Below, in pieces: positions 1 through 64,000 of a DNA stretch of 64,000 bases. Numbering within the stretch: the stretch's first letter is position 1; every line of letters starts with the position of its first letter. The notes beneath the pieces are model-generated. The model had not been told where the DNA came from. It saw only the letters and a list, made by a program, of their open reading frames with translations, and searched no databases. Source of the stretch: an uncultured Oscillospiraceae bacterium (lineage in GTDB: Bacteria > Bacillota > Clostridia > Oscillospirales > Oscillospiraceae); the NCBI GenBank assembly GCA_947623745.1, contig CANQHN010000008.1:1387-65386 (forward strand), read 5' to 3'. The position numbers were made by a program, and so were the translations under genes.

Positions 1-441
1 CCCTGCCGTCTCAGCAGGAGATGATGCCACATCGTCACAGGCCAAGACGGTTTCTGTCCTGATGTCGTCGAACTCAGCCATCTCGCAGGCGAGGCTGAAA
101 TTGAGCTTGTCGCCGCCATAGTTGCCTAACAAACAGAGAACACCGCTTCCATGGTCACAAGCCCTGATCATTTCAGCCATTTTTTGCGCCGAGGGGGAGG
201 CAAAAACATTGCCAGCTGTGCATCCGTCAAGCATTCCCTGACCTACATAGCCAAGGAAGAGTGGTAGATGGCCGCTTCCTCCGGCAGTAACTATGCCAAC
301 TTTACCATTAGAAACGGGATATTTGGAAAGTAAGATACGCCGATCCCCGTCAAGGAACCGAATCCTGTCGCCATAAGCTAACTCGATACCCTCCATGACC
401 TCGCTAACAAAGTCTTCGGGCCTGTTAATGACTTTCTTCAT
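1..441 (-). CDS. dhaK: Dihydroxyacetone kinase subunit DhaK (3' end outside window)
   Basis: Manual translation from ATG at 441: MKKVINRPEDFVSEVMEG...GIVTAGGSGHLPLFLGYVG...GNVFASPS...LGNYGGDKLNF (DhaK motifs); GGAGG RBS upstream. Confidence 0.88.
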   Translation of the reverse strand, partial: MKKVINRPEDFVSEVMEGIELAYGDRIRFLDGDRRILLSKYPVSNGKVGIVTAGGSGHLPLFLGYVGQGMLDGCTAGNVFASPSAQKMAEMIRACDHGSGVLCLLGNYGGDKLNFSLACEMAEFDDIRTETVLACDDVASSPAETAG

Positions 442-507
442 AGTTGACCTCCGAAGTTTTACTTATAGTTTTCCAAATAAATGGAGGAGGAATTGTTCGG
501 CGTTTCA

Positions 508-1458
508 CTAAAGTAGGGACTGCTCCTGCTCAAAGAATTCTTGCAGAATATGAATAAATTCTGCGGCTGGCAGAGACAGCGAACGTCTTTTTAGAAAAAA
601 GGCGTACAGGTAATCAGTGCTTTCCAAATCGGGGAGAGGAAAAGCGTAAACCTTTTTTGAGTATTCGTCTCGCAATTCCTTGGAAATACCAGTATAGAAG
701 AACCTAGAATAGATTAGGCAGCCTACGCCGGAGCAAGCCACATTGAATGCCACATCAATGTTAGTACATTCCATCACAAAACGTGGTTTAATGCCGGACC
801 ACTCACAGTAGGCCTTGATTATATCCCCTGCCCATAATCCTTCACGGATATTCAGAAAAGGAAAACTCTCAAACAGTGTGAGGTCGGCCTTGGCCTGGCA
901 TGTTTCAGCCATGGATTCCGCTTCGTCACCCCAGTAGTTGTCGAAGAGTAGCCTTGGTACGATAAGAAGTTGAGATTTTTTAGCTAGAGGGATAATATGA
1001 TAATTTCCTTCGTCATCTGGCTTAGGGCCAATGGCCAAATCAACTGCGGCATAATCCAGAGATTTGACCGTTTTTTCTGGCTCGCTCTCTTCAAATTTGA
1101 CAGTGACATTTGGGAACTTTGCGAAGAACTTGGGCAGAACAGTTGGCAGAATGCTTCTGGCTGTGGTGTGTTGTATGCCAATATGCAACGATGCCGGCGC
1201 GAGCTTGTGCTGTTGGATATCAATATCGTACTGGTTGCGCAACCGAATAATCTCAGAAGCGGTTTTATAGAACAACACGCCTTCATAGGTCAGAACTAGG
1301 TCACGGCCGCGAATGAAAAGAGAGACACCCAATTCGTCCTCTATCCGAGAAATCTGTGCACTGAGAGTCTGCTGGGTAAGGTACAGCAACTTAGCTGTGC
1401 GCGAGAAGCTACCTTCGTCTGCAAGTGCAATAAAGTTTTCCAGTTCCTTTAATGTCAT
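508..1458 (-). CDS. LysR-family transcriptional regulator
   Basis: N-terminal HTH MTLKELENFIALADEGSFSRTAKLLYLTQQTLSAQISRIEDELGVSLF. Confidence 0.92.
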   Translation of the reverse strand: MTLKELENFIALADEGSFSRTAKLLYLTQQTLSAQISRIEDELGVSLFIRGRDLVLTYEGVLFYKTASEIIRLRNQYDIDIQQHKLAPASLHIGIQHTTARSILPTVLPKFFAKFPNVTVKFEESEPEKTVKSLDYAAVDLAIGPKPDDEGNYHIIPLAKKSQLLIVPRLLFDNYWGDEAESMAETCQAKADLTLFESFPFLNIREGLWAGDIIKAYCEWSGIKPRFVMECTNIDVAFNVACSGVGCLIYSRFFYTGISKELRDEYSKKVYAFPLPDLESTDYLYAFFLKRRSLSLPAAEFIHILQEFFEQEQSLL

Positions 1459-1480
1459 GATCAATGCCCTATAATTAAGG

Positions 1481-2239
1481 TCAGTATCCTAAACTGAAGG
1501 TTTCATAATTCTTTTTGAGGCCCTTTGCCAGCATATCCAAATCATACCCGATAAGCATAATTCGTACACCCTGGTTCCAGAGTTCCTGTGCACGTTGCCT
1601 GTTGGGGACGAGTATGGCGGGGGTTTTACCAGCGGCTAAAACCTTTTTTATAATGCGATTTTCCTGCTCGAAGACGGCAGCGCTGGTGTTCTGTCCCAAA
1701 AGGCCCATAGACTGAGAGAGATCACCTCTCCCTGTGGCAATCATATCCACACCGTCCAACTTCAGAATCTCATCCAGATTACGGATACCAGACAGACTTT
1801 CTATCTGTAGAGTGACTGTGACATTCTCATTGGCATCGGAAAGGTAAGGGACAATTGAATCTATACCAAACTTATTTTCAGGCATCATGCTGTACATGCC
1901 CCGCATTCCACACGGGGCATATTTTGTGTATTTTATGACCTCCTTAGCTATCTCAGGAGTATCCACATTGGGACACACTATACCGTTGGCTCCCATGTTG
2001 AGAATTTTGGTGATGTCGGTGACACTGGAAACGCGGACTTCTGTCCTCAAACCACACAGTCTGGCAATTCTCAGCATATCGCCCAGTTTATCATAACTGA
2101 ATGTGTGATGTTCCATATCTATCCGAATGAAATCATAACCAGAGGCTGCGGCCAGTTCAATCACTGTTGGATCCGGCAGTACAATGTACAATCCAAGGTA
2201 TGGAGTGTCTCGCTGGGCAATTATTTCCTTGAGCTTCAT
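1481..2239 (-). CDS. HpcH/HpaI class II aldolase family protein
   Basis: GYDFIRIDMEH, ILNMGANGIVCP, LQIESLSG, GRGDLS motifs; start reassigned to ATG 2239 with GGAG RBS. Confidence 0.85.
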   Translation of the reverse strand: MKLKEIIAQRDTPYLGLYIVLPDPTVIELAAASGYDFIRIDMEHHTFSYDKLGDMLRIARLCGLRTEVRVSSVTDITKILNMGANGIVCPNVDTPEIAKEVIKYTKYAPCGMRGMYSMMPENKFGIDSIVPYLSDANENVTVTLQIESLSGIRNLDEILKLDGVDMIATGRGDLSQSMGLLGQNTSAAVFEQENRIIKKVLAAGKTPAILVPNRQRAQELWNQGVRIMLIGYDLDMLAKGLKKNYETFSLGY

Positions 2240-2269
2240 TGTAAACTCCTTTTTACACAAATGTAAGGA

Positions 2270-2286
2270 GCTTTGTTCTATCACAA
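2270..2286. promoter_or_regulatory. Operator candidate GCTTTGTTCTATCACAA, copy 1
   Basis: Identical 17-mer at 2508-2524 in the same divergent intergenic region. Confidence 0.5.
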
Positions 2287-2507
2287 TCAGCAATATATCA
2301 TAAGAAAGATTCCTTTTCAAGTAAGACACTCAGAGGCGACAAATCGTCATTGAAGTCGAGCTTTTTTTGATGGCTGAAAAAATTGCACGTGTTAATTAGC
2401 ATATGGAGGAAAAGAAACTTTTTGAGCAAAATAAAATAATATTTGTATGTAATACCACAATTATTTGTTTGATTTTGACATAATTTAAAGCTACCCTATT
2501 ATTGGGT

Positions 2508-2524
2508 GCTTTGTTCTATCACAA
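2508..2524. promoter_or_regulatory. Operator candidate GCTTTGTTCTATCACAA, copy 2
   Basis: Identical to 2270-2286; contains TTGT-N6-ACAA dyad. Confidence 0.5.
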
Positions 2525-2567
2525 GACTGAGCACATCAATTAATTTATACTAGAAAGGAAGAGAGAC

Positions 2568-3665
2568 ATGAAAAATCTGAAAAAGATTGTAGCGTTTATC
2601 CTCTGCCTGAGCATCGTGGCGGTGTTCATGACCGCCTGTGGCCAGGCTAGCCCCAGCGCTGCGGCCTCCAACCCAGGGCCGGTATCAAGTTCCACCACTG
2701 ATGAACAAACCAATAAGCCCGCATCCGAAGATGGAGAGGTAGATTTGACTCAGGGTGACAAAGTCACGCTGAGATTTGCTACGGACCTAATTGACGCTAA
2801 CCCTGGCCAGCTTGCTTTGAACGATATTTGCGATGAGATATCTGAGCTCACCGGTGGCCGTATCACCATTGAGATGTACGGCAACTCACAACTGGGTACT
2901 GCCCCCGAGCAATTAGAGCAGTGCAATAATGGACTTATCGATATGCACTATGCTACTGGTATCTCTAACTATTGCCCGGAGTACGGCGCGTTGCAGCTCC
3001 CCTATATGTTCATGAACTATGATCATGCCAGAGCAGTGTTCACCGGCGAGATTGGCGAGTACTTCAAGCAACTTGTCGCTGACAACACTAACATGTATGC
3101 CATCCAGTTTGGTGCTATCGGCTACCGGAATCTAACAGCCAACAAGCTGATAAAGACCCCCGATGATATGAAAGGCTTGAAGATTCGCACGAGAGAGATA
3201 CCTGCGGATGTAGCCGCCTTTGAAGCACTCGGCGCTGTTCCCACGCCTATGGCTTTCTCCGAACTGTATACGGCACTGCAGCAGGGCACTGTTGATGGGC
3301 ATGATAACACGGTCACTGTTATCTTGAACAATAACCTCGATAGCGTACAGAAATACATCTACCTCAGCGAGCACACGCTGGATTCGGGAATCATTGTCAT
3401 GAACAAAGATTCTCTGGACAATCTATCTGAGACTGATCGTGAATTCATCCTCAGCGAGTTTGGCACTATGCTAGAGCGCAGCATCGCTAAGACGGAAGCC
3501 TCCGAAGAAGATGTGCTCCAGCAGATTATTGATAGGGGAAATGCTGAGGTCATCAGAGATTTTGACAAGCAGGCGTTTGCAGATGTCATGCGCACCATCT
3601 ATGTGGATTATGAGGAAGCTTATGGAAAGGAACTTCTGGATAGCATTGTCAACTGCGAATACTGA
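2568..3665 (+). CDS. dctP: TRAP transporter substrate-binding lipoprotein DctP
   Basis: Lipobox (FMTAC), DMKGLKIR, PTPMAFSELYTALQQGTVDG. Confidence 0.92.
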   Translation: MKNLKKIVAFILCLSIVAVFMTACGQASPSAAASNPGPVSSSTTDEQTNKPASEDGEVDLTQGDKVTLRFATDLIDANPGQLALNDICDEISELTGGRITIEMYGNSQLGTAPEQLEQCNNGLIDMHYATGISNYCPEYGALQLPYMFMNYDHARAVFTGEIGEYFKQLVADNTNMYAIQFGAIGYRNLTANKLIKTPDDMKGLKIRTREIPADVAAFEALGAVPTPMAFSELYTALQQGTVDGHDNTVTVILNNNLDSVQKYIYLSEHTLDSGIIVMNKDSLDNLSETDREFILSEFGTMLERSIAKTEASEEDVLQQIIDRGNAEVIRDFDKQAFADVMRTIYVDYEEAYGKELLDSIVNCEY

Positions 3666-3762
3666 TATCAATATGGTCTAGCAAAAATGTTGTCCTCTTC
3701 AATTCAACTAGTTGAAAAAAGACGATACCTCTGACTTCTATTAATAGAAAGGGGGAATCTAT

Positions 3763-4227
3763 TTGTTTAAAATTTTTGATAAGTGCCTAAAGACTGTTCT
3801 GGCCCTCATGGGCCTTACGATGATCGTCGTTGGCTTTATGCAAGTGTTTTGGCGTTATGTGCTTCACCACTCGCTGACTTGGTCGGAGGAACTGCTCCGT
3901 TATCTTTTCGTCTGGATTGTACTCGTGGGTGCACCCACGGGCATACCGACCGGATCACATGTATCGTTTGACTTAATACAGAAAAAAATACCGAATAAAT
4001 ATCACGGGTATTACCAGATATTTCTGTATGTATTAATCTTGGCCGGGTTCATGTTCATGGCAATCTGGGGTATGCCTTATGCGCTATCAAACTTTGATCA
4101 TGTTTCCCCCGCCATGCAGATCCCGTTCGGTTGGGTCATACTTGCTGTCCCGGTGGGCGGAATAGTTGGCATCGCGTATACCGTATACGCAATTACGCAA
4201 CAGGTGAAAAAGAACAGGGAGGTGTGA
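3763..4227 (+). CDS. dctQ: TRAP transporter small permease DctQ
   Basis: QVFWRYV...LTWSEELLRYLFVW, 4 TM segments, between dctP and dctM. Confidence 0.9.
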   Translation: MFKIFDKCLKTVLALMGLTMIVVGFMQVFWRYVLHHSLTWSEELLRYLFVWIVLVGAPTGIPTGSHVSFDLIQKKIPNKYHGYYQIFLYVLILAGFMFMAIWGMPYALSNFDHVSPAMQIPFGWVILAVPVGGIVGIAYTVYAITQQVKKNREV

Positions 4228-4228
4228 T

Positions 4229-5512
4229 ATGTCGACTGCCGCGATTCTCCTTATCGTTACAATGCTGGTATTCATGTTCTTAGGTGCGCCGATTTATCTC
4301 GCCATACTCTTTGCAAGCGTGGCCAGCGCGTTTGTCAAGGGCATCGATCCGTCCATCATCATACAGCGCATGTATGCCGCAAATGACAGCTTCTCCCTGC
4401 TGGCTGTCCCGTTCTTCTATATGGCGGGTGACCTGATGGTTCAGGGGGGTATTGCTAGGCGCCTTGTCGCTCTGGCAAAAAGCCTGCTGGGCCGCCTGAG
4501 AGGTGCGCTCACCATTATCGACTTTGTAGCCTGTGCTTTTTTTGGCGCTATCAGCGGCTCATCTTATGCTACCACTGCCTCAATAGGAAAGCTGATGTAC
4601 CCTGAGATGCTGCATGACGGCTATGAAAAAGGTTTTGCTGCAGTGCTCCAAGCTGTGGGAGGTACGTTGGGAGTACTTATACCGCCAAGTATTCTATGCG
4701 TTCTGTATGGCGTTGCAACGGGTACCTCCGTTGGCGATATGTTACTGTATATCGCACCTGTGGGTATAGCTACCACCCTGGCGTATATCCTTACGGCACA
4801 AGTTATGATTACCGACAAAAAGAAGGGCTATTACGACACAAGCAAAGAGAAAAAAACGGAGATTTCTAGTAAAGATATTTGGGTAAGCTTAAAGGATGCC
4901 TTTTGGGCCATACTCTCCCCGGTAATCATCCTGGGCGGTATCTATTCCGGCGTCTGCACTCCCACAGAATGTGCGGCCATCGCCTGTGTCTATGCGCTGG
5001 TCATTGGACTGTTCGTATATAAGGAACTCAATTTCAAGATCATATTTAGGTCAATAATGAGTTCGATTCTTGGTACTGCCTGCGTGACGCTGATATTTGA
5101 TTCCGCCACAGCATTCAGCTATATGATGACAGTTAACCGTATCGCCGCAAGCGTGGCTAGTTGGGTCAACAGCACGATGTCCTCCGTGGTGGTATTCTGG
5201 CTTATGGTCAATTTGGTGTATGCAATTGCCGGCATGTTTGTCGAGGGTAGCGTCACCATTACTGTCATTACACCACTGCTCTTCCCGATTGCTATGTCCT
5301 TTGGTATCAATCCTGTACACTTCGGGGTGGTTACGATTCTAAACTGCATCATAGGGACACTTACACCGCCCTTTGGCGGCGCACTTTTCATTGCCTCTAG
5401 TGTGACGGAGGTTCCAGTGACAACCTTGGTCAGGCGTGTCTGGCCATTCGTACTTGCCGGCTTTGCCCTGTGCCTAGCTATCACCTATGTGCCGTTCGCA
5501 TGGCTATACTGA
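4229..5512 (+). CDS. dctM: TRAP transporter large permease DctM
   Basis: LLAVPFF, FFGAISGSS, LIPPS, GTLTPPFG motifs; 427 aa hydrophobic. Confidence 0.93.
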   Translation: MSTAAILLIVTMLVFMFLGAPIYLAILFASVASAFVKGIDPSIIIQRMYAANDSFSLLAVPFFYMAGDLMVQGGIARRLVALAKSLLGRLRGALTIIDFVACAFFGAISGSSYATTASIGKLMYPEMLHDGYEKGFAAVLQAVGGTLGVLIPPSILCVLYGVATGTSVGDMLLYIAPVGIATTLAYILTAQVMITDKKKGYYDTSKEKKTEISSKDIWVSLKDAFWAILSPVIILGGIYSGVCTPTECAAIACVYALVIGLFVYKELNFKIIFRSIMSSILGTACVTLIFDSATAFSYMMTVNRIAASVASWVNSTMSSVVVFWLMVNLVYAIAGMFVEGSVTITVITPLLFPIAMSFGINPVHFGVVTILNCIIGTLTPPFGGALFIASSVTEVPVTTLVRRVWPFVLAGFALCLAITYVPFAWLY

Positions 5513-5569
5513 GTTACTCTGAACAAATTGGGGAGCACGCAGAGCGGGATAAAAGGAAAGGAGTATATT

Positions 5570-6331
5570 ATGGCGAAATATAAGATTTATCCTATCAGAT
5601 TAGGTATGCAGGAGGCCCGGGACAAGTCTGGCGGTACTTATCTCCAGAACTCTGGGGTGAAGGTGCCTTCGGCTATTATGGGATTCGTTATAGCCGGTGA
5701 AGGACGGCATATTATGGTCGACGTGGGCTGTGGACCAGCCCAGTGGAGCATTGAAAAACATAATTTTCATCTAACAGAGTGGTATCCATTGCCCGAGGCA
5801 CTAGAAAAGGCCGGCTTCAGTGTAAAGGACATCGACGCCGTGGTCCTGACCCATCTACACCACGACCACTGCTGGAATCTAGCAGACATTCCAAATGTGC
5901 CGGCCTATGTCCAGAAGGAAGAGGTACTCTTCGCCCTGGACCCGTTGCCTTATCAGTGGTACTACTATGAGGTGGCCCAGGTGGGAATGACACCTAGATG
6001 GTATGCGGAAATGTACCGCTTCAAGTATGTTGAAGGAGATTACGAGATATTTGACGGTATAAAACTCATTAAATTCTGCGGACATACTGCCGGTTCCCAG
6101 GGCGTCCTGGTAGACACGGAGTCGGGCAGGATTCTGATTGCCGGCGACACCGTGAATCTTTACGACAACTGGGAAGGAAAGGGCGTGTGGAAACACATCC
6201 CCAATACGATACACATCAACGTCGAGGATATGTACAAAGATTTTGAAAAGATAGAAGCTCTCAACTGCACACATATTCTACCAGGCCATGATATCCGCGT
6301 TCTCGACCACAAAGTATACCCCGTAGAATAA
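5570..6331 (+). CDS. Metallo-beta-lactamase-fold hydrolase (AHL-lactonase-like family)
   Basis: THLHHDH, GHTAGSQ, AGD, PGHD metal ligands; AAGGAG RBS before ATG 5570. Confidence 0.85.
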   Translation: MAKYKIYPIRLGMQEARDKSGGTYLQNSGVKVPSAIMGFVIAGEGRHIMVDVGCGPAQWSIEKHNFHLTEWYPLPEALEKAGFSVKDIDAVVLTHLHHDHCWNLADIPNVPAYVQKEEVLFALDPLPYQWYYYEVAQVGMTPRWYAEMYRFKYVEGDYEIFDGIKLIKFCGHTAGSQGVLVDTESGRILIAGDTVNLYDNWEGKGVWKHIPNTIHINVEDMYKDFEKIEALNCTHILPGHDIRVLDHKVYPVE

Positions 6332-6492
6332 TACTGCCTGAGTCCGTAAATTGTAAATCCCATGTGCTTTATGCTGCTTAACATAGATGAGCGCCTGCGC
6401 ATGGGATTTTTTTCGCCAAAATTGCCGCCCACATGGTAAAAACAATATGTTTACACTATAAAAAAGTTGTAGAAATAACGGAGGACAAGTAG

Positions 6493-7659
6493 ATGCAGAG
6501 TTTTACTTACAATACCCCCACACGAATGGAGTTTGGCCCTGGAAAAGAGAGCGAAGTCGGCGCACTACTGAAGGAATTTGGAGCGAAGAAGGTCCTGATA
6601 CACTACGGAGGCGGCAGTGCTGTTAGAAGTGGCTTGCTGGACAAAGTGACTGAGTCTGTGAGGAGTATCGGTCTGGACTATGTGAAAAAGGGTGGTGTAC
6701 AACCTAACCCGCGTCTATCCGAGGTTCGTGAGGCGATAGACCTGTGCAGAGCGGAAAAGGTGGACTTTATTCTTGCCGTTGGCGGCGGCAGTGTGATTGA
6801 TGCCTCCAAGGCGGTGGGATATGGGTTGGCCACCGAACGAGATATTTGGGACTTTTTCGTTGGAGAAGCGGTACCAACCGCCTCCTATCCTGTAGGCTGT
6901 ATCCTTACGCTGTCAGCTGCCGGCAGTGAGATGAGCAATTCCTGCGTCATTACAAATGACATTACTGGGCAGAAACGTGCCTGTGACAACGAATACGGCA
7001 GGCCGAAGTTTGCAGTGTTGAACCCGGAGCTTACATATTCCCTTCCAGCATATCAGACCTCCTGCGGTTGCGCTGACATTATCATGCATACCCTTGAACG
7101 CTATTTCCACAACGGCACCACACTGGATATCACCGACGGCATAGCTCAGTGTCTCCTACGCAACATGATGAAAGTTGCTCAGGAAGTACTCGAAAAACCT
7201 AACGATTACAACATAAGAGCCGAAATCATGTGGTGTGGTAGCCTCTCCCACAATGGTCTCACAGCATGTGGTGGAGGAAATGGTGACTGGGCCGTGCATC
7301 TGATTGAACATGAACTAGGTGGAAAATATGACGTCGCTCATGGCGCAGGACTCACGGCAGTATGGGGCACTTGGGCGAGGGCTGTCTGTTCCAAGCACAA
7401 GGAGCGCTTCATCAAATTGGCAAAGACTGTGCTTGATGTGGAACTTGACGGGGATGAAGCTGTAGAAGAGGGAATTCACCGTATGGAGGAATTCTTCCGC
7501 TCCATCAATATGCCTGTCTCTATCCGCGACCTTGGGATCAATCCAACGGACGAGGATCTATGGGATATGGCCAAAAAATGTACGAGATATGGCAGCGTAG
7601 GTGGTATGGAGCCGCTAGACGAGGTCGGAGTATACGAGATATACAAAACAGCGCTATGA
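6493..7659 (+). CDS. Iron-containing alcohol dehydrogenase (BdhA-like)
   Basis: GGVQPNP, AVGGGSVIDASK, AAGSEMS, HLIEHELG...HGAGL. Confidence 0.9.
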   Translation: MQSFTYNTPTRMEFGPGKESEVGALLKEFGAKKVLIHYGGGSAVRSGLLDKVTESVRSIGLDYVKKGGVQPNPRLSEVREAIDLCRAEKVDFILAVGGGSVIDASKAVGYGLATERDIWDFFVGEAVPTASYPVGCILTLSAAGSEMSNSCVITNDITGQKRACDNEYGRPKFAVLNPELTYSLPAYQTSCGCADIIMHTLERYFHNGTTLDITDGIAQCLLRNMMKVAQEVLEKPNDYNIRAEIMWCGSLSHNGLTACGGGNGDWAVHLIEHELGGKYDVAHGAGLTAVWGTWARAVCSKHKERFIKLAKTVLDVELDGDEAVEEGIHRMEEFFRSINMPVSIRDLGINPTDEDLWDMAKKCTRYGSVGGMEPLDEVGVYEIYKTAL

Positions 7660-7829
7660 GATGAGTATTTCTAGCACGAAAAAGATCTTCGCTCTGGAAA
7701 AAATGCGGTAGATAGGCATGAAGAATATATTTGAACTACAAGGGAAAATGTAAAGTATAAGAACGCTTTCCCCTTTTTCCACAACTGCATCCATTCCGCC
7801 GACCCAACGGCCCTCGAATAAACTTGCGG

Positions 7830-7858
7830 TTGAATTTTGCATGGTATTAAGATATACT
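7830..7858 (+). promoter_or_regulatory. Sigma-A-type promoter for the HipA-like gene
   Basis: TTGAAT-17-TATACT. Confidence 0.5.
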
Positions 7859-7938
7859 GTGTATTGAAAAACCGCGATGATAAGGCCAATTTCGACCTGT
7901 GAATTGTGGTGAAGCACCACGAGAGAGGGGGGGCCAGA

Positions 7939-9051
7939 ATGCTGCGGCCAAATATGAGTAACCACTATGTCCTGCTGAACCGGGACGAGCCGGTACTGGA
8001 TTTCCTATGTCGCAGGAATGAGTTCAACGAGCCGGAGTTCTTTGAACTCCAGTGGCATACGGATATCCGGCCCATTGGCTACCTTAACCTGGACTCCTTC
8101 TTGGAGCGCCGAAAAGCGCCAAAGCACCGCCGACATATCCAGCAGCTTCTAGAGCAATACGGCTGCGACGACCTAGAGGGCTTTATCCAGGTCACTTACG
8201 CGCTCTCCCTCAACGACACCTTTTGGGTGCGTCAGGATGGTTCGCCTATGGCCTGGACTGACATCTCCCTCTACACCAACGATTTCAGTGAATTAATCAG
8301 CCAGGCCGCCTTTGACGGGACGGTCAGCGAGACGGACCTGTCCTCTACCTCTCCAGAGTTTGGAACGGACGGCTACTACGCCAAGTGCTGGGTGCGGGAG
8401 GAGTCCGGGATCTGTCTTTATAAGAGCGGCAGCGCTTACTATGAGATTGAGCCCCTATCCGAGTTCCTGGCCTCTCAACTGGCAGCGGAGCTGTGTCCCC
8501 AGGCGGTCCGCTATGACATGGGCTGGTACCATGGAAAGCTCATCAGCAAATGCCCTCTGTTTACCAGCGAAGCGGTGGGACTGGCCAAGGCCAGCGCGGT
8601 GTTCGGCGGCGTTGAGCACACCATCCCGGAACTGTTGCGCTACTTCACCGAGATTGGCAGCGGGGATGCCTTCCGGCGTATGTGTGTGCTGGATGCATTG
8701 ATTCTGAACCCGGACCGGCACTATGGGAATTTCGGTGTGCTGTTTGACACCGAGACTATGGACGTCCTGGGGATGGCCCCGGTGTTTGACCACAACAGGA
8801 GCCTGTTCCCGGAGCTGGACAACGACCAGCTGGCATCGCCGGAGCGGTATCTGAACCACTGTCGGCCCCGGCTGGGCGCGGACTTCCTGCTGACGGCCAG
8901 GGGACTGCTGACCGAGGAAATCCGCAGGGACCTGGAGCGGCTGGACGGCTTCACCTTCCGCCAGCACCCCACCATCCATGCCGAGCAGGAGCGTCTGGAC
9001 GCCCTGAGCGCCATCGTCCAGAATCAGATCCGAAAAATACTGGACAAGTGA
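7939..9051 (+). CDS. HipA/CtkA-like kinase domain protein
   Basis: GTDGYYAKCW, LYK, DALILNPDRHYGNFG, APVFDHNRSL kinase motifs; start 7939 or 7954. Confidence 0.75.
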   Translation: MLRPNMSNHYVLLNRDEPVLDFLCRRNEFNEPEFFELQWHTDIRPIGYLNLDSFLERRKAPKHRRHIQQLLEQYGCDDLEGFIQVTYALSLNDTFWVRQDGSPMAWTDISLYTNDFSELISQAAFDGTVSETDLSSTSPEFGTDGYYAKCWVREESGICLYKSGSAYYEIEPLSEFLASQLAAELCPQAVRYDMGWYHGKLISKCPLFTSEAVGLAKASAVFGGVEHTIPELLRYFTEIGSGDAFRRMCVLDALILNPDRHYGNFGVLFDTETMDVLGMAPVFDHNRSLFPELDNDQLASPERYLNHCRPRLGADFLLTARGLLTEEIRRDLERLDGFTFRQHPTIHAEQERLDALSAIVQNQIRKILDK

Positions 9052-9137
9052 TTATAAAGAGGACCGACACCGCGAGAGCGGTGCCGGTCCTTCCTTTATA
9101 TATTGTTACTCATCGGGGCTAAGTGGGACCCATCCGC

Positions 9138-9770
9138 TTACCGAATAAAGTTAGTGGACTGCCGCGGCTCCTTTTCCGGCAGCCCAAATTTCTCTTTGCC
9201 TAGGGCGATGCTCCGCATCAGGAAGGTCATGTTCCAGGCCAGGGTCCGCATGGTCTGCTTGCCCTCCTCGTCCATCTCGGCGTCGCCCTTGTCCAGACCG
9301 TGGATGGAGTTCCAGTACTGGCTGGAGGCGATGGGCATCCCGCTGATGGTGAAGAACTTGTTCAGCTCATCAAAGGTGGCGGAGCAGCCGCCCCGGCGGG
9401 CGCAGGCGATGCTGGCCCCCACCTTCATGGTCTTGTCGAAGGGCGTGCTGTAGAACAGACGGGTCAGACACGCCACCAGTGTGGCGTTGGCGGAGGCATA
9501 GTAGACCGGGGAGGCCACGATCAAACCGTCGGCGGCCTCGAACTTGGGGGCCAGCTGCTGGTTCACCACGTCGTCAAACACACACTTGCCCCGCTCGAAG
9601 CAGGTGTTGCAGCCGATGCAGCCGCGGACGGCCATGGCGCCGACTTGGACGGTGTCCACCTCCACGCCGCTCTCGGTGAAGATGTGCTCCAGCTCTCTGA
9701 CAGCGATCGAGGTGTTCCCATTCGCACGGGGACTTCCATTGATGATAAGGACCTTCAACTTTTCAGACAT
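9138..9770 (-). CDS. Flavodoxin family / iron-sulfur flavoprotein
   Basis: INGSPRANGNT, CIGCNTC...C, ASPVYYAS, RRGGCS. Confidence 0.88.
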   Translation of the reverse strand: MSEKLKVLIINGSPRANGNTSIAVRELEHIFTESGVEVDTVQVGAMAVRGCIGCNTCFERGKCVFDDVVNQQLAPKFEAADGLIVASPVYYASANATLVACLTRLFYSTPFDKTMKVGASIACARRGGCSATFDELNKFFTISGMPIASSQYWNSIHGLDKGDAEMDEEGKQTMRTLAWNMTFLMRSIALGKEKFGLPEKEPRQSTNFIR

Positions 9771-9912
9771 TTCAAAACTTCCTCTCTCAGTTATCTGTCC
9801 GGCAAAACAGGTTGGATTCAGCTTACCGCATTCCAGGGGCAAAGTCAAGCCGCACGGATACGCCGCGCTGTGCAAACTCCTGATGGGCGGCAGGGTCAAC
9901 GGCGGCCCACAG

Positions 9913-10887
9913 TCAGGACCTGATCAGCCAGTCGGAAAACTCCTCCAGGGTGATCTCGCCGTCGTCGCACCGCTGTTTCTCCCGCCGGGCCTGTTCGCTC
10001 CAGGTGTAGAACTCCTCCTGGGTGACCCGCCCAGCCTTGATCCAGGCAAAGCGCTTCTTGTATTCCCGGCGGTAAATCTTGAAAATTTCGTCGCTGCTGC
10101 GCTTCCGGGTCCATTGGGCGATAGAACCCACATCCTTACAAGTGCGGCCCTTGTTGTCAATGACCCGGTCACAGTACTCCGCGCTGCTCCGGCCCAGGAT
10201 GGCAAACCAGCGGCCGCAGTTTTTGCACACCCGCATCCGTACCTCACGCCGGACACACTCCCGCAGAGCGTAGTCGGCCAGGTCATAGATGGTCTTGGGA
10301 TACAGAACCTCGGTAAAGGTCTCCTCGTCGATGGCCTCGAAACAGAGAGGCAGCGGCTGGAACTGGAAGGTGTGCAGTGTGTCCTCCCCATGGGCGCGGT
10401 AGTATGCCGCCATCCGTTTGGAGACAGACCTTTTTTCGCTGATACCGTCTATGTCCAGTACGGCGGCGAACAGGTTCCTGATCTGCTTCTGCATCGTGTC
10501 AATATTGCTGGGAATGTGCGAGATCTCCTTGTGGGGCAGCAGGTCCTGGACGGTTTCATACTTCTGCCTTTGGGCCTGCTCCAGACGGTGGGTCCAGTCC
10601 AGGCGCAGGAATTGAAAATAGATGTGCACCGGCGCCAGCTCATCCAGAACAGACTGGACCTCCACTGCCCATGCCTCGTCCCGGCTGCTGTACAGGCTGA
10701 GCAAAGCGCGGTCCATCTTTTTGAACAGCGGCTCCAGCGCCCAGATATCCAAGTCAAGAAATGCCATCAGACTTTCCGGAAACGGGAAGTCTTTTTTTAT
10801 TTCCGCATCGCCGCTGATCTCCTGTTCCCCAAACAGGAAGTACTCCTTGCCTTCGGAGATGTAGGTTCGAAATGTGTAACCGACCAT
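9913..10887 (-). CDS. Zn-finger protein of Firmicutes mobile elements (DUF6076-like)
   Basis: CKNCGRWF...YCDR...TC near C-terminus; GGGGAGG RBS before ATG 10887. Confidence 0.6.
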   Translation of the reverse strand: MVGYTFRTYISEGKEYFLFGEQEISGDAEIKKDFPFPESLMAFLDLDIWALEPLFKKMDRALLSLYSSRDEAWAVEVQSVLDELAPVHIYFQFLRLDWTHRLEQAQRQKYETVQDLLPHKEISHIPSNIDTMQKQIRNLFAAVLDIDGISEKRSVSKRMAAYYRAHGEDTLHTFQFQPLPLCFEAIDEETFTEVLYPKTIYDLADYALRECVRREVRMRVCKNCGRWFAILGRSSAEYCDRVIDNKGRTCKDVGSIAQWTRKRSSDEIFKIYRREYKKRFAWIKAGRVTQEEFYTWSEQARREKQRCDDGEITLEEFSDWLIRS

Positions 10888-10930
10888 AGTATCCTCCCCT
10901 GGAATAGACCAAGCGTAAAATATTTTTAAA

Positions 10931-11003
10931 TTTAGTCTTGACAAAACAGCGGAGTAGAGTTAGACTAAAGACAAACCATAATTCTAATATGGTATTAGTC
11001 TAA
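10931..11003 (+). promoter_or_regulatory. Promoter of the rep gene with repeated TTAGTCT/AGACTAA boxes
   Basis: TTGACA(10938)-17-TAGACT(10961); boxes at 10931-10938, 10960-10969, 10995-11003. Confidence 0.6.
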
Positions 11004-11024
11004 CAGAAAGGAGAAGAAAAGTCA

Positions 11025-12053
11025 ATGACAAGTTTGACACAAGGGCAGAAAAACCTGCACACCATCGACGCAGACACCCTCACCGCCACACCGCTGCCTG
11101 CGTTGCGGTATGTGGTGGACCAGCTGATTCCTCAGGGGCTGCACATCCTGGCGGGCGCACCAAAGGTGGGAAAGTCCTGGCTGGCCCTGTGGCTGTGTCT
11201 CCAGGTGGCCGAGGGAAAACCGGTGTGGGAGTTCCCCACAACACAGAGCACCGTGCTCTACCTCTGCCTGGAGGACAGCTACACAAGGATCCAGCGCCGG
11301 CTGTTCCAGCTCACCGAGGACGCCCCCGCGACACTCCACCTGGCCAACCTCTCCGAGCGCATCGGCAGCGGACTGGAGGATCAGATCAGGCAGTTCCTCC
11401 GGGAGCATACGGACACGGCTCTGGTGGTCATCGACACGCTGCAAAAGGTCCGGGGAGCGTCGGTGGACTCCAGCGCCTACGCAAGCGACTACCGCGATCT
11501 CTCAGCACTGAAGCAGCTGGCCGATGAACAGCGCGTGGCGGTCCTGCTCATCCACCACCTGCGCAAGACCGCAGACGAGGATCCGCTGAATATGATCTCC
11601 GGCACGACGGGCATCAGCGGCGCAACCGACTCCAGCTTCGTGCTGAAGGGTCAGCGGGGCAGCCGGTCGGCGACCCTCTACTGCACCGGCCGGGACATCG
11701 AGTACCGGGAGCTGCCGCTCTGGTTCTCTGGAGAGACACACACCTGGGAGCTGACCGAGCAAGCGGAGGAGGAGCAGGAGCCCGTGGACCCAAAGCTGGT
11801 TTCCCTCTCTGAATTTCTCAAAGCCCTCTCCATCTTCGACGGAACGGCTACGCAGCTCAGCGAGCTGTGGGAGCGACAAAAAGGAGAACAGATCACGCCC
11901 AGCGTTCTGGCCAAGCGGATGGTGCGGTACGCCGGAGAACTGGAGAGCGAGGGCATCCACTTTACCACCAGTCGGACGCGGGAAGTACGGCATATCCACA
12001 TCCAGTGTGACGGGAGTGACGGCAGTGACGGGAAAAATAGGACAGGGGCCTAG
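11025..12053 (+). CDS. AAA_25/RepA-like helicase-type ATPase
   Basis: Walker A GAPKVGKS, LVVIDTLQ, LLIHHLRK, ISGTTGISGATD. Confidence 0.8.
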   Translation: MTSLTQGQKNLHTIDADTLTATPLPALRYVVDQLIPQGLHILAGAPKVGKSWLALWLCLQVAEGKPVWEFPTTQSTVLYLCLEDSYTRIQRRLFQLTEDAPATLHLANLSERIGSGLEDQIRQFLREHTDTALVVIDTLQKVRGASVDSSAYASDYRDLSALKQLADEQRVAVLLIHHLRKTADEDPLNMISGTTGISGATDSSFVLKGQRGSRSATLYCTGRDIEYRELPLWFSGETHTWELTEQAEEEQEPVDPKLVSLSEFLKALSIFDGTATQLSELWERQKGEQITPSVLAKRMVRYAGELESEGIHFTTSRTREVRHIHIQCDGSDGSDGKNRTGA

Positions 12054-12100
12054 TGCTAAATTTGCTGTCACAGCCGTCACAGCCGTCACAGGTGTCACGG
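12007..12100. repeat. Convergent 9-bp tandem repeats (iteron-like)
   Basis: GTGACGG(G/C)A x3 at 12007-12033 and (C/G)(C/T)GTCAC(A/G)G x4 at 12065-12100 in opposite orientation. Confidence 0.8.
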
Positions 12101-12233
12101 GGCGGAAGATCATGCAGTGTTTTGAGGTAAAATTTCCACCGTGTAATATGAACAAATTAGAGGCCTTGGACCGGGGGAGCGATTGGTACGGGTTTCGTTT
12201 GAGCAGAAAGCCAGCATCGCGTTTGTCTGGACA

Positions 12234-12260
12234 TGGGGCGGCCGCCCCAGCCCTGCCAAA
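12234..12260 (+). other. Candidate oriT (palindrome plus nic-like site)
   Basis: Perfect 16-bp palindrome TGGGGCGGCCGCCCCA followed by GCCCTGCCAAA, upstream of mobC. Confidence 0.45.
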
Positions 12261-12311
12261 CACCGTTTTGCGGGGCGCTGCCCCACACCCGGTAGGACGG
12301 AGGGGAAGATT

Positions 12312-12650
12312 ATGAGAAGGAAGGACACCACATTCAGCATCCGGATCTCGACTGAGGACCTGGAGATCATCAAGCAAAAAGCGGAGCAGGCGCACCTGTC
12401 TCAGAGCGACTACGTCACCCGCTGCTGTCTCGGCCGGCAGGTGGTGGTCATTGACGGACTCAAAGATGTGCTGAAACAGCTGCGGGCCATCGGCAACAAC
12501 CTGAATCAGTTGGCGGTGCTGGCCAATATGGGCCGGCTCAAGCTGGTGGGCCTGGAGAAAACCGCGCGGGAGCTAGCCGGCATCGGCGCTGAACTGCGGG
12601 AGCTCCAGGAGCGGGGGAGGTGGCCGGAATATCAATCATCCATTTCGTGA
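12312..12650 (+). CDS. mobC: MobC relaxosome accessory protein
   Basis: RHH-like N-terminus; LRAIGNNLNQLA MobC signature. Confidence 0.88.
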   Translation: MRRKDTTFSIRISTEDLEIIKQKAEQAHLSQSDYVTRCCLGRQVVVIDGLKDVLKQLRAIGNNLNQLAVLANMGRLKLVGLEKTARELAGIGAELRELQERGRWPEYQSSIS

Positions 12651-13969
12651 ACGCACCCAAGGGACAGAGCCGAGACGGCATGGCGGGAGTTATGCGGTAC
12701 GCAGAGGGGGAGGAGAAAACCATGTGGAAGGGTCAGCGATTGGTGAGCGGATACAACTGTCGGCCGGAGAGTGTCTACGACGACTTCATGCGCACAAAGC
12801 TGCTCTACCACAAGGCGGACGGGCGGATGTACTACCACATGGTCCAGTCCTTCCCCAAGGACGCGCAGGTGGATCCAGTCCAGGCTCATGCGGCGGCGCT
12901 GAAGCTGGCGGAGTGGTTCAAAGACCGGGAGGTGCTGGTCTGTACCCACATAGACCGGGAACACATCCACTCACACTTCGTGATCAACAGTGTCAGCTTG
13001 GAGGATGGGAAGAAGCTGCACATCGCGGACCCGGAGCTGGAGGAGCTGAAAAAACTCAACGACCAGATCTGTCTGGAGTTCGGTCTGCCAGTGTTCCAGC
13101 CACAGGAGAAGAAGCGGCGCAAGACCGTCTCCAACGCGGAGTATCACTCAGCGGTCAAGGGCGAGAGCTGGAAGTTCCGTCTGATGAACACCATCGACAG
13201 CTGCATGAAGTACGCGGGAAACCGTGACGAGTTCATCTCCCTGATGCGCGGCGAGGGGTACGACGTGAAGTGGACCGACACGCGAAAGAACATCACCTAC
13301 ACCACGCCCGAGGGCAAGAAGTGCCGGGACACGAAACTGCACGACGAGAAATATGGAAAGGAGGTCATGGAACGTGAGTTCAGAATTCGACAAGAGATTA
13401 TCGCTGGAGGAGCTGAAGCGGTTGAATCAGCCGCAGGCACAGCCGCCGGAGATGCTGGATATGGAACCCACCGCGGAGGAGACACATCCCACTGCCGAGG
13501 AGTGGGAAGAACTGTTGGCCTGCATCAGCGCTCAGTACAAAGTGACGATGGCGATATACGACTGGACGAAACGGCAGTGGGTGAGCGCGGAGCTGGACAG
13601 CATGGAGAAGCAGCTGGAGGAACTGACGCAGGAAGTGAAGCTGGTCAGCGAGACGCTGGAACAGGTTGGGAAGAAGAGAGAGCGGCGTTTCTCAATTCCC
13701 AGGATCACGCTTCCCCGCATACCGCTGCCTCACCTGGACGGGTTCGAGTGGTTCTGTCTGCTGACAGTGCCGCCAGCCTTGGGAGTGCTCTGGTGGAGCT
13801 TGGGAAAACTCTCGAGCGCTCTGGCGATGATACTCCCGTGAGGGACAGCACCACGATGCCCGGTCACGCCGACCGCAAGACCTTGGCCAGGGAGAGGGAG
13901 AAGAAGATCGCCATGGGCCACAAGCCGGACGACCATGAGGACCAGCCTACCTGGCAGCAGACCATGTGA
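12620..13969 (+). CDS. Relaxase/mobilization nuclease (MOBP-type)
   Basis: YYHMVQSFP and THIDREHIHSHFVINS HUH motif; GTG start overlapping mobC. Confidence 0.88.
   Translation: MAGISIIHFVNAPKGQSRDGMAGVMRYAEGEEKTMWKGQRLVSGYNCRPESVYDDFMRTKLLYHKADGRMYYHMVQSFPKDAQVDPVQAHAAALKLAEWFKDREVLVCTHIDREHIHSHFVINSVSLEDGKKLHIADPELEELKKLNDQICLEFGLPVFQPQEKKRRKTVSNAEYHSAVKGESWKFRLMNTIDSCMKYAGNRDEFISLMRGEGYDVKWTDTRKNITYTTPEGKKCRDTKLHDEKYGKEVMEREFRIRQEIIAGGAEAVESAAGTAAGDAGYGTHRGGDTSHCRGVGRTVGLHQRSVQSDDGDIRLDETAVGERGAGQHGEAAGGTDAGSEAGQRDAGTGWEEERAAFLNSQDHASPHTAASPGRVRVVLSADSAASLGSALVELGKTLERSGDDTPVRDSTTMPGHADRKTLAREREKKIAMGHKPDDHEDQPTWQQTM
13374..13841 (+). CDS. Overprinted coiled-coil protein with C-terminal TM helix, inside the relaxase gene
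   Basis: +1 frame ORF; AAGGAGG (13358-13364) 9 nt before GTG 13374; heptad-like SMEKQLEELTQEVKLVSETLEQ; hydrophobic tail. Confidence 0.6.
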   Translation: MSSEFDKRLSLEELKRLNQPQAQPPEMLDMEPTAEETHPTAEEWEELLACISAQYKVTMAIYDWTKRQWVSAELDSMEKQLEELTQEVKLVSETLEQVGKKRERRFSIPRITLPRIPLPHLDGFEWFCLLTVPPALGVLWWSLGKLSSALAMILP

Positions 13970-14028
13970 ATAAATCAAAGGGAAAAACAGGAAACTAGGA
14001 CGGCCCGAGGAAGGAGGAGGATAACGTC

Positions 14029-14304
14029 TTGGAGATCAACGTCAGGGACGACTTGAAGATCGTGGAGGTATGGCTCACCCAGGAGGAAAAACGGGACGCC
14101 GCCCTCCGGGAACAGCTGAAACCTCTCTATCAAAAGTTCAAAGCGGAGAAGTATGTGGTTGCCGTGTTTGAATCCGGCACCGAGGACCTGTGGGAGAACA
14201 CCAGCGCACTGCTCATCTACAACCGCAGGCGCGCAGCTCGGTTGGAAGTGGAGCGCGAGAAACAGCAGAGCATGACAATGGCGATGGGGCAGGCTCAAAA
14301 CTGA
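14029..14304 (+). CDS. Small hypothetical protein of the element backbone
   Basis: Strong AAGGAGGAGG RBS, TTG start, protein-like composition. Confidence 0.65.
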   Translation: MEINVRDDLKIVEVWLTQEEKRDAALREQLKPLYQKFKAEKYVVAVFESGTEDLWENTSALLIYNRRRAARLEVEREKQQSMTMAMGQAQN

Positions 14305-14530
14305 ATCACTGAATTTGAAAACAACCGCAAGACAGCGGACGGCGCGGAGGGCGCGCCGCCCCTGTCCTGCGCCTGAGATACATATGCGCAGACGGCCTGT
14401 GCTGCGCCCGATGATATTGTGCTGTCTTTTTTCAAATTCTGGTTGCGTTTTGAAAAAGGCTGTGATACAATATTATCTGCAAATACAAAACGAAAACGAA
14501 AATATATTGATAGAACAAGGAGGCGACTGC

Positions 14531-15562
14531 ATGGGGCATGAGTTGATGCCAAGCGGGGAGATCCTGCTGTACAGCAGCGACACCGATAAGGTGTACGTGG
14601 ATGTGCTGTTCAGCGAGGAGACCTTCTGGCTGACGCAGAAATCGATGGCGGAGCTGTTCGGCTGTACGGCCGACAACATCTCCCAGCACCTGAAGAACAT
14701 CTATGAGGAAGAGGAGCTTTCAGCGCAGGCAACTACCGAGAAATTCTCGGTAGTTCGAAAAGAGGGGGCGAGGGACGTCCGCCGCACCCTGGACTTCTAC
14801 AACCTGGACGCCATCATCGCTGTGGGCTACCGGGTGAACTCCAAGAAGGCCACCCGGTTCCGCCAGTGGGCCACCAAAACGCTGAAAGAGTACATCCAGA
14901 AAGGCTTCGTCCTCAACGACGAGCTGATGAAGAACGGCCGGCCCTTCGGGAAGGACTACTTCGACGAGCTGCTGGAGCGCATCCGGGAGATCCGCGCCAG
15001 CGAGCGCCGGGCCTATCAGAAGATCGCGGACATCTTTGAACAGTGCAGTTACGACTACGACAAGAACAGCGAGACCACAAAGGCCTTCTACGCCTTCGTC
15101 CAGAACAAGCTCCACTTCGCCGTTACGGGAAAGACGGCGGCGGAGCTCATCAGCGAGCGCTCTGACCTGGACAGCCCCACCATGGGCCTGACCACCTGGA
15201 AGGGCGCGCCGGACGGGAAGATATTAAAGAGCGACACGCTGGTGGCAAAGAACTACCTGAATGAAAAGGAAATCTCCCGGCTCAACCGGCTGGTCACCAT
15301 GTTCATCGACTACGCCGAGCTGATGGCGGAGGACGAGCAGCTGATGAGTATGCAGGACTGGCTGGACGAGACGGACCGGTTCCTGACTAACAACCGCCGG
15401 AACGTGCTGGAGGGCAAGGGCAGCATCTCCCGCGACGAGGCGGTAAAAAAGGTGAGCGAGGTCTATGAGCAGTTCCGCAGGCGGCAGGACGCGGCGTACA
15501 TCTCCGAGTTCGACCGCCAGGCGGCCAGATATCTCAAGGGCGAAGGAGGCGGAGAAACATGA
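14531..15562 (+). CDS. rhuM: RhuM family protein
   Basis: WLTQKSMAELF, YNLDAIIAVGYRVNS, RIREIRASERR, VQNKLHFA. Confidence 0.88.
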   Translation: MGHELMPSGEILLYSSDTDKVYVDVLFSEETFWLTQKSMAELFGCTADNISQHLKNIYEEEELSAQATTEKFSVVRKEGARDVRRTLDFYNLDAIIAVGYRVNSKKATRFRQWATKTLKEYIQKGFVLNDELMKNGRPFGKDYFDELLERIREIRASERRAYQKIADIFEQCSYDYDKNSETTKAFYAFVQNKLHFAVTGKTAAELISERSDLDSPTMGLTTWKGAPDGKILKSDTLVAKNYLNEKEISRLNRLVTMFIDYAELMAEDEQLMSMQDWLDETDRFLTNNRRNVLEGKGSISRDEAVKKVSEVYEQFRRRQDAAYISEFDRQAARYLKGEGGGET

Positions 15563-17715
15563 TCGAGCGCTATGACATCGCCGGCTACTGCCGCATCTCC
15601 GTGGACGAGGAGCTGGACCGGGACAATGTGTCCATCGAGAACCAGAAGGCCATCATCGAGGACTTCGTGAAGCAGCGGTTCCCCAACAGCACCCTCACCT
15701 TCTACGAGGACCGGGACCGCTCGGGCTACACCTTCGAGCAGCGGGAGGGTTATCAGGCCATGCGCCGGGGGCTGATGTCCCACAAGTACGACATCCTGGT
15801 GGTGAAGGACTTCTCCCGGTTCTCCCGGCGCAACAGCCGGGGGCTGGTGGAGCTGGAGGACCTGCGGGACGCAGGGGCCCGGATCATCTCCATCGGGGAC
15901 GGTATCGACTTCCCCAACGACGACGACTGGCTGAAGATCCAGTTCCAATTCCTCATCAACGAGATGCCGGTGACCGACACCAGCAAGAAGGTGAAGTCGG
16001 TCATCAAGCGCCGGCAGAAGGACGGCAAGTGGATCTGCGCCGCCCCCTACGGCTACATCGTCAACAAGCGCCAGGAGTTTGAGCTGGTACCCACCGAGGC
16101 GGAGGTGGTGCGGGAGATCTTCCGGCTCTACCTGGACGGGTGGGGCTACAAGAAGATCGCCAACTACCTCACAGACCAGAAGATCCCCACCCCCCGCATG
16201 TCGGAGCGGGAGCGGAAGGAGGCCGCCGGAGAGGACAGCCGCCGGGTGGCCAAGCAGGCCTGGGCCATCGCCACAGTCCAGGGTATCCTGGACAACGACT
16301 TCTACATCGGCACCCTGCGCCAGGGCAAGTACACCCGGAAAAAAATCAACGGCAGCGAGGAGAAGCGGGACGAGACGGAGCACCTGGTGTTTGAGAAGCA
16401 CCACCAGGCGATCATCGACTACCGCACCTTCGCCACGGTCCGGGCCCTGCGGGACAAGCGCTCCACCGCCCACTACCGGGGAGTGAAAAAGAACGAGAAC
16501 GTGTACTCCGGGTTCCTGGAGTGCGGCGACTGCGGCTCCCCCATGTTCGCCATGAGCCGCGCCGACTTGAAGGACGCCTACCGCTGCGGGCTGTACCACC
16601 GCCGTGGCCTGAAGGCCTGCACCAGCCACCACATCCGGGTGGACAAGCTGGATGAGCTGCTCAAGCTCTATGTCCGTAAGGTCCGGGACAGCTCCACGGA
16701 GATGCTGGAGCGGCTCAACTCCGACCTGACCAGGGAGGCGCAGGATGTGGCCGAGACGGAGCAGAGCGCGGCCAATCTGGAGGCGGTGCTGGCCGACCTC
16801 CAGGAGGAGCTGAAAATCACCAAGCGCCAGCGGGTCCGGGACCTGATGAAGCACCCGGGTCAGGAGAGGACCCTGGAGGAGACCTACGACGAGTTGGAGA
16901 GCGACCTGCTGCGGCGCATCGACGGCCTGCAGAACCAGATCCAGATGACGGTGGACAAGCGCAACACCATCATCCGGGTCAACCGGGCGGCTAGGACGGC
17001 GCTGGAGGTGTTCGACGACATCCTGAGCAAGGACAAACTGGACCGGAATGACCTGGAGCTCATCATCGAGAAGATCAAGGTCTACGAGGACCACCTGGAG
17101 ATCCAGCTGAAACCGGACGTGGACAGCCTGCTGCGCTGTGGGGAGCTCCCGGGGGAGAACGCCGCAAATTTTAACTCGGGCATGGGAGATATCGAGCCTG
17201 TCACCATCGTTCAGGGGTCGGAAAAGCACCTGGACAAGGTCTTTCATGCCAATATTATCAGTGACGGTGACCCGCTGGAGATATTCACAGATAAGGACGG
17301 CGGCGTGATTTTTAAGAAGTATTCCCTGATGGGCGGGCTGACGGAGTTTGCCGGCCAGCTGTGCGACTCGCTCAACCGCACCACCGGCGAGGTGGCGGTG
17401 ATCACCGACCGGGACAACTGCATCGCCGTGGCGGGCAACGCCCGGCGGGAGCTGCAGGACAAGCGCATCTCCCCCGAGCTGGAGCGGCTGATGGAGGGCC
17501 GGCAGATCTACCAGCACAAGTCCGGCGCCGAGCGCATCCCGCTGTGCGCCGAGGACGGCTCCCACTACGTGTGGACCGCCGCCCCCATCCTGTCCGAGGG
17601 GGACGTGCTGGGCTGTGTGCTGTTCACCGGCAGCGGGGAGAACGACGGCAGCGAGGTGGACTACAAGCTGGTCCAATCCACGGCGGGATTCCTCGGCCGC
17701 CACATGGAGAGCTGA
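15559..17715 (+). CDS. Large serine recombinase fused in frame to the SpoVT C-terminal 149 aa
   Basis: YCRIS...DRSG...DFSRFSRR catalytic domain, APYGY recombinase domain, CGDCGSPM Zn ribbon, coiled coil, then GDPLEIFTDKDGGVIFKKYS...AAGFLGRHMES-like SpoVT tail. Confidence 0.88.
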   Translation: MIERYDIAGYCRISVDEELDRDNVSIENQKAIIEDFVKQRFPNSTLTFYEDRDRSGYTFEQREGYQAMRRGLMSHKYDILVVKDFSRFSRRNSRGLVELEDLRDAGARIISIGDGIDFPNDDDWLKIQFQFLINEMPVTDTSKKVKSVIKRRQKDGKWICAAPYGYIVNKRQEFELVPTEAEVVREIFRLYLDGWGYKKIANYLTDQKIPTPRMSERERKEAAGEDSRRVAKQAWAIATVQGILDNDFYIGTLRQGKYTRKKINGSEEKRDETEHLVFEKHHQAIIDYRTFATVRALRDKRSTAHYRGVKKNENVYSGFLECGDCGSPMFAMSRADLKDAYRCGLYHRRGLKACTSHHIRVDKLDELLKLYVRKVRDSSTEMLERLNSDLTREAQDVAETEQSAANLEAVLADLQEELKITKRQRVRDLMKHPGQERTLEETYDELESDLLRRIDGLQNQIQMTVDKRNTIIRVNRAARTALEVFDDILSKDKLDRNDLELIIEKIKVYEDHLEIQLKPDVDSLLRCGELPGENAANFNSGMGDIEPVTIVQGSEKHLDKVFHANIISDGDPLEIFTDKDGGVIFKKYSLMGGLTEFAGQLCDSLNRTTGEVAVITDRDNCIAVAGNARRELQDKRISPELERLMEGRQIYQHKSGAERIPLCAEDGSHYVWTAAPILSEGDVLGCVLFTGSGENDGSEVDYKLVQSTAGFLGRHMES
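17266..17715 (+). pseudogene. spoVT: 3' part of interrupted spoVT (end of AbrB-like domain plus GAF domain)
   Basis: GDPLEIF..D..VIFKKYS, ITDRDNCIAVAG, APILSEGDVLG, STAGFLGRHMES follow the known SpoVT sequence from about residue 31; the MKATGIVRR N-terminus was not found in the window. Confidence 0.82.
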
Positions 17716-17718
17716 TCC

Positions 17719-17997
17719 TGTCCAAAAAGGCCACAGGCCTTTTTGGACAAAGGGTGCGGCCTGCGGCAGCGCGCGTCGTCGCAAGCTCCATATCCTTCAC
17801 TTCCGCCTGCGGCGAAAGCTCACTCATTACGCTGCTCCTCCTTTCCCAGCCGAACCCGCTGCGCTGGGCTTCGGCCGGGGCCCCATTTTGCTCGCACGTT
17901 TGCAGGCCGAGAGGAATTTTTCCCGACGTACGCGCCGCCGGGAAAAATGAATCATATTATATTCGCGCCTGCGGGCGCGAACTCTGCGAGGCTTTTC
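17719..17997 (+). repeat. Palindrome-rich dispersed (MITE/REP-like) repeat, copy 1
   Basis: 17890-17997 matches the reverse complement of 20268-20375 with few mismatches; extra hairpins upstream (17719-17749). Confidence 0.75.
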
Positions 17998-18005
17998 AAG
18001 CAGAT

Positions 18006-18033
18006 ACGCCGGCCCTTCCGGGCCGGCGTTTTT
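18006..18033 (+). terminator. Rho-independent terminator
   Basis: ACGCCGGCCC-TTCC-GGGCCGGCGT followed by T run. Confidence 0.75.
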
Positions 18034-18176
18034 ATGAAAATTTATCGGTTTCAGGCAAAAAAGTGGTTGTCAGTTTGACGGCTTTGCGGTATAATGGCTA
18101 ACAGCATGTAATATTGCCCGCTGTGTCCTTCGGCGGCGGGCGGACAATAGGTATCAACATAAGGAGTGGAACGACT

Positions 18177-20207
18177 ATGAGCTATCCCGTAGAAAAGATC
18201 CGCAATATCTGCCTGCTGGGCCACAGCGGCAGCGGCAAGACGACCCTGGCCGCCAGCCTTCTGTATCTCACCGGCGCCATCGACCGCATGAGCGTTGCCG
18301 AGCTGGACTATGACCCGGAGGAGATCAAGCGCCAGATCTCCATCTCTCTGGCTGTGGCCCCCGTGGAATATAACGGCTGCAAGATCAACGTGCTGGACAC
18401 CCCGGGCGCTTTCGACTTTGCCGGCGAGGCCATGGAGGCCCTGAAGGCCGCCGACGCCGCCATTCTGGTCTGCTCCGCCAAGGACGGCGTGTCCGTGGGT
18501 CTGGAGAAGGCCTGGAAGTACTGCGAGGAGCGCAAGCTGCCCCGGTTCCTCTACATCTCCAAGACCGACGAGGAGAACGCCGACTTCACCGGCACCCTGG
18601 AGGCCCTGCGGGAGAAGTACGGCAACAGCATCGCCCCCGTGTCCGCCCCCGCCGCCGACGGCAAGACCGTGGTGGACCTGGTGCTCAACAAGGCCTATGA
18701 GATGGGCAAGGGCAAGCGGGTGGAGCGCGCCATCCCCGGCGACATGGCCGACGAGGTGGAGAACCTCCGCGCCGAGCTGATGGAGGCCGCCGCCGGCACC
18801 GACGAGGAGCTGATGGAGAAGTTCTTCGACACCATGGAGCTCACCTCCGACGAGATCGCCAAGGGCATGGGCATCGGCGTGCTGGATGGCAGCGTGGTCC
18901 CCGTGCTGTGCGGCTCCGCCATCACCGGCCTGGGCAGCCTGATGCTGCTGGACAACGTCATCGCCATGGCACCCAACCCCGCCCAGGGCAAGCCCATGCC
19001 CGCCGAGGAGGGCGAGGTGAAGGTGGACCCCGCCGGCGCCCCCGTGGCCTTCGTGTTCAAGACCGTGGCCGACCAGTACGGCAAGTACACCCTGGTCAAG
19101 GTGGTCTCCGGCACCATCACCTCCGACCTGACCCTGTATAACCCCCGCACCAACTCCAGCGAGAAGCTGGGCCGCCTGTACACCATGAAGGGCAAAAAGA
19201 CCGAGGAGATCAAGGAGATCACCTGCGGCGACATCGGCGCCATCGGCAAGATGGACAAGGTCAAGACCTCCGACACCCTGTGCGCCCCCGGCAGCGGTGT
19301 GGAGCTCAAGGGCGTGCCCTTCGCCGAGCCCTGCTACTCCGTGGCCATCGCCCCCAAGACCCGCGGCCAGGAGGACAAGGTGGCCCAGGGCCTGTACCGC
19401 CTGAACGAGGAGGACCCCTCCTTCAACCTGGTCAACAACGCTGAGACCCACCAGATGGTGCTCACCGGGGCCGGCGACATCCAAGTGGACGTGCTGGTGT
19501 CCAAGCTGAAGAGCCGCTTCAACGTGGAGGCCGAGCTGTCCGAGACCCGGGTGGCCTACCGGGAGAAGATCCGCAAGACCGTCTCCAAGCAGGGCCGCCA
19601 CAAGAAGCAGACCGGCGGCAGCGGCCAGTTCGGCGACGTGTGGGTCCGCTTTGAGCCCAACCCCGAGGAGGAAGAGATGGTCTTTGCCGAGGAGGTGTTC
19701 GGCGGCTCCGTGCCCAAGAACTTCTTCCCCGCGGTGGAGAAGGGCCTGCGCGAGGCCTGCATCCACGGCCCGCTGGCCGGCTACCCCGTGGTCAACCTGA
19801 AGACCGTGCTGTACGATGGAAGCTACCACCCGGTGGACTCCTCTGAAATCGCCTTTAAGACTGCCGCTCAGCTGGCCTACAAGGCCGCCATGCCCGAGGC
19901 CAACCCCGTCCTGCTGGAGCCCATCGGCGAGCTGAAGGTCACCATCCCCGACAACTACATGGGCGACGTGATGGGCGACATCACCAAGCGCCGCGGCCGC
20001 GTCATGGGCATGAACCCCACGGGCGACGGCGAGCAGGTGCTGGAGGCCGAGGTGCCCATGGCCGAGATGACCTCCTACGCCATCGACCTGCGGGCCATGA
20101 CCCAGTCCCGCGGCTCCTTCACCTTCCACTTCATCCGCTATGAGGACTGCCCTCCCGCCGCCCAGGCCAAGGCCATTGAGGCCGCCAAGGCTCTGAACGA
20201 GGAGTAA
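18177..20207 (+). CDS. fusA: Elongation factor G paralog (EF-G2-like)
   Basis: GHSGSGKTT, DTPG, SKTD; HKKQTGGSGQFGDV, GSYHPVDSSEIAF; RQISI in place of RGITI. Confidence 0.9.
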   Translation: MSYPVEKIRNICLLGHSGSGKTTLAASLLYLTGAIDRMSVAELDYDPEEIKRQISISLAVAPVEYNGCKINVLDTPGAFDFAGEAMEALKAADAAILVCSAKDGVSVGLEKAWKYCEERKLPRFLYISKTDEENADFTGTLEALREKYGNSIAPVSAPAADGKTVVDLVLNKAYEMGKGKRVERAIPGDMADEVENLRAELMEAAAGTDEELMEKFFDTMELTSDEIAKGMGIGVLDGSVVPVLCGSAITGLGSLMLLDNVIAMAPNPAQGKPMPAEEGEVKVDPAGAPVAFVFKTVADQYGKYTLVKVVSGTITSDLTLYNPRTNSSEKLGRLYTMKGKKTEEIKEITCGDIGAIGKMDKVKTSDTLCAPGSGVELKGVPFAEPCYSVAIAPKTRGQEDKVAQGLYRLNEEDPSFNLVNNAETHQMVLTGAGDIQVDVLVSKLKSRFNVEAELSETRVAYREKIRKTVSKQGRHKKQTGGSGQFGDVWVRFEPNPEEEEMVFAEEVFGGSVPKNFFPAVEKGLREACIHGPLAGYPVVNLKTVLYDGSYHPVDSSEIAFKTAAQLAYKAAMPEANPVLLEPIGELKVTIPDNYMGDVMGDITKRRGRVMGMNPTGDGEQVLEAEVPMAEMTSYAIDLRAMTQSRGSFTFHFIRYEDCPPAAQAKAIEAAKALNEE

Positions 20208-20227
20208 AGAAATACAAAATGTAAAAG

Positions 20228-20255
20228 GCCTCCGCCCCACCGGGGCGGAGGCCTT
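20228..20255. terminator. Terminator hairpin, duplicated at 20444-20471
   Basis: GCCTCCGCCCCACCGGGGCGGAGGCCTT. Confidence 0.75.
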
Positions 20256-20443
20256 TTACGCTTGTTGGAAAAGCCTCGCAGAGTTCGCGCCCGCAGGCGC
20301 GAATCAAGTGTGATTTATTTTTCCCGGCGGCACGTACGTCGGGAAAAATTCCTCTCGGCCCGCAAACGTGCGAGCGCAGCGATGTGCGCTGCAGCGGGCC
20401 GCAATATTTTGTGGGGAAAAGCTGTGCTTTTCCCCACATATTC
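20256..20443 (-). repeat. Dispersed repeat, copy 2, between two copies of the 28-bp terminator
   Basis: 108-bp core 20268-20375 plus hairpin 20410-20438. Confidence 0.75.
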
Positions 20444-20480
20444 GCCTCCGCCCCACCGGGGCGGAGGCCTTCTTATGTTG

Positions 20481-21398
20481 TTATGGTTCCAATCGGACCT
20501 CCAGCGTCTGTCCGTCCTCAAAACCGGCGTCCACCTGGGCCAGGATGAGCCAGGCGCTCCTGTCCCCGGCGTCCGTCTCCGGGACCTCCCGCCGGATGGT
20601 CACCTGCTCCCCGTCCACAGATAGGAGCTCGTGGCCGATGGACCCGCTGGGCTCCTCCAAAACGACAACTAAAAGTCTATTTTCCTCGAAAAATTCCGGA
20701 TCGTATTCGCTCTTGACCTCCGAGAGGTCGTCCTCCGGGAACTGGGCCAGGAATCGCTCCAGGCTGTCCGCGCTGCCCATGATCTGAGCGGAGGGGGCCG
20801 CCGGGGTGCTCCCCCAGGTCACCCGGAGAAACTGGACCTTGTCAAAACCGGCCTGGGCGGCCTCCGGGGCGGCCAGGGCCAGGCCGTCCTCGGGTGCGGG
20901 CTCCGCGTCTGCCTCCGCGTCCGGGGGCAGGGCGCAGACCATGGGGACCTCCTCCGCCGCGGCCCGGCTGTAAAGGGCCGGCTCCTCCGCCTGATCCGAC
21001 GCGGCGGAGAGGCTGCCGGCGCTCTGGACGGTCATGACGTCGCTGCCGCCGCCGGCCCCTCTTGTGAGCGCGCCCCACAGGCCGATGCACACCGCCGCGC
21101 AGGCGGCCAGCCCCGCCAGGGCCCGGACCTGGGGCCTGCGCCACAGGGGGACCACCTTGGGCCTCTGCTCTCCGCGCACCCGCTCCATTACCCCGGCCAG
21201 CAGCTCCGCCGGGGGCTCCTCGTCCGCCCAGGCGGAGAACCCCTCCCGCAGCTGGGCCAGCTGCCCCGCCAGCTCCCGGCACTTCGGACACTGGGCCAGG
21301 TGGGCGTCCAGGGCGCTCTGCTCCCCGGGGGACAGGGGCCCGTCCAGGGACTGGCTGAGCAGCGCTTCATAACAGGCGCAGTCCTCCATGCCGGTCAC
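20481..21398 (-). CDS. Anti-sigma factor (zf-HC2)
   Basis: HLAQCPKC, TM helix; ATGA overlap with the sigma gene. Confidence 0.85.
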   Translation of the reverse strand: MTGMEDCACYEALLSQSLDGPLSPGEQSALDAHLAQCPKCRELAGQLAQLREGFSAWADEEPPAELLAGVMERVRGEQRPKVVPLWRRPQVRALAGLAACAAVCIGLWGALTRGAGGGSDVMTVQSAGSLSAASDQAEEPALYSRAAAEEVPMVCALPPDAEADAEPAPEDGLALAAPEAAQAGFDKVQFLRVTWGSTPAAPSAQIMGSADSLERFLAQFPEDDLSEVKSEYDPEFFEENRLLVVVLEEPSGSIGHELLSVDGEQVTIRREVPETDAGDRSAWLILAQVDAGFEDGQTLEVRLEP

Positions 21399-22003
21399 TT
21401 CCTTTCCGCTTGTTCTGCTGGTATAGACGACGGGGCATCAAAAAAGTTCCCGTCCCGCAGCAAAATATTTTTCAGGGCCAGCCGCCCCCTGGTCAGCCGG
21501 GATTTCACCGTGCCCATGTCCAGCCCCAGATACTGGCTGATCTCCTGGTAGCTCAGTCCCGACAGCTCCCGCAGGACCAAAATCTGCCGCTGGTGCTCCG
21601 GGAGGGTGTCCAGGGCCCGGCGCAGGGCGGCGGCGCGCTCCTTCCGCTCCAGCCGCTCCTCCGGCCCCAGCTCGGCGGAGAGGGGAACGGGGACCTCCTC
21701 CTGCTCCAGGGAGGCAGGAACGCCTACCGCCGCCTGGCGGCGCTTCCGGGCGCGGAGAAAGTCCAGGCACACGTTGCTGGTCAGGCGGTAGAGCCAGGTG
21801 GAGAAGCTGCTGCCCCCCTGGAAGGAGCCAAGGGCCCGCCAGGCGTTGAGAAAGGCCTCCTGGGACAGGTCCAGGGCGTCCTCCGGGCTGCCCGTCAGCC
21901 GCAGGGCCAGGTTGTAGACCCACTTCTGGTTAGCCCGCACCAGTTCTTCAAAGGCGTCCGCGTCCCCTTTCCGGGCCGCGGCCACCAGCTCCTGCTCCGT
22001 CAT
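21395..22003 (-). CDS. ECF RNA polymerase sigma factor
   Basis: DALDLSQEAF...SFSTWLYRL, LSYQEIS...GTVKSRLTRGR. Confidence 0.92.
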   Translation of the reverse strand: MTEQELVAAARKGDADAFEELVRANQKWVYNLALRLTGSPEDALDLSQEAFLNAWRALGSFQGGSSFSTWLYRLTSNVCLDFLRARKRRQAAVGVPASLEQEEVPVPLSAELGPEERLERKERAAALRRALDTLPEHQRQILVLRELSGLSYQEISQYLGLDMGTVKSRLTRGRLALKNILLRDGNFFDAPSSIPAEQAERK

Positions 22004-22036
22004 AGGCGTCCCCCCTCTCTCACAAGCTGCAAAAGT

Positions 22037-23008
22037 TCAGCACAGGTCCCGCTTGATCCCCGCGGTCACCCGGTACACGTCCTCCAGGGTGGTGATCTTG
22101 ACGATCTGCTCCTTGTAATACCCCGCGTGGGGGACCCCCTTCAAATACCAGGCGTAGTGCCGCCGGGCCTCCAGGCAGGCGATCTTCTCCCCCTTCTGGG
22201 CGGCGGACAGCTCAAACTGCCGCACCGCCGTGTCGCACCGCTCCGCCAGGGGCGGGATGGGGGGGATGGGCCGGCCCTCCAGGGCGGCCCTGCACTGGGC
22301 GAACAGCCAGGGGTTGCCGAACACCCCCCGGCCGATCATGGCCATGTCCGCCCCGGTATACTTCAAGATTCGAGGGGCGTCCTCCGGCTTGAACACGTCC
22401 CCGTTGGCGATGACGGGGATGGACACCGCCTCTTTCACCGCCCGGATCCAGTCCCGGTTGGCGCTGCCGGCGTACATCTGGGTGCGGGTGCGGCCGTGGA
22501 CCGCCACGGCGGCAATGCCGGCCCCCTCCATGGCCTTGGCGAACTCCACGCAGTTGATGCTGCCCTTGTCCCAGCCCAGGCGGAACTTTACCGTCACCGG
22601 GCACCGGGCCCCCCGGATGACCGCCTCGGCCACCCGCACCGCCCGGTCCGGGTCCCGCATCAGCCCGCAGCCGTCTCCGGAGTTGGCCACCTTGGGCACC
22701 GGACAGCCCATGTTGATGTCGATGAAGTCCGCCCCGGACACCTCCCGGGCGATGGCGGCGGCCTCCTCCATGCACACCGGGTCGCTGCCGAAGATCTGGG
22801 CGGCGGCGGGGTGCTCGTCCTCCCCCAGCTTCAGCAGGGGGATGGACTTCTTGTCCTGGTAGCCCAGGGCCTTGGCGCTGACCATCTCCGTACAGGTCAA
22901 CCCCGCCCCCTGCTCCCGGCACACAGCGCGGAAGGCGATGTCGGTCACCCCGGCCATGGGGGCCAGGGCCAGGGGGATCTCGATTTTGACGCCGCCGATG
23001 GTGACCAT
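22037..23008 (-). CDS. dusB: tRNA-dihydrouridine synthase DusB
   Basis: LAPMAGVTD, DINMGCP, VHGRTR, IANGD, MIGRG. Confidence 0.92.
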   Translation of the reverse strand: MVTIGGVKIEIPLALAPMAGVTDIAFRAVCREQGAGLTCTEMVSAKALGYQDKKSIPLLKLGEDEHPAAAQIFGSDPVCMEEAAAIAREVSGADFIDINMGCPVPKVANSGDGCGLMRDPDRAVRVAEAVIRGARCPVTVKFRLGWDKGSINCVEFAKAMEGAGIAAVAVHGRTRTQMYAGSANRDWIRAVKEAVSIPVIANGDVFKPEDAPRILKYTGADMAMIGRGVFGNPWLFAQCRAALEGRPIPPIPPLAERCDTAVRQFELSAAQKGEKIACLEARRHYAWYLKGVPHAGYYKEQIVKITTLEDVYRVTAGIKRDLC

Positions 23009-23087
23009 AGCAGACCTCCGCTGACCGCCCGCCGCGCGGAAGAGCGGCGGGCGCATGATGTTATGATTCTATCACGGCTGTCCCGTC

Positions 23088-23116
23088 TTGACAAGGCCGG
23101 GTCCAGACAGTAAAAT
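23088..23116 (+). promoter_or_regulatory. Sigma-A promoter
   Basis: TTGACA-17-TAAAAT. Confidence 0.6.
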
Positions 23117-23155
23117 TGGGAAAAACCCTTTTCTGCGACCAAAGGAGGAACCGGG

Positions 23156-24355
23156 ATGAACCTGAACATCCTGCGGGCGGCCCTGCGGGGCACATCCGCC
23201 TACTATGAGATCATGCAGCAGCCCGTGATGGTCCAGACCACCGCTCTGCTGGACGCCATCGGCGCCCGGGAGGGGGAGCGGGCCGTGGAGGCCTATGCCA
23301 AGCTGTTCTACACCCTGCGCCAGGAGGGCTTCCAGGGCCTGGGGGACTGGCTGTGGGACGCGCTGCGCTACACCGAGACGCCCTACGGCAAGCTGTGTGA
23401 GACCGGCGGGATCGACCCCGCTCTGGAGAACGCCGCGTGCCGGGGGATCGAGACCTTCGTGCTCCTGGCCCGGACCGACTGCGACGAGTTCGTAGACGCC
23501 ATAAGGGCCTTGCTCCCGCCGGAGTACGGCCCGGTGCTGGCCGGCCTGCCCCGGTGGCGGGCCGCCGCCCCCTTCGATTTCGCCGCTCTGACGGAGTTCT
23601 ACCGGGCCAACGGCTGCGGCCTGTTCGGCCGCTACCGGGCCTTCGTTTGGGACAAGGGGGAGCTGATCCCCGTCCAGGACCCGGACTGCCCCCACCCGGA
23701 GGAGCTGCTGGGCTACGAGCAGCAGAGGAACCAGGTGATCGCCAACACCCGGGCCATGCTGGAGGGGCACCAGGTCAACAACGTGCTGCTCTTCGGCGAC
23801 GGCGGCACCGGCAAGTCCGCCACCGTCAAGTCCATGCTCTACCTGCCCGGCTTTGAGGACCTGCGGCTCATCGAGGTGCAGAAGCAGGGCCTGGCCGACA
23901 TGCCCACCCTGATCCGCACCCTGGCCGGCCGGCGGCAGAAGTTCATCCTGTTCATCGACGACCTGTCCTTCGACCAGGACGACAACACCTACTCGGTGAT
24001 GAAAACCATCCTGGAGGGCGGGCTGGAGCGCCGTCCGGACAACGTGGCGGTGTATGCCACCTCCAACCGGCGGCACCTGGTGCGCCAGACCTTCTCCGAC
24101 CGGGCGGGGGACGAGGTGGACGCCTTTGAGACCATCTCCGAAAAGACCGCCCTGGCCGAGCGGTTCGGCCTGCGCATCCCCTACCTGACCATGAGCAAGA
24201 GCGACTACCTGGCCCTGGTGGACCACCTGGCCCGCCGGGCGGGGATCGAGAAGGACCCGGAGTGGCTCCACGCCCAGGCCATGACCTGGGAGATCCGCCA
24301 CTCCGGCCGCACCCCCCGCACCGCCCAGCAGTTCATCGCCAGCCTGAAGCTGTGA
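23156..24355 (+). CDS. ATP-binding protein (DUF815 family AAA+)
   Basis: NNVLLFGDGGTGKS, FIDDLSF, YATSNRRHLV, ERFGL. Confidence 0.82.
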   Translation: MNLNILRAALRGTSAYYEIMQQPVMVQTTALLDAIGAREGERAVEAYAKLFYTLRQEGFQGLGDWLWDALRYTETPYGKLCETGGIDPALENAACRGIETFVLLARTDCDEFVDAIRALLPPEYGPVLAGLPRWRAAAPFDFAALTEFYRANGCGLFGRYRAFVWDKGELIPVQDPDCPHPEELLGYEQQRNQVIANTRAMLEGHQVNNVLLFGDGGTGKSATVKSMLYLPGFEDLRLIEVQKQGLADMPTLIRTLAGRRQKFILFIDDLSFDQDDNTYSVMKTILEGGLERRPDNVAVYATSNRRHLVRQTFSDRAGDEVDAFETISEKTALAERFGLRIPYLTMSKSDYLALVDHLARRAGIEKDPEWLHAQAMTWEIRHSGRTPRTAQQFIASLKL

Positions 24356-24446
24356 AGGCGCCGCCAAATCTTGGGATATTCTCTGGCTATTTGGGAACAG
24401 CTGTGGTACAATCATAAGATAGATAAGAATGCAGGAGGGACCTGTG

Positions 24447-24995
24447 ATGGACCTGACCGAAAAGACGCTGACCTCCGACACCCTCTTCGAGGGACGGATC
24501 GTGACCCTGCAGAGAGACACGGTGGAGCTCCCCAACGGACACACCTCCGTCCGGGAGGTGTGCCGGCACCCCCAGGGCGTGTGCGTGCTGCCTCTGCGGG
24601 CGGACGGCACGGTGAGCCTGGTGCGCCAGTACCGCTACCCCATGGGCCGCACCCTGCTGGAGCTGCCCGCGGGCAAGCTGGACATGGGGCCCGAGGAGCT
24701 GGAGGCCGCCGCCCGGCGGGAGCTGGGGGAGGAGACCGGCCTGGAGGCCGGGGAGATGATCTACCTGGGGAAGATCTACGCCTCCCCCGGGTTCTGCGAC
24801 GAGGTGCTGCACATGTACCTGGCCCGGGACCTGCGGCAGTCCGCAGCCCATCCGGACGAGGACGAGTTTCTGGACGTGGAGTATATGTCCCTGGACGAGC
24901 TGACCGACAAAGTGATGGCCGACGAAATCAGCGACGCCAAGACCGTGGCCGCCGTGCTCAAAACCAGGCTGTTCCTGGAGCGGGAGCGGCACTGA
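24447..24995 (+). CDS. NUDIX hydrolase (ADP-ribose pyrophosphatase-like)
   Basis: LELPAGK...AARRELGEETG Nudix box. Confidence 0.9.
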   Translation: MDLTEKTLTSDTLFEGRIVTLQRDTVELPNGHTSVREVCRHPQGVCVLPLRADGTVSLVRQYRYPMGRTLLELPAGKLDMGPEELEAAARRELGEETGLEAGEMIYLGKIYASPGFCDEVLHMYLARDLRQSAAHPDEDEFLDVEYMSLDELTDKVMADEISDAKTVAAVLKTRLFLERERH

Positions 24996-25018
24996 ACGAA
25001 AAAAAGGAGGGGACCCAG

Positions 25019-25729
25019 ATGGGAAAGAAGATCCTCATCGTGGAGGATGAGCAGAACATTGTGGATATCCTGTCCTTCAACCTGGCCCGGGACGGCTATG
25101 ACACCCTGGAGGCATACGACGGCCCCACCGGGCTGCACCTGGCCCTGGAGGAGGACCCGGACCTGATCCTGCTGGACCTGATGCTGCCCGGGATGGACGG
25201 CTTCGACGTGTGCAGGCAGGTGCGCAGCAGCGGGAGCGCCGTGCCCATCATCATGCTCACCGCCCGGGAGGAGGAGGCCGACAAGGTCCTGGGGCTGGAG
25301 CTGGGGGCGGACGACTATATCACCAAGCCCTTCTCCATGCGGGAGCTGCTGGCGCGGGTGAAGGCCAACATCCGCCGCTCCTCCATGACGGCCGTCGCCC
25401 CGCCGGAGACGGAGGACGGCGAGCGCACCAAACTGGGCCGGGTGACGGTGGACGCCGAGCAGATGACCGTTTTCAAGGACGGCAAGCCCCTGGAGCTGTC
25501 CCAGCGGGAGTACGACCTGATCTGTTTCCTCATCTCCCGCCCGGGCAAGGTGTTCTCCCGGGAGGCCCTGATGGAGAACGTGTGGAACTACGAGGGCTAC
25601 ATGGGCGACGTGCGGGCCGTGGACGTGGCGGTGCGCCGCCTGCGCGAGAAGATCGAGGACGACCCGGCCAACCCCACCTTCATCATTACCAAGCGGGGCA
25701 TGGGCTACTACTTCGGCAGTCAGAACTGA
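25019..25729 (+). CDS. OmpR-family response regulator (WalR/YycF-like)
   Basis: ILLDLMLP, GADDYITKPF, VDVAVRRLREKIEDDP. Confidence 0.92.
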   Translation: MGKKILIVEDEQNIVDILSFNLARDGYDTLEAYDGPTGLHLALEEDPDLILLDLMLPGMDGFDVCRQVRSSGSAVPIIMLTAREEEADKVLGLELGADDYITKPFSMRELLARVKANIRRSSMTAVAPPETEDGERTKLGRVTVDAEQMTVFKDGKPLELSQREYDLICFLISRPGKVFSREALMENVWNYEGYMGDVRAVDVAVRRLREKIEDDPANPTFIITKRGMGYYFGSQN

Positions 25730-25784
25730 GACGCGCCGCCGCGCAGACCCCGTAGAACGATAAAACAGAAAGGAGGCGCCCGCC

Positions 25785-27545
25785 GTGCTGCGCAGCCTGC
25801 ACACCAAGCTGGTGATGATCCTGGTCCTGCTCATCCTGTCTTTGATGACGGTGGTGGGCGCGTTCCTGCTCAACTCCGTGGAGGCCTTCTACCTGGAGGA
25901 CTTCTACAGCCGGGTGGCCACCCGGTTCAGCGACCCGGAGATGGTCTCCGACCTGCGCACCGCCGCGGAGGGGGAGGAGAACGGGGCTGAGATGCTCCAG
26001 CGGGTACTGTCGGCCTACTCCGGCGAGCTGGGCCTGGACGGCGTGAACCGCCGGCTCTACATCCTGGACGAGACGGGCAGCTACCTGGCCGGGGACGACC
26101 CGGAGGCGGGCACCCAGCTGGAGTACACAGAAAACCTCACCGCCGCCGTCCGGGGCGAGGTGGGGGACGAGACCAACGTGGCCGCCGACTATATGGACGT
26201 GGCCATCCCCATCCAGCGGGGGGACTCCAACTACATTATTTACATCACCGACAACAAAGCCACCGCCTCCAGCCTGACCAACCAGATGCTGATCCTGATC
26301 CTGGAGGCCCTGGCCTTTGGCCTGCTGATCTCGATCCTGCTGTCCTTCCTGCTGTCCAAAACGATGGTCACCCCCATCCAGCGGCTCACCGAGGGCGCCA
26401 TGCGGGTGGCCGAGGGGGACTTCTCCCGGAAGATCGAGGTGGACTCCCGGGACGAGATCGGTGTGCTCACCGACACCTTCAACGACATGGCCGGCCAGCT
26501 GCGCCGCACCCTGCGCCAGGTGGAGAACGAGCGCAACAAGCTGGACACCCTGTTCCTGCACATGACCGACGGCGTGGTGGCCTTCGACAAGGACGGCCGG
26601 CTCATCCACGCCAACCCCGCCGCCGCCCGGATGCTGGGCCGCTCCATCGGCCCGGAGACCACCTACGACCAGCTCTTTGGGGGCCTGGCCCCTTTGGAGG
26701 AGGCCCTGTCCACCCCGGACCACCTCAGCGGCGAGCTACGGGAGGAGGACCGGTATATGCAGCTGCTGCTGGCCCCCTTCGACCGGGAGAGCCAGGGCGG
26801 CGTGCTGGTGGTCATCCACGACATCACCGAGCAGCAGAAAAACGAGGAGATGCGCCGGGAGTTCGTGGCCAACGTCTCCCACGAGCTGCGCACCCCCCTG
26901 ACCAACATCCGCTCCTACGCTGAGACCCTGTCCGACAGTGCGGGGGACATCCCGCCGGAGATGGAGAAGAAGTTCCTGGGCGTCATCCTCAACGAGAGCG
27001 ACCGCATGACCCACATCGTCCAGGACCTGCTCACCCTGTCCCGGTTCGACTCCGGCAAGGGCGAGCTGAAGCTGGCCCGGTTCCCCTTCGCCGAGGCGGT
27101 GCAGGACCTGTACAACGCGGTATACATGGAGGCCCAGCGCCACAGCCACACCCTGAACCTGGAGATCCAGCCCAACATGCCCGAGATCATGGCCGACCGG
27201 GAGCGGGTGGTGCAGGTGATGATGAACATCGTCTCCAACTCCATCAAATATACCCCCGACGGCGGTGTCATCAATATCTACGCCGGGCATAAGAAAGATA
27301 GAGTGTGGATGGTGGTGGACGACAACGGCATCGGCATCCCGGAGAAGGACCGCTCTCGGATCTTCGAGCGGTTCTACCGGGTGGATAAGGCCCGCTCCCG
27401 CCAGTCCGGCGGCACCGGCCTGGGGCTGTCCATCGCCATGGAGATCATCCAGCGCCACGAGGGCGAGCTGGCCATTGTGGAGAAGGAGGGCCCCGGCCTA
27501 GCCGTGCGCATGGAGTTGAAGATCGAGGGGCCGGCCCATGGATAA
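25785..27545 (+). CDS. Sensor histidine kinase with HAMP and PAS (WalK-like)
   Basis: SHELRTPLT, NSIKYT, GGTGLGLSI. Confidence 0.92.
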   Translation: MLRSLHTKLVMILVLLILSLMTVVGAFLLNSVEAFYLEDFYSRVATRFSDPEMVSDLRTAAEGEENGAEMLQRVLSAYSGELGLDGVNRRLYILDETGSYLAGDDPEAGTQLEYTENLTAAVRGEVGDETNVAADYMDVAIPIQRGDSNYIIYITDNKATASSLTNQMLILILEALAFGLLISILLSFLLSKTMVTPIQRLTEGAMRVAEGDFSRKIEVDSRDEIGVLTDTFNDMAGQLRRTLRQVENERNKLDTLFLHMTDGVVAFDKDGRLIHANPAAARMLGRSIGPETTYDQLFGGLAPLEEALSTPDHLSGELREEDRYMQLLLAPFDRESQGGVLVVIHDITEQQKNEEMRREFVANVSHELRTPLTNIRSYAETLSDSAGDIPPEMEKKFLGVILNESDRMTHIVQDLLTLSRFDSGKGELKLARFPFAEAVQDLYNAVYMEAQRHSHTLNLEIQPNMPEIMADRERVVQVMMNIVSNSIKYTPDGGVINIYAGHKKDRVWMVVDDNGIGIPEKDRSRIFERFYRVDKARSRQSGGTGLGLSIAMEIIQRHEGELAIVEKEGPGLAVRMELKIEGPAHG

Positions 27546-28929
27546 GAAAAAGATCACCCGCTGGGTGGAGGCGCTCAAAAGCGTACTGATCGTCCTGCTG
27601 GCTGTCAGCGCCGTCTACCTGGCCTACCGCACCCTGCTTATGAGCGGCCTGGAGGGCTTTTGGAGCGGGAGGAACCAGGGCGCCTCCGCGGAAGTGGGGG
27701 ACCAGGCCCAGTCCGAGACCGCTTGGCCGGTGCGCATCGCGGTCACCGGGTGGACGGAGAACAATACGGCCCGGTACGGCGTGCAGTACGACCGGGAGAC
27801 CTGCGACGAGCAGTTCCGCCAGGTGGCCAATCTGCTCCGGGAGGCCCTGGGCGGGCTGTGCGAGGCCCGGCAGGTGGACAGCTCGGAGTGGGAGCGGGCC
27901 CTCGGCGTGTCCGGCGGGGCGTACCCCGGCCAGGAGGCCGGCGGCGGGCAGCCCTATGCCAGTCTGTATTTCGACCTGCTGGGCAGCGTGCCCCTGTCGG
28001 TGCTGTCCGGCTGGCTGTCCGGGGAGGACAGCGCCCCGGATATCGCCGTGCGACGGCTGATCCTGGCCGCGGACGGGGAGGGGGCGGCGCTGTACTACCG
28101 CAACGAGGCCGACGGGGCCTGCTGGGCCTGCCGGACAGAGGTGGTCAGCGCCCAGCAGCTGTACGCCGCCGTCCAGAATGTCACCGACAACGGCGCCATC
28201 TTCGCCTTTGAGCAGGAGCAGTACGCCGGCCTGGCCGGGGACACCATGATCCTCACCAGCCAGCCCCAGCCCCGGATCTACTCCAGCGCCAACCCCCTGG
28301 GGCAGACGGAGGAGGGCGGCCGGAACAATCTTCTGCGGGAGCTGCTGACCGCCCTGTCCTTCCCGGACAGCAGCAGCATCTACCCCGGCACCGACCGGGA
28401 CCAGGTCATCCGCAGCGGAGGCGACACCCTGCGCATCTCCGCTGGGGGCGTGGTGAGCTATAAGTGTACCCAGGGGGAGAGCTCCCGTTATCAGGTGGCG
28501 TCCGAGGCCGCCCGCCCCACTCTGTATGAGGCGGCGGAGGCCTGCCGGGCCCTGGCCGACGGCACCGCCGGGGCGATGGCCGGCTCCGCCCGGCTGTACC
28601 TGCGCAGGGCCGTCCAGACCCAGACGGGCTGGGAGATCGAGTTCGGCTACTGCCTGGACGGCGCCGCCGTCCAGGTGGGGGACGAGGGCTACGCCGCCCG
28701 GTTCGTCGTGGAGGGGAGCGAGATTACGCAGTTTGTCCTCCAGCTGCGCACCTATGCCGACACCGGAGAGCGCTCCGCGGTCCTGCCCGAGGAGCAGGCC
28801 ATGGCCGCCATGGCCGCCATGGGGTGCGAGGGCGGCGAGCTGGAGCTGGCCTACCGGGACGTGGGAGCGGAGAGCGTCACCGCCGGGTGGGTGACCCCTC
28901 CCGCCGCAACTGCCCAGTCGAAGAATTAA
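27538..28929 (+). CDS. YycH-like two-component accessory protein
   Basis: N-terminal TM, position after the kinase. Confidence 0.55.
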   Translation: MDKKKITRWVEALKSVLIVLLAVSAVYLAYRTLLMSGLEGFWSGRNQGASAEVGDQAQSETAWPVRIAVTGWTENNTARYGVQYDRETCDEQFRQVANLLREALGGLCEARQVDSSEWERALGVSGGAYPGQEAGGGQPYASLYFDLLGSVPLSVLSGWLSGEDSAPDIAVRRLILAADGEGAALYYRNEADGACWACRTEVVSAQQLYAAVQNVTDNGAIFAFEQEQYAGLAGDTMILTSQPQPRIYSSANPLGQTEEGGRNNLLRELLTALSFPDSSSIYPGTDRDQVIRSGGDTLRISAGGVVSYKCTQGESSRYQVASEAARPTLYEAAEACRALADGTAGAMAGSARLYLRRAVQTQTGWEIEFGYCLDGAAVQVGDEGYAARFVVEGSEITQFVLQLRTYADTGERSAVLPEEQAMAAMAAMGCEGGELELAYRDVGAESVTAGWVTPPAATAQSKN

Positions 28930-28963
28930 AAACTACTGCCGGGCGAAAGGCGGGTGACGGCGC

Positions 28964-29800
28964 ATGGCCTGGCCCAAGCTGAAAAATATCATCATCCTCC
29001 TGCTGCTGGGGGTCAACCTGTGCCTGCTGGCCGTGCTGGCCGGGCGGGAGCTGAGCGCCAGCCGGATCGAGGGCCGGGCCCTGGCCGACGCGGTGGCCTA
29101 CCTCCGGGAGCAGGGCGTCCAGGTGGACGAGGGGCAGCTGCCTGACGCGGCGGCCCTCCAGCCGCAGAATGTCTCCCGGGATATCCAGCAGGAGCAGGCC
29201 CTGGCCGCCGCCCTGCTGGGGGGAGAGGTCTCCGCCCAGGCCCGGGGCGCCGGAGTTTACCGCTACTACAACAGCAGCGGCTCTGTCCAGTTCCACAGCA
29301 GCGGCGAGTTTTCCGCCCAGTTCTCCGACGGGGCCTTCCCCCTCGGGGAGCGGGAGCCCCAGGACCACGCCGGGGATATCCTGAGCCGGCTGGGGTTCCA
29401 GGGAGAGCTGATCGCCCGGCTGGGGGCCGACGGGGAGGAGTCCCAGTCCCTCACCTTCCGCCAGATCTGGCAGGGCATCCCGCTGCTCAACTGCCAGGCC
29501 ACCCTCAACTATGAGGGGGGCAGCCTGGTCAGCATCACCGCCGGCCGGCGCCTGTTCGGCCAGCCCCAGCCCGATGCGGCCCAGGCGCCCATCACCGCCG
29601 CCACCGCCCTGATGCGCTTTTATACCGGGCTCAACGCCCTGGGCGACGTGTGCAGCCAGGTGAACGCCGTCACACAGGCGTATACCGTCACCGCCACCCT
29701 GGCCGACCCCGCGCCGCTGACCCCCGTATGGTACATCGACACGGATACCGGGGCCTACCAGCTGGATATGCTGACCGGAGCGCTGAGCCGGGCACAGTGA
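28964..29800 (+). CDS. YycI-like two-component accessory protein
   Basis: W.KLKNIIILLLL.VNL N-terminus, L.PVWYI near C-terminus. Confidence 0.65.
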   Translation: MAWPKLKNIIILLLLGVNLCLLAVLAGRELSASRIEGRALADAVAYLREQGVQVDEGQLPDAAALQPQNVSRDIQQEQALAAALLGGEVSAQARGAGVYRYYNSSGSVQFHSSGEFSAQFSDGAFPLGEREPQDHAGDILSRLGFQGELIARLGADGEESQSLTFRQIWQGIPLLNCQATLNYEGGSLVSITAGRRLFGQPQPDAAQAPITAATALMRFYTGLNALGDVCSQVNAVTQAYTVTATLADPAPLTPVWYIDTDTGAYQLDMLTGALSRAQ

Positions 29801-29942
29801 GAGCCTACGTGAGAGATATCGCGCCCTTTGCCCCTTCGGGCCGGGACAGAACGGTCCGGAGGGGCGCGCCGCGCCGCGCGGAGAGCGACCAAAAAATCGG
29901 ATGGCCCGTCTGCGGCAGGGCGGAAATGAGGAGTACAGTTCT

Positions 29943-30785
29943 ATGCACAGCAAAACAAGCCCCATCGGCATCATCGACTCCGGGATCGGCGGGTACAGCG
30001 TGACCCGCCGGGTCCAGTCCATCCTGCCCCATGAGGATCTGCTCTACCTGGGGGACGGGGCCAACAACCCCTACGGCAACCACACCGAGCAGGACATCCT
30101 CACCATGACCCGCTATATGCTGCGCTTCATGGAGGAGAAGCAGGTCAAGATCCTCCTGGTGGCCTGCAATACCATCTCCTGCCTGATCCGGCAGTACGAG
30201 GGCGACATGAGCTGCCCCGTGCTCAGCGTGGTCCAGGCCGGCGCCGACGCGGTGCGGGAGGAGGACTTCCACCGGGTGGGGGTCATCTCCACCGTCTTTA
30301 CTGCCCGCCACGGCAGTTACCCCAGGACCATGGCCCAGACGGTCCCGGAGGTGGAGGTGGTCAGCCACGGCTGCAAGAACCTGGCCAGCATGGTGGAGCG
30401 CCACGCCTGGGACCCGGACGTGACCCCCATCATCGACGCGGAGCTGAAAAAGGAGTTCAACACCCTGCTGTCCCAGAATGTGGAGGCCTGTGTGCTGGGC
30501 TGCACCCACTTTCCTCTGGTGGAGGAGAACATCCGCCGCCTGTTCCCCGACCTGTACCTGATCGACCCCGCCCTGAAGATGGCCCAGGCCGCCCGCGGCT
30601 ACCTGGAGGAGAACGGCCTGCTCAACGACTCCAACCGGCCCGGCCGGCTGGACATCTACACCACCAGCAGCGTGGAGGAGTACACCGTCCGGGCCGCCCG
30701 GATGGGGCTCCGGCCCGTCTCGTCGGTGCAGTTCTACCCCCCCATGCGGCTGGAGACGGTCCCCGCCCGGCCGAACGGGAGCTGA
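29943..30785 (+). CDS. murI: Glutamate racemase
   Basis: DSGIGG, PYG, VACNT, LGCTHF. Confidence 0.9.
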   Translation: MHSKTSPIGIIDSGIGGYSVTRRVQSILPHEDLLYLGDGANNPYGNHTEQDILTMTRYMLRFMEEKQVKILLVACNTISCLIRQYEGDMSCPVLSVVQAGADAVREEDFHRVGVISTVFTARHGSYPRTMAQTVPEVEVVSHGCKNLASMVERHAWDPDVTPIIDAELKKEFNTLLSQNVEACVLGCTHFPLVEENIRRLFPDLYLIDPALKMAQAARGYLEENGLLNDSNRPGRLDIYTTSSVEEYTVRAARMGLRPVSSVQFYPPMRLETVPARPNGS

Positions 30786-30845
30786 AAACAGAACAAAACA
30801 GACCGCCCCCGGAAAACGGGGGCGGTCCGTTCGTTTTGAGAGGTC

Positions 30846-31910
30846 TTACAGCTTGGTGATCCAATTGTGGGGATCGGCCACCCGGCCCCACTGGATGCCG
30901 GTGAGCTCGTCGTAGAGCTTCTGGGTGACGGGGCCGATCTTGTTGCCGCTGACGGTGACTTCCTCGCCGGTGCGGGCCAGCTCGCCGATGGGGGAGACCA
31001 CGGCGGCGGTGCCGGTGCCCCAGGCCTCCTCCAGAGCTCCGCTCTCGGCGGCGGCGAACAGCTCGTCCACGTCGATGCGGCGCTCCTCCACCTCGTAGCC
31101 CCAGTCCTTCAGCAGCTGGATGCAGGAGCGGCGGGTGATGCCGGGCAGCACGGAGCCGTTCAGGTCGGGGGTGACGATCTTGCCGTTGATCTTGAACATG
31201 ACGTTCATGGAGCCCACTTCCTCAATGTAGCGGTTGTGGACGCCGTCCAGCCAGAGGACCTGGGTGAAGCCGGCCTTCTCGGCCCGGTCGCTGGCGCGGA
31301 CGGAGGCGGCGTAGTTGCCGCCGGTCTTGGCCATGCCGGTGCCGCCCTTGACGGCGCGCACGTCCTCGGACTCCACGAAGATCTTCACGGGATTGAGGCC
31401 CTCGGGGTAGTAGGCGCCCACGGGGCAGACGATGACGATATACTGCACGTGCTTGGAGCTGTGCACGCCCAGAGCGGCGTCCAGGCCGATCATGAACGGG
31501 CGGATATACAGGGAGGTGTCCTTCTCATAGGGGACCCAGTCCTGCTCCAGCTTGACCAGCTCCACGATGCCGGCGGTGGCCAGGTCCTCGGGGATCTTGG
31601 GCAGGGCCATGCGCTCGGCGGAGTTGTTCAGGCGCTCGATGTTGTCCTTGATGCGGAAGAGCTGGATGGAGCCGTCGGCGGTGCGGTAGGCCTTCAGGCC
31701 CTCGAAGATCTCCTCGGCGTAGTGGAGCACCTTGGCGGCGGGGTCGATCTGCAGGGGGCCGTAGGGGACGATGCGGGGGTCGTGCCAGCCCTGGCCCTGG
31801 TCGTAGTCAACGATAAACATGTGGTCGGTCATGTTCTTGCCGAATACCAGCTTGGAGGAGTCGGGTTTCTCCTTCAGGGTGGCGGCGCGGGTGATTTTGA
31901 TTTCTTCCAT
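30846..31910 (-). CDS. ilvE: Branched-chain amino acid aminotransferase
   Basis: LHYAEEIFEGLKAY, AKTGGNY, EEVGSMN, GTGTAAVVSP. Confidence 0.95.
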   Translation of the reverse strand: MEEIKITRAATLKEKPDSSKLVFGKNMTDHMFIVDYDQGQGWHDPRIVPYGPLQIDPAAKVLHYAEEIFEGLKAYRTADGSIQLFRIKDNIERLNNSAERMALPKIPEDLATAGIVELVKLEQDWVPYEKDTSLYIRPFMIGLDAALGVHSSKHVQYIVIVCPVGAYYPEGLNPVKIFVESEDVRAVKGGTGMAKTGGNYAASVRASDRAEKAGFTQVLWLDGVHNRYIEEVGSMNVMFKINGKIVTPDLNGSVLPGITRRSCIQLLKDWGYEVEERRIDVDELFAAAESGALEEAWGTGTAAVVSPIGELARTGEEVTVSGNKIGPVTQKLYDELTGIQWGRVADPHNWITKL

Positions 31911-32219
31911 GGCGGATTCCTCCTGTTCCTGTTCCTAACGGTTTCGGTATGATTTACCGCGCGAATAAACCGCAAGCGGTTTGTTCAGTACCCTTTATTA
32001 TAGCAGTGTAAAACAGCGGACGCAACGGGTCAGAGGCAGTTTTTTTCCGATTTCCGGCAAAAAAGCGGGCCGGACGGGCGGCAAGGGAAAAAATCCGGGG
32101 CTGCGGCTCTCCCGCTATTGTGTTTCCCGCCGGAGTTTGCTATAATAATTGACTAAAGTGGGTATTTATCGCCCCGGTTCCCGGGGCATCCAGGAGAACG
32201 TCAAGGGGGGCTGTGTCCC

Positions 32220-34211
32220 ATGAAGAAAAAGAAACCTGCTCTGCTCTCCCAGCCCGGTTTTCACCTGTATTTCCTCTGCCTGATCCTCTTCACCGCGGCG
32301 ACCGCCGTGTTCAGCATCCCCGTGGCGGCGGTGGAGGCGGTGTGCGTGGTGGTGCTGGCCCTCTACCACCGGGAGAACAGCCGCCGGCGCCAGCGCGAGG
32401 TGGACAAGTTCATCGAGAATATGGCCGGCAGTATGGACGTGGCCGCCAAGGACACCATGGTAAACGCCCCGCTGCCCATGGTCATCTTCCGCCCGGAGAG
32501 CGGCGAGATCGTCTGGACCAACGACCGCTTCCTCAAGCTCACCGGCCAGACCGAGATGCTCTTCGACGGCAAGCTGTCCGCCGTGGCCCCCGGCTTCGAC
32601 TCCCGCTGGCTGATGGAGGGCAAGACCGAGTGCCCCGGCGAGGTGGAGTACGGCGGCCGCCGGTTCCTGGTCTTTGGCCACCTGGTGCGCACCGGGGAGA
32701 AGAAGGGCGGGTTCCTGGCCACCACCTACTGGGTGGACATCACCGAGCTGAGCAGGGTCCGGGAGCAGTATCGGCAGACCCGGCCGGTGACCGCGGTGCT
32801 GCTGATCGACAACTACGACGACCTGATGAAAAACCTCTCGGACAACGAGCAGTCTATCATCCTGGCCGAGATCGACAAGCAGCTGGACGCCTGGGTGGCC
32901 GGCACGGGCTGCCTGCTGCGCCGCTACCAGCGCGGGCGCTACCTGCTGATCTTTGAGGAGCGCTACCTCCAGGGCTTTGTGGAGAAGAAGTTCGACGTGC
33001 TGGACGCGGTGCGCCGGATCAAGAGCCCCAGCGGCATCACCGCCTCTCTGTCCATCGGCATCGGCAAGGACGGCGAGTCCTTCCAGGAGCTGCTGCAGTT
33101 CGCCAACCTGTCGGTGGATATGGCCCTGTCCCGGGGCGGCGACCAGGCCGTGGTGCGCAACAAGTTCACCTTTGAGTTCTACGGCGGCCGGGCCAGCGAG
33201 ACGGAGAAGCGCACCAAGGTGAAGAGCCGGGTCATGGCCAACGCCCTGTCCTCCCTGCTCTCCGACTCCTCCCACATCTTCATCATGGGCCACAAGTTCC
33301 CGGACATGGACGCCACCGGCGCCGCGGTGGGCATCTGCGCCGCCGCCCGGAAGCGGGGCGTCCCCGCCCACATCATCAAGGAGGCGTCCTCCGGCAACCC
33401 CTCCAAGCCCATCATCGACAAGCTGCTCCAGTACCCGGAGTACAGGGACGCCTTCCTCTCCCCCCAGGACGCCCTGCTGGCCATGGACAACCGCTCCCTG
33501 GTGGTGGTGGTGGACACCAACCGCCCCGAGCAGGTCCAGGCCAGGGAGGTGCTGGAGTCCTGCAACCGGGTGGCCGTCATTGACCACCACCGCCGGGCCG
33601 CCACCTATATCGACGCCGCCGCCCTCAACTACCACGAGCCCTATGCCTCCTCCGCCTCCGAGCTGGTGACTGAGCTGCTGCAGTACATCATGGAGCCGGC
33701 CGACCTGATGCGCATCGAGGCCGAGGCCCTGCTGGCCGGCATCGTGCTGGACACCAAGAACTTCACCATGCGCACCGGCGCACGCACCTTTGAGGCCGCC
33801 TCCTTCCTGCGCCGCTCCGGGGCGGACACCGCCGAGGTCAAGCGCCTGTTTCAGAACGACCTGGCCGGCACCATCGCCAAGTACGACATCATCCAGAACG
33901 CCCGGCTCTACCACGAGCACATCGCCGTGGCCGCCGTGGACCACACGGTGGGCCGGGTCACCGCCGCCCAGGCCGCCGACGAGCTGCTCAACATCATGGG
34001 CATCCACACCTCCTTTGTCCTCTTCCCCGACGGGGACCGCATCATCATCTCCGGCCGCTCCATGGGGGAGACCAACGTGCAGGTCATCCTGGAGAAGCTG
34101 GGCGGCGGGGGCAACGCCGCCACCGCCGGGGCCCAGGTGCCCAATATGACCTTGAGCCAGGCCAACATCGCCCTGGCCCAGGCCATCGACCAGTACCTGG
34201 CGGAGGAATGA
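32220..34211 (+). CDS. gdpP: c-di-AMP phosphodiesterase GdpP (DHH family)
   Basis: 2 TM, degenerate GGDEF (SRGGDQ), DHH (VIDHHRR), DHHA1 GGGG; upstream of rplI-dnaB. Confidence 0.9.
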   Translation: MKKKKPALLSQPGFHLYFLCLILFTAATAVFSIPVAAVEAVCVVVLALYHRENSRRRQREVDKFIENMAGSMDVAAKDTMVNAPLPMVIFRPESGEIVWTNDRFLKLTGQTEMLFDGKLSAVAPGFDSRWLMEGKTECPGEVEYGGRRFLVFGHLVRTGEKKGGFLATTYWVDITELSRVREQYRQTRPVTAVLLIDNYDDLMKNLSDNEQSIILAEIDKQLDAWVAGTGCLLRRYQRGRYLLIFEERYLQGFVEKKFDVLDAVRRIKSPSGITASLSIGIGKDGESFQELLQFANLSVDMALSRGGDQAVVRNKFTFEFYGGRASETEKRTKVKSRVMANALSSLLSDSSHIFIMGHKFPDMDATGAAVGICAAARKRGVPAHIIKEASSGNPSKPIIDKLLQYPEYRDAFLSPQDALLAMDNRSLVVVVDTNRPEQVQAREVLESCNRVAVIDHHRRAATYIDAAALNYHEPYASSASELVTELLQYIMEPADLMRIEAEALLAGIVLDTKNFTMRTGARTFEAASFLRRSGADTAEVKRLFQNDLAGTIAKYDIIQNARLYHEHIAVAAVDHTVGRVTAAQAADELLNIMGIHTSFVLFPDGDRIIISGRSMGETNVQVILEKLGGGGNAATAGAQVPNMTLSQANIALAQAIDQYLAEE

Positions 34212-34280
34212 ATCCGACCGAAGGCGGCGGAGGGCCGCCGGACCACATTTTGAAATCCACTGAGAAAGGACGAACAGACG

Positions 34281-34730
34281 ATGAAAGTGATCTTACAGCA
34301 GGACGTGAAGGGCCAGGGCAAGAAGGGCCAACTGGTGGACGTGTCCGACGGGTACGCCCGCAACTTCCTCCTCCCCCGCAAGCTGGCAGTCCTGGCCAGC
34401 GCCGAGAACCTGAACACCATGAAGCTCCAGGACAAGGCCAAGAAGGCCCGGGAGGCCGCCGAGAAGGCCCAGGCCGAGGAGACCGCCAAAAAGCTGGAGG
34501 GCATTCTGATCAAGGTGCCCGCCCGGGCGGGGGAGGGCGGCAAGCTGTTCGGCGCCGTCACCACCAAGGAGATCTCCGACGCCCTCGCCGGCCAGCACGG
34601 AATCGACGTGGCCAAGACCAAGATCGTCCTGGACGAGCCCATCAAGGCCTGCGGCTCCTACCAGCTCAAGTGCAAGCTGGGCTATGAGGTCACGGGCACC
34701 CTGAACGTGCTGGTGGTGGAGGCGAAGTAA
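34281..34730 (+). CDS. rplI: 50S ribosomal protein L9
   Basis: MKVILQQDVKGQGKKGQLVDVSDGYARNFL. Confidence 0.97.
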   Translation: MKVILQQDVKGQGKKGQLVDVSDGYARNFLLPRKLAVLASAENLNTMKLQDKAKKAREAAEKAQAEETAKKLEGILIKVPARAGEGGKLFGAVTTKEISDALAGQHGIDVAKTKIVLDEPIKACGSYQLKCKLGYEVTGTLNVLVVEAK

Positions 34731-34766
34731 TCCGCCCCACCCTGATTTCCATCAAGGAGGTGCCCC

Positions 34767-36122
34767 ATGCCGCCGGAAGACGAAGAATTACTGCTCAAAC
34801 AGCTCCCCCACTCCATCGAGGCCGAGCAGGCCGTGCTGGGGTCCATCCTCATCGACCCCCGGTGTCTGCCGGAGGTCATCGAGCTGCTGCGCCCCGAGGA
34901 CTTCTACCTGCGCCAGAACCGGGAGATCTACGAGACAGTCTACTCCATGTTCAACTACTCCATGACCATCGACCCGGTCACGGTGCTGGACAACATGCGC
35001 CAAAACGGGGTGTACGACGAGAACACCTCCCGGGGCTACCTGCTCCAGCTCATGGACACCACCCCCACCGCCGCCAATGTCAAGGAGTACATCGGCATTA
35101 TGAAGGACAAGGCCCTGCTGCGCAGCATCGCCCAGGCGGCGGGAGAGCTGTCCAGCATGGCCCGGGACGGGACGGATACCGGCCAGGACGTGCTGGAGGC
35201 GGCGGAGCAGCGCATCTACGCCATCCGCCAGGGCCGGGCCAACCGGGGCCTCACCCCCATCTCCACCGTGCTTCTGGACGTGTACGACCGGCTCAACGAG
35301 CTGGCCGCCAGCGACAGCGCGGTGCCCGGCCTGTCCACCGGCCTGGCCGACCTGGACCGGGCCATCGCGGGGCTGAACAAGTCGGACCTCATCCTGCTGG
35401 CCGCCCGGCCGGGCATGGGCAAGACCTCTATGGCCTTGAACATCCTGCTCCACGCCGGAAAGTTCTCCGGCAGGAGCGTGGCCTTCTTCTCCCTGGAGAT
35501 GAGCCGGGAGCAGCTGGCCCTGCGTCTCATTTCCAACGAGTCCTTCGTGGACCTGAAAAAGCTCATCACCGGCAAGCTCAATGAGGACGACTGGGAGAAG
35601 GTGGCCGCCGCCGCCGACGCCCTCAACCGCACCCGCATCCTCATCGACGACGACTCCACCGTCACCGTGGCGGACATCAACGCCAAGTGCCGCCGGGTGG
35701 AGGACCTGGGGCTGGTGGTCATCGACTACCTCCAGCTGATGCAGTCCGCCGGCGGGCGGCAGTACGCCGGGGAGAACCGCCAGCAGGTGGTGTCCGATAT
35801 CTCCCGGGCGCTGAAGATCATGGCCAAGGAGCTCAATGTGCCGGTGCTGTGCCTGTCCCAGCTTTCCCGGGCCAACGAGGCCCGCACCAACAAGCGCCCC
35901 ATGCTCTCCGATCTGCGGGAGTCCGGGGCCATCGAGCAGGACGCGGATATCGTTTTGTTCCTCTACCGGGAGGACTACTACGACAAGGAGAGCGAGAACC
36001 ACAACCTGGCCGAGTGCATCATCGCCAAGAACCGCCACGGCGAGACCGGCACGGTGGAGCTGCAGTGGCTGCCCGAGTTCACCACCTTCTCCTCCATCGA
36101 GCGCCGGTACGAGGAGTATTAA
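34767..36122 (+). CDS. dnaB: Replicative DNA helicase
   Basis: PHSIEAEQAVLG, AARPGMGKT, IDYLQL, LRESGAIEQDAD. Confidence 0.97.
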   Translation: MPPEDEELLLKQLPHSIEAEQAVLGSILIDPRCLPEVIELLRPEDFYLRQNREIYETVYSMFNYSMTIDPVTVLDNMRQNGVYDENTSRGYLLQLMDTTPTAANVKEYIGIMKDKALLRSIAQAAGELSSMARDGTDTGQDVLEAAEQRIYAIRQGRANRGLTPISTVLLDVYDRLNELAASDSAVPGLSTGLADLDRAIAGLNKSDLILLAARPGMGKTSMALNILLHAGKFSGRSVAFFSLEMSREQLALRLISNESFVDLKKLITGKLNEDDWEKVAAAADALNRTRILIDDDSTVTVADINAKCRRVEDLGLVVIDYLQLMQSAGGRQYAGENRQQVVSDISRALKIMAKELNVPVLCLSQLSRANEARTNKRPMLSDLRESGAIEQDADIVLFLYREDYYDKESENHNLAECIIAKNRHGETGTVELQWLPEFTTFSSIERRYEEY

Positions 36123-36149
36123 ACTGTCGTTAGATTCCGGAGAGTTTCC

Positions 36150-37553
36150 ATGCTGGACAACATGATCCAACTGATCGAGGACTTTGATATGATCCCCCCC
36201 GGCTCCACGGTGCTGTGTGCCGTGTCCGGCGGGGCGGACTCCGTCTATCTGCTGCACCGGCTGCACCTTCTGCGGCTGGGGCGGCCTTTCACCCTGTACG
36301 CCGCCCACTACAACCACAATCTGCGGGGGGCGGAGTCCGACCGGGACGAGCAGTTCGTCCGGGACTTTGTCCGGGGCTGGTGCGGACAGGAGCGGGTGGG
36401 CAGGACAGACGGCGGCGAGGACCTGTACCCCCCGGTGGAGCTCATCGTGGGCTCCGGCGACGTGGCGGGGGAGGCCCGGCGGCGCCGGCTTGGGTTGGAG
36501 GAGACCGCCCGGGAGATGCGCTACGCCTTCCTCCGGGAGACGGCGGAAAGGGTGGGGGCCGACCGGATCGCCACCGCCCACAACGCCGACGACAATGCCG
36601 AGACCCAGCTGCTGCACCTGCTGCGGGGCAGCGGCCTGCGGGGCCTGGGGGGCATCGCCCCCAGGCGGGGGGAGCTGATCCGCCCCCTGCTCACCACCAC
36701 CAGGGCGGAGATCGAGGAGTATCTGCGCCTGTACAGCATCCCCCACGTGGAGGACAGCTCCAACGCGGAGGACGGATTCCTGCGCAACCGCCTGCGCCAT
36801 CAAGTCCTTCCCCTGCTGGAGAAGCTGGCCCCCGGTTTTACCGGGAGGAGCCGGGAGAGCATCGCCCGCCTGCGCGCCGACGAGGACTATCTCACCGCCC
36901 AGGCGGAGGATATCGCCGCCCAGGCGGCGGGGGACAGCGGCGGGCTGCGCATCCCGGCCGCCGCCGTGGCCAAAGCTCCAGATTCTCTAGCCGCCCGCGC
37001 GGTGCGCTGCCTCATCGGGCGGCTCAACGGCGGGGACCAGGACTGCGCCGCTGTCCACCTGGAGACGGTGGTCCGGATCTGCCGGGGGAGCGACCCCTCG
37101 GCCCAGGTCAGCCTGCCCTACGGCCTCACCGCCCGCCGGGAGTACGAGGCCCTGGTGCTGACCCGCCGGGCGGCCCCGGCGCCCCTCCCCGAGACGGTGC
37201 TGACCCTGCCGGGGGAGACGGCGGCGGGGGAGTGGCACATCCTGTGCGAGAACGAAGTTTATCAGGGACAGCGCCAGGGGACCTTCGAGTTCTGGCTGGC
37301 CCAGGCTGGCCCCCTGCTGGTCCGGCCCCGCCGGACGGGGGACGCCCTGCGGCGGCCCGGGCGGCCTCTGCGCACCCTGAAAAAGCTGATGATCGACGAA
37401 AAGATCCCCCGCTGGCAGCGGGATTCCCTGCCGGTGCTGGAGTGCGCCGGGCAGGTCGCCGCGGCAGCGGGGCTGGGCTCGGACGCCGCTTTCGCGGCGG
37501 AGCCGGGCGGCCCGGCCTGGCACGTCCGTATCCGGCCCGGGAGAATGACCTGA
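36150..37553 (+). CDS. tilS: tRNA(Ile)-lysidine synthetase
   Basis: SGGADS, ARxxRY, HNADDNAET, RNRLRH. Confidence 0.95.
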   Translation: MLDNMIQLIEDFDMIPPGSTVLCAVSGGADSVYLLHRLHLLRLGRPFTLYAAHYNHNLRGAESDRDEQFVRDFVRGWCGQERVGRTDGGEDLYPPVELIVGSGDVAGEARRRRLGLEETAREMRYAFLRETAERVGADRIATAHNADDNAETQLLHLLRGSGLRGLGGIAPRRGELIRPLLTTTRAEIEEYLRLYSIPHVEDSSNAEDGFLRNRLRHQVLPLLEKLAPGFTGRSRESIARLRADEDYLTAQAEDIAAQAAGDSGGLRIPAAAVAKAPDSLAARAVRCLIGRLNGGDQDCAAVHLETVVRICRGSDPSAQVSLPYGLTARREYEALVLTRRAAPAPLPETVLTLPGETAAGEWHILCENEVYQGQRQGTFEFWLAQAGPLLVRPRRTGDALRRPGRPLRTLKKLMIDEKIPRWQRDSLPVLECAGQVAAAAGLGSDAAFAAEPGGPAWHVRIRPGRMT

Positions 37554-37580
37554 CCAAGAGACAGAGAAAGGGAGATAACT

Positions 37581-38123
37581 ATGATGGAGAATGACATCCA
37601 AGAGGTACTGTTTTCCGAGGAACAGCTCAAAAACCGGGTGAACGAGATCGCCCGCCAGATCGAGCAGGACTACGCCGGCAAAGAGATCATGCTCATCAGC
37701 GTGCTGCGGGGCTCCTTCGTCTTTATGGCCGACCTGTGCCGGGCCATCCACCTGCCCTGCACCATCGACTTCATGTCGGTGTCCTCCTACGGCAAGGGCA
37801 CCAAGTCCAGCGGCCAGGTGCAGATCACCAAGGACTTGTCCGAGGACATCACCGGCCGGCACCTGATCGTGGTGGAGGACATCCTGGACTCGGGCAACAC
37901 CCTGAGCTACCTGCTGAGCATCCTCCAGCACCGCCACCCCGCCTCCGTGCGGCTGTGCACCCTGCTAGACAAGCCGGAGCGCCGGGTCAAGCCGGTGGAG
38001 GTCCACTACTCCGGGTTCACCATCCCGGACGCCTTTGTGGTGGGCTACGGCCTGGACTACGCGGAGAAATACCGCAATCTCCCGTACATCGGCATCCTGA
38101 AGCCCGAGGTGTACGGGGGCTGA
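37581..38123 (+). CDS. hpt: Hypoxanthine phosphoribosyltransferase
   Basis: IVVEDILDSGNTL, FVVGYGLDY. Confidence 0.97.
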   Translation: MMENDIQEVLFSEEQLKNRVNEIARQIEQDYAGKEIMLISVLRGSFVFMADLCRAIHLPCTIDFMSVSSYGKGTKSSGQVQITKDLSEDITGRHLIVVEDILDSGNTLSYLLSILQHRHPASVRLCTLLDKPERRVKPVEVHYSGFTIPDAFVVGYGLDYAEKYRNLPYIGILKPEVYGG

Positions 38124-38235
38124 CCCGGGGCACCGCGGGAGAGGAATTGCTCCGGCCCTCCCGCTGCGATGATTTTTGCGCCCCGTCTGTGCCATACTGA
38201 AAGAGAAGGGCCCCGGCCGGGCCCCGGAAAAGGAA

Positions 38236-40119
38236 GTGGTAGCGCTGAAACGATTTTCCGCCCGCGACGTGGGCTTTTACCTGCTGGTGGTGCTGGTGAT
38301 GGTGTTCGCCTTCACCGCCCTGCAGCGCATGGACCAGGACGAGGAGCCCGCGTACAGCCAGATCCGCCTGCTGTTCGAGCAGGAGAAGGTGCGCTCCTTC
38401 CGCCTGGAGGACAACGTGCTCACCATGGTCATCCGGGGCCAGGGGGAGGGCGAGGACACCACCATGCGCTGCACTCTGGCCGATCCCTCCATCTTTTACA
38501 GCGACATGCACCAGCTCATCGACGCCCAGCACGCCTCCGGCATCTTGGAGGAGTACGACTATCCCCCGGGCTGGCAGGCGCCGGGGTGGTTCATCTACCT
38601 CCCCACCCTGGTGATGGTGCTGGCCTTCGGCATTTTGATCTACACCCTGGTCCTGCGGCAGAACGGCGGCGGGACGGGGGGCGGCGCGGCCGCCAACCGC
38701 TTTGGACACGCCCGCACCCGCACCCTGTCCGACCAGGGACAGAAGGTGTCCTTTGACGACGTGGCCGGGGCCGACGAGGAGAAGGAGGAACTGCAGGAGA
38801 TCGTGGAGTTCCTCCGGGACCCCCAGAAGTTCAACGCCCTGGGCGCCCGCATCCCCAAGGGCGTGCTGCTGGTGGGCCCCCCGGGCACCGGCAAGACCCT
38901 CATCGCCAAGGCGGTAGCGGGGGAGGCGGGGGTGCACTTCCTGTCCATCTCCGGCTCTGACTTTGTGGAGCTCTATGTGGGCGTGGGCGCCAGCCGGGTG
39001 CGCGACCTGTTCGACCAGGCCAAGAAGGACGCCCCGGCCATCGTGTTCATCGACGAGATCGACGCCGTGGGCCGCCAGAGAGGCGCCGGCCTGGGCGGCG
39101 GCCACGACGAGCGGGAGCAGACCCTGAACCAGCTGCTGGTAGAGATGGACGGCTTTGCCGCCAACGAGGGGGTCATCGTCATGGCCGCCACCAACCGGCA
39201 GGACATTCTGGACCCCGCCCTGCTGCGGCCCGGCCGGTTCGACCGGCAGATCTACGTGGGCCTGCCCGACATCAAGGGGCGGGAGGAGATCCTGAAGGTC
39301 CACGCCCGGAGAAAGCCCCTGGGGGAGGATGTGTCCCTGCGGGACATCGCCAAGGCCACCGCCGGGTTCACCGGCGCGGACCTGGAGAACCTGCTCAACG
39401 AGGCAGCCCTTCTGGCCGCCCGGGCCGACCGGCACTTCCTGACCCAGGACGACATACACCAGGCCATGATGAAGGTCATCGCCGGGCCGGAGAAGCGCAG
39501 CCGGGTGGTCACCCCCCGGGCCCGCCGGTTGACGGCCTACCACGAGGCAGGCCACGCCGTGGTCATCCACCAGCTGCCCACCCAGGACCCGGTCCACGAG
39601 ATCACCATCATCCCCCGGGGCGGGGCCGGCGGCATGACCATCTCCCTGCCCCAGGAGGACAGGGCGTACCTGTCCCGCACCGAGCTGGAGGAGCGCATCG
39701 CCGTGTGTCTGGGCGGCCGGGTGGCCGAACAGCTGGTGCTGGGGGACATCTCCACCGGGGCCTCCAACGACATCCAGAAGGCGTCCTCCACCGCCCGGGC
39801 CATGGTCACCAAGTACGGCATGAGCCAGCGCCTGGGCACCATCCACTACGGCAGCGAGAGCGACGAGATCTTCATCGGCCGCTCCATGGCCCAGGCCCGG
39901 CCCTACTCCGAGGAGGTGGCCGGCTGGATCGACGAGGAGGTCAAGTCCATCGTGGACGCGGCCTACCGCCGCTGCGAGGAGATTCTGACCGAGAACCGGG
40001 ACCAGCTGGAGCTCACCGCCCGGTATCTGCTGGAGCACGAGACCATGGATGCGGAGACCTTCGAGAAGGTGTTCTCCGCCCCGGACGACCCGGAGTTCGA
40101 GGGGCTCATGGACGAGTAA
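38236..40119 (+). CDS. ftsH: ATP-dependent zinc metalloprotease FtsH (start uncertain)
   Basis: [21 protein letters not shown]. Confidence 0.95.
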
Positions 40120-40156
40120 ACGACAGGGGCGGGGGCCAGCGGCCCCCGCCCTGTTT

Positions 40157-40369
40157 TTATGCCCGCTTCAACTCCTCCAGCGTCTCGTCGATGGTTTTCT
40201 TCGGTAAGTAGGCCGCCGCCATCTCGGCCAGCTGGGCCAGCGTCAGGGAGTGGGCCGCCCCCACCACCGGGTGGCGCATGAGCTTGCCGAACCGCCGCTG
40301 GAATACCGCCTTGGCCCTAGGATCAGCCAGCAGCTCCCCCACGGTGATGGTGTTGTTTTTCAAATCCAC
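40157..40369 (-). CDS. Small hypothetical protein
   Basis: GGAGGTG RBS, GTG start, flanked by terminators. Confidence 0.6.
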   Translation of the reverse strand: MDLKNNTITVGELLADPRAKAVFQRRFGKLMRHPVVGAAHSLTLAQLAEMAAAYLPKKTIDETLEELKRA

Positions 40370-40427
40370 GAGAGATCACCTCCACACACAGCTTATGCGC
40401 CTCCCGCCCGGAGCTTGACTGGGGCCG

Positions 40428-40457
40428 GTATAGGACCGCCCCGCTCCGGGCATACTG
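40428..40457 (+). promoter_or_regulatory. Sigma-G/F-type forespore promoter candidate
   Basis: GTATA-18-CATACTG. Confidence 0.5.
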
Positions 40458-40486
40458 GACTTATCCAAAAAAGGAGGGTCCAAACT

Positions 40487-40663
40487 ATGAGCGAAAACAA
40501 GGCCAACAGCAACATCCAGTGCAGCGTGAGCAGCTGCGCCTATCACAACCCCAAGAACTACTGCTCCCTCGGCCAGATCCAGGTGGGCTGCTGCGACTGC
40601 GTCCCCACCAGCTGCCGGGGCACTGAGTGTGCCTCCTTCCAGATCTCCCCCAAGGCGAAGTAA
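40487..40663 (+). CDS. Small Cys-rich protein (DUF1540-like)
   Basis: IQCSVSSCAYHN..CS...TECASF. Confidence 0.75.
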   Translation: MSENKANSNIQCSVSSCAYHNPKNYCSLGQIQVGCCDCVPTSCRGTECASFQISPKAK

Positions 40664-40697
40664 AAAAAGGTCCCCCAGCATGAGGCTGGGGGACCTT

Positions 40698-41174
40698 TTA
40701 TATCCTCTTGTAGGTCACGTAGCGGAAGGGCAGGCCGTCGTGCTCCATGGGCTCCGACTCCTCTGTTATGGTCCAGGCCGGGTCGGCGTCCAGGTCGGGG
40801 AACCAGCGGTCGGCGGGGAAGGCGGCGCCGATCTTGGTCACATAGGCGGTGTTACAGTGGGGCAGCAGGGCCCGGTAGACGCTCTCCCCGCCAATGACGA
40901 AGGCGTCCTCCGGGGCGCGGGACAGCAGGACCTCCAGGCTGGGGCAGACCTCCGCCCCCTCCGGGGCGAAGCTGGGGTTGGCGGACAGGATCAGGTTGCG
41001 CCTCCCCTTCAGGGGCCGGCCGCCGGGGAAGGTGGCCAGGGTCTTTCGGCCCAGGATCACCGGGTGGCCCAGGGTGAGGGTCTTGAACCGTTTCAGGTCC
41101 TCCGGAATGTAGGCCAGCTGGTCCCCGCCCTTTCCGATGGCCCAGTTCTGGTCTGCGGCGACGATAAGGTTCAT
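40698..41174 (-). CDS. folA: Dihydrofolate reductase
   Basis: IVAADQNWAIG, DLKRFK, ILGRKT, FVIGGE, ADRWFP. Confidence 0.93.
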   Translation of the reverse strand: MNLIVAADQNWAIGKGGDQLAYIPEDLKRFKTLTLGHPVILGRKTLATFPGGRPLKGRRNLILSANPSFAPEGAEVCPSLEVLLSRAPEDAFVIGGESVYRALLPHCNTAYVTKIGAAFPADRWFPDLDADPAWTITEESEPMEHDGLPFRYVTYKRI

Positions 41175-41190
41175 CGGGCGCGCCCCCTTT

Positions 41191-42021
41191 TCAGACGGCC
41201 ACGGGGATCTTCCCCGGCACCGGGTGGGCTTGGTAGCCCTCCAGCTTGAAGCTGTCGGGGGTGAAGGCGTAGAAGTCGGTGACAGAGGGGTCCATCACGA
41301 ATTTGGGGGCCGGGTAGGGCTCCTTGGCGATGAGCTCCTCCACCATGGGCACGTGCCGGTCGTAGATGTGGGCGTCGGCGATGACGTGGACCAGCTCCCC
41401 GGCCTCCAGGCCGGACACCTGGGCGAACATGTGCAGCAGCACGGCGTACTGCATCACGTTCCAGCCGTTGGCGGTGAGCATATCCTGGGAGCGCTGGTTC
41501 AGGATGCCGTTGAGGGTGTTCCCCGACACGTTGAAGGTCATGGAGTAGGCGCAGGGGTACAGGGCCATCTCGCTCAAATCGTGGTGGTTGTAGAGGCTGG
41601 TCAGGATCCGGCGGGAGGCCGGGTCGTGCTTCAGGTCCCAGAGGGCCTTGTCCACCTGGTCCATGTCGCCCTGGGGGTAGTGGTGCTTGACCCCCAGCTG
41701 GTAGCCGTAGGCCTTGCCGATGGAGCCAGTCTCGTCCGCCCAGGCGTCCCAGATGTGGCTGTTCAGATCGTGGACGTTGTTGGACTTCTTCTGCCAGATC
41801 CACAGCAGCTCGTCCACCGCCGACTTGAGGAACTGCCTGCGGACGGTGAGGATGGGGAACTCCCGGCGCAGGTCGTAGCGGTTGACCACACCGAACAGCT
41901 TGATAGTGTGGGCGGGGGTGCCGTCCTCCCACCGGGGGCGCACCGGCCTGTCGGTGTCCCAGACCCCCCTGGAGAGGATATCTTTGCAGTTCTGGATGAA
42001 AACCTGGTCCGCATAGCTCAT
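41191..42021 (-). CDS. thyA: Thymidylate synthase
   Basis: LYPCAY, NQRSQD, IADAHIYDRH. Confidence 0.95.
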   Translation of the reverse strand: MSYADQVFIQNCKDILSRGVWDTDRPVRPRWEDGTPAHTIKLFGVVNRYDLRREFPILTVRRQFLKSAVDELLWIWQKKSNNVHDLNSHIWDAWADETGSIGKAYGYQLGVKHHYPQGDMDQVDKALWDLKHDPASRRILTSLYNHHDLSEMALYPCAYSMTFNVSGNTLNGILNQRSQDMLTANGWNVMQYAVLLHMFAQVSGLEAGELVHVIADAHIYDRHVPMVEELIAKEPYPAPKFVMDPSVTDFYAFTPDSFKLEGYQAHPVPGKIPVAV

Positions 42022-42142
42022 AAAGACGCCCCCGTTTCGTTTCCTGCCCCAATCATAGCATAAAGCGCCGGACAGGGCAAGTGGCGGTTTTGAGTCCCGG
42101 GACGTGGTCCGGCGCCTCGGGAGGCCCCGGGGCGCCGGATGG

Positions 42143-42391
42143 TCATATCCCCTTGTACTTCTTCCGGGTGGCGATGCCGCCGCGGATGTGCCGCTCGGCC
42201 TTGTTCTCGTCCAGGACCTGCTTGACCTGGAGGTAGAGGGGCCGGTTGTAGACCGGGAGGCGCTCGGCCAGGTCCTTGTGCACAGTGGACTTGCTGATCC
42301 CGAATTTCTGCGCTGCGGCGCGGACCGTGGCCCGGTTCTCTATGATGTAAAGAGCCAGGCGCTCGGCCCGCTCCTCCATGTTCCCTTTCAA
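42143..42391 (-). CDS. spoIIID: Sporulation transcription factor SpoIIID
   Basis: TVRAAAQKFGISKSTVHKDLAERL...RHIRGGIATRKKY. Confidence 0.95.
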   Translation of the reverse strand: MKGNMEERAERLALYIIENRATVRAAAQKFGISKSTVHKDLAERLPVYNRPLYLQVKQVLDENKAERHIRGGIATRKKYKGI

Positions 42392-42421
42392 ACTGCAACA
42401 CTCCCCGCCTCTTGTTGCTTC

Positions 42422-42450
42422 ATCTTATGCGCCGCGGTGGGGGCGTATGC
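42422..42450 (-). promoter_or_regulatory. Sigma-E-type promoter of spoIIID
   Basis: GCATA-16-CATAAGAT on the minus strand. Confidence 0.55.
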
Positions 42451-42609
42451 CAGCGCAGCGCGGGCGGTGGGACGGGGAAAGGGGCGCTGATCTGCCGAAA
42501 ATTGAGGAAACTGCCCCGCAGGCGTTGCTATCGCGCCGGGATTGTGGTATACTTACTGTAATTTTGGCGCCCGGTGTGGTTGGGACGCCGGAATCAGAAG
42601 GAGGAACCT

Positions 42610-43959
42610 ATGAAAAGAATACTGCGAAATCTGAGCAGGCGGGGGCTGTGTGCCCTGCTCCTGCTGGGGATTTTGACGGCGCAGGCGCCCATCGTGGGGG
42701 CGGCGGAGGCGCAGATCTTCTCCGACGTGGCCGCGGGCGGCTGGTACTATGACTTTGTCACCGACCTGAGCAGCCAGGGCGTGATCTCTGGATACCCCGA
42801 CGGCACCTTCCAGCCCCAGCGCAACGTGACGGTGGGGGAGGCCCTGGCCCTGATCCTGATGGCCGCGGGGGTCCCCTCCCAGCAGGCCACCGGCGGCCAC
42901 TGGGCCAGCGGCTTCGCCGACTACGCGGTGGAGAACGGCTATCTGTCCGCCTCCATGCGGGAGGACCTGAACGCGGAGATGCGGCGCCTGGACGTGGCCC
43001 GGCTGGCGGCCCGCGCCCTCAAGCTGGTGCCCCCCAAGGACACGAAATCGCCCTTCTCCGACGTGGACGACGGCTACGCCACGGTGCTGTTCCAGAAGGG
43101 CGTGATCTCCGGCACCCAGGATGGCCGGAAGCGGCTGTTCCACCCGGACGACCCCGTTACCCGGGCGGAGATCAGCTCCATCGTGTGGCAGATGCGCAGC
43201 CTCGATGTGCACGAGGGCCAGATCGGCACGGATTACTATTACGTAGACGTGCTGGAGGACGTGCCCCTCAACGAGTATGACCTGTCCGCCTTCCGCCTGA
43301 GCAGAAAGAGCCGGATGGACTACATCGGCTCCGGTGTGCGGACCAGCCAGGGCGTGGACGTCTCCGCCTTCCAGGGGGAGATCGACTGGAAAAAGGTGCG
43401 GCTGGACGGCATCGACTTCGCCATGATCCGTGTGGGCGGCCGGGACTGCACCGACGGCAGGCTCTACGACGACGTCCGGTTCCAGGAGAACATCGAGGGC
43501 GCGCTGAAGGCCGGTCTCAAGGTGGGGGTCTACTTCTTCTCCCAGGCCGTCACCGAGAAGGAGGCCAGGGTGGAGGCCTACTACGTGCTGGATAAGCTGG
43601 CCCCCTACCGCCGGAGCATCTCCATGCCGGTGGTATTCGACTGGGAGGACCTGGGCGACCCCTCCTACCGCACCTATAAGCTGGACAGCGGGACCCTGAC
43701 CAGGTGCGTGGAGACCTTCTACTCCATTCTGAAAAAGGCGGAGTACGAGCCCATGATCTACTTCAACCGCTACGGCGGCTACCGCAGCTACGACCTGCGG
43801 GAGATGACGGACTATCAGTTCTGGTACGCCCAGTATGTGGACGGCAACGAACCCCCGGAGTTCTACTACAAGTTCGATATGTGGCAGTACACCTCCCAGG
43901 GCAAGGTGAACGGCATCGAGGGCGATGTGGATTTGAATCTGTACATAAAGAAGCGGTAA
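42610..43959 (+). CDS. SLH-domain protein with GH25 lysozyme domain
   Basis: FSDV...ISGYPDGTF SLH repeats; GVDVSAFQG, VYFFSQA, VVFDWE, DMWQYT. Confidence 0.85.
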   Translation: MKRILRNLSRRGLCALLLLGILTAQAPIVGAAEAQIFSDVAAGGWYYDFVTDLSSQGVISGYPDGTFQPQRNVTVGEALALILMAAGVPSQQATGGHWASGFADYAVENGYLSASMREDLNAEMRRLDVARLAARALKLVPPKDTKSPFSDVDDGYATVLFQKGVISGTQDGRKRLFHPDDPVTRAEISSIVWQMRSLDVHEGQIGTDYYYVDVLEDVPLNEYDLSAFRLSRKSRMDYIGSGVRTSQGVDVSAFQGEIDWKKVRLDGIDFAMIRVGGRDCTDGRLYDDVRFQENIEGALKAGLKVGVYFFSQAVTEKEARVEAYYVLDKLAPYRRSISMPVVFDWEDLGDPSYRTYKLDSGTLTRCVETFYSILKKAEYEPMIYFNRYGGYRSYDLREMTDYQFWYAQYVDGNEPPEFYYKFDMWQYTSQGKVNGIEGDVDLNLYIKKR

Positions 43960-44085
43960 GAGGTCCGGCCCGGCGGGGAGTCCCGCCGGGCCGGCTTTTG
44001 TCAACACGCCCGGCACCCCGGTTGACGCCGGGGAGCGGATGGGCTATACTAAACACACACCTTAAAATTGAATGGAGGGATTGCC

Positions 44086-45078
44086 ATGAGCCGTGAAACG
44101 GTCCTCTCCCTGCTCCTGTCCCACCGGGACAGCTACCTGTCCGGCGAGGCCATGAGCCGCAGTCTGGGGATCAGCCGGGCCGCCGTGTGGAAGGCCATCG
44201 AGGCCCTCCGGCAGGAGGGCTATGTGATCCAGTCCGCCCCCAACCGGGGCTACCGCCTGGAGTCCGCCCCCGACCGGGTGCGGGAGGGGGAGCTGTCCGG
44301 CCACCTGGTCGGCTGCCTGGTGGGCAGCTCCCTGCTGTGCCTGGACACCATCGACTCCACCAACACCGAGTGCAAGCGCCGGGCCATGGCGGGCGCCCCC
44401 GAGGGGCTGGTGGTGCTCAGCGAGGAGCAGACCGGCGGCCGGGGCCGGCTGGGCCGGTCCTTCCAGTCCCCCAGGGGCTGCGGGCTGTACCTGTCCGCCC
44501 TGCTGCGCCCCCGGCTGGAGCCGGCCCAGGTGGTGGATTTTACCGCCTGGGCAGCGGTGGCGGTGTGCGACGGCATCGAGGCCGTCTGCGGCGTGCGCCC
44601 CCAAATCAAGTGGACCAACGACATCGTGCTGGGGGGCAGGAAGCTGGTGGGCATCCTCACCGAGCTGGGGCTGGAGAGCGAGACCAACTCCCTGCAGTAC
44701 CTGGTCACCGGCATCGGCATCAACGTCAACCACCGCCCGGAGGACTTTTCCGACGACGTGCGCCCTATGGCAACTTCGCTGGCCATGTACCTGGGGCACC
44801 CGGTGCGGCGGGCGGAGCTGGCCGCCGCCGTCATCCGGGCCCTGGACAGGATGTACGCCGGGTTCCCGGACAACCGGGCGGAGTACCTGGAGCGATACCG
44901 GGCCGGCTGCCTCACCCCCGGCCACCAGGTCCAGCTCATTACCCCCGCCTCCCGCCGGGAGGCCAGGGCGCTGGCCATCGACGACCAGTTCCGCCTGGTG
45001 GTGGAGTTTCCAGACGGCCACCAGGAGGCCCTGTCCGCCGGGGAGGTGTCCGTGCGGGGGATGTACGGCTACGTCTGA
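44086..45078 (+). CDS. birA: Biotin ligase/repressor BirA
   Basis: HTH SRAAVWK, QTGGRGRLGR, IKWTND, GIGINVN. Confidence 0.93.
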   Translation: MSRETVLSLLLSHRDSYLSGEAMSRSLGISRAAVWKAIEALRQEGYVIQSAPNRGYRLESAPDRVREGELSGHLVGCLVGSSLLCLDTIDSTNTECKRRAMAGAPEGLVVLSEEQTGGRGRLGRSFQSPRGCGLYLSALLRPRLEPAQVVDFTAWAAVAVCDGIEAVCGVRPQIKWTNDIVLGGRKLVGILTELGLESETNSLQYLVTGIGINVNHRPEDFSDDVRPMATSLAMYLGHPVRRAELAAAVIRALDRMYAGFPDNRAEYLERYRAGCLTPGHQVQLITPASRREARALAIDDQFRLVVEFPDGHQEALSAGEVSVRGMYGYV

Positions 45079-45096
45079 ACCCCAGGAAACTCCCAG

Positions 45097-45125
45097 GCAT
45101 ACCCCGAACCCCTGTCCCATAGAAT
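45097..45125 (+). promoter_or_regulatory. Sigma-E-type promoter of yabPQ
   Basis: GCATA-16-CATAGAAT. Confidence 0.55.
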
Positions 45126-45155
45126 GGTGGTACAAACTGGGAAAGGGGTGGGCGC

Positions 45156-45446
45156 ATGGCATACGAGGACGGAAAGCTGCGCTCGGAGGGGGCGCACCAC
45201 GTCATTCTGGAGGGGCGGGAGGAGCTGTCCGTCTCCGGGGTGGAGGAAGTGGAGAGCTTCGACGAGGAGACCATCGTCATGGTGACGGTGAAGGGGACCC
45301 TGGTGGTGCGTGGGGAGGACCTGCACATCGAGAAGCTGTCCCTGGACGGGGGCGACCTGCGGGTGGAGGGACTGGTGGAGTCCCTGACCTACGAGGATGA
45401 GGGCCAGGCGCGGGGCGGCTTCTTCGCCCGGCTGCTGCGGGGATGA
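45156..45446 (+). CDS. yabP: Sporulation protein YabP
   Basis: GVEEVESFDE...G.L.VRGEDLHIEKLSL. Confidence 0.9.
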   Translation: MAYEDGKLRSEGAHHVILEGREELSVSGVEEVESFDEETIVMVTVKGTLVVRGEDLHIEKLSLDGGDLRVEGLVESLTYEDEGQARGGFFARLLRG

Positions 45447-46144
45447 CCATCTCGGTGGAGCAGCAGTTCGCCGCCCTGGTCCAGGCCCTGTGCCTGGGAC
45501 TGGCGGTGGGTCTGCTGTACGACCTGCTGCGCATCCTGCGGGTGCGCCTGCGGCTGCCCCTGGTGGAGCCGGTGCTGGATCTGGCCTTCTGGATCGCGGT
45601 GACCGCCGGCCTGTTTGTCTGGTCCCAGGGGGCCTGGGGCGGGCGGGTCCGGCTGTACGGGGCCGCCTTTCTGTTCGCCGGCGGGTGCCTGTATTTCCTG
45701 TGGGTCAGCCGGTGGATGCTGAAGATCGGCTACCGGTTTGCCGATCTGGCGGAGCTGGTTTGGAAAATTTTTACATTTCCACTGGCCCTCCTAAAAAATT
45801 TATCGAAAAAAATACGAAAAAATGCAAAAAAACTCTTTCATTCCGGCGTGAAAAGGGTTAAAATAAACCAGATAACCAAGGAGCTGCAGGCCGCCCAGCG
45901 GCGGCGCGCGGAGCGGGAGACAGGAGGGAGCGCCCATGAAGTTCAAACGCGCGGGTCTGATCACCAAGATCGTGATTACGGTCCTGATGATTTACATGGC
46001 CATCTCCCTGCTGGATCTGCGCGCCCAGATCGACACGGTGCAGGGCGAAAGTCAGGCCCTGGCCGCCCAGATCGCCGAACAGCGGCAGGAGAACCAGCAG
46101 CTGGCCGAGGCCATCGAAAACAGCGACGACCCCGAGATGCTTGA
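45443..46144 (+). CDS. yabQ: Spore cortex protein YabQ (3' end overlaps divIC)
   Basis: GLLYDLLRILR, DLAFW, G.VRLY; located between yabP and divIC. Confidence 0.8.
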   Translation: MTISVEQQFAALVQALCLGLAVGLLYDLLRILRVRLRLPLVEPVLDLAFWIAVTAGLFVWSQGAWGGRVRLYGAAFLFAGGCLYFLWVSRWMLKIGYRFADLAELVWKIFTFPLALLKNLSKKIRKNAKKLFHSGVKRVKINQITKELQAAQRRRAERETGGSAHEVQTRGSDHQDRDYGPDDLHGHLPAGSARPDRHGAGRKSGPGRPDRRTAAGEPAAGRGHRKQRRPRDA

Positions 46145-46211
46145 GTCCGTGGCCCGCAGCAAGGGCTATGTCAAGCCGGGGGAGACGCTGTACATAGACG
46201 TGGCCAACTGA
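45936..46211 (+). CDS. divIC: Septum formation initiator (DivIC/FtsB family)
   Basis: TM, coiled coil, D.EMLESVARSKGYVKPGE. Confidence 0.82.
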   Translation: MKFKRAGLITKIVITVLMIYMAISLLDLRAQIDTVQGESQALAAQIAEQRQENQQLAEAIENSDDPEMLESVARSKGYVKPGETLYIDVAN

Positions 46212-46262
46212 TGCCCGCGGCCCCTGGGGGGAATTTTACAAGGGAGGAAATTTCGGTCAATT

Positions 46263-46727
46263 ATGGAGTTTGGTGTTGGGTCCATCCTGGAGGGGAAAGT
46301 CACTGGGATCACGAAGTTCGGGGCCTTTGTGTCCCTGCCGGAGGGGAGATCCGGCCTGGTACACATCTCGGAGATCGCCTATACCTATGTCAATGAGGTG
46401 TCCGAGTATCTCCACGAGGGCCAGGAGGTCAAGGTAAAGGTCATCGGGATCGACCAGAACAATCGGATCAACCTGTCCATCAAGAAGGTCACGGAGCCGC
46501 CTCCCCGTCCCGCCGGTGCGCCGCGCCCCAGGCAGGGGACCTCTGCGCCGCGGCCGGGCGCCGTGCCCCGCCAGGGCGGCTATGTGCCCCGCCCGGCTCA
46601 GCCGAAAGAGCCCACCGATTTCGAGGATAAGCTCAAGCAGTTCATGCAGTCCTCCGACAGCAAGCTGTCCGAGCTGCGCTACATAGAGAAGAAGGGCAGT
46701 AACCGCCGGGGCGGCAACCGCCGGTAA
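46263..46727 (+). CDS. S1 RNA-binding domain protein (YabR/YugI-like)
   Basis: GKVTGITKFGAFV...GLVHISEI...INLSIKK. Confidence 0.9.
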   Translation: MEFGVGSILEGKVTGITKFGAFVSLPEGRSGLVHISEIAYTYVNEVSEYLHEGQEVKVKVIGIDQNNRINLSIKKVTEPPPRPAGAPRPRQGTSAPRPGAVPRQGGYVPRPAQPKEPTDFEDKLKQFMQSSDSKLSELRYIEKKGSNRRGGNRR

Positions 46728-46782
46728 AGCGAGCGAAGGCCGCGCCGCGTAGACACGCGGCGCGGCCTTTTTCTCGGCGCGG

Positions 46783-46848
46783 AAAAAAAGAGCGCCCCGC
46801 GGCGGGGCGCATGAGGAGAAAGCGCATAGGAAGTTCTGGTGAGCTGCA
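46783..46848 (-). ncRNA. Candidate small RNA
   Basis: Minus-strand TTGACG-17-TAATCT promoter with TG extension, about 65 nt, ending in GCGCCCCG hairpin plus U run. Confidence 0.35.
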
Positions 46849-46919
46849 AAGATAGATTACCATAAAATTCCAATCGCGTCAATGGGAGCTTTTGTCGAAA
46901 GCCCCCGGAAAGGAAAACC

Positions 46920-48080
46920 ATGTTGATTCTTAACGGGACCGTCCACCCCATGGACGCCCCTGTCATTCCCCGGGGCTTTGTGGCGGTCTGCGGCGGGAAG
47001 ATCGCCCAGGTGGGCCCCATGGAGGACTGCCCCGCCGCCTGGGAGGGGGAGAGCTTCGACGCCCGGGGCGGGCACATCGTCCCCGGCTTTGTGGACGCCC
47101 ACTGCCACCTGGGGATGTTTGGGGACGCGCTGGGCTTTGAGGGGGACGACGGCAACGAGGCCACCGACCCCTGCACCCCCCACCTGCGGGCCATCGACGC
47201 GGTGAACCCCCAGGACCGATGCTTTCAGGAGGCCCGGCTGGGGGGCGTGACCACCGTGCTCACCGGGCCGGGCAGCGCCAACCCCATCAGCGGCCAGTTC
47301 GTGGCCATGAAAACCAGCGGCCGCTGGGTGGACGAGATGGTGCTCAAGGCCCCGGCCGCCATGAAGCTGGCCCTGGGGGAGAACCCCAAGGGGGTGTACA
47401 ACGAGCGCCACGAGACCCCGGTGACCCGCATGGCCACCGCGGCCATCATCCGGGAGAACCTGCGCAAGGCCCTGGAGTACGGTGAGCGGCTGGACAAGGC
47501 CGCCGCGGACGAGGAGGAGGACAAGCCTGACTACGACGCCAAGCTGGAGGCCCTGCTCCCCGTGGTGCGGGGGGAGCTGCCTGTCCACATCCACGCCCAC
47601 CGGGCCGACGACATCGCCACCGGGGTGCGCATCTGCAAGGAGTTCGGGCTGAAGTACGTCATCGTCCACGGCACTGAGGGGCACCTGATCGCCCCGCTGC
47701 TGGCCCGAGAGGGGGCGGCGGTGATCACCGGGCCCTGCCTGGGGGACCGCTCCAAGCCGGAGCTGGCCAATATGCGCATGGACGGCCCCTCCCTCCTATT
47801 CCGGGCGGGGGTGAAGATCGCCATCTGCACCGACCACCCGGAGACGCCGGTGCAGCACCTGCCCCTGTGCGCTGCTATGGCTGCCCGGGCGGGCCTGGAG
47901 CCGGAGCAGGCCCTGGCGGCGATCACCCGGTACCCCGCGGAGATTGCCGGGCTAGGGGACCGGCTGGGCACCCTGACGCCGGGGAAGGACGCCGACCTGG
48001 TGGTGACCACCGGCCACCCTTTGGATTGGACAAGCCGGGTGGCTTTGGTGTGCATCGACGGAAAAAAGATAGAGGGATGA
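46920..48080 (+). CDS. Amidohydrolase family protein
   Basis: PGFVDAHCH, KLALGENPK, HIHAHRADD, ICTDHP. Confidence 0.88.
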   Translation: MLILNGTVHPMDAPVIPRGFVAVCGGKIAQVGPMEDCPAAWEGESFDARGGHIVPGFVDAHCHLGMFGDALGFEGDDGNEATDPCTPHLRAIDAVNPQDRCFQEARLGGVTTVLTGPGSANPISGQFVAMKTSGRWVDEMVLKAPAAMKLALGENPKGVYNERHETPVTRMATAAIIRENLRKALEYGERLDKAAADEEEDKPDYDAKLEALLPVVRGELPVHIHAHRADDIATGVRICKEFGLKYVIVHGTEGHLIAPLLAREGAAVITGPCLGDRSKPELANMRMDGPSLLFRAGVKIAICTDHPETPVQHLPLCAAMAARAGLEPEQALAAITRYPAEIAGLGDRLGTLTPGKDADLVVTTGHPLDWTSRVALVCIDGKKIEG

Positions 48081-48202
48081 GCGCACTTTAGAAAAATTTC
48101 ACAAAACCCTATGGATTTTCCCGCAGAGTATGGTATAATAAGAGCACGAAGCGGGGCCTCCCGTTTCCAGAATCAGCCCCCGGGGCGAAAGGAGCGGAAA
48201 CT

Positions 48203-48754
48203 ATGAAATATGTGTTTACGGACAAGAAAGTGAACCTGCCCAATTTCATCCACAACTACGCGGAGAAAAAGGTGGGCAAGCTGGACCGTTTCTTTAGGGA
48301 GGATGCCACCGCCGCAATTACGTTCAGCGTGGAGAAGGACCGGCTCAACAAGGTGGAGATCACCATCCGGTCCAGCGGCACCATCTACCGGGTGTCCGAG
48401 AGCACCTCCGATATGCGCGCCTCGATCGACGCGGCGGTCTCCACCCTGGAGCGCCAGATTCGCCGGAACAAGACCCGCCTGGAGAAGCGCCTGCGCCAGG
48501 GCGCTTTCGAGCGCAGCGTGGACGCGGCGGAGGTCTCCTCCTTCGCCCCCGAGGAGCCGGAGGAGGGCGAGTACCGCCTGGTGCGCAGCAAGAAGTTCCC
48601 CATCAAACCGATGACTCGGGAGGAGGCCATCCTCCAGATGAACCTGCTGGAGCACAGCTTCTTCGCTTTCAAGGACGAGGAGTCCGACGGGGCCTTCGCC
48701 GTGGTCTACCGCCGCAACGACGGCGGCTACGGTCTGATCGAGGACGAGACTTGA
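48203..48754 (+). CDS. hpf: Ribosome hibernation promoting factor (long HPF)
   Basis: YAEKKVGKLDRFF, DMRASID, KPMTREEAILQMNLLEH.FF. Confidence 0.93.
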   Translation: MKYVFTDKKVNLPNFIHNYAEKKVGKLDRFFREDATAAITFSVEKDRLNKVEITIRSSGTIYRVSESTSDMRASIDAAVSTLERQIRRNKTRLEKRLRQGAFERSVDAAEVSSFAPEEPEEGEYRLVRSKKFPIKPMTREEAILQMNLLEHSFFAFKDEESDGAFAVVYRRNDGGYGLIEDET

Positions 48755-48767
48755 GCATAAAATTAAG

Positions 48768-48800
48768 ACAGGGCGCCCGCACAGCGGGCGCCCTGTTTTT
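48768..48800 (+). terminator. Rho-independent terminator
   Basis: ACAGGGCGCCCGC-ACA-GCGGGCGCCCTGT plus T run. Confidence 0.85.
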
Positions 48801-48984
48801 GGATTTGGCAAAAAAATCGGAGCGGCGGAATGAATGAGCTCTGACTTTTAAAAAAAGTCGGAGCGAACGATATGTAGTCCGCTCCGACTTGTGTTCCGTG
48901 GTCAGGTTGGAGAACGCATTTTGCTATATTCTGCCACTAAGTTGACTATGACACGGAAGCACCAATTTTGCGATTTTCTGATGT

Positions 48985-49051
48985 TTCAGTGGAACAGCCT
49001 GCCTGTTGAGAGTTTGCTAAATTTGCACGGATAATTTGAAAATGGGTGCAG
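48985..49051. repeat. 67-bp att-like direct repeat R1
   Basis: 53/67 ungapped identity by hand count to 50973-51039. Confidence 0.75.
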
Positions 49052-49064
49052 GACTCCATCTGTA

Positions 49065-49190
49065 TTAAATCTTCACGGTGATTACCTCGCCATTTGTAAG
49101 ATGAAACTCTGTTTGTCGGTTTTTTGTGGATGATCACTTCCTCCACCGGTTCATACCACAAAGCGTTAATCCGAGAAGTGGTGTGGGCCA
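49065..49190 (-). pseudogene. Remnant 3' end of a serine recombinase gene
   Basis: With one frameshift in an A6 run it reads ALWYEPVEEVIIHK/NRQTEFHLTNGEVITVKI*, resembling RWRETVESVTVYQDQRMVFHFKDGTEAEVHL* of the 52502 recombinase. Confidence 0.5.
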
Positions 49191-49192
49191 TT

Positions 49193-50689
49193 TTATTCAC
49201 GCGCTACGCAGCGAAGCTGATGGCCGTGCGAGCTTCCACTCCATTCATCGGGTATCGCTCTTCTTGTTCCACGTCCGAGTTCTATATCCAATGCGTTTGC
49301 TCCATAGCCATATGAATTCCAGTAAAATCCATAGTTCGCCCATGTCCACGCTCCATCTATTATTACAGCATTAGTATTAAATTGCGGCATGTTATTACTT
49401 CTATCCTCCACAAGTTGCGAAAAATCGTTGCTGTATGCTTCGGCAAGAGCAGTAAATTCTCCGTTTATAGGCAAGCTCCACCCTTTTGGACAGACGGATT
49501 CTTCAGCCGCGCCTTGCTCCGTAAGTTTCTCACTGCTTCCTGCAGTGGCAGCATTCCATGAATAATAAGCATTTCCTTCTTCGGAAATATAGAAATATGG
49601 GTCATGCCACGACGAGTGAAAAGTAAATGCACTTTGAGGTATTTCGAAGGCACAATCCTTAACATCTGAGTCAATTGGCGTCAATTTTCGATCGGTCAAT
49701 TTTTCATCGCCAAATCGCAGGTCTTGTGTCATCCAGCATTTGCCATCTTTCAGTTTTGCCACCGAATAAGTATTGCCGTCTCTCGCATCAACTAGGGTTG
49801 TGAAGCCACCATCCGACAATGAGCTACATTGGAAAGTTTGCATCCATCGTTGACTCCCCTCTGGCTTCCATACGCCGAGCAGTGTAGCTTCATTCTCTCC
49901 GTCGGCCAAAGGATACCCAGTCCCGGCTTTGTAGACAATATTATCTGCGCAAGCGCCGGTCTCAGCATTTTTCTTGCACCATCCTTGAAAAACATAGTTT
50001 GGTTTTTTCTGATTGGTGTTTAGTAACGTTACAGTAGGCTCAGTAGTTGTGCCTTGAGAAGTGTTATCTGTTGTACCACAGTTGCACCCGTCATATGAAA
50101 TGTTATAGTTTACTGTATTTGCTGTGGCAGTTATCGTAAAGGTATTAGAATAATTACCCGCGGGTTGGTTTGTATTCACTTTAGCACCAATAGTAAAGCT
50201 GTAATCATGATTACCACTTGCATTAGTCGTATCTAGCGTTTCCTTCGTTGTGGGTCCAGGTTGAAAATTATTATTGCTTATATTAGCATTATCTTTACCG
50301 AACTTGTAGCCCCAGGCATTATCTGGGAAGTTTGTTTTACTTTTCGCCTCAGTGATAGACGCTATAGTATTGCCTTCTTTGGAGGTTAATACGTTCTTAC
50401 TATTCTTAGACTGAATACTTAAGACATATCCCCAATGTGCATCGCCTTTTACGGATACTTTACCGCTAGCCTCAGAGAACCCACCGGACGCAGAAGCATT
50501 AACTGTGAGTGGATTGGTGGGGATTTCTATGGTGAGCGAGGCGGCGGAGACAGTCTGCGCCCCAAGCGCAGATAATGCAGCCATGACCACCACCCCCACT
50601 AAGCCCCATTTCTGTGCCAACGGGAGAAGTATTGAGCCGCTGGCACAGAGATGACGCTTAGTTTTGATACATTTGGGGATGATTTTCAT
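49193..50689 (-). CDS. Surface protein: N-terminal TM/signal, beta-rich domain, InlB B-repeat-like segment, FISUMP (Fib_succ_major-like) C-terminal domain
   Basis: LVDARDGNTYSVAKLKDGKCWMTQDLR, YYSWNAATAG, SVCPKGWSLP, LRCVA; NYVFQGW. Confidence 0.78.
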   Translation of the reverse strand: MKIIPKCIKTKRHLCASGSILLPLAQKWGLVGVVVMAALSALGAQTVSAASLTIEIPTNPLTVNASASGGFSEASGKVSVKGDAHWGYVLSIQSKNSKNVLTSKEGNTIASITEAKSKTNFPDNAWGYKFGKDNANISNNNFQPGPTTKETLDTTNASGNHDYSFTIGAKVNTNQPAGNYSNTFTITATANTVNYNISYDGCNCGTTDNTSQGTTTEPTVTLLNTNQKKPNYVFQGWCKKNAETGACADNIVYKAGTGYPLADGENEATLLGVWKPEGSQRWMQTFQCSSLSDGGFTTLVDARDGNTYSVAKLKDGKCWMTQDLRFGDEKLTDRKLTPIDSDVKDCAFEIPQSAFTFHSSWHDPYFYISEEGNAYYSWNAATAGSSEKLTEQGAAEESVCPKGWSLPINGEFTALAEAYSNDFSQLVEDRSNNMPQFNTNAVIIDGAWTWANYGFYWNSYGYGANALDIELGRGTRRAIPDEWSGSSHGHQLRCVARE

Positions 50690-50773
50690 GACCTACCTCG
50701 CTTAATATTGTTTGACGCAGGTCATTTCTGTTACTTTTTGCGCTGGTGGGGCTTTCGCCCCATTCACTATAAC

Positions 50774-50927
50774 AAAAATGGCACCGCAAGGGTGCATTAC
50801 TATATTATCTATCGATCAACTCGCCCAAAGGCATGCCGTAAATAGACAACCAGTACCTTGTGGTGCCATTTTTATTTATTTACGGCTATAAATGTGCTGA
50901 TCGTTAATATAAATAATATAGTAATGC
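50774..50927 (-). ncRNA. Candidate structured 5' leader RNA
   Basis: Three interleaved inverted repeats (19+8, 10, 18 bp); begins about 7 nt after TG-n-TATAAT (50934-50942). Confidence 0.5.
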
Positions 50928-50972
50928 TCTTTCATTATAGCACACATTTTTATTTGTGCGAAAAAAACGGCC

Positions 50973-51039
50973 TTCAGTGAGGCGGTCTGGCCGTTGAAGA
51001 TTTGCTAAATTTACATGGATAATTTGAAAATAGGTGTAG
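50973..51039. repeat. 67-bp att-like direct repeat R2
   Basis: TTTGCTAAATTT and GGATAATTTGAAAAT shared with R1. Confidence 0.75.
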
Positions 51040-51096
51040 TTTATACTGCTTCAATGAATGCTGAAACTAAGATCGCTGCGGTATTTTGCTGCATAG

Positions 51097-51128
51097 GAAA
51101 CTCCCCCGGAGAGAGTTGGGGGAGTTTC
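51097..51128 (-). terminator. Terminator-like hairpin after the cell-wall-anchored gene
   Basis: GAAACTCCCCC...GGGGGAGTTTC. Confidence 0.65.
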
Positions 51129-51171
51129 ACAATTTAACCTTTCTAACTCAGAGAGCTAGAAGCTCAGAGAG

Positions 51172-52287
51172 TTAGCGGTTGGATTTCTTGGCTACGAAAG
51201 CGGTAGCACCAAGGCCGAGCAGAGCTACGGTAGCAATTGTCAGGTAAGTGGCAATCGTATCAGCAGTGTTCGGGTTCTCAGCGTCGTCATCGGTTGGGTC
51301 TTCTGGCTCGTCGGTCGGGTCAACAACAGCATCGTCAATGGTGTTGTAGGCAGTCAAAGCCGCCAAATTAGCTTCGGTCGAAGTCTTGCCGTCAACAGAC
51401 CATTCAGCAAAGGTTACTTTGCCATTGTTGTTGTAAACATGCTTATCTTCGCCTTCGGTGGACAAATCAACGTTAGCGAGAACGAAGCTCTTCAGAGCAC
51501 CATACTTCTTTGCATCGTCTTTATTTTTTGGCGAGAGACCAAACACGGCTTTGTAGTCGAGAGGAGCGGTCACTTCTTTACCATCAACAGCGATAGTGTT
51601 ATTCTCTTCACTTGCAAGCGTGCTCTTAGAGACGTTCACGGTAATAGCATTGGCGGGAGCATCAGCAGACTCAATCAACAGAGCATTGCCAGTGCCGGCG
51701 TTAAGGGTAGCGCCTTTAGCAATAAAATCACCACCGGAAACCTTCACAGCATAGCCATCAGTGTCAATGAGACCGTTAACGGTAGTCTTACCGGCGCTCA
51801 TCCAAATACCATTGGCACCATTGATTTCACCATTAACCGTCACTTCGCCGTTGCTGTTGATTGCAAGTGCTTTGCCGCTATCAACAGTAACATTCTCACC
51901 GATAGTAACCGTTGCTTCGTCGCCAACAACCTTAATCGCATCGCCAGTTACATTAGCAAACGACACAAGAGCTTCACTATCGGAAACAATAGTAAGTTTA
52001 CCGTTGATAATCAACGAATGACCTTTGAATTTCAGTTCACCGCCGTTGAGGTCAAGGGTAACATCCTTATTGATGGTTACATCGCCAGAGGCGAATGTAT
52101 CATCATTCTCATTAAAATCGTCGGTAAGCTTGCAGGTCTTTGTTTCTTCTGTTGTCTGAAGACAACCGCGAAGTGTCTGGACTGCATCGTATTGCGTAGC
52201 TGCTTGTTCTTCTGGCGCAGCGAACACGCTTGGTACTATAGCCATACCAGCAATGAATGCCGCTACGGGAATAATAGATTTCTTCAT
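51172..52287 (-). CDS. Secreted beta-helix-like protein with LPXTG-like anchor (NPNTAD)
   Basis: Signal peptide ending VFA; acidic DPTDEPED linker; NPNTAD, TM helix, KKSNR tail. Confidence 0.78.
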   Translation of the reverse strand: MKKSIIPVAAFIAGMAIVPSVFAAPEEQAATQYDAVQTLRGCLQTTEETKTCKLTDDFNENDDTFASGDVTINKDVTLDLNGGELKFKGHSLIINGKLTIVSDSEALVSFANVTGDAIKVVGDEATVTIGENVTVDSGKALAINSNGEVTVNGEINGANGIWMSAGKTTVNGLIDTDGYAVKVSGGDFIAKGATLNAGTGNALLIESADAPANAITVNVSKSTLASEENNTIAVDGKEVTAPLDYKAVFGLSPKNKDDAKKYGALKSFVLANVDLSTEGEDKHVYNNNGKVTFAEWSVDGKTSTEANLAALTAYNTIDDAVVDPTDEPEDPTDDDAENPNTADTIATYLTIATVALLGLGATAFVAKKSNR

Positions 52288-52326
52288 TCATTCTCCTTCA
52301 TGAAGATTATTTGATATTACACATTA

Positions 52327-52379
52327 ATTTTATCAAATTGATATATTATTGTCAATAGCTTTTTGTGCATATTGCACAA
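52327..52379 (-). promoter_or_regulatory. Sigma-70 promoter with upstream palindrome
   Basis: TTGACA-17-TAAAAT (52355-52327); TTGTGCA-N3-TGCACAA at 52363-52379. Confidence 0.65.
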
Positions 52380-52501
52380 TTTTGTCTGCGTTAGGGATTG
52401 TCATATTGGAATAGGGCTTTGCGGTACTTACATTGTGAAAAAGCGCCGCAAAATTGCGACGCTTTGAAAATAAAGTACAGAATGTGCTGGCTCAAATGGT
52501 G

Positions 52502-53782
52502 CTACAGATGAACCTCTGCCTCTGTACCATCTTTGAAGTGAAATACCATCCGCTGGTCTTGGTATACCGTAACGGACTCCACCGTTTCCCGCCAACGCTG
52601 GTCACTGTAGGAACAGTCGGAATCACCGATTATCTTGCGGGCAGCTTCAAATGCGGCCTGTATCTCATGCTCACGCAGAATCGGCGTGGCGCATTTATCG
52701 GTTTTTCCATACCTGTGGTTACAGTACCATACGGTATAGCGATCTGTGTTCCCCCGGTTGTGCCAGACCTTGCTGCCATAGAAGCTTCCGCAGTCTCCGC
52801 AGACGAGTTTTGCGCTAAAGGGATAATCATCCCGGAGCCGCGCAGCATATGGCTTGCGTAAGGCGATCATCTCCTGTACACGCTCGAAAGTTTCCGGGTC
52901 GATGATCGGTTCGTGAGAATTGCGCACGATATACTGTTTCATTTCCCCCCGGTTTTTCCGAACCTTCTTCGAGAGGTAGTCTACCGTATAGGTCTTCTGG
53001 AGGATAGCCTCTCCCTTATATTTCTCATTGGTGAGAATGTTCTCCACGGTAGAGGTGGGCCAAATTGTCCGCCCTTTGGGTGTAGGGATACCGCGCACCG
53101 TCAGAGACTTTGCGATGTGGCGGACCGTCATGCCTGAAAGGAACATATCGTAAATCTCACGCACAATTTTCGCTTCTTCCTCTACGATTTCCGGTCTGCC
53201 ATCCGGCCCTTTCCTGTAGCCGAGGAAAGCAGAGTAAGCAATGTGGACTTTGCCATCCTTCATGCTTTTTTGCTGTCCCCAGCGGACGTTTTCGCTGATA
53301 GAGCGGCTTTCCTCCTGCGCCAATGAGCTCATGATGGTAAGCATCACCTCGCATTTGGGATCGAAGGTGCGGAGGTTTTCTTTCTCGAAAATCACCTCCA
53401 CGCCTGCCTCCTTTAGCTGGCGGACAGTTGAGAGCGTGTCCACCGTGTTCCGGGCAAACCGGGAAATGGATTTTGTCAGGATCAGATCGATCCCGCCACT
53501 TAAGGCAAGGTTGATCATCTGATTGAATCCATCACGGTTTTTGGTATTGGTACCAGTGATCCCGGCATCGGAAAACACGCCAATGAACTCCCAGAGAGGA
53601 TTGCCCTTAATGTACTCGGTGTAATATTGCACTTGCGCTTCATAGCTGTTTTGTTGCTCATCCTGCTCGGTAGAGACACGGGCGTAAGCCGCTACGCGAA
53701 GCCTTTGCGTGACAGGGGAATCAGACCGCTCAACAATCTGTTTGATCGGCTCAATTTCCTCTACTTCTGGCGTATAATTCAC
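52502..53782 (-). CDS. Large serine recombinase 1
   Basis: VAAYARVST, TKSISRFARN, Zn ribbon CGDCGS; GTG start at 53782 in GTGA overlap with AAGGAG RBS. Confidence 0.92.
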   Translation of the reverse strand: MNYTPEVEEIEPIKQIVERSDSPVTQRLRVAAYARVSTEQDEQQNSYEAQVQYYTEYIKGNPLWEFIGVFSDAGITGTNTKNRDGFNQMINLALSGGIDLILTKSISRFARNTVDTLSTVRQLKEAGVEVIFEKENLRTFDPKCEVMLTIMSSLAQEESRSISENVRWGQQKSMKDGKVHIAYSAFLGYRKGPDGRPEIVEEEAKIVREIYDMFLSGMTVRHIAKSLTVRGIPTPKGRTIWPTSTVENILTNEKYKGEAILQKTYTVDYLSKKVRKNRGEMKQYIVRNSHEPIIDPETFERVQEMIALRKPYAARLRDDYPFSAKLVCGDCGSFYGSKVWHNRGNTDRYTVWYCNHRYGKTDKCATPILREHEIQAAFEAARKIIGDSDCSYSDQRWRETVESVTVYQDQRMVFHFKDGTEAEVHL

Positions 53783-55095
53783 TTTAACTCCTTCCGGTGT
53801 TGTTCCAGTGCCTTTTCCCGTGCGGCCTGCCGCATCTCCGGGGTCCAGCTTTCCCGCCTTGAATGGTGTTGCCATATAACGTCAACCTCCTTTCCGTTTT
53901 TTAGATAGTAGACAAGATGATAATGCTCTGGAACTACGATTTTCCAAATACTGGCTTCTACGGTTTCCCAATCCAGATGTTCTGTACCAAGGGTTTCCGC
54001 CGTTTTTTCGATCAGAATCTTCTCGGGGATATTCTGTGCAGGGCATACCTGTTTACCCAGCTTGTTATAACTGGGGCAAACCCATATGTTCCTTTTGCCG
54101 TTCTGTCCACTTGTTTTGCAACGCTGATAGATCCGTCCGCAAAGGCCGCAATGAATCAGCCCCCGAAACAGAGACTGTCCCACCTCATTATTCTGCGTGG
54201 GCTTGTAGTATTGTGATTGGCGTCTTTTCATCTCATTTTGTACTGCATCGAACACCTCCTGTTCAATAATCGGCTCGTGGCTATGCCAAACACGGTACAT
54301 TTTCACCTCCCCATGATTTTCTTTTGTCTTTTTGGTGCGAAAATCTGTACGATAGGTTTTTTGGAGGATCATGTTGCCGGTATAGTCTTCGTTGGTCAGA
54401 ATATGTCGAACCGACGAGATATTCCAAGGCCTTCCCAATTGCGTGGGAACTCCGCGCAACGACAGTTCTTTGGCAATGTGGGTCAATCCGTGACCAGAAA
54501 GGTACTCTGCATAAATCCAGCGTACAATTTCTGCTTCCTCCGGTATAACAGATAATCTGCCATTTTCCAGGTGGTATCCTAACATCCGTCCCACCCACGG
54601 TTCACCTTTCTTGAACTTCTTCTGTATCCGCCATTTCTGGTTTTCACTGGCGGATCTGGCTTCTTCCTCTGCATACATGGCGAGAAGCGTAAGGAGAAGC
54701 TCACCATCCGGGCTGATAGAGTGCATCTGCTCTTTCTCAAAGTAGCAGTCGATGCCGAGGTCTTTCAGTTCCCGAATCGTTTGCAGTAGGATGACCGTAT
54801 TCCGGGCAAACCGGGTGACGGACTTCGTGATCACGAGGTCGATTTTCCCGGCGCGGCAATCTACCAGCATCCGTTGGAACTCCGGACGGTTGATGATCGT
54901 GCCGGAGATCCCGTTGTCTGAATAGATGTTTACCAGTTGCCAATCAGGATGCTTTGCGACATACTTTTCATAATAGTCTATTTGGGCTTCCAGTGAATGA
55001 AAGGCCGCATCCTTATCTGCCGAGACGCGGGCATAAGCCGCGACACGGGTGATCTTACGTTCCTTTGATTTTGCAGGTATCTCAGTGATTTCCAT
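53779..55095 (-). CDS. Large serine recombinase 2
   Basis: VAAYARVS, TKSVTRFARN, IHCGLCG. Confidence 0.92.
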   Translation of the reverse strand: MEITEIPAKSKERKITRVAAYARVSADKDAAFHSLEAQIDYYEKYVAKHPDWQLVNIYSDNGISGTIINRPEFQRMLVDCRAGKIDLVITKSVTRFARNTVILLQTIRELKDLGIDCYFEKEQMHSISPDGELLLTLLAMYAEEEARSASENQKWRIQKKFKKGEPWVGRMLGYHLENGRLSVIPEEAEIVRWIYAEYLSGHGLTHIAKELSLRGVPTQLGRPWNISSVRHILTNEDYTGNMILQKTYRTDFRTKKTKENHGEVKMYRVWHSHEPIIEQEVFDAVQNEMKRRQSQYYKPTQNNEVGQSLFRGLIHCGLCGRIYQRCKTSGQNGKRNIWVCPSYNKLGKQVCPAQNIPEKILIEKTAETLGTEHLDWETVEASIWKIVVPEHYHLVYYLKNGKEVDVIWQHHSRRESWTPEMRQAAREKALEQHRKELK

Positions 55096-55142
55096 GGTTT
55101 ACCCCTCCTTCGTACCATACATCACTCTGTTGAGCAGGAAAG

Positions 55143-55439
55143 TCAACGATGTTTTTCGATGACTCTTCGGTTGTTTTTCCACCACTCTATTCGGCATTCA
55201 TCCGAACAAAACTGGCGGATTCTGCAATCTGTATCCGGTAGGATACGGTGACAATTTCTGCAAAGCTGAACGCTATGTTTCTCAGCTTTGGTTTTGCGCT
55301 TGCCAGAAGCAGGGAATCCCTTTCTCCGGCAAACCGATTTTACGGTGTTGGACGGCAAACCCAGCGCCCGCCCAATAAAGCTGTACGGATAGTTGAGAGC
55401 CCGCAGCTCTGCGATCCGCTCTAGTTGCTGTGCCGTCAT
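55143..55439 (-). CDS. Small HTH plus Zn-ribbon protein upstream of the recombinases
   Basis: IGRALGLPSNTVKSVCRR, CRNC...FCSDECR. Confidence 0.7.
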   Translation of the reverse strand: MTAQQLERIAELRALNYPYSFIGRALGLPSNTVKSVCRRKGFPASGKRKTKAEKHSVQLCRNCHRILPDTDCRIRQFCSDECRIEWWKNNRRVIEKHR

Positions 55440-55447
55440 AACGATGG

Positions 55448-55496
55448 CCTCCTTTCTTTGGTTGATTTAATATTATTTGGTACCCCTTGCGGGGCA
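55448..55496 (-). repeat. Hairpin-plus-RBS leader motif, copy a
   Basis: TGCCCCG-N3/4-GGGGT(A/G)CCA...AATC..AAA.GAA.GGAGG. Confidence 0.65.
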
Positions 55497-55551
55497 TGTC
55501 ATCCCCAGCTCTATGAGAGCTGGGGAGAGTGGTAAAGTGCGTAATGTGCGG

Positions 55552-55785
55552 TTACTTGTCCGTGATTTTACGGACACGATCCTCGCCGTAGGCTATACCG
55601 AGGCCGGAGCCGTAGTCCCAGCGGACGAAAATCGTGCCGATATCGTCCACTGCCGAAACTGTGCCCCGATCCCCGGGCTTCAGCCTGGAATATGGATCGT
55701 TCATGGAGATGAGCTCCACGCGGGTCCCTTGCGGGTACTCCTTCCGCAGACGCTCTACGGTTTCACGGCTGGGAAACTGGTTCAT
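55552..55785 (-). CDS. DUF4314-like protein
   Basis: YPQGTRVELISMNDPY..L.PGDRGTV..VDDIGTIFVRWD.GS.LG. Confidence 0.75.
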   Translation of the reverse strand: MNQFPSRETVERLRKEYPQGTRVELISMNDPYSRLKPGDRGTVSAVDDIGTIFVRWDYGSGLGIAYGEDRVRKITDK

Positions 55786-56108
55786 TCCGAATCCTCCTTT
55801 CCGTCTGGAACAGCGATCTCAGCGATGGGGAAAACGTCATAATTGCCGTTATCGCCCAGCGCCGCTAAGATCTCCCGTTGCTTGGACTCTGTAAGGTCGT
55901 CCCAAAAGATTTGGATTGCCTGCCCGTCTGCCGGGGCAATTTCCTCGGCAACAGCCTGGACACCATCTTGGATATATCCACCGTCCAGTTCAACCTCGCC
56001 ACCCATATAGCGGCAGATGGCTTCGTCCATTGCCTCAACATCCGACTCTGCCTCGATCTCTACCGTGGCAGTGAGCAGTTTGGACAGGGTAACTTTGAAT
56101 TTTTTCAT
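55782..56108 (-). CDS. Hypothetical protein (DpnD/PcfM-like N-terminus)
   Basis: MKKFKVTLSKLLTATVEIEAESDVEA; GGAGG RBS. Confidence 0.55.
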   Translation of the reverse strand: MKKFKVTLSKLLTATVEIEAESDVEAMDEAICRYMGGEVELDGGYIQDGVQAVAEEIAPADGQAIQIFWDDLTESKQREILAALGDNGNYDVFPIAEIAVPDGKEDSE

Positions 56109-56109
56109 C

Positions 56110-57246
56110 TCAGTCCTCCTGTACCGGAGTCTCATCCGGGGTATCGGCATCGGATTCCGCAGGAGCCTCCGATACTGTGTCAGCGGGTTCCTCATCGGGA
56201 ACTGTGGTTGTTTCTTCGTCCGGGGCATCTGCCGTCTCCTCAACGGGAGTGGGATCAGCCTCATCGCCAGAATTGTCCGGCGTTTCCGTATCGGGGGCCG
56301 TCTGCTGGGTGGCAGAGGCAGCCTCCTCGCTGGCAGGTTCCTCCGGCTTCGGCTGTTTCTTCGGCGGAGCGCCAAAGCGCCAGCCGCTGTTGCCAGTAAG
56401 ATCCTGCATCATGAGTTTCCGGGCCAGCGCGAACTGCGCCCCTTTCATACCCATCCGCACCATGAAGATGCGCATGGCAAAACGGTCATTGTCGCCGTCA
56501 TAGGGCTTGTCCAGAATGCGCGTTTGCTCTTTGGCCATCTGGCAGAGCGCCGTGATGAACTGGCCATAGGCAGCCGCCTCGCCGGTCACACCCTTAACAG
56601 GGAACCACGGGAAAGAGATTTTCTCCTCCGTAGCCTCGATGGGCAGTGCCTCGGCAGAGAGCGCCCGCTTAAACAGAACTTCCTTGTTGGCGACGATCTG
56701 CCGCAGTCGCTCCAGCGCACTGTCCGTGAGGAAGCTGCGCGGGATGCTGATAGTGAGATGCGTATCGTCCGCCTCAGAGGAAGCCGTGAGTCCCCCATCT
56801 TCCTTGGCCGGGGCATCAGATACCGGCGTGTTGCCAGTATCCTTTGCTTCGACGGGCTGGGGAGCGGGTTCCTCCGCCGCTTCAGGGCTTTCCGCGCCCA
56901 CGGTGGGCGTTTTGGCCTCGCCTGCGGGTTGGTTATCGGGTTTGGCCTCCGGCGCGATGTCGGCGGTTTCTGCGCCCACGGTGGGGGCATTCTCCTCCGG
57001 GGCCGGGGCATCGTCCACAGCATACGGCGTGAAGCCGCGCTCAGACAGGCCCGAGAGAATCTGCCCGGTAAGGGTCGGGTTGTTCTCGGACCAGCTAATC
57101 ATACCGTTCTTGTCCACGGTGCAGACACCTACGGTATAGCCGTAGGTTGGGGCCCGCATATAAACGGGCTTCTCCTGCAGAACTTCTCCAAGGGCTTGTA
57201 CCAGGCGCTTACGATCTTCGCCGGTCAGGTTGTAACGAATCGTCAT
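56110..57246 (-). CDS. Conserved ICE/prophage protein often labelled virulence-related, with acidic low-complexity inserts
   Basis: MTIRYNLTGEDRKRLV, NDRFAMRIFMVRMGMKG. Confidence 0.7.
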   Translation of the reverse strand: MTIRYNLTGEDRKRLVQALGEVLQEKPVYMRAPTYGYTVGVCTVDKNGMISWSENNPTLTGQILSGLSERGFTPYAVDDAPAPEENAPTVGAETADIAPEAKPDNQPAGEAKTPTVGAESPEAAEEPAPQPVEAKDTGNTPVSDAPAKEDGGLTASSEADDTHLTISIPRSFLTDSALERLRQIVANKEVLFKRALSAEALPIEATEEKISFPWFPVKGVTGEAAAYGQFITALCQMAKEQTRILDKPYDGDNDRFAMRIFMVRMGMKGAQFALARKLMMQDLTGNSGWRFGAPPKKQPKPEEPASEEAASATQQTAPDTETPDNSGDEADPTPVEETADAPDEETTTVPDEEPADTVSEAPAESDADTPDETPVQED

Positions 57247-57291
57247 GTTGTTTACCTCCAATCTAAATTTGTTGACTTTGATTACAGTGGC

Positions 57292-57636
57292 TTATTCGAC
57301 TTCCAGCACGTTTTCCGCATCTACGAAGAAGACGCGCTCCTGTTTAAAGCTCTGCCGCCAGGTCTCCTGCTTGGGGAGACTGGCGGCAAAGCGGAGCAGG
57401 GCTTTTAAGATGCTCTGCTGAAACGGTGTGTGTGGCTTCCTCTCCCAGCCGCGCTCATACGCGAACAGTTCAAGGGAGCTGTTTTTGTCGTTTACATACA
57501 GCTTGATGACGCGCCCGTGCCTGATCCCAAAGCCGGACTTTTTGTCACAGACCTTGATGCCAAACGGGAAATCATCTATGGTGCCGGTGAGCTAGATACC
57601 GTCTCTTGCGGTAGCTTTGATAAAATGCTCAGCCAT
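57292..57636 (-). pseudogene. Small hypothetical gene with in-frame TAG at codon 15
   Basis: GGAGG RBS, ATG 57636, TAG at 57592-57594, frame then open to TAA 57292; similar start to the neighbouring gene. Confidence 0.65.
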
Positions 57637-57649
57637 ATGGTTTCACCTC

Positions 57650-58015
57650 CTACCTCAAAGAATCCATCCAGTCCGTTGACTCGTCGTCGATATCCCCGGC
57701 AAACAGATGAAGCTTGTTTTGAGGTTCCCACCATTCCGCCGGGTTGGGGATAGTGGCGGCAAGGGCCAACAGGGAGTTCAAAATGCGTTTCTCTTCTCCG
57801 GTCAGATACCGGCTCCCAAAGCAGTGCTGAAGAAGCTCCATCCCGTCCAGGCCCAGCCTGCGGTCCCGGAAAAGCTCGAACAAGCGACCTCCTCCGACAC
57901 CGATCTCCGGGTATAAGTCATCTTCCCATATCCGGATGGCAAACGGACGCAGGCCAATCTTCCCAGACAGCCAGAAGCCATCGTTGGTGACGGCAATCAC
58001 AGGTTGTTTTGCCAT
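57650..58015 (-). CDS. Hypothetical protein
   Basis: GAGGTGG RBS; DGFWLSGKIG resembles the start of the adjacent pseudogene. Confidence 0.6.
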   Translation of the reverse strand: MAKQPVIAVTNDGFWLSGKIGLRPFAIRIWEDDLYPEIGVGGGRLFELFRDRRLGLDGMELLQHCFGSRYLTGEEKRILNSLLALAATIPNPAEWWEPQNKLHLFAGDIDDESTDWMDSLR

Positions 58016-58023
58016 AGTCCACC

Positions 58024-58203
58024 TCAGCTTTCCTCGCCGGTCATGATGAAGTGCCAATACTCCTTGGAGTGTTCCTCCAGATAGATGACCAGTTCGTAGT
58101 AGCCTTCACGGTTGGCGATGTACTGTACCATACGGGTGTCGAGCATGTTGGTTTCACCGCTGTCGCGGATCGCCATGATCTGTTCTCTGATTTTCTCAGT
58201 CAT
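58024..58203 (-). CDS. DUF5049-like protein
   Basis: Manual translation MTEKIREQIMAIRDSGETNMLDTRMVQYIANREGYYELVIYLEEHSKEYWHFIMTGEES. Confidence 0.75.
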   Translation of the reverse strand: MTEKIREQIMAIRDSGETNMLDTRMVQYIANREGYYELVIYLEEHSKEYWHFIMTGEES

Positions 58204-58217
58204 TTTCGTATCCTCCT

Positions 58218-59231
58218 TTAAGTGTGTACAGAGTAATAAACATACGGGTAACCATGTTTTTGGCCTTCGTGCAGGATCAGACCGCCGTTTTTGGGACAGC
58301 CGCTCCTTGTCGTGAAGAAGAAACTGTACTGCCCGTCCGGGTAGAGCGTGATATGCTCACCCGGCCAGCAGAAGCAGTCCCGCATTGCCTTTGAGAATGC
58401 GCGGCGGAGTTGCCGGTCCTTTACGATCTCGCGGATCGTGCTGGCGGCGGGGCGGGCGTCGATCTTGGCCTTTGGCTGCGGTGGGATATACAGGTATCTG
58501 AAATCCCGATCCAGTTCGAGCAAAGACCCAACCAGTTGAATGGGTATCACTACATCCTGTTGGAATCCCTTTACGCTGCGATCTCCGTAGGAACTCAGCC
58601 ATGTGAACCGAAAGTGCAGACTGTCCTCCCAGCGCGTGATTGCGAGATAATGCCCACAATCTTCTTCGCGCCGTGAGTCCGCAGATGGTTTTAGCACCTG
58701 TTCCAGCGTTTCCCGAGCGACCAGGAACCGGCCATGTCTGCCATGCAGACGGTCGTAGGTTGTGATGGCGATAAACGGATGATCCCGAGTGAACTTCACC
58801 ATCACATTCTGTGAGAGTCCGGGTGGCTGGACAGTGGCCGAAAACTGTTTGGCAGACTTTGGAGCTTCCCAGCCGGGAATGACCTCATCCGCCGCATCGT
58901 ATTCGTCCGCAATCTGCTCCAGCCAGCGTTCCAGTTCCTCCAGACTGTTGCCAGCCCAGCGGGGAGCGCCAAACGGAGCTTCAGCCGTACCATCCCCGTG
59001 ATCGGTTAGATACAAGCTCTCGTCTGTAACCACAAACTGGCCTTTGTACGCATACAGGAACATTGCGCCCTCAAAATACCGGATCACCCGCCATGCCTTA
59101 TAGCTGAAGGTGTCGGGGAAACGGATCTCGATGGCGGTTGTCGCTGCCTGCGGGTCGTTCCGATCTACGCCGTGGTTGATCTGCTTGGCATAGGGTGTGA
59201 CTTCGTGCTTCAATGATCTCACCTCCTTCAT
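58218..59231 (-). CDS. Hypothetical two-domain protein
   Basis: 337-aa ORF ending NGGLILH...YSVHT; start may be TTG slightly downstream. Confidence 0.65.
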   Translation of the reverse strand: MKEVRSLKHEVTPYAKQINHGVDRNDPQAATTAIEIRFPDTFSYKAWRVIRYFEGAMFLYAYKGQFVVTDESLYLTDHGDGTAEAPFGAPRWAGNSLEELERWLEQIADEYDAADEVIPGWEAPKSAKQFSATVQPPGLSQNVMVKFTRDHPFIAITTYDRLHGRHGRFLVARETLEQVLKPSADSRREEDCGHYLAITRWEDSLHFRFTWLSSYGDRSVKGFQQDVVIPIQLVGSLLELDRDFRYLYIPPQPKAKIDARPAASTIREIVKDRQLRRAFSKAMRDCFCWPGEHITLYPDGQYSFFFTTRSGCPKNGGLILHEGQKHGYPYVYYSVHT

Positions 59232-59283
59232 GTTAAAGTGCGTGTTTTAACCTGTTGCCCGGACAGGTTGAATTTAGGGCTGT

Positions 59284-59329
59284 CCTCCTTTCGTTTGGAT
59301 TGATATTTCTGGTACCCCTGAACGGGGCA
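59284..59329 (-). repeat. Hairpin-plus-RBS leader motif, copy b
   Basis: Near-identical to 60047-60091. Confidence 0.7.
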
Positions 59330-59387
59330 TATGTTTCCTGGGGTATCCCCGGCCCGGTGAGGGCCGGAGATATGTAAGGTGCGGGGA

Positions 59388-59801
59388 TCATCCTCTGCGG
59401 ACAATCTCACCCTCCGGCGTTCTGCTAAAAGCAATACTGCCGAATTCCGAGCAGTCCGGATACTGGTAGTTGACGGTGTAGGTCAGGGCGTAGCCAGCTT
59501 TCAGATCTTCGTGCTCCATTGGCCATTCTTCTTCATACTGGCTGACATAGAACAGAGAGTCCATAACGCAGAATCCGAGATCAGCGCGAACCACCAGAAA
59601 GACCAGGGCATCATGCTCCCGCTCGAAGCGGCGGATCATAGCCATGTCCTTAGCTGTGAGCTCCGGCAGCGTCCCATCTCCCGCAGAGAGATGAATTTTG
59701 CCGTCCTGCTCAAAGTCCCGGATATACTCCTCCCGAAGCCCCATCAGGCGCATCCGGCATAGAGCCTCCTCCTTTTTGCGTTCCATCAGATTATTGTTCA
59801 T
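59388..59801 (-). CDS. Hypothetical protein
   Basis: AAAGGAGA RBS, overlaps the upstream gene. Confidence 0.65.
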   Translation of the reverse strand: MNNNLMERKKEEALCRMRLMGLREEYIRDFEQDGKIHLSAGDGTLPELTAKDMAMIRRFEREHDALVFLVVRADLGFCVMDSLFYVSQYEEEWPMEHEDLKAGYALTYTVNYQYPDCSEFGSIAFSRTPEGEIVRRG

Positions 59802-60036
59802 TTGTAGTGTCTCCTTTCCAGCTAAAATACTGGATGCTTAGAATCTTGATCGTTTGCATTGCCAGATCCACCGGGTAGGTGTGGATCAGCAGTGCGCCTC
59901 CATCGGTGAGCTCAGCACAAAACACAAAGTCTCCGATGTGCTTGAAGCTCTTGATTTGGTAATGTTCCTCCAGAGCCTGTCTCAGCCCTGAACCGTCGTT
60001 TGCGACCTTTCGCCCAATCAGGTCGTGGTTGTCCAT
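59791..60036 (-). CDS. Hypothetical protein
   Basis: GGGAGG RBS from motif copy c. Confidence 0.6.
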   Translation of the reverse strand: MDNHDLIGRKVANDGSGLRQALEEHYQIKSFKHIGDFVFCAELTDGGALLIHTYPVDLAMQTIKILSIQYFSWKGDTTNEQ

Positions 60037-60046
60037 TAGCGGTAAG

Positions 60047-60091
60047 CCTCCCTTCGTTTAGATTGATATTTCTGGCACCCCATACGGGGCA
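60047..60091 (-). repeat. Hairpin-plus-RBS leader motif, copy c
   Basis: Near-identical to 59284-59329. Confidence 0.7.
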
Positions 60092-60183
60092 AGTTGGTTG
60101 TTTTGAGGGGGCGGCGTATGTAAACGGAACCGCCGTCTACATACGCTGGGCCATCAGAGACCTCACATATCCTGTCCCTCCAT

Positions 60184-61236
60184 CTAGCAAAGCTCCTTTG
60201 CGTCAATATATTGCCGGAGCATTTTCTCTATCTGGTCCGGGGTGATCACAAGGAACATCTTGGGGTGGCCTTTGGTATGTTCCGAGATGTACTCCTTTAG
60301 CCGCTGCTTCCGGGCCTCATCTGTAGTGATCCAGACCACCAGCGGAAACATCTGCGTTTCCCGCTGCTCAATCTCGGTGTAGAAGTAACGGAGATAGGCA
60401 TCGCACTTTTCAACCACATCTGCCGGTGATTCGGTGCCGAGATCCATTTCAATGAACCAGCGGTCCTCATAGTTGTCATAGTTGGTGATAACAAAGAGGT
60501 CCGGTTTGAGGTAGCAGAGATGCCCGTCCGCATCCCGGTAGCACCGCCAGCAGGAAGGCTCGGAGTCCACTTGTTCAAGGTCGATGTCGTAGCTGTTGCG
60601 TGAGATGCAAGTCATCTGTATCGCGCATTCCGCTACCGCAAGGGTGTGGTTTAAGAACATGGCAGATGGCTCTTTGGTGCGCTTGCGCGGACCGGCGTCT
60701 GGATCGTTTAGTGTCAGCAGACGGTACCCGGCCTCGGTGAGATGCCAGACCTGCAGGGACGATCCACCGCCTTCGCCGCCGACTCGCCGCTCCAAGGGCC
60801 GGATCAATCCGTAATCGGAGAGCCGCTTCAAGAGCAGGTTCCGGTGGCGGGTCTGAGATGTCTTGGTACTGCAGTTCGTCACATAGAGCGTCCCGATCTG
60901 CGCCGAGGTGAGAAAACGGTACTTGCGGATGGCCTGCAGGACAGCATGGTCGCGGGCGGTAAGGTGGGCCTCGATCTGCTCAAGCTGCGCCCTAGTCAGA
61001 CGGGTATTTTTATAGTGGATGCCCCGCGCCGCTTTGGGTGAAGCTATCCCCGTCAAGGGGATAGAGCCAGCTCCCTTAGTGGCCGAAGCCGCGCCGGGTT
61101 CCGCCGCTTCCTGGCTTTCAAAGTCCTGGCGGTTGGATGGGCGATGGGATGGGTCATTTTCAGGGGTGGCGGCTTGCTTTTCGCTGTCATTATGGTATTT
61201 GTTCTCTGGTTTTTCAGAGTCATAGGATGGGGTCAT
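60184..61236 (-). CDS. Replication-relaxation (Replic_Relax) family relaxase
   Basis: RKYRFLTSAQI, FLNHTLAVAE, LKPDL, WFIEMDLGTES. Confidence 0.8.
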   Translation of the reverse strand: MTPSYDSEKPENKYHNDSEKQAATPENDPSHRPSNRQDFESQEAAEPGAASATKGAGSIPLTGIASPKAARGIHYKNTRLTRAQLEQIEAHLTARDHAVLQAIRKYRFLTSAQIGTLYVTNCSTKTSQTRHRNLLLKRLSDYGLIRPLERRVGGEGGGSSLQVWHLTEAGYRLLTLNDPDAGPRKRTKEPSAMFLNHTLAVAECAIQMTCISRNSYDIDLEQVDSEPSCWRCYRDADGHLCYLKPDLFVITNYDNYEDRWFIEMDLGTESPADVVEKCDAYLRYFYTEIEQRETQMFPLVVWITTDEARKQRLKEYISEHTKGHPKMFLVITPDQIEKMLRQYIDAKELC

Positions 61237-61251
61237 AGTAGTTCTCCTTGT

Positions 61252-63396
61252 TTAACTTTTCTTCTTTCGCCCGATAGGGGCATCATTTATGAGTGAGTCC
61301 GGTGGCGGGGTGGGCGGCATCATCAGTTGGATGAGCGACTGCTCTGTCTTAGCTGCTGGGACTCCGTACCGTTTCATACTCTCGGCCTTGAGCTCCGCTG
61401 CCATGCGAACAAGTTCCGGAGGTGGCAGGGTTCTGGCGCTGATCCAGCCCGTAGCACTGCCATCAGACTGAAAAGCGGTGTAGATTTCGTAGCGGGGCAG
61501 CGTCATGAAGTCCAGCGGTTCCAGTTCCTGTGCTTGGGCCGCCAACGCCTTGGCGTCGTCGCTGTTCAGACCGAAGATGATCTTATTCCGGCAGTTGGCG
61601 TCCACCCCGGCCAGAATATCCGGTGGGAGCTGCCCCCGGTACTGGTGGGCCACAGTATAGGCAACACCCAGCCCTCTGGCCTGTGACAGAGCGTCACTAA
61701 ACGAAGTGGGCAAGGCAAGGTAGTCTTGTAGTTCGTCGATAAAGATGGACACCATGTGTCGTTTCTCCGGTGCGATTTTTGCTCTGGATAGGGCAAGGCT
61801 CCAAGTGAGGCTAACAATGAGGCTCCCTAAGAGCCGTGCGCTCTCTGCGCCGATCATCCCCCGGTTGAGCGGTACCAGCACGATCCGGCGTTTGAGAAAG
61901 AGGTCGGTGAGGGAAAACTTCGGCTCAGACTGCCCAAGGATGCTTCTAAGACCGGGGCGGAAAGTGATCTGCCGGAGCTTGTTGAGGACCGGCGCGATCT
62001 CGGTGCGGCGCTCACTGTCTCGCATCGTCTCGAAGTTTCTCCAAAACGGCTCCAGCGCGATGGGGTCCTTTACCTGTGCGGTGATCTTCTTGCGGAAACT
62101 CTCATCGGTGAGCAGAAACGGTAGCCAGAGCAGGTTCGCCCCCTTGATTTGGGCAAGGGTCAACAGCGCCCCGGACAAAATGTCCGCACTGCGGATGCCC
62201 CAGTTCTGAGAAAACAGTTCCTGAAACACCGCCAGCACCGCATCCGCTGTAAGGGCCGGGTCTTGGTGATAGGCCAGCGGGTTAAATCCCACCGGACAGG
62301 GGTCCGAAGGGTCCAGCACGACCACATCGTCTTTGCGGCTGTCTGGAATGCGCTCCAAAATGTCTGTGACAAGATCGGCCTTGGGATCAATCACCAGAAC
62401 GCTGCGCCCGGCTCGGATGTCTGCAAGGATCAGATGGAGCATGGCAGTGCTTTTACCGGCCCCGGTAGGCCCTAAGAACACCGTGTGCTCCAGAGCATCC
62501 TTGGGGGCAATGCTGAGTGGCTTTTGGGCACTGTCTAAGGCTGTGGCGAAGGTACGCTTTGCGGCACTCGCTTTTGGCTCCCGGTACCACTTCGGCGGCA
62601 GGAGCAGCTTGGGGTGTAGCCCTGGCGTTCCCGGCAGTTCTTCCTCCCCGGCGGGGAGAAGCATAAAACAGGCGGTCTCCTTAACAGACAGGCGGTTCGG
62701 CATCCGCCACGGCAGAGCGGCCAGATCCAAATGGCTCGGCAGGTCCCGCTCCGCATGAATATGTACACCCGCGCTCTCCAAAGTTCGGAGCGCAGAGATG
62801 ATATTGTTGATCCGGGTTTCCAAATGGCCTCCCGAAACACCTACCCGGACGACGGCATCGAAGCGGTACTGGCTGGCCTTATCCCGTGCGGACTTCTGCT
62901 GATCTGCTGTGGCGTTATATACATTTCCGAAAACCGCTCTAAACCATGAAGCAGTGGGGTCCGGCATATTCTTGGGGATACTGCTGGGGGCGTAGGCCGC
63001 CCCCAGCGTCACCTGTACTACGGTTTCTGTATCCGCCCCCGCACCGGTCATGGCGGCGAGAGCGGCCCGGACGGTAGCCGCCGCCACGTCCGTATTAAGT
63101 TGTAAAATTGGCTTTGAGATTTTGAGTTTTCTCGCCACCGATACTTTCTCACGGGGGACACCCTCAACAAACTGCACACTGGTATGGGCCCGCAGGACTT
63201 CCTGCACCCGGCTGACGCTTTTCTTGGGCGTCCCAATGAGATACCGCATCTGCCCATTGCGGCAGCGGGCCTCCCAAACGATCTCCCCGCGGGAAGTCAA
63301 AGCAGCGATGTGGGTGAGGACCGCTTGGATCGTCTCCATCTCATAGGGGCGCTGGATCAACACCTCGCGCCAGACCAGTGTGTTAGTAGTCGTCAT
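61252..63396 (-). CDS. VirD4/TraD-like type IV coupling ATPase
   Basis: HTVFLGPTGAGKS, VIDPKAD, IFIDELQ, ARGLGVAYTVAHQ. Confidence 0.82.
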   Translation of the reverse strand: MTTTNTLVWREVLIQRPYEMETIQAVLTHIAALTSRGEIVWEARCRNGQMRYLIGTPKKSVSRVQEVLRAHTSVQFVEGVPREKVSVARKLKISKPILQLNTDVAAATVRAALAAMTGAGADTETVVQVTLGAAYAPSSIPKNMPDPTASWFRAVFGNVYNATADQQKSARDKASQYRFDAVVRVGVSGGHLETRINNIISALRTLESAGVHIHAERDLPSHLDLAALPWRMPNRLSVKETACFMLLPAGEEELPGTPGLHPKLLLPPKWYREPKASAAKRTFATALDSAQKPLSIAPKDALEHTVFLGPTGAGKSTAMLHLILADIRAGRSVLVIDPKADLVTDILERIPDSRKDDVVVLDPSDPCPVGFNPLAYHQDPALTADAVLAVFQELFSQNWGIRSADILSGALLTLAQIKGANLLWLPFLLTDESFRKKITAQVKDPIALEPFWRNFETMRDSERRTEIAPVLNKLRQITFRPGLRSILGQSEPKFSLTDLFLKRRIVLVPLNRGMIGAESARLLGSLIVSLTWSLALSRAKIAPEKRHMVSIFIDELQDYLALPTSFSDALSQARGLGVAYTVAHQYRGQLPPDILAGVDANCRNKIIFGLNSDDAKALAAQAQELEPLDFMTLPRYEIYTAFQSDGSATGWISARTLPPPELVRMAAELKAESMKRYGVPAAKTEQSLIQLMMPPTPPPDSLINDAPIGRKKKS

Positions 63397-63613
63397 GATG
63401 TTTTCTCCATCTGTACACGCGATAGGAAATGATGGCCACGCCTACCGTCACCGCGATGACAAGCAGCGGTATCTTTACGGACAGCAGCCAGCAGACGCCC
63501 AGACGGATGAGGTAGCAGCAGATAACGAACGCAATGACATCCTCGATGAGCCTTGAAACCAGGCTGCGGGTATCTGGATCGTCCTCGTCCCACGGATCGT
63601 TTTTTTGAGACAT
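63383..63613 (-). CDS. Small two-TM membrane protein
   Basis: Two hydrophobic helices; overlaps the coupling-protein start. Confidence 0.6.
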   Translation of the reverse strand: MSQKNDPWDEDDPDTRSLVSRLIEDVIAFVICCYLIRLGVCWLLSVKIPLLVIAVTVGVAIISYRVYRWRKHHDDY

Positions 63614-63619
63614 TGTGCA

Positions 63620-64000
63620 TCACACCTCCTCCCTGGTATCTGGCTTCACCTCCGACGTAGGCTTAGCGAATTTCTCGTCAGATTTTTCGAAGGAATATTT
63701 TGGAACGGGATAGCCTGGGATAAAGATATCCGCGCCGCCCTCGGTCTCGTTACCCCAACAGTGCCAGTTCTCACGGCTGGCTGGCCGTCTACGGCAGAAA
63801 AGTTCGAGATAGGGTCCAGGGGATACGCGCTCTAAAAGCGGTATGAAGGACCTCGGCTTCTCTGAGTGCTCTGTAGGCGACGCCACCAAAATGTTCATCT
63901 GCGAATGGGTTTTGGGAGGCAGTTTGCCCCTTACACCGAAAAGGCAAAGTTCGGTGGCATTGCGATAGTAATTGCCAAGGCCCGGTCGGAATTTGGCCCA
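63620..64000 (-). CDS. MT-A70 family adenine methyltransferase (5' end outside window)
   Basis: WAKFRPGLGNYYRNATELCLFGVRGK, EHSEKP, YLELFCRR. Confidence 0.82.
   Translation of the reverse strand, partial: WAKFRPGLGNYYRNATELCLFGVRGKLPPKTHSQMNILVASPTEHSEKPRSFIPLLERVSPGPYLELFCRRRPASRENWHCWGNETEGGADIFIPGYPVPKYSFEKSDEKFAKPTSEVKPDTREEV

Follow-up and report, generated by a model that had tools for sequence, protein, structure and literature searches.

A recombinase-SpoVT fusion as the right-hand end of a widespread family of mobile elements inserted in the sporulation gene spoVT

The 718-aa open reading frame (ORF) studied here, in which a large serine recombinase (LSR) continues in frame into the sporulation protein SpoVT, is identified by comparison with its relatives as attR, the right-hand junction of an integrated LSR-driven mobile element. 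All four attachment sites of the system (attB, attL, attR and attP) are present in public data. This structure, taken together with excision timed to the forespore, carriage of the excised circle and re-integration, is the best explanation that we can offer, and we give it about an even chance of being right. In the window (the whole stretch of DNA analysed, 64 kb), the junction is made up as follows:

15559..17715 (+): recombinase-SpoVT junction ORF, 718 aa in a single uninterrupted frame
15559..17265 (+): element-encoded part of the ORF, LSR residues 1-569 (from Pfam, TIGR02851 and relatives)
17241..17295 (no strand): attR, with element-side arm ATTATCAGTGAC, core GGTGACCCG (17266-17274) and spoVT-side arm CTGGAGATATTCAC
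17266..17715 (+): 3' part of the host spoVT (from Pfam, TIGR02851 and identity to intact SpoVTs)

The ORF encodes a complete LSR followed by SpoVT residues 34-180. Pfam domains were found at residues 7-158 (Resolvase, PF00239, with all 145 of the 145 profile positions of the catalytic domain covered), 178-301 (Recombinase, PF07508), 316-369 (the zinc ribbon Zn_ribbon_recom, PF13408) and 594-717 (SpoVT_C); the predicted catalytic nucleophile, Ser14, lies within YCRISVDEE. The LSR also matches PHROG 95 'integrase' (E = 2.7e-90), and its residues 375-500 are helical and of low complexity, which indirectly suggests a coiled coil. The passage from LSR to SpoVT reads ANIISD/GDPLEIF; its GDP codons begin at 17266, inside the interval (about 17263-17271) where the earlier note had placed a frame-continuous switch, and the count of 149 SpoVT-derived residues agrees with its estimate. 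Codons 31-33 (GDP) are common to the element and spoVT, and codons 34-180 belong to the host; they encode beta3-beta4 of the AbrB-like domain and the GAF-like SpoVT_C domain, and the SpoVT part is 89-91% identical to intact 180-aa SpoVTs (P0001-P0003). The N-terminal AbrB-like swapped-hairpin DNA-binding domain is missing from the junction ORF: PF04014 was not found there in the Pfam search, and only positions 27-180 of the SpoVT profile TIGR02851 (spore_V_T) align, to residues 567-717, with a score of 123.5, below the cut-off of 235.9. Therefore the database name 'stage V sporulation protein T', carried by such junction ORFs, is a mis-annotation as judged from domain content.

As the earlier note had reported, no spoVT 5' part was found in the 64-kb window by six-frame tblastn and motif search, and the tail that characterizes the left end of the element (attL) was not found there either. 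The missing part was located in L053, a complete relative with both attL and attR (core GGTGACCC), at the end of the element opposite to the fusion, and in attL ORFs, in accordance with the idea of an element sitting inside spoVT. An attL ORF consists of spoVT codons 1-33 followed by a conserved tail of 24-28 aa, which makes a 57- to 61-aa peptide. In an attP-form contig (L113), the LSR ends in ISDGDP plus a tail of 24-28 aa; these native last 24-28 codons are missing from the LSR of the window and are assigned to the left end of the element, beyond the window. The attP of L113 is an imperfect inverted repeat, ATCAGTGAC, GGCGACCC and GTCACAGAC in succession, from which the extent of the attR arms given above was inferred. 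The attB site comprises spoVT codons 31-34, a highly conserved part of the gene, with the core GG(T/C)GACCC(G), and attB, attL and attR have a core of 8-11 nt in common and nothing more. An inverted repeat at attP, a small core and precise exchange are the features of short attachment sites of the LSR type.

Since Gly-Asp-Pro is read in the same frame in attP and in attB, integration always yields two chimeric ORFs; the integrated LSR ends in SpoVT 34-180, its own C-terminal helix being swapped out. The in-frame fusion thus follows from the position of attP in the LSR frame and from the GDP codons in common with spoVT, and no function of the GAF domain is needed to account for it. The comparison with empty-site relatives could be made within one species, in which two alleles are empty (L111, L112) and one is occupied (L109): rightward of GGCGACCCGTT, the occupied and empty alleles are 99.97% identical over 3 kb, and leftward of it their identity is random. 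The empty-site allele encodes an intact 180-aa SpoVT, to which the SpoVT part of the occupied allele is a 100% match; similarly, the SpoVT part of P0238 is 100% identical to the intact P0072. In the integrated state spoVT is split within its DNA-binding domain, and precise excision is the only way to restore it; in silico such excision rebuilds the intact gene, as judged from the empty-site allele, the matching flank and attP-form contigs. Known intervening elements, too, lie inside the coding region of a sporulation gene and have their recombinase gene at one edge.

The fusion turned out to be the rule for this recombinase family. It was found in 106 of the 120 nearest LSR clusters (clusters of 90% identity), in proteins of about 720 aa with the junction consensus V[IV][SN][DNE]GDP/LEI[YF]. 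In the 80 best GTDB species genomes the match covers the whole of residues 1-718 or misses no more than a few at the termini; the fusion ORF is uninterrupted in 79 of them, the 80th ending at a contig edge, and the spoVT 3' part is free of frameshifts and stops in all 79 complete species-level copies. Carriers are Oscillospiraceae and Butyricicoccus, among them cultured isolates of Flavonifractor, Dysosmobacter, Lawsonibacter, Anaerotruncus and Butyricicoccus. The attL ORFs form at least 120 protein clusters, one of which (P0252) occurs in 2344 blocks of the collection, on at least 1000 contigs. In 329 pairs the LSRs are at least 93% identical and the SpoVT parts at most 80% identical, and some near-identical LSRs are joined to SpoVT parts that are merely 50-67% identical. 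From these comparisons, the family is one that moves horizontally between genera, always into one spoVT site. A literature search found no paper describing these spoVT-inserting elements, which are very widespread and apparently undescribed.

To the left of the recombination genes, the window contains:

1..9900 (no strand): cargo region; the element continues to its left end (attL) beyond the window
9913..10944 (-): DUF6076 protein, a gene that recurs in several elements of the family
11025..12053 (+): AAA_25 / DnaB_C-like (RepA-like) ATPase, with a putative role in replication or maintenance of the element
12183..12650 (+): NikA/MobC-type relaxosome accessory protein
12620..13969 (+): MobA/VirD2-type relaxase (mobilization)

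The cargo encodes a LysR regulator, an HpcH-type aldolase, the TRAP transporter DctPQM and a metallo-beta-lactamase-fold protein, as well as an Fe-alcohol dehydrogenase, a HipA-like protein and an FMN reductase; its GC content is 43-59%, compared with 63-70% for the host. The TRAP cargo is similar in two relatives (L009 and L102), and several assemblies all end 1363 nt to the left of window position 1. Within the 17.3 kb of the element that the window covers, up to but not including its left end, no type IV secretion genes were found, and some relatives, such as L053, are without any relaxase. The earlier note had spoken of a prophage-like element. This was rejected: no phage structural families (capsid, tail, terminase, lysis) were found in the element of the window, which has MobC, relaxase and RepA-like genes instead, and IMG/VR holds only 7 relatives, the single one inspected being of Mob and primase type. 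Judged by its genes, it is probably an integrative mobilizable element, and its cargo is of metabolic or defence type. In Tn4451/Tn4453 (TnpX) and further mobilizable elements of Firmicutes that carry an LSR, this enzyme is combined with a Mob relaxase, conjugation machinery of their own is lacking and a circular intermediate forms, a plan that the spoVT element would share; the recombinase gene is at the end of the element, as here. The TnpX elements use many GA-containing sites and create a promoter at the circle joint, whereas the spoVT family uses one specific site and swaps coding sequence.

The recombination operon has the order orf91, rhuM (optional, present at 31 loci) and LSR:

13968..13997 (+): promoter-like motif GAATA-N17-GGAAACTA, which resembles forespore sigmaF/G promoters; its end is 31 nt before the orf91 start codon
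14029..14304 (+): orf91, encoding a conserved 80- to 91-aa protein, always directly upstream of the LSR
14315..15562 (+): RhuM-family protein, with a called gene start at about 14531 and a stop that overlaps the LSR start

orf91 was found at 78 loci and in 630 representative clusters. Its AF2 model has a pLDDT of 93.7, and neither family nor fold was matched in Pfam, PHROGs, PDB sequence profiles or Foldseek against the PDB; position and conservation make it a candidate for the directionality factor that excision by an LSR requires, or for a regulatory factor. Upstream of orf91 the family has a motif, GnATA-N16/17-GGAAAaTA. Of the 69 distinct loci, 41 have the pattern G[ACT]ATA-N16/17-[AG]GAnAnTA at a distance of 21-38 nt ahead of orf91, whereas it is expected by chance in about 0.4% of regions (0.125 regions in shuffles, background 1.5e-5 per nt); in a scan of 3.6 Mb, the remaining matches were nearly all at orf91 homologues or at intact spoVT. 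Host spoVT promoters resemble this motif, and no sigma70-type match was found at its position, so that a sigma70-type promoter for the operon was rejected. The assignment to sigmaF/G is one of similarity to a low-information consensus, and the -10 element of B. subtilis sigmaG has C and T where the orf91 motif has G and A. Mapped sigmaF/G promoters of C. difficile, that of spoVT included, have GnATA...G(G)nAAAnTA in common (Table S6, PMC3789822).

The conserved motif makes excision timed to the forespore plausible, and the likelier reading. A sigmaF/sigmaG-type promoter would drive the orf91-(rhuM)-LSR operon, with Orf91 as the directionality or regulatory partner of the LSR, and the need for spoVT in the forespore would coincide with excision of the element there. 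As a circle it would then persist in the spore, to re-integrate after the LSR had regained its native C-terminus. Re-integration or episomal carriage must be assumed, since the chromosome of the germ line loses the element when it excises in the forespore. The complete germ-line rearrangement, in which sigmaF/G would control excision and the recombinase 3' end would be rewritten at each step, is a tentative proposal that we consider rather unlikely. An 'active lysogeny' of this sort has reportedly been shown experimentally for Listeria phi10403S in comK, where reversible excision restores a host regulator in surviving cells and is followed by re-integration, a precedent for the germ-line problem. 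phi10403S is a prophage triggered in the phagosome, whereas for the spoVT element we infer re-integration and propose a developmental sigma factor as the trigger.

In B. subtilis spoVT is sigmaG-dependent. The C. difficile gene is expressed in the forespore under sigmaF/G, and a spoVT mutant forms no heat-resistant spores (PMC3789822). The host of the window keeps sporulation genes, as previously noted; in addition to DivIC, the window encodes the following host proteins:

42143-42391 (-): SpoIIID
45156-45446: YabP

To our knowledge, intervening elements of sporulation genes have been characterized solely in genes of the mother cell, a restriction explained by the fact that the genome of this cell is discarded; the present target is a gene expressed in the forespore.

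The proposed cycle competes with a simpler reading, in which spoVT is a conserved, vegetatively dispensable landing site, no developmental excision takes place, spoVT is lost or unneeded, the chimeras are neutral and the promoter serves other regulation. We regard this passive insertion as a real possibility, although a doubtful one. Geometry fully explains the in-frame fusion, occupied and empty alleles coexist within one species, and the spread of the family is recent, so that selection is not required to explain why the spoVT halves are intact. Two species of host genera, Flavonifractor plautii and Oscillibacter valericigenes, are described as non-spore-forming, and insertion could simply be tolerated there. 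In addition, neither attB or attP joints nor loose ends at 17266 were seen among the contigs of the rabbit-gut metagenome runs, at about 5x coverage. These arguments are countered by the family-wide, position-fixed forespore-promoter-like motif before the recombination operon, by the absence of frameshifts and stops from the 79 spoVT 3' parts, and by the occurrence of attP-form contigs in nature. Furthermore, the characterized elements inside sporulation genes all excise during development (PMC5595907, PMC5025042).

A second alternative holds that the chimeras are functional: either the GAF domain tunes or gates recombination by the LSR that carries it, as the earlier note had suggested, or the SpoVT(1-33)-helix peptide docks onto LSR::SpoVT(34-180) and rebuilds SpoVT activity without excision. 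In the docking version, the peptide would use the site that the native C-terminal helix of the LSR occupies. The two chimeric ORFs were intact in all cases examined, and a correct promoter assignment would mean that they are produced in the forespore; the activity of the Mx8 integrase is altered by its integration-changed C-terminus (PMC6070905). Moreover, eight tail residues (L38, W41, C45, M48, L51, R54, G56 and W57) are at least 90% conserved, and from W41 on the tails of L053 and L101 are separated by 12 synonymous changes and a single non-synonymous one, which characterizes the tail as a translated peptide under constraint at the protein level; this constraint is equally explained by its role as the native LSR C-terminus. 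AF2 predicts a plain helix for residues 40-55 of the attL peptide (pLDDT 67), and the Pfam match stops at position 28 of the 48 positions of the AbrB/MazE domain (positions 1-28). A tail that rebuilds the beta3-beta4 hairpin, attL then encoding a complete small AbrB-like protein, was rejected on these grounds with moderate confidence. Finally, the 50-67% identity of SpoVT parts behind near-identical LSRs shows host DNA varying independently of the LSR, which argues against a co-adapted chimeric recombinase. Functional chimeras are improbable in our view.

We give a practically negligible probability to an artefact of assembly or binning, and to a true domain-fusion gene that stands alone and travels with the element: the window comes from a low-coverage (about 5x) metagenome and the attL of its own element is out of view, but the identical 718-aa ORF occurs on four contigs from at least three different ENA samples, contigs from other studies and cultured isolates likewise cross the LSR-SpoVT junction, the sequence to the right of the core matches an empty-site chromosome at 99.97% identity, and the flanking genes and GC content are host-like. 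The SpoVT part as a fused domain of the element's own was likewise rejected, since it follows the host rather than the LSR.

Several known systems resemble the element in part. [quoted passage not shown] The skin target is a mother-cell gene, so that excision occurs in cells of a terminal lineage, the recombinase gene of skin ends in a stop codon of its own and the promoter is of sigmaE/K type, whereas the spoVT element has a forespore-expressed target, an attP within the recombinase ORF and a forespore-type motif. SprA/SprB of SPbeta in spsM and gin in gerE are LSR-mediated, developmentally timed rearrangements of sporulation genes, in which a small partner protein or the promoter sets the timing, a likeness if the spoVT element excises as proposed; gin indicates that such intervening elements need not be prophages (PMC5595907). 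They interrupt mother-cell genes and make no chimeric recombinase; the spoVT family, unlike them, is probably mobilizable, carries metabolic or defence cargo and is spread across Oscillospiraceae genera. An attP inside the integrase gene is also found in Mx8 IntP/IntX (PMC6070905) and in the 'suicidal' integrases of the archaeal SSV type (PMC7253208). Integration rewrites the integrase gene in Mx8, where the new C-terminus changes its behaviour, and splits it in SSV; as in Mx8 IntP, the 3' end of the spoVT-element LSR gene is changed by integration. Those enzymes are tyrosine recombinases acting at tRNA genes or other loci, whereas the present enzyme is a serine recombinase that acquires a folded host domain as its new C-terminus, and in the reciprocal product a host peptide carries the C-terminal helix of the integrase.

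A very common family in a forespore gene challenges the mother-cell-gene rule for intervening elements. Its scale is that of at least 79 species-level genomes with an intact fusion and of thousands of gut-metagenome contigs with attL peptides, and the cultured carriers allow a direct test of germ-line excision. Naming in databases as 'SpoVT' hides both the interruption and the element, and surveys of sporulation gene content will miscount spoVT. The family also supplies a natural collection of serine integrases of high site specificity, for which all four attachment sites (attB, attP, attL and attR) have been defined, and an example of a serine integrase whose own reaction exchanges its C-terminus. 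If the proposed cycle is true, the LSR isoform (with its native helix when excised, with the SpoVT domain when integrated) would indicate, and might even determine, which way the next reaction runs, and a mobile element could switch the sporulation, and hence the transmission, of major gut Oscillospiraceae.

A single ORF of 718 amino acids occupies positions 15559–17715 (+) of the window; in it a large serine recombinase (LSR) runs in frame into residues 34–180 of SpoVT. Pfam detected a complete LSR domain set upstream of SpoVT_C:

aa 7–158, Resolvase
aa 178–301, Recombinase
aa 316–369, Zn_ribbon_recom
aa 594–717, SpoVT_C

The catalytic serine of the LSR is Ser14. Profile positions 27–180 of NCBIfam TIGR02851 (SpoVT) aligned to aa 567–717, with a score well under the cut-off because the N-terminal SpoVT domain is missing. 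The switch lies at ...KVFHANIISD/GDPLEIF, the first GDP codon being at 17266, and no SpoVT N-terminus is encoded in the whole 64-kb window. The fusion, its switch position and the missing spoVT N-terminus had been described in the earlier note and were upheld in every detail. It had also stated that the host, here from a rabbit gut metagenome, keeps sporulation genes; the host part of the window indeed encodes SpoIIID and YabP, together with DivIC. A sigma70-like pair (TGGACA-16-TATTAT, 10/12 matches) was observed in the final codons of the LSR portion, at 17231–17258 (+), directed into the spoVT 3' fragment; its hexamers are poorer in relatives, and it may be due to chance.

Both ends of the interruption were found in a relative, locus L053 of an uncultured Clostridiales genome, where the entire element is short, about 5.4 kb. 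Its left end (attL) has spoVT codons 1–33 followed by 25 element-encoded residues (LQTTLTPWEQFCFGMLDLAKREGWG, then a stop); at its right end (attR), the LSR continues into spoVT codon 34, and the core common to both ends is GGTGACCC. The spoVT 5' codons by which the earlier note proposed to define attL are present at this left end and absent from the window. Furthermore, both alleles occur in one species, as an intact 180-aa SpoVT (attB, loci L111 and L112) and as the fusion (L109). To the right of GGCGACCCGTT, the empty and occupied alleles were 99.97% identical over 3 kb, with the same downstream genes, and to the left of GGCGACCCGTT their identity was at chance level. Both the element and the split spoVT are real, and in the proposed comparison with empty sites the alleles matched to the right of the core.

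A few LSR relatives are unfused and end in ...ISDGDP plus a conserved element-encoded tail of 24–28 residues, e.g. SQTTLAWWEQFSFGILNLEKRQGWDRTS followed by a stop. Locus L113 is arranged in this way and contains an inverted repeat (ATCAGTGAC/GGCGACCC/GTCACAGAC) whose sequence is typical of serine-integrase attP sites. Taken with the attL, attR and attB sites, these unfused LSRs place attP within the recombinase gene, which spans its own attachment site. The fusion is in frame because attP and attB both read Gly-Asp-Pro in the same frame, so that one need not assume the GAF domain to serve the recombinase in any way. In three loci (L101, L102 and L104) a second element-side half-site (GTTACAGACAATGTTGT) was seen about 150 nt inside attL, at locus positions ~10240–10260; it may be a relic, or else an accessory site that the recombinase binds.

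With the L053 attL ORF as query, at least 120 clusters of 57- to 61-aa proteins were matched over the full length of the query; among these, P0252 occurs in 2344 blocks of the collection, on at least 1000 contigs. Tail residues L38, W41, C45, M48, L51, R54, G56 and W57 are each at least 90% conserved, other changes being conservative, and a comparison of L053 with L101 from W41 on shows 12 synonymous changes and one non-synonymous; judged by these substitutions, the conservation is protein-like. AF2 predicted an alpha-helix at residues 40–55 (pLDDT 67). This helix, with Pfam in agreement, argues at moderate confidence against the tail substituting for the lost AbrB-like beta3-beta4 hairpin. 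On the simplest reading, the tail represents the native C-terminus of the recombinase, split off by integration. In locus L106 (7163–8674) a small element (503-aa LSR, Mob_Pre and RepA_N) adjoins the attL of the spoVT element, just upstream of VTC and DUF4956 genes, and is missing from otherwise identical contigs.

The LSR part alone matched at least 120 clusters at 77–100% identity. The survey of fusions suggested earlier was run on these: 106 of the 120 are in-frame fusions of about 720 aa with the junction V[IV][SN][DNE]GDP/LEI[YF]. When one genome per GTDB species was scanned, 585 stretches encoded a relative; the best 80 matched residues 1–718, or all but a few terminal residues, and the fused ORF was uninterrupted in 79 of these, the 80th running off its contig. 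Cultured carriers belong to Flavonifractor, Dysosmobacter, Lawsonibacter, Pseudoflavonifractor, Butyricicoccus and Anaerotruncus; among them are Anaerotruncus colihominis (GCA_002160445.1), Flavonifractor sp. An100, Dysosmobacter segnis BX15, Lawsonibacter celer NSJ-47 and Butyricicoccus pullicaecorum DSM 23266. Among the 106 fusions, 329 pairs have LSRs that share 93% identity or more and SpoVT parts that share 80% or less, the lowest value being about 50%, and a fused SpoVT part can equal the intact SpoVT of the same species at 100% identity, so the SpoVT part is, by sequence comparison, host DNA. The element has moved between genera recently, with a landing site that is always the same. One close relative of the LSR (P0159, loci L016–L018; 83% identical) ends in ...ISDGDASKILK, lacks the usual tail and has unrelated genes and transposases, instead of spoVT, downstream; it could be a secondary-site insertion or a decayed copy.

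In the window, the element extends over at least 17.3 kb and continues past the left edge. It carries, to the left of the fused ORF:

14029–14304, orf91, a 91-aa ORF left of the LSR
RhuM-family gene left of the LSR, its stop overlapping the LSR start
MobA/VirD2-type relaxase and NikA/MobC protein
RepA-like AAA_25 ATPase and DUF6076 protein
about 10 kb of metabolic cargo (TRAP transporter, aldolase, Fe-ADH, MBL-fold protein, FMN reductase, LysR regulator)

The GC content of the cargo is 43–59%, against 63–70% for the host. Given the mobilization genes and the lack of any phage structural family in the window's element, its gene content is that of an integrative mobilizable type. Other relatives of the element also carry TRAP transporters and catabolic genes, and L012–L015, L109 and L053 carry anti-phage or anti-plasmid defence genes (Wadjet JetABCD, Dnd phosphorothioation genes, GmrSD/HNH nuclease). 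Left-side contigs of several independent assemblies (L004, L007 and L001) share one end, 1363 nt left of window position 1 and just past the Dak1 and Dak2 genes, which suggests a repeat or strain-variable boundary inside the element. On the host side, a 113-nt inverted repeat (92% complementary; 17755–18002 and 20263–20375) flanks an EF-G paralogue (18114–20207); depth at 17755–17890 reached about 50 times that of the flanks in metagenome contigs, and the repeat looks like a multi-copy, MITE-like host intergenic repeat. A second low-GC mobile element (48800–64000) starts directly after hpf (48203–48754) and runs off the right edge:

52502–53875 and 53779–55095 (both −), two tandem large serine recombinase genes
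60184–61236 (−), Replic_Relax protein
61252–63396 (−), T4SS coupling-protein-like ATPase

From these comparisons it is very probable that the spoVT element inserts site-specifically, precisely and reversibly at spoVT codons 31–34, that its recombinase gene spans attP, that insertion creates two chimeric ORFs, and that the element spreads horizontally and carries mobilization genes.

In 78 loci the gene orf91 is encoded shortly before the LSR, an intervening rhuM being optional. The orf91 protein has 630 representative relatives; its fold was predicted confidently and had no structural match. The sole conserved DNA upstream of orf91 is a two-part motif, G[ACT]ATA-N16/17-[AG]GAnAnTA, most commonly GAATA...GGAAAATA. 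Of 69 distinct loci, 41 have the motif with its end 21–38 nt 5' of the start codon, compared with an expectation of about 0.4% of regions and with 0.125 regions in shuffles. A scan of 3.6 Mb of related sequence placed nearly all further hits in front of orf91 homologues too, and one in front of an intact spoVT. The window copy lies at 13968–13997, where no sigma70-type match was found. Host spoVT promoters are similar (for instance GCATA-N16-GGATACTA and AAACAATA). In C. difficile, the sigmaF/sigmaG promoters that have been mapped follow the same pattern (spoVT, TGTATA...GGTAAAAATA; spoIIR, TGAATA...GGACATAAT; CD2808, TGTATA...GGAGAAAATA; Table S6, PMC3789822), and the hallmark of sigmaF is a G directly 5' of the −10 element (PMC3789822). 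The motif is as expected if the recombination operon (orf91, sometimes rhuM, LSR) is turned on in the forespore; its consensus is low in information, and the likeness is a similarity, not a proof.

We propose that sigmaF/G would transcribe this operon and that the LSR, possibly assisted by orf91 in setting the direction, would excise the element in the forespore, rebuilding spoVT, which C. difficile requires for heat-resistant spores (PMC3789822). The excised circle would stay in the non-dividing spore and the LSR, having regained its native C-terminus, would re-integrate it; the forespore belongs to the germ line, which makes this step necessary. This developmental part falls a little short of probable. 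Listeria phi10403S excises from comK and then re-integrates in surviving cells, and offers a precedent for that step.

The main rival, in which a passive insertion is either tolerated or costly and its chimeras are neutral, is possible if rather doubtful: Flavonifractor plautii and Oscillibacter valericigenes, two species from genera that host the element, have been described as non-spore-forming, and the available low-coverage metagenome contigs showed no excision joints. That the chimeras are functional is improbable, since the host origin of the SpoVT part and the transfer of the element argue against a co-adapted enzyme; the GAF-tuned recombinase of the earlier note is unneeded, the shared Gly-Asp-Pro frame explaining the fusion, and disfavoured, as the SpoVT part follows the host. 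The same 718-aa ORF occurs on four contigs, three of which trace to three ENA samples, contigs of other studies also span the junction, and an artefact is exceedingly improbable.

The proposed excision would work like that of the skin, SPbeta and gin intervening elements, except that spoVT is not a mother-cell gene and that attP lies inside the integrase gene, an arrangement known to us only from tyrosine integrases. The closest precedent for the tail exchange is myxophage Mx8, whose attP lies within int and whose integration gives a new 3' end and altered integrase behaviour (PMC6070905); SSV-type archaeal integrases comparably split their own gene (PMC7253208). Both are tyrosine recombinases, whereas the enzyme here is a serine recombinase.

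The earlier interpretation is in conclusion partly supported, and a germ-line switch is plausible but unproven. No description of this family was found in the literature on spoVT with recombinases, integrases or intervening elements. In databases, junction ORFs (P0180, P0210, P0231 and P0169 are among the junction and attL entries) are named 'stage V sporulation protein T', 'stage V sporulation T C-terminal domain-containing protein' or 'recombinase family protein', and attL peptides 'AbrB family looped-hinge helix DNA binding protein'; these current names conceal the interruption of spoVT.

Follow-up and report, generated by a model that had tools for sequence, protein, structure and literature searches.

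The 67-nt direct repeats R1 and R2 lie within an integrative element of the large serine recombinase (LSR) type, ~32 kb long, in which R is a subterminal module with its native place between an LSR stop codon and the attachment (att) arm. Our favored reading, which we hold with moderate confidence, is that the two are diverged copies of this module, and that the part of the window (the whole 64,000-nt stretch of DNA analysed) in which they lie is a cargo hotspot built by accretion and replacement of element ends together with recombination between R copies.

The repeat search returned R1 (48985-49051) and R2 (50973-51039) as its top direct-repeat family: 67 nt, 79% identical (53/67), ungapped and spaced 1988 nt apart, just as the first-pass annotation had described them. 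A search by pattern across all 3.05 Mb of the genome found these two copies only (reversed control, 0). In the ungapped register the homology is restricted to ~48975-49051, with flanks at background (~25-27%); when an indel is allowed, the alignment shows weak similarity for another ~35 nt on the att-distal side. The module would have a core of ~67 nt, or ~110 nt counting its weakly similar tail. The 14 mismatches are distributed 2/7/5 by codon phase, so there is no third-position bias, which agrees with the earlier claim that the repeat is not a coding duplication. The better-conserved part of R1 is its att-distal 39 nt (49012-49050; minus strand TGCACCCATTTTCAAATTATCCGTGCAAATTTAGCAAAC). R1 also contains CACGGATAATT, an 11-mer that occurs three times in the 32-kb element versus 0.015 expected, each time near an end. 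As RNA, R folds no better than shuffles, forms no significant hairpin and makes a weak terminator. The third site that the first-pass annotation had placed behind the intact recombinase does exist as the short core TTTGAAAATA at 52463-52472, 30 nt past the LSR1 stop, but the R profile failed to detect the surrounding region (nhmmer, E up to 10), leaving a third R copy unsupported.

What lies between R1 and R2 is the gene for a FISUMP-domain protein with its promoter and leader, as had been proposed, but not these exactly, since an LSR relic is also enclosed. This relic (49065-49191, minus strand), recognized by translation and sister comparison, comprises the last ~41 codons of an LSR gene, begins directly past the FISUMP stop codon and reads (M)AHTTSRINALWYEPVEEVIIHKK / NRQTEFHLTNGEVITVKI*, with a frameshift within an A-run. 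The same 41 codons are in frame in sister elements, and in that form they match intact LSR C-termini (L098, 48%, E 2e-4; L129, 45%, E 1e-5; LSR1 of L100, 43%), which confirms the reported recombinase remnant just before R1. In L051, L096, L097, L100 and L132, as in the window, R1 has the relic upstream of it; here the relic is 3.3 kb from the intact LSR pair, and no intact parent was found among the compared elements. The FISUMP protein itself (P0003, 49193-50689, minus strand) is a secreted surface protein that scores above the cut-off for TIGR02145, and divergent sequence takes the place of its C-terminal half in sister elements. Its promoter and ~240-nt structured leader (50690-50962, minus strand), identified by consensus scan and paralogue leaders, include TTCGCA-17-TGcTATAAT at 50962-50934; a comparable leader precedes the paralogues P0005 and C8 70330-72147.

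On the other side of R2, the 3′ trailer of P0004 (51040-51171, minus strand) forms a strong hairpin (GAAACTCCCCC...GGGGGAGTTTC); alignment shows that it is kept in all P0004-type genes and stops at the joint with R. P0004 (51172-52287, minus strand) is a hypervariable surface protein of a family with 30-37% identity and conserved ends. It has a signal peptide and an NPNTAD motif, which looks like a sorting signal, followed by a hydrophobic stretch and then KKSNR. By consensus scan its promoter is TTGACA-17-TAAAAT (52355-52327); strong, separate promoters precede both P0003 and P0004, with matches at 10-11 of 12 consensus positions and a TG extension. Beyond P0004 are two intact, overlapping LSR genes on the minus strand, LSR1 (P0001, 52502-53875) and LSR2 (P0002, 53779-55095), both with the Pfam domains Resolvase, Recombinase and Zn_ribbon_recom; their best NCBIfam matches are CcrB and CcrC, far under the family cut-offs. 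Domain searches also found a relaxase (Replic_Relax, 60184-61236) and a TraD/VirD4-like type IV coupling protein ATPase (61252-63396), both on the minus strand. With LSR genes at one end, a relaxase and a coupling protein, the island fits an LSR-type integrative element that is mobilisable or conjugative; no VirB4-like ATPase was found among its larger ORFs, and the remainder consists of defence-type and surface-protein genes.

The first-pass annotation had read R1 and R2 as stacked attachment sites, an idea that we reject because the true att site was found independently, by way of the unoccupied site in congeners and the five further flanks of sister elements, and its boundary is not at R. 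The element separates the CCA end of tRNA-Leu(GAG) from the trailing terminator of the same tRNA. In the congeners G803, G800 and G058 the empty site is intact, with the trailer hairpin joined straight to the tRNA-Leu CCA end, and reads GCTCCGAC(G/T)-TG-GTGCGGCTGACGGG; attL reads ...CCGACT-TG-TGTTCC and attR ...GCAAGG-TG-GTGCGG. The only stretch common to all three is TG (CA on the minus strand), the probable crossover dinucleotide, which falls at 48890-48891 in the left junction. It is exactly there that the window and the sister elements part ways: they match up to ...GGAACACA, beyond which the sisters have five other flanks. The adjoining P′ arm (48892-48915, TGTTCCGTGGTCAGGTTGGAGAAC) is 100% conserved in six sister elements, and its outer 19 nt (48897-48915) are a perfect inverted repeat of C8 82267-82285, the arm that abuts tRNA-Leu(GAG) at the opposite end of the element. 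The predicted attP is a 50-bp dyad, GTTCTCCAACCTGACCACGGAACA-CA-CCTTGCGTGGTCAGGTTGGAGAAC, with a symmetry of 18/20 that 0 of 300 shuffles matched (p < 0.004). The element's att thus resembles attP/attB of the phiC31/Bxb1 type (PMC4111918) in its length of ~50 bp, near-perfect dyad and crossover at a central dinucleotide, whereas R1 and R2 do not fit that pattern: their best dyads reach 10/20 (p 0.91) and 11/20 (p 0.59) against shuffles, R gives no significant local alignment with attP or attL, and it shares with attR just an 8-mer in the flank (p ~0.03-0.04).

The last host gene before the element is hpf (48203-48754, plus strand; Pfam Ribosomal_S30AE and S30AE_C), which encodes a ribosome hibernation factor and has a terminator at 48765-48799; GC content goes from ~65% to ~45% beyond 48800. 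The B′ side of attB is a tRNA-trailer terminator repeat of the host (48819-48889, minus strand) with no tRNA and no Rfam match, consisting of a hairpin and T-run on the minus strand (terminator scan, 48890-48855). It belongs to a multi-copy family found directly 3′ of tRNA CCA ends, with copies on C22, C7, C2, C27 and C34 and in relatives; those on C7 and C2 abut tRNA 3′ ends. R1 starts ~94-95 nt from the crossover, inside the element, and R2 is ~2.1 kb inside; between R1 and the arm is a conserved subterminal spacer, d (48916-48984), delimited in the six-element alignment. The first-pass annotation had asked whether the repeat sits at element ends and whether the enclosed genes vary: R1 lies ~94 nt short of the boundary, and the enclosed genes do vary. 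The repeats are tied to the 3′ ends of recombinase genes and to a mobile-element end and are no generic host motif.

The comparison elements are all metagenome-assembled, chiefly from one series of samples, and assemblers can be misled by repeats; those that vary in cargo are from rabbit-gut assemblies. Among the sister elements, both the number and the identity of the genes between recombinase and element end differ: some have a single R and lack the FISUMP unit, some have two R copies and some have additional genes. R2 is present in L051, L096, L097, L102, L104 and L132 and absent from L100, L101 and L105. L101 has a P0004-like gene, the trailer, one R and the arm, in an identical arrangement on four contigs; L105 has an additional 189-aa gene and one R; in L102 and L104 a 187-aa gene is followed by R2 and then by the FISUMP gene; and L100 lacks both P0004 and R2. 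Four different upstream sequences meet R at a single nucleotide, C|TGCACC: the P0004 trailer, the 187/189-aa cassette and the L132 region form derived joints, and the LSR relic the ancestral one. That three derived joints coincide with the ancestral nucleotide is not predicted by random rearrangement and counts against the accretion view. The same upstream cassette can be joined to an R1-type or an R2-type body (L105 vs L102; L101 vs the window).

The block running R2 - FISUMP - relic - R1 - arm is flanked differently in the window and in L051, lies beside an L129-type arm in L132 and, without R2, is found at a further flank in L100; this composite block moves as one unit. L132 also contains a P′-CA-P junction linking the arm of this element to an L129-type arm, which shows that the ends of both element types can become adjacent. 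In L098 and L129, FISUMP-LSR-LSR is followed by R-like units (ATCCGTGCAAA...GGTGCA) and then by the arm and a tRNA. Mean pairwise identity among six elements is 100% for the arm, 92.5% for d, 90% for the proximal part of R, 85% for the LSR relic and 80% for the distal part of R.

Stacked or decayed element ends provide a plausible history for these arrangements. R belongs to an integrative element of the LSR type, ~32 kb long and mobilisable or conjugative, and the native position of the module would be behind the stop codon of the terminal recombinase gene, ahead of the att arm. The order FISUMP gene - LSR - LSR - R-like units - arm, intact in relatives, would have decayed here to FISUMP - LSR relic - R1 - arm and been fused behind an end of the form LSR1 - P0004 - R, so that the cargo hotspot, from LSR1 to the arm, would have been put together from the ends of related elements. 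R1 would still hold its original position, 13 nt past the 41-codon relic and 69 nt ahead of the arm, and R2 would be a second copy, internalised, which may now act as a weak terminator that closes P0004 and abuts the FISUMP promoter. Against this history, neither an att arm nor an arm relic was detected beside R2, so an internalised element end must have lost its arm; the failure to find an intact parent of the relic recombinase, the poor folding of R and the origin of the comparisons in metagenome assemblies also weigh against it. Recombination between R copies would then remove the 1988-bp unit and leave single-R elements, most easily when the first 39 nt of both copies are identical, as they are in L132. 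At present R may serve as a protein-binding or insulating part of an extended element end, with R2 as a terminator in addition.

A rather unlikely alternative is that R is itself a site-specific recombination site for the capture and loss of gene units, with crossover at its recombinase-proximal edge, C|TGCACC. We give the same low weight to catalysis there by LSR1, LSR2 or another element-encoded enzyme, which would amount to a cassette system resembling an integron but driven by a serine recombinase. The joining of four unrelated upstream sequences at one nucleotide would be expected of such a site, as would the presence or absence in close relatives of a 1988-bp unit between direct R copies and the finding of one cassette on both types of R body; moreover, with two LSR genes, one could have a second specificity. 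However, R has neither the dyad symmetry of the element's att site nor a significant hairpin, and no circle or deletion joint for R1 x R2 was found among the assembled contigs of the genome. In L102 and L105, the 187/189-aa gene and P0004 have one R in common, so cassettes are not each closed by an R, and ordinary recombination within an identical 39-nt stretch like that of L132 can account for the single-R elements.

It is just as improbable, in our estimate, that R is first of all a working cis element of the element end, with recombination there incidental and the second copy a duplicated regulatory module. It might bind a regulator, directionality factor or recombinase, act as an antisense promoter, or be a terminator that shields att from read-through. 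The motifs CACGGATAATT and GGTGCA/TGCACC cluster in the last 150-300 bp at both element ends and are repeated four to five times ahead of the arm in L098 and L129; a palindrome, GGTGCA-C-TGCACC, lies at the opposite end of the element; both R1 and R2 keep a promoter-like TTGAGA-18-GATAAT on the plus strand, and on the minus strand R2 terminates in a 6-bp stem and U-run immediately ahead of the P0003 promoter. Yet both motifs are mutated in the R2 of the window lineage (CACGG to CATGG, GGTGCA to GGTGTA), and the promoter and terminator matches are those of consensus scans. Spacer d and the proximal 39 nt of R show higher conservation than the adjoining pseudogene, but the excess is small (90% vs 85%) and comes from six sequences.

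Less probable again is the idea that the R units are fossil att junctions, each made of a former arm and the final bases of a tRNA, internalised by aberrant excision or by integration beside a resident element and no longer used; we would give either route little credence. One subterminal unit of L129 agrees with the arm-tRNA junction of the same element in 16 of 17 positions (CGTGCAAATA(G)TGGTGC; 0/1000 shuffles), and the subterminal units repeatedly contain TGGTGC, to which the target tRNA ends are the reverse complement. The edge of R in most copies, CTGCACCA, resembles a tRNA 3′ end, but this likeness was spotted post hoc, R1 and R2 bear weak or no similarity to attR or attL (p 0.03-0.98), and serine recombinases do not duplicate their target sequence. 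Finally, a chance match is refuted by the ungapped 53/67 identity and by the conservation of both copies at orthologous positions in five or more sister elements.

It is typically tyrosine integrases that insert elements at a tRNA CCA end. Elements with serine recombinases usually integrate within genes (PMC5704250). Among known systems, the CIME-ICE/IME composites of streptococci arise by tandem accretion with decayed relatives (PMC5704250, citing Pavlovic 2004 and Bellanger 2011). The window likewise has a unit without a recombination gene of its own (the 41-codon LSR relic behind FISUMP) beside a functional element. Both composites occupy a tRNA gene's 3′ end, travel to new sites as a whole, bear a relic recombinase gene and vary in gene content among relatives; however, CIME-ICE/IME composites depend on tyrosine integrases rather than LSRs and keep an internal att with a copy of the tRNA end, whereas here R2 is not an att and there is no internal arm. 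Staphylococcal SCC composite islands, whose Ccr proteins are LSRs, similarly stack serine-recombinase elements at one chromosomal site, with units lacking recombinase genes between direct repeats, but those repeats are the att core and hold integration-site sequence, whereas R1 and R2 are unrelated to the att site of this element. The variable-region hotspots of ICEs such as SXT/R391 (cf. PMC5812530) also combine a conserved backbone with cargo of varied number and kind at a defined intergenic place, which here extends from the recombinase gene to the att arm. Unlike them, our hotspot is bounded by a duplicated 67-nt module, its joints recur at one nucleotide and its cargo is mostly hypervariable surface proteins with their own promoters.

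The first-pass annotation had pictured an integron-style array, and on the side of variation, in the presence and number of units, that picture holds up: as with integron cassettes, gene units lie near a recombinase gene, a conserved short site is on their 3′ side and joints fall at the site's edge. The architecture differs. Integrons use attC and the tyrosine integrase IntI, and here the recombinase is a serine enzyme and R has no hairpin-forming palindrome; integron cassettes are promoterless and share a promoter beside the integrase, whereas each gene here has its own, and not every gene has an R. If capture at R nevertheless proved true, promoter-bearing units would be inserted and removed at C|TGCACC beside the att site, swapping hypervariable surface proteins, and the element would offer a functional parallel to integrons that is built on different enzymes and sites.

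The direct-repeat search of the region returned as its top hit the repeat pair proposed in the first-pass annotation: R1 (48985-49051) and R2 (50973-51039) are 67 nt long, identical at 53 of 67 positions without gaps, and 1988 bp apart. The similarity is limited, in ungapped register, to approximately 48975-49051, with flanks at background, and a degenerate 31-mer from the conserved core has only these two sites in the 3.05-Mb genome. Mismatches fall 2/7/5 by codon phase, in keeping with the earlier statement that third positions are not favored. The frameshifted recombinase C-terminus described before R1 is also present: on the minus strand, the stretch from the FISUMP stop to R1 reads ...TSRINALWYEPVEEVIIHKK / NRQTEFHLTNGEVITVKI*, with the frameshift within an A-run. 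In sister elements these 41 codons stay in frame and align with the C-terminal ends of intact large serine recombinases (LSRs), with 45-48% identity to those of loci L098 and L129 and 43% to LSR1 of locus L100; no intact parent of this relic turned up, either in the genome or at the fetched loci. The R1-R2 interval does enclose the gene for the FISUMP surface protein P0003 (49193-50689), but not that gene alone: the recombinase relic lies inside as well. The TTTGAAAATA sequence after LSR1 (52463-52472), suggested as a further copy, was undetected as an R homologue by the R profile. The R repeat is real and biologically meaningful.

The repeats lie in an island whose GC content drops from ~65% to ~45% just past hpf (48203-48754) and stays low until ~80900 (window position). 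It carries overlapping LSR genes (52502-53875 and 53779-55095), a relaxase, a coupling protein, a methylase, a STAND NTPase, an Abi protein, a type III restriction-modification pair and three paralogous FISUMP-type surface-protein genes. Small ORFs, such as 55143-55439, neighbor the two recombinase genes. Because no VirB4-like ATPase was seen among the larger ORFs of the 32-kb island, the element may be mobilisable rather than self-transmissible. A perfect 19-nt inverted repeat, CGTGGTCAGGTTGGAGAAC, occurs at 48897-48915 and at 82267-82285 of contig C8, the latter copy 6 nt from the 3′ end of tRNA-Leu(GAG). The joined flanks of the element read ...GCTCCGACT-TG-GTGCGGCTGACGGG..., which is found uninterrupted and exact in the congeners G803, G800 and G058, and in other assemblies the sister elements align collinearly with the window as far as ...CCACGGAACACA, where five differing flanks take over; we therefore place the crossover at the TG at 48890-48891. 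The inferred attP (diagnostic sequence ...CCACGGAACACACCTTGCGTGG...; attB, ...CTCCGACTTGGTGCGGC...) is a 50-bp near-perfect dyad (18/20, a score that 0 of 300 shuffles matched), as is classical for serine-integrase sites. The genome's own contigs contain no excision or empty-site joints, and annotated plasmids gave just short matches inside the recombinase genes.

One half of the target site is supplied by a ~73-nt repeat left of the element (48819-48891), which belongs to a multi-copy host family with a terminator hairpin. Further copies lie at C22:6402-6474, C7:27837-27923, C2:148873-148946 and C27:33451-33527 on other contigs of the genome, and in this genome and its relatives several tRNA genes have the repeat immediately after their CCA end (77-95% identity). 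The family is absent from Rfam; a tRNA identity for the 73-nt sequence was rejected (ARAGORN found none) in favor of a tRNA-trailing terminator repeat. The element sits at a tRNA CCA end with the tRNA gene undamaged (48890-48915; C8 82267-82293). Such ends are a niche mostly of tyrosine integrases. The usual insertion of serine-recombinase elements is within genes (PMC5704250). The recombinase genes are at the tRNA-side end in L098 and L129, and at the opposite end in the window element.

The sister elements are all known from metagenome assemblies, most of them belonging to a single series of rabbit-gut samples; carriers are represented by the samples behind ERZ27249651, ERZ27249032, ERZ27249097, ERR10663779/81 and ERR11510979. 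They were reached through homologues of P0003 and of the surface protein P0004, and their LSR region is 85-97% identical to that of the window. Searches of 800 reference genomes (family and order), JGI metagenomes and IMG/VR yielded no relatives. BLAST of R1 against 401 genomes of the family gave chance matches only, and R1 together with its spacer d (48916-48984) and the P′ att arm (48892-48915) matched only the window's own genome among 401 of the order. The R pattern had no match in JGI metagenomes or IMG/VR, nor the R profile in 44 loci whose LSR1 homologues are more distant. The 19-nt arm had 21 matches in JGI metagenomes, all in coding sequence of no relation to the element; many fall in a single conserved gene with the stretch ...NKFSNLTTGKVY..., which resembles CTP synthase. 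The identity of the arm, GTTCTCCAACCTGACCACG, with this coding stretch (loci L108, L112, L114, L117, L118, L124 and L127) is probably coincidence.

Locus comparison confirmed the cargo variation envisaged earlier: gene orders differ among the sister elements, and therefore so do the number and identity of the genes between LSR1 and the arm. L051, L096 and L097 keep the order of the window, but divergent sequence stands in place of the central part of P0004 and of the C-terminal half of the FISUMP protein. L101 (four contigs, same arrangement) reads LSR1, P0004-like gene, trailer, one R and arm, without FISUMP gene or relic, and L105 has an additional 189-aa gene between the trailer and its one R. 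In L102 and L104 the trailer is followed by a 187-aa gene, an R2-type copy and then the FISUMP promoter. L100 is without P0004 and R2 and has a 116-aa gene plus a 1.55-kb unit that shares 98% identity with a stretch found at another place in the window element, and L132 has two R copies with another upstream sequence again. The R2-to-R1 interval is a present-or-absent unit.

Several features of this cargo can be described separately. P0004 (51172-52287; homologues P0073-P0094) represents a hypervariable family of ~390-420 aa, always beside this recombinase pair, which keeps a signal peptide and a C-terminal NPNTAD-type anchor around a middle of just 30-37% identity. The ~240-nt FISUMP leader (50690-50930, minus strand) contains inverted repeats that interleave (50771-91/50856-76 and 50794-812/50909-27), as well as a stem resembling a terminator; FISUMP paralogues have a similar leader. 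The Logan contigs L036 and L037 both stop inside it, at ~50898; an invertible segment could explain this, as could strain variation or a problem of assembly. The 116-aa gene of L100 (4637-5163) directly follows LSR1 between 26-bp inverted repeats (AATAGGGGCTTGCGGTATGTAAGCG and its complement; one copy in the window, 52409-52438); a small insertion and an invertible segment are both conceivable. The 1.55-kb stretch (C8 72313-73858, outside the window, equivalent to L038 7314-8859; L100 5217-6762) encodes a 453-aa ORF without a Pfam match and has GGTAACA(T/C)TATT motifs repeated at one end. As the near-identical L100 copy is differently placed, the stretch probably represents a small mobile unit. 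L102 and L103 have a 447-aa HTH protein at a similar position. Homologues of LSR1 (54-60% identity; L053, L054, L092) and distant FISUMP homologues (P0064, P0072) occur in genomes labelled Candidatus Saccharibacteria, which hints at exchange with, or mis-binning of, those genomes; the low cargo GC fits.

We read R1 and R2 as copies of a subterminal module in a cargo hotspot. An R1-type copy lies 69 nt from the att arm in 6/6 sister elements. In the more distant relatives L098 and L129, a restriction-modification gene comes first, then the FISUMP gene, two LSR genes, 4-5 units ATCCGTGCAAA...GGTGCA, a hairpin, the arm and a tRNA, and the R1 core, CACGGATAATTTGAAAATGGGTGCA, is one unit of this type; the FISUMP-relic-R1-arm order of the window therefore looks like a decayed form of an end architecture still intact elsewhere. 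The 11-mer CACGGATAATT has 3 copies in the 32-kb element (0.015 expected), all <300 bp from an end. A palindrome, GGTGCA-C-TGCACC, lies at the other end of the element, and R1 and R2 both contain a promoter-like site on the plus strand. Among six elements, conservation weakens away from the arm, from 100% in the arm itself to 92.5% in d, 90% in the proximal 39 nt of R, 85% in the pseudogene and 80% in distal R, a gradient that hints at some constraint on d and proximal R.

The recombinase-proximal end would grow as the ends of related elements are stacked and trimmed. In L132 (2944-3180), the element's P′ arm is joined via the core CA to an inverted L129-type arm, with the L129-type hairpin and R-like units next; R-like units lie on both sides, and gene fragments (AAA_15 ATPase and helicase-like) flank the block. 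The junction is either an excised-form attP or two element ends in tandem, and either way both end types meet. Integration beside a decayed relative, then co-mobilisation, is a model for tyrosine-integrase elements (PMC5704250); our case resembles it in its recombinase relic and co-moving block, but differs in having no internal att site beside R2. One subterminal unit of L129 matches its own arm-tRNA junction at 16/17 positions (equalled by 0 of 1000 shuffles), and R-type units may for this reason be fossils or mimics of att junctions. In R1 and R2 themselves, resemblance to attR or attL was weak or absent.

Four unrelated upstream sequences (the LSR relic, the P0004 trailer, the 187/189-aa cassette and the L132 region) meet R at one point, C|TGCACC. 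The relic context is probably ancestral, since its flank TACAGA.GG is common to L129. The L132 R copies are identical over their first 39 nt and divergent beyond, and ordinary recombination in a stretch of this kind would give exactly the single-R elements; because L101 and L105 share derived R changes (AAAATCYGC), one loss event may be enough for both. The meeting of four unrelated sequences with R at one nucleotide is the sole feature that ordinary rearrangement leaves unexplained; random rearrangement does not account for the three derived joints there, and for that reason site-specific exchange at this joint keeps a share of the odds.

The first-pass annotation was right in outline about stacked units beside serine recombinases; its mechanism, with R1 and R2 as attachment sites, was wrong as far as testable. 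R1 starts 94 nt inside the element boundary, neither repeat has dyad symmetry above chance, similarity to attP and attL is not significant, and the sole match to attR is an 8-mer in its flank; no R1 x R2 joints occur among the genome's own contigs. R marks the inner structure of the element's cargo end, not its attachment sites. Next to R2, the stretch in register with the arm of R1 showed background identity, so an att-arm relic there was rejected. A structured RNA was rejected, with no Rfam match and folding z-scores (-1.1 to +0.8) no better than shuffles.

The element is a documented serine-recombinase case targeting a tRNA CCA end. If the shared joint does reflect site-specific exchange, it would be a new route to cassette-like gene shuffling. 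If, as we favor, R1 and R2 are subterminal module copies, this would be a clear case of a serine-recombinase element end growing by the stacking and trimming of related ends, with variable surface proteins carried between gut Clostridia of different species.

Follow-up and report, generated by a model that had tools for sequence, protein, structure and literature searches.

Two genes for surface proteins, here called A and B, lie on an AT-rich block between a host gene and a pair of recombinase genes in an uncultured Oscillospiraceae bacterium, and they raise the question of whether a mobile element has shuttled adhesin genes between Saccharibacteria and Clostridia, as a preliminary description had proposed. 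The stretch analysed (the window) is 64,000 nt long and all coordinates refer to it. The AT-richer block and its different codon usage, both part of that description, were borne out. The GC content is 0.40–0.47 over 48750–52500 versus 0.56–0.72 on the host side (44000–48999) and goes back up to ~0.50–0.61 in the element backbone beyond 52500, and the block holds two minus-strand ORFs exactly at the positions of genes A and B (Table 1). GC3 is 0.405 for gene A and 0.446 for gene B, versus 0.83–0.94 for host genes and 0.55–0.72 for backbone genes. The final host gene ahead of the element is hpf (GC3 0.89), and YabP, YabQ, DivIC, S1 and BirA are all encoded upstream of it; the carrier is a high-GC endospore-former, a Clostridium of the rabbit gut.

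TABLE 1. Features of the window from the last host gene to the coupling protein of the element.
Feature	Position	Strand	Basis and remarks
hpf	48203..48754	+	Host ribosome hibernation factor; Pfam Ribosomal_S30AE and C-terminal domain
Junction zone and ICE left end	48819..48891	.	Three-way alignment, blastn end points, inverted repeat I5
Gene A 3' flank	48889..49192	-	Conserved; L001 and L092 are 86-88% identical in nt sequence
Gene A	49193..50689	-	498 aa; Pfam and NCBIfam, AF2, Foldseek
Gene A hypervariable segment (Flg_new and FISUMP)	49214..50090	-	blastn and allele comparison
Gene A conserved 5' part (leader and Ig-like domain)	50091..50689	-	Inside 88% nt block common to L001
25-bp hairpin	50598..50662	-	Inverted repeat I1; 13-nt loop CUCAAUACUUCUC; encodes codons ~10-31 (TKRHLCASGSILLPLAQKWGLV)
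B-A intergenic region	50690..51171	-	96% identical to L001; 67-nt repeat copy 2
Gene B	51172..52287	-	371 aa; 23-allele alignment, AF2, Foldseek
Gene B hypervariable centre	51282..52217	-	No nt similarity to sister ICE
Large serine recombinase pair	52502..55095	-	457 and 438 aa; 98-99% identical to L001-L003 pairs
ICE backbone	55143..63396	-	Pfam; DUF4314, DpnD/PcfM-like protein, ORFs without assigned function, relaxase, coupling protein
Replic_Relax relaxase	60184-61236	-	Pfam, ICE backbone
Type IV coupling protein	61252-63396	-	Pfam, ICE backbone

Alignment of the window with two sister elements (L001 and L092) placed the end of the shared homology at ~48889 (...CCTGACCACGGAACACA), and four runs have loose ends at 48888/48889. 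The 70 nt at 48819–48888 carry a terminator-like hairpin with a T7 run, oriented for minus-strand transcripts. On the other side of the cassette, the two recombinase ORFs (52502–53875 and 53779–55095) harbor the Pfam domains Resolvase, Recombinase and Zn_ribbon_recom, and the element extends past the window end at 64000. With an integration module, a relaxase and a coupling protein lying contiguously and one defined end at ~48889, the element has the make-up of an ICE, of which genes A and B, between hpf and the recombinases, are evidently the terminal accessory cargo. A 67-nt direct repeat is found in the gene A 3' flank (48985–49051) and again in the B-A intergenic region (50973–51039), and no Rfam family matched it. 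An integron-like role for this repeat behind each gene was considered and dropped, since it has no attC-like symmetry and no IntI accompanies it. The intergenic region also contains several small inverted repeats.

Comparison with the sister ICEs showed where the element is stable and where it is not. Three blocks are conserved with L001, namely 52218–60091 (95% nt identity), 50091–51281 and 48889–49213, while 51282–52217 and 49214–50090 are unalignable. Gene A of the sister ICE is only 51% identical and gene B 37%, despite 98–99% identity of the recombinases. The order recombinase–recombinase–B–A recurs in L001–L003; L092 has recombinase–recombinase–(IS)–A, having kept gene A and lost gene B. 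Domain-wise discordance is seen as well, P0010 and P0011 sharing 93% identity in the Ig domain and 39% in FISUMP, and in four metagenomes the read depth over the conserved leader is raised 2–3 fold, a population signal. Conserved ends and unalignable centres on near-identical ICEs thus show A and B as a modular, hypervariable cassette, in which the export and anchor ends and the intergenic DNA are kept while the centre of B and the Flg_new + FISUMP part of A are swapped wholesale. The mosaic identity suggests that this replacement may proceed through homologous recombination within the conserved DNA on either side. Instead of the one-off cargo pick-up first envisaged, the cassette is a standing module of the ICE family, whose hosts include the high-GC spore-former and a Lachnospiraceae-like bacterium. 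Outside ICEs, A-like genes are found in DGR islands at a tRNA and beside IS elements, which argues that gene A is no dedicated conjugation component. Divergent ORFs of 429–453 aa upstream of A-like genes (L087, L091, L092) were evaluated as inverted copies of gene B and rejected for want of any blastp similarity to it; by eye they resemble IS transposases.

Concerning gene A, the initial reading as a protein with a TM segment, an InlB-like repeat and a FISUMP domain proved sound. The product has a long basic n-region, a TM/signal anchor with a cleavage-like VSA|AS site, a pilin-like Ig domain (~50–190 aa), a Flg_new repeat (~193–276 aa) and a C-type-lectin-like FISUMP domain (~296–498 aa). The Flg_new (Listeria-Bacteroides repeat) match (E-value = 1.3e-5, 25.7 bits) slightly misses the Pfam cut-off of 27, while the FISUMP model TIGR02145 scores 46.6 bits, above its cut-off of 41.65. 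Pfam PF09603 scores 22.3, below its threshold of 33.9, and precomputed PF09603 matches exist for most homologs. Cysteines C288, C318 and C494 are invariant among 18 homologs and C400 is nearly so; together with the N-terminal signal-anchor, these conserved cysteines mark gene A as a FISUMP protein that is predicted to be extracellular and disulfide-bonded. The AF2 model has a mean pLDDT of 74 and presents local Foldseek matches to chaperone-usher pilin domains (e.g., 2wmp_B, TMt 0.54, probability 0.95), and the Ig-like domain weakly matches DUF4402. The hypervariable segment, spanning Flg_new and FISUMP, shares 26–40% aa identity with all other alleles and no detectable nucleotide similarity with the sister ICE. 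The leader is 77–90% identical among most ICE-type alleles and 33–66% in the most divergent ones.

The conserved leader coincides with the 25-bp hairpin of Table 1. Its RNA fold has a z-score of −7.3, and across relatives (ENA, Logan or NCBI assemblies from rabbit and other gut sources) 96.4% of cells are paired and 6 pairs show compensatory changes, a level of pairing and covariation that was reached by 0 of 500 shuffles, with slid controls at 35–42%. It is this covarying nucleic-acid structure within the gene that dictates the invariant "leader peptide" of gene A. Folding of the window predicted an extended helix that also covers the start codon, and upstream pairing with the SD sequence was predicted in four relatives (L001, L004, L005, L084). 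We suggest that gene A expression may be under post-transcriptional control through the hairpin at codons 10–31 and the helices sequestering the start codon and SD, although the hairpin could work at the DNA level instead. Rfam returned no family for the hairpin or for the upstream helices of Saccharibacteria relatives. The hairpin DNA pattern had no match in JGI metagenome contigs or IMG/VR viral contigs, nor did leader-derived protein patterns in JGI metagenome contigs, and no RNA-seq runs covering the region were found.

Gene B was likewise correctly recognized at the outset as a secreted protein with an NPNTAD-TM-KK tail. Its signal peptide (MKKSIIPVAAFIAGMAIVPSVFA) is followed by a right-handed beta-helix ectodomain, then by an acidic linker and an NPNTAD + TM + KKSNR tail, ending in ...ENPNTADTIATYLTIATVALLGLGATAFVAKKSNR. 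The AF2 model (pTM 0.70, pLDDT >90 over ~130–200) has the strand pattern of a beta-helix; in Foldseek it matches AlgE4, PL6 lyases, tailspikes and SRRP weakly and in no case significantly (E-value ≥ 0.25). Of 23 aligned sequences, 22 keep the signal peptide and/or the tail unchanged, while the centres share 29–39% aa identity between alleles and two alleles have an unrelated centre. The tail follows the three-part order of a sortase sorting signal (motif, hydrophobic stretch, basic end), an order invariant in 22 alleles, on which ground gene B is probably wall-attached. NPNTAD itself is no characterized motif; it resembles NPxTx/LPNTA motifs. The sole model match was weak (EF0750_LPXTG), and tails like that of gene B are present in its weak relatives P0122, P0123 and P0137. 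No sortase gene was noted in the window, and the sortase TLxTC signature is absent from ORF segments of at least 150 aa in the 64-kb window, outside which lie the rest of the ICE and most of the genome. Profile search for gene B retrieved only weak relatives among surface proteins, all of them without a source name, and some contain SLH, dockerin or Flg_new domains.

FISUMP/DUF1566 proteins are a recognized class of DGR targets, and a Legionella DGR is located in an ICE (PMC5758913). A TR with adenine-specific mismatches together with an RT was found in L085, L090, L007, L049 and L063, and in L085 and L090 the VR/TR mismatches fall at TR adenines in 18/18 and 14/14 cases. The close gene A relatives P0019 and P0020 are bona fide DGR targets and P0009 probably is; in related Bacillota loci a DGR mutagenizes the same FISUMP head. 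For gene A itself, the 3' end has no other match in the 64-kb window and no similarity to the relatives' TRs, and no TR, RT (in the annotated parts) or DGR accessory gene was found there, so that it does not appear to be a DGR target. A homologous DGR diversifies A-like genes in both Bacillota and Saccharibacteria, with RTs 48–51% identical, the same accessory ORF and the same inverted TR.

How close gene A stands to Saccharibacteria was assessed in a search of 185,579 species genomes. Three Clostridia/Bacillota MAG loci head the matches, and ~77 of the best 80 loci then belong to gut or rumen Candidatus Saccharibacteria/Nanosyncoccus. Many of these matches span residues ~30–497 (Ig-like + Flg_new + FISUMP), some Saccharibacteria genomes hold at least 12 paralogs, and the FISUMP domain scores 109–114 bits against Saccharibacteria paralogs versus 101–121 bits against other element-borne alleles. 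The motifs originally quoted, DARDGNTY..AKLKDGKCWMTQ, are present in gene A and recur in proteins named Candidatus Saccharibacteria. The proposed Saccharibacteria-like architecture of both proteins thus holds for gene A but not for gene B, for which no relative was found in ~1 Mb of Saccharibacteria loci and no NPxTAD-type tail among 1421 Saccharibacteria ORFs. Most Saccharibacteria relatives have ordinary signal peptides and not the KRHLCASGSILLPLAQKW leader. The nearest relatives of gene A (35–55% identity) form a Bacillota mobile-element group with leader and Ig-domain types of its own, whereas identity to any Saccharibacteria protein is at most 44%, over segments only. In the whole-protein NJ tree the element-borne group falls between two groups of Saccharibacteria and is not separated from them, but its monophyly has a bootstrap of 4–7%, and therefore the tree supports no direction of transfer. 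The best-match and tree check that had been proposed accordingly returned Saccharibacteria for gene A only after Bacillota, and no Saccharibacteria for gene B. As its best full-length matches are borne by Bacillota elements, gene A does not qualify as a recently transferred Saccharibacteria gene. Identity of at most 44% and trees without support exclude a recent shuttle and make any exchange old; what stands of the original idea is a gene A family that, with its DGR, is common to both groups, probably sharing ancestry with the greatly expanded adhesin paralogs of gut and rumen Saccharibacteria through an old inter-phylum exchange in either direction.

That the two adhesin genes came to the ICE recently from an episymbiont of the Saccharibacteria and are being shuttled into Clostridia is hence very unlikely. 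The architecture and FISUMP head of gene A do fit gut and rumen Saccharibacteria paralogs, homologous DGRs occur in both groups, and the GC/GC3 of the cassette (0.45/0.41) is close to the mean of Saccharibacteria A-like genes (0.44/0.39) and unlike host or backbone. However, low GC marks the other Bacillota loci of the family just as much (0.43–0.50), the nearest relatives sit on Bacillota elements, Saccharibacteria identity stays low and segmental, gene B has no Saccharibacteria relative, and the cassette is present, as different alleles, in every sister ICE. Barely conceivable is a Saccharibacteria fragment mis-joined to a Clostridia contig during assembly, despite the sharp composition break and the fact that contigs end at the conserved leader and the intergenic repeats. 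A single unitig (X1 record 4) covers 47713–50627 with 0 mismatches, starting in host genes, crossing hpf and the ICE end and reaching the A variable region; another (50898–54500+) joins the intergenic region, gene B and the recombinases, with a depth of ~8 throughout; and the independent assemblies L001–L003 and L092 show the same organization. The coverage check that the preliminary description had asked for thereby refuted a chimera. Linkage of the A allele to the B allele crosses ~270 nt of repeated conserved sequence and rests on equal depth and co-occurrence in four samples instead of a single unitig.

The explanation we hold to be probable is that of an ICE terminal module of gut Clostridia encoding two variable surface adhesins, of which the A family is anciently linked to Saccharibacteria. 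Gene A would be exported via its signal-anchor and display a FISUMP ligand-binding head on a stalk of Flg_new and the pilin-like Ig domain, gene B would be a beta-helix protein held to the wall by its NPNTAD-TM-KKSNR tail, and both would jointly set the adhesion of the carrier cell, most likely to surface glycans. These may belong to recipient cells, affecting mating pairs and transfer range, or to gut substrates, and the two versions are about equally likely. A stricter form of the former, with A and B as dedicated conjugation adhesins that bind recipient glycans and alleles that set the ICE transfer range, as in PrgB/PrgA or the pLS20 adhesin, is a rather doubtful one. Gram-positive conjugation needs surface adhesins, the module lies within an ICE and sister ICEs retain it, hypervariable alleles on a near-identical backbone are what a specificity determinant would produce, and the ICE family spans a high-GC spore-former and a Lachnospiraceae-like host; but A-like genes occur elsewhere without conjugation genes nearby, L092 retains A with B gone, homology to known mating adhesins is absent, and the module sits at the recombinase end, far from the relaxase and coupling protein block. 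Cargo for niche adaptation, that is, adhesins for mucus, plant fiber or other gut surfaces varying under diet or host glycans or under immune or phage pressure, is similarly on the unlikely side when taken by itself. FISUMP and DUF1566 relatives are surface proteins, Lcl reportedly binds glycosaminoglycans, DGR targeting implies changing ligands, and the gene A family is found in non-conjugative islands. No observation speaks directly against it; alone, however, niche adaptation does not account for the same module position in every sister ICE.

The terminal adhesin module can be set beside several known systems. The FISUMP paralogs of Saccharibacteria (Nanosyncoccus etc.), annotated as hypothetical proteins, have the same three-part ectodomain as gene A, with an Ig-like end ...QPAG.Y.NT.T.TA.AN, an optional Flg_new, and a FISUMP head (35–41% identical) with D.RD...Y..AKL.DGKCWM and a C-terminal ...RC..; some are DGR targets whose RT and accessory genes are homologous to those of the Bacillota relatives. 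They differ in being chromosomal and multi-copy instead of ICE cargo, in having no B-like partner, and in that hairpin-model matches are weak and limited to two loci. Paired large serine recombinases move, e.g., SCCmec (CcrAB) and clostridial Tn families; such elements share with our ICE the adjacent pair at one end and the insertion just downstream of a conserved housekeeping gene, but differ in that the ICE also encodes a relaxase and coupling protein. The pLS20 thioester-domain adhesin is reportedly a surface protein in Gram-positive conjugation. Like it and PrgB/PrgA (pCF10), which are element-encoded surface or wall-anchored proteins that promote or limit contact between cells, gene B has a sorting-signal-like tail, but A and B show no sequence or fold homology to them and are not beside transfer genes. 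TraN variants of conjugative plasmids pair with recipient outer-membrane proteins. By analogy, A and B would resemble TraN as divergent surface-protein alleles on near-identical backbones, although envelope type, families and mechanism differ. Legionella pneumophila LdtA (CLec2/DUF1566-Fib_succ_major DGR class, PMC5758913) also places a surface C-type-lectin-like head on a mobile element; proteins of that class are DGR-linked and vary at a C-terminal face (VR), whereas gene A varies over the whole ~880-nt Flg_new + FISUMP segment, and neither TR nor RT nor accessory gene accompanies it in the 64 kb. Finally, the Ig-like domain of gene A weakly matches the CPR Pam pilus pilins (bioRxiv 10.64898/2026.03.03.709456), NF058581 CPR_Pam_pilin_C scoring 17.4 bits against a cut-off of 55, which does not make it a Pam pilin. 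Its model resembles pilin domains, but there is no sign of donor-strand exchange, and its neighbors are recombinases and gene B, with no PamC/D chaperones of a Pam operon nearby.

Neither adhesins on ICEs nor lectin heads diversified by DGRs are new; less expected is a two-gene surface module swapped as a cassette on ICEs otherwise 95–99% identical. There is a slim chance that gut Saccharibacteria and Clostridial mobile elements share one pool of adhesin modules, comprising the FISUMP head, the DGR and even the 5' hairpin, because these episymbionts would live on the surface of Clostridia. In that case the cassette would be either an adhesin for host attachment that the ICE has captured or a decoy or counter-measure directed at such an adhesin, and it would point to the hosts of gut Saccharibacteria. 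Also less expected is the gene A hairpin, an uncatalogued cis-element that is directly testable. So is the sharing of the gene A family and its DGR almost exclusively with gut and rumen Saccharibacteria, which is concrete evidence that genes have passed between CPR episymbionts and the mobile elements of Bacillota, and the cassette is a tractable candidate for adhesion or transfer specificity in gut Clostridia.

The most fitting description of genes A and B is that of a hypervariable adhesin cassette belonging to a family of Clostridial ICEs. The composition scan of the window gave a GC of 0.62-0.72 and a GC3 of 0.83-0.94 for host DNA, 0.48-0.61 and 0.55-0.72 for the element backbone (~52.5 kb to the window end) and a GC of 0.40-0.47 for the block at 48.8-52.5 kb, which contains exactly the two minus-strand ORFs A and B (GC3 0.405 and 0.446, respectively). 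The AT-rich two-gene block of deviant codon usage noted in the preliminary description is thus real, and ORF calls together with domain matches place it, as described, with hpf on one side and, on the other, a pair of large serine recombinases that adjoin each other. The window sequence originates from rabbit gut metagenomes; YabP, YabQ, DivIC, an S1-domain protein and BirA are encoded just upstream in the host, which marks it as an endospore-forming member of the Bacillota. Right of the cassette, DUF4314, a DpnD/PcfM-like protein, a Replic_Relax relaxase and a type IV coupling protein identify the element, which extends past the window end, as integrative conjugative, or at least mobilisable. 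A three-way alignment showed that identity with two sister elements reaches ~48889 (...CCTGACCACGGAACACA) and that the sequences beyond are unrelated, so that A and B fill the final ~3.4 kb of the ICE, from the recombinase genes to the element end. Sister ICE L092 adjoins an exonuclease III whose 90% cluster is named Candidatus Eisenbergiella, and sister ICE L001 sits in a 353-kb contig of ~50% GC; these differing contexts indicate that the family moves among different Clostridia. In the metagenome run X5, a tRNA T-arm-like sequence lies beyond 48888, which suggests a different insertion site there.

The gene order recombinase, recombinase, B-like, A-like was also found in sister ICEs L001-L003, whose recombinases are 98-99% identical to those of the window. 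Backbone DNA at 52218-60091 is 95% identical to a sister ICE and, despite this near-identical backbone, A presents only 51% and B only 37% identity. Among 23 B alleles, neither the signal peptide nor the 35-residue tail varies where present (P0111 and P0113 lack the former, P0114 the latter), while the centres are 29-39% identical and, in two alleles, unrelated. Concerning A, leader identity is 77-90% for most alleles (33-66% for the four or five most divergent), the Ig-like domain falls into discrete types (83-85% or 33-45% identity) and the Flg_new and FISUMP part shares 26-40% identity with every other allele; discordant pairs also exist (e.g., Ig 93% vs. FISUMP 39%). The cassette is a standing, hypervariable module of the ICE family, and from these patterns we infer that modules are replaced via recombination at the conserved flanks. 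Each gene has a copy of a 67-nt direct repeat 130-140 nt past its stop codon, and both positions are conserved in L001-L003. In L092, an otherwise syntenic ICE, a transposase-like ORF stands in place of gene B.

Features of the window and of related loci (DNA conservation is relative to a sister ICE)
Feature	Locus	Position	Remarks
Low-GC block (0.43-0.50) inside high-GC host, probably an acquired metabolic island	Window	1-8000	LysR regulator, HpcH/HpaI aldolase, TRAP transporter (DctPQM), MBL-fold hydrolase, Fe-alcohol dehydrogenase
Terminator-like module at ICE-host junction, 70 nt	Window	48819-48888	Found in runs X1 and X5 as well, in unrelated surroundings
3' flank of A	Window	48889-49213	Conserved, 88%
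67-nt direct repeat	Window	48985-49051; 50973-51039	Copies 79% identical
Gene A, 498 aa	Window	49193-50689 (-)	N to C: disordered leader and TM segment; Ig-like beta-sandwich; Flg_new repeat; FISUMP domain
Flg_new and FISUMP part of A	Window	49214-50090	Unalignable
B tail, intergenic region and first ~200 codons of A	Window	50091-51281	Conserved, 88%
Conserved 25-bp hairpin in A-like coding region	Window	50598-50662 (-)	Also L001, L004, L005, L084, L085, L087, L089-L092
Gene B, 371 aa	Window	51172-52287 (-)	
B centre	Window	51282-52217	Unalignable
B signal-peptide codons	Window		Conserved
Defence-type island adjoining cassette, past homology end	L001	12069-14143	ApeA-NTD/HEPN-ApeA genes, TnpV; very AT-rich (GC 0.32-0.35)
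DGR aimed at FISUMP C-terminus of A-like gene, Bacillota-type locus	L085	4721-8591	
Same	L086		
Same	L090	894-4906	
Probable DGR of same type	L087	7001-10126	
Homologous DGR, gut Saccharibacteria MAG	L007	9243-14362	
Same	L049	9030-12473	
Same	L063	837-4507	
Weak hairpin-model match, Saccharibacteria	L011	6103-6194	
Same	L078	4326-4408	
Transposase-like ORF directly upstream of A-like gene (judged by eye)	L087	5316-6659	
Same	L091	400-1689	
Same	L092	5286-6647	

A chimeric contig, named in the preliminary description as the alternative to a genuine insertion, is ruled out by unitigs and word depth. In the best-matching run (X1), a single unitig (47713-50627, 0 mismatches) starts in host genes and takes in hpf, the end of the ICE and A's variable part, a second one (50898 to >54500) covers the intergenic region, B and the recombinases, and word depth is uniform (~8) across both. 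The ~270 nt separating them are a conserved multi-copy sequence, with depth up 2-3 fold in 4/4 runs, and the same A and B alleles were found together, at matching depth, in three further samples without the host flank. In run X5, one contig fuses 51279 to 52232, by which the variable centre of B is gone (952 nt, out of frame); the join is only a few bases away from the mosaic breakpoints (51281/51282 and 52217/52218) and could reflect either a null allele or an artefact of the assembly graph.

The proposed kinship of both genes with Saccharibacteria stands for A but not for B. We scanned one genome for each of 185,579 species with patterns drawn from the A alignment. The first three loci come from two Clostridia/Oscillospiraceae MAGs and a 'Bacillota' contig; beyond these, Candidatus Saccharibacteria or Nanosyncoccus of gut and rumen origin account for about 77 of the best 80 loci. 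One of the search patterns, CWM[TVI][DQE]NL, is biased against the Bacteroidota-type motif CWMAENL. Many of these matches span nearly the whole of A, and some genomes hold a dozen paralogs. Homology searches with gene B over about 1 Mb of Saccharibacteria loci, and a profile search, gave no comparable link. The FISUMP head of the window is equally close to Saccharibacteria paralogs (109-114 bits, 35-41%) and to other ICE-type alleles (101-121 bits), and domain-wise comparison showed the Ig-like domain to be clearly specific to the element-borne group. A whole-protein NJ tree placed the element-borne sequences between two Saccharibacteria groups with a bootstrap of 4-7%, so the direction of exchange cannot be read from it. 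Codon and composition comparison confirmed a low-GC cassette but did not single out a Saccharibacteria origin, since low GC is common to their A-like genes (0.44) and to other Bacillota loci with the family (0.43-0.50). The relationship is an old one; it is confined to A and takes in the DGR.

Two relatives, L085/L086 and L090, have an accessory ORF of 277-280 aa and a reverse transcriptase (RT) after the A-like gene; the chromosome segment in which L085 lies is of Bacillota type and contains large SRP RNA-dnaX-ybaB as well as a tRNA. The systems of L085 and L090 are canonical DGRs: the last ~200 nt of the A-like gene mismatch an inverted template repeat (TR) only at template adenines (18/18 and 14/14), the TR strand being opposite to the RT gene. 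In three Saccharibacteria loci, RTs beside A-like genes are 48-51% identical to that of L085, accessory ORFs are homologous too, and mismatches between variable repeat and TR fall at template adenines (24/27, 13/13 and 24/24); these DGRs diversify A-like FISUMP paralogs. Heads of the FISUMP/DUF1566 type form a recognised class of DGR targets (CLec2), and the Legionella DGR is located in an ICE (PMC5758913). For the A of the window, neither TR nor RT was found in the 64 kb, nor any match to the TRs of relatives, which argues for diversity by allele replacement and not by current retro-mutagenesis.

At codons ~10-31 of A (TKRHLCASGSILLPLAQKWGLV), proteins that are otherwise 35% identical hardly differ; this stretch is encoded by an inverted repeat with 26-nt arms and a conserved 13-nt loop, CUCAAUACUUCUC. 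Folded as RNA, the region has z = -7.3 in the window, and the start codon is paired in an outer helix; four relatives (L001, L004, L005 and L084) are predicted to pair their SD with an upstream anti-SD segment. In 11 loci, pairing is kept in 96.4% of pair cells and 6/25 pairs are changed on both sides, e.g., Cys to Ser (UGU to AGU) always with Gln to Leu (CAG to CUG); 0/500 shuffles reached the observed values and slid controls gave 35-42%. The compensatory changes force correlated amino-acid changes (C/Q vs. S/L), and the 'leader peptide' of A is a nucleic-acid hairpin. It could possibly act at the DNA level; post-transcriptional control of A, through translation or stability, is the function we infer. 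Rfam searches returned no matching family for the hairpin. Its covariance model gave weak extra matches in L011 and L078 (33.5 and 28.2 bits), each located at the start of a surface-protein gene or a little before it. One falls in the n-region of the signal peptide of a 597-aa ORF; the other, which shares GGCACCATTTTAGT/ACTAAAATGGCGCC and the loop CTCAATA, closely precedes an A-like ORF. Additionally, a recurrent long helix, AAAUGGCACCAUGAGGG...CCCUCGUGGUGCCAUUUU, enclosing 40-60 nt, lies 60-150 nt upstream of Saccharibacteria A-like ORFs (L012, L015, L020, L038 and L065, of one MAG, and L058), again with no matching family in Rfam. Strong 5' structures precede 44% of Saccharibacteria A-like paralogs vs. 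21% of control ORFs (p = 0.035).

The AF2 model of A has a mean pLDDT of 74, and its FISUMP domain scores above the NCBIfam cut-off. Chaperone-usher pilin domains give the Ig-like domain its best local structural matches (2wmp_B, TMt 0.54, prob 0.95); as a Pam pilin A was rejected, the domain scoring only 17 bits against the CPR Pam-pilin C-domain (cut-off 55). Gene B is predicted to form a right-handed beta-helix (AF2, pTM 0.70), neighbouring polysaccharide lyases/epimerases, phage tailspikes and the L. reuteri SRRP adhesin (all matches E >= 0.25). Its tail has a three-part sorting-signal architecture, and weak relatives carry NPSTYD-, PSTGD- or PPKTSD-, each followed by a TM segment and a basic end; no sortase was seen within the window. 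Taken together, the domains, anchoring signals, DGR association and variation pattern point to glycan or cell-surface binding by A and B, which would serve mating contact or niche adhesion.
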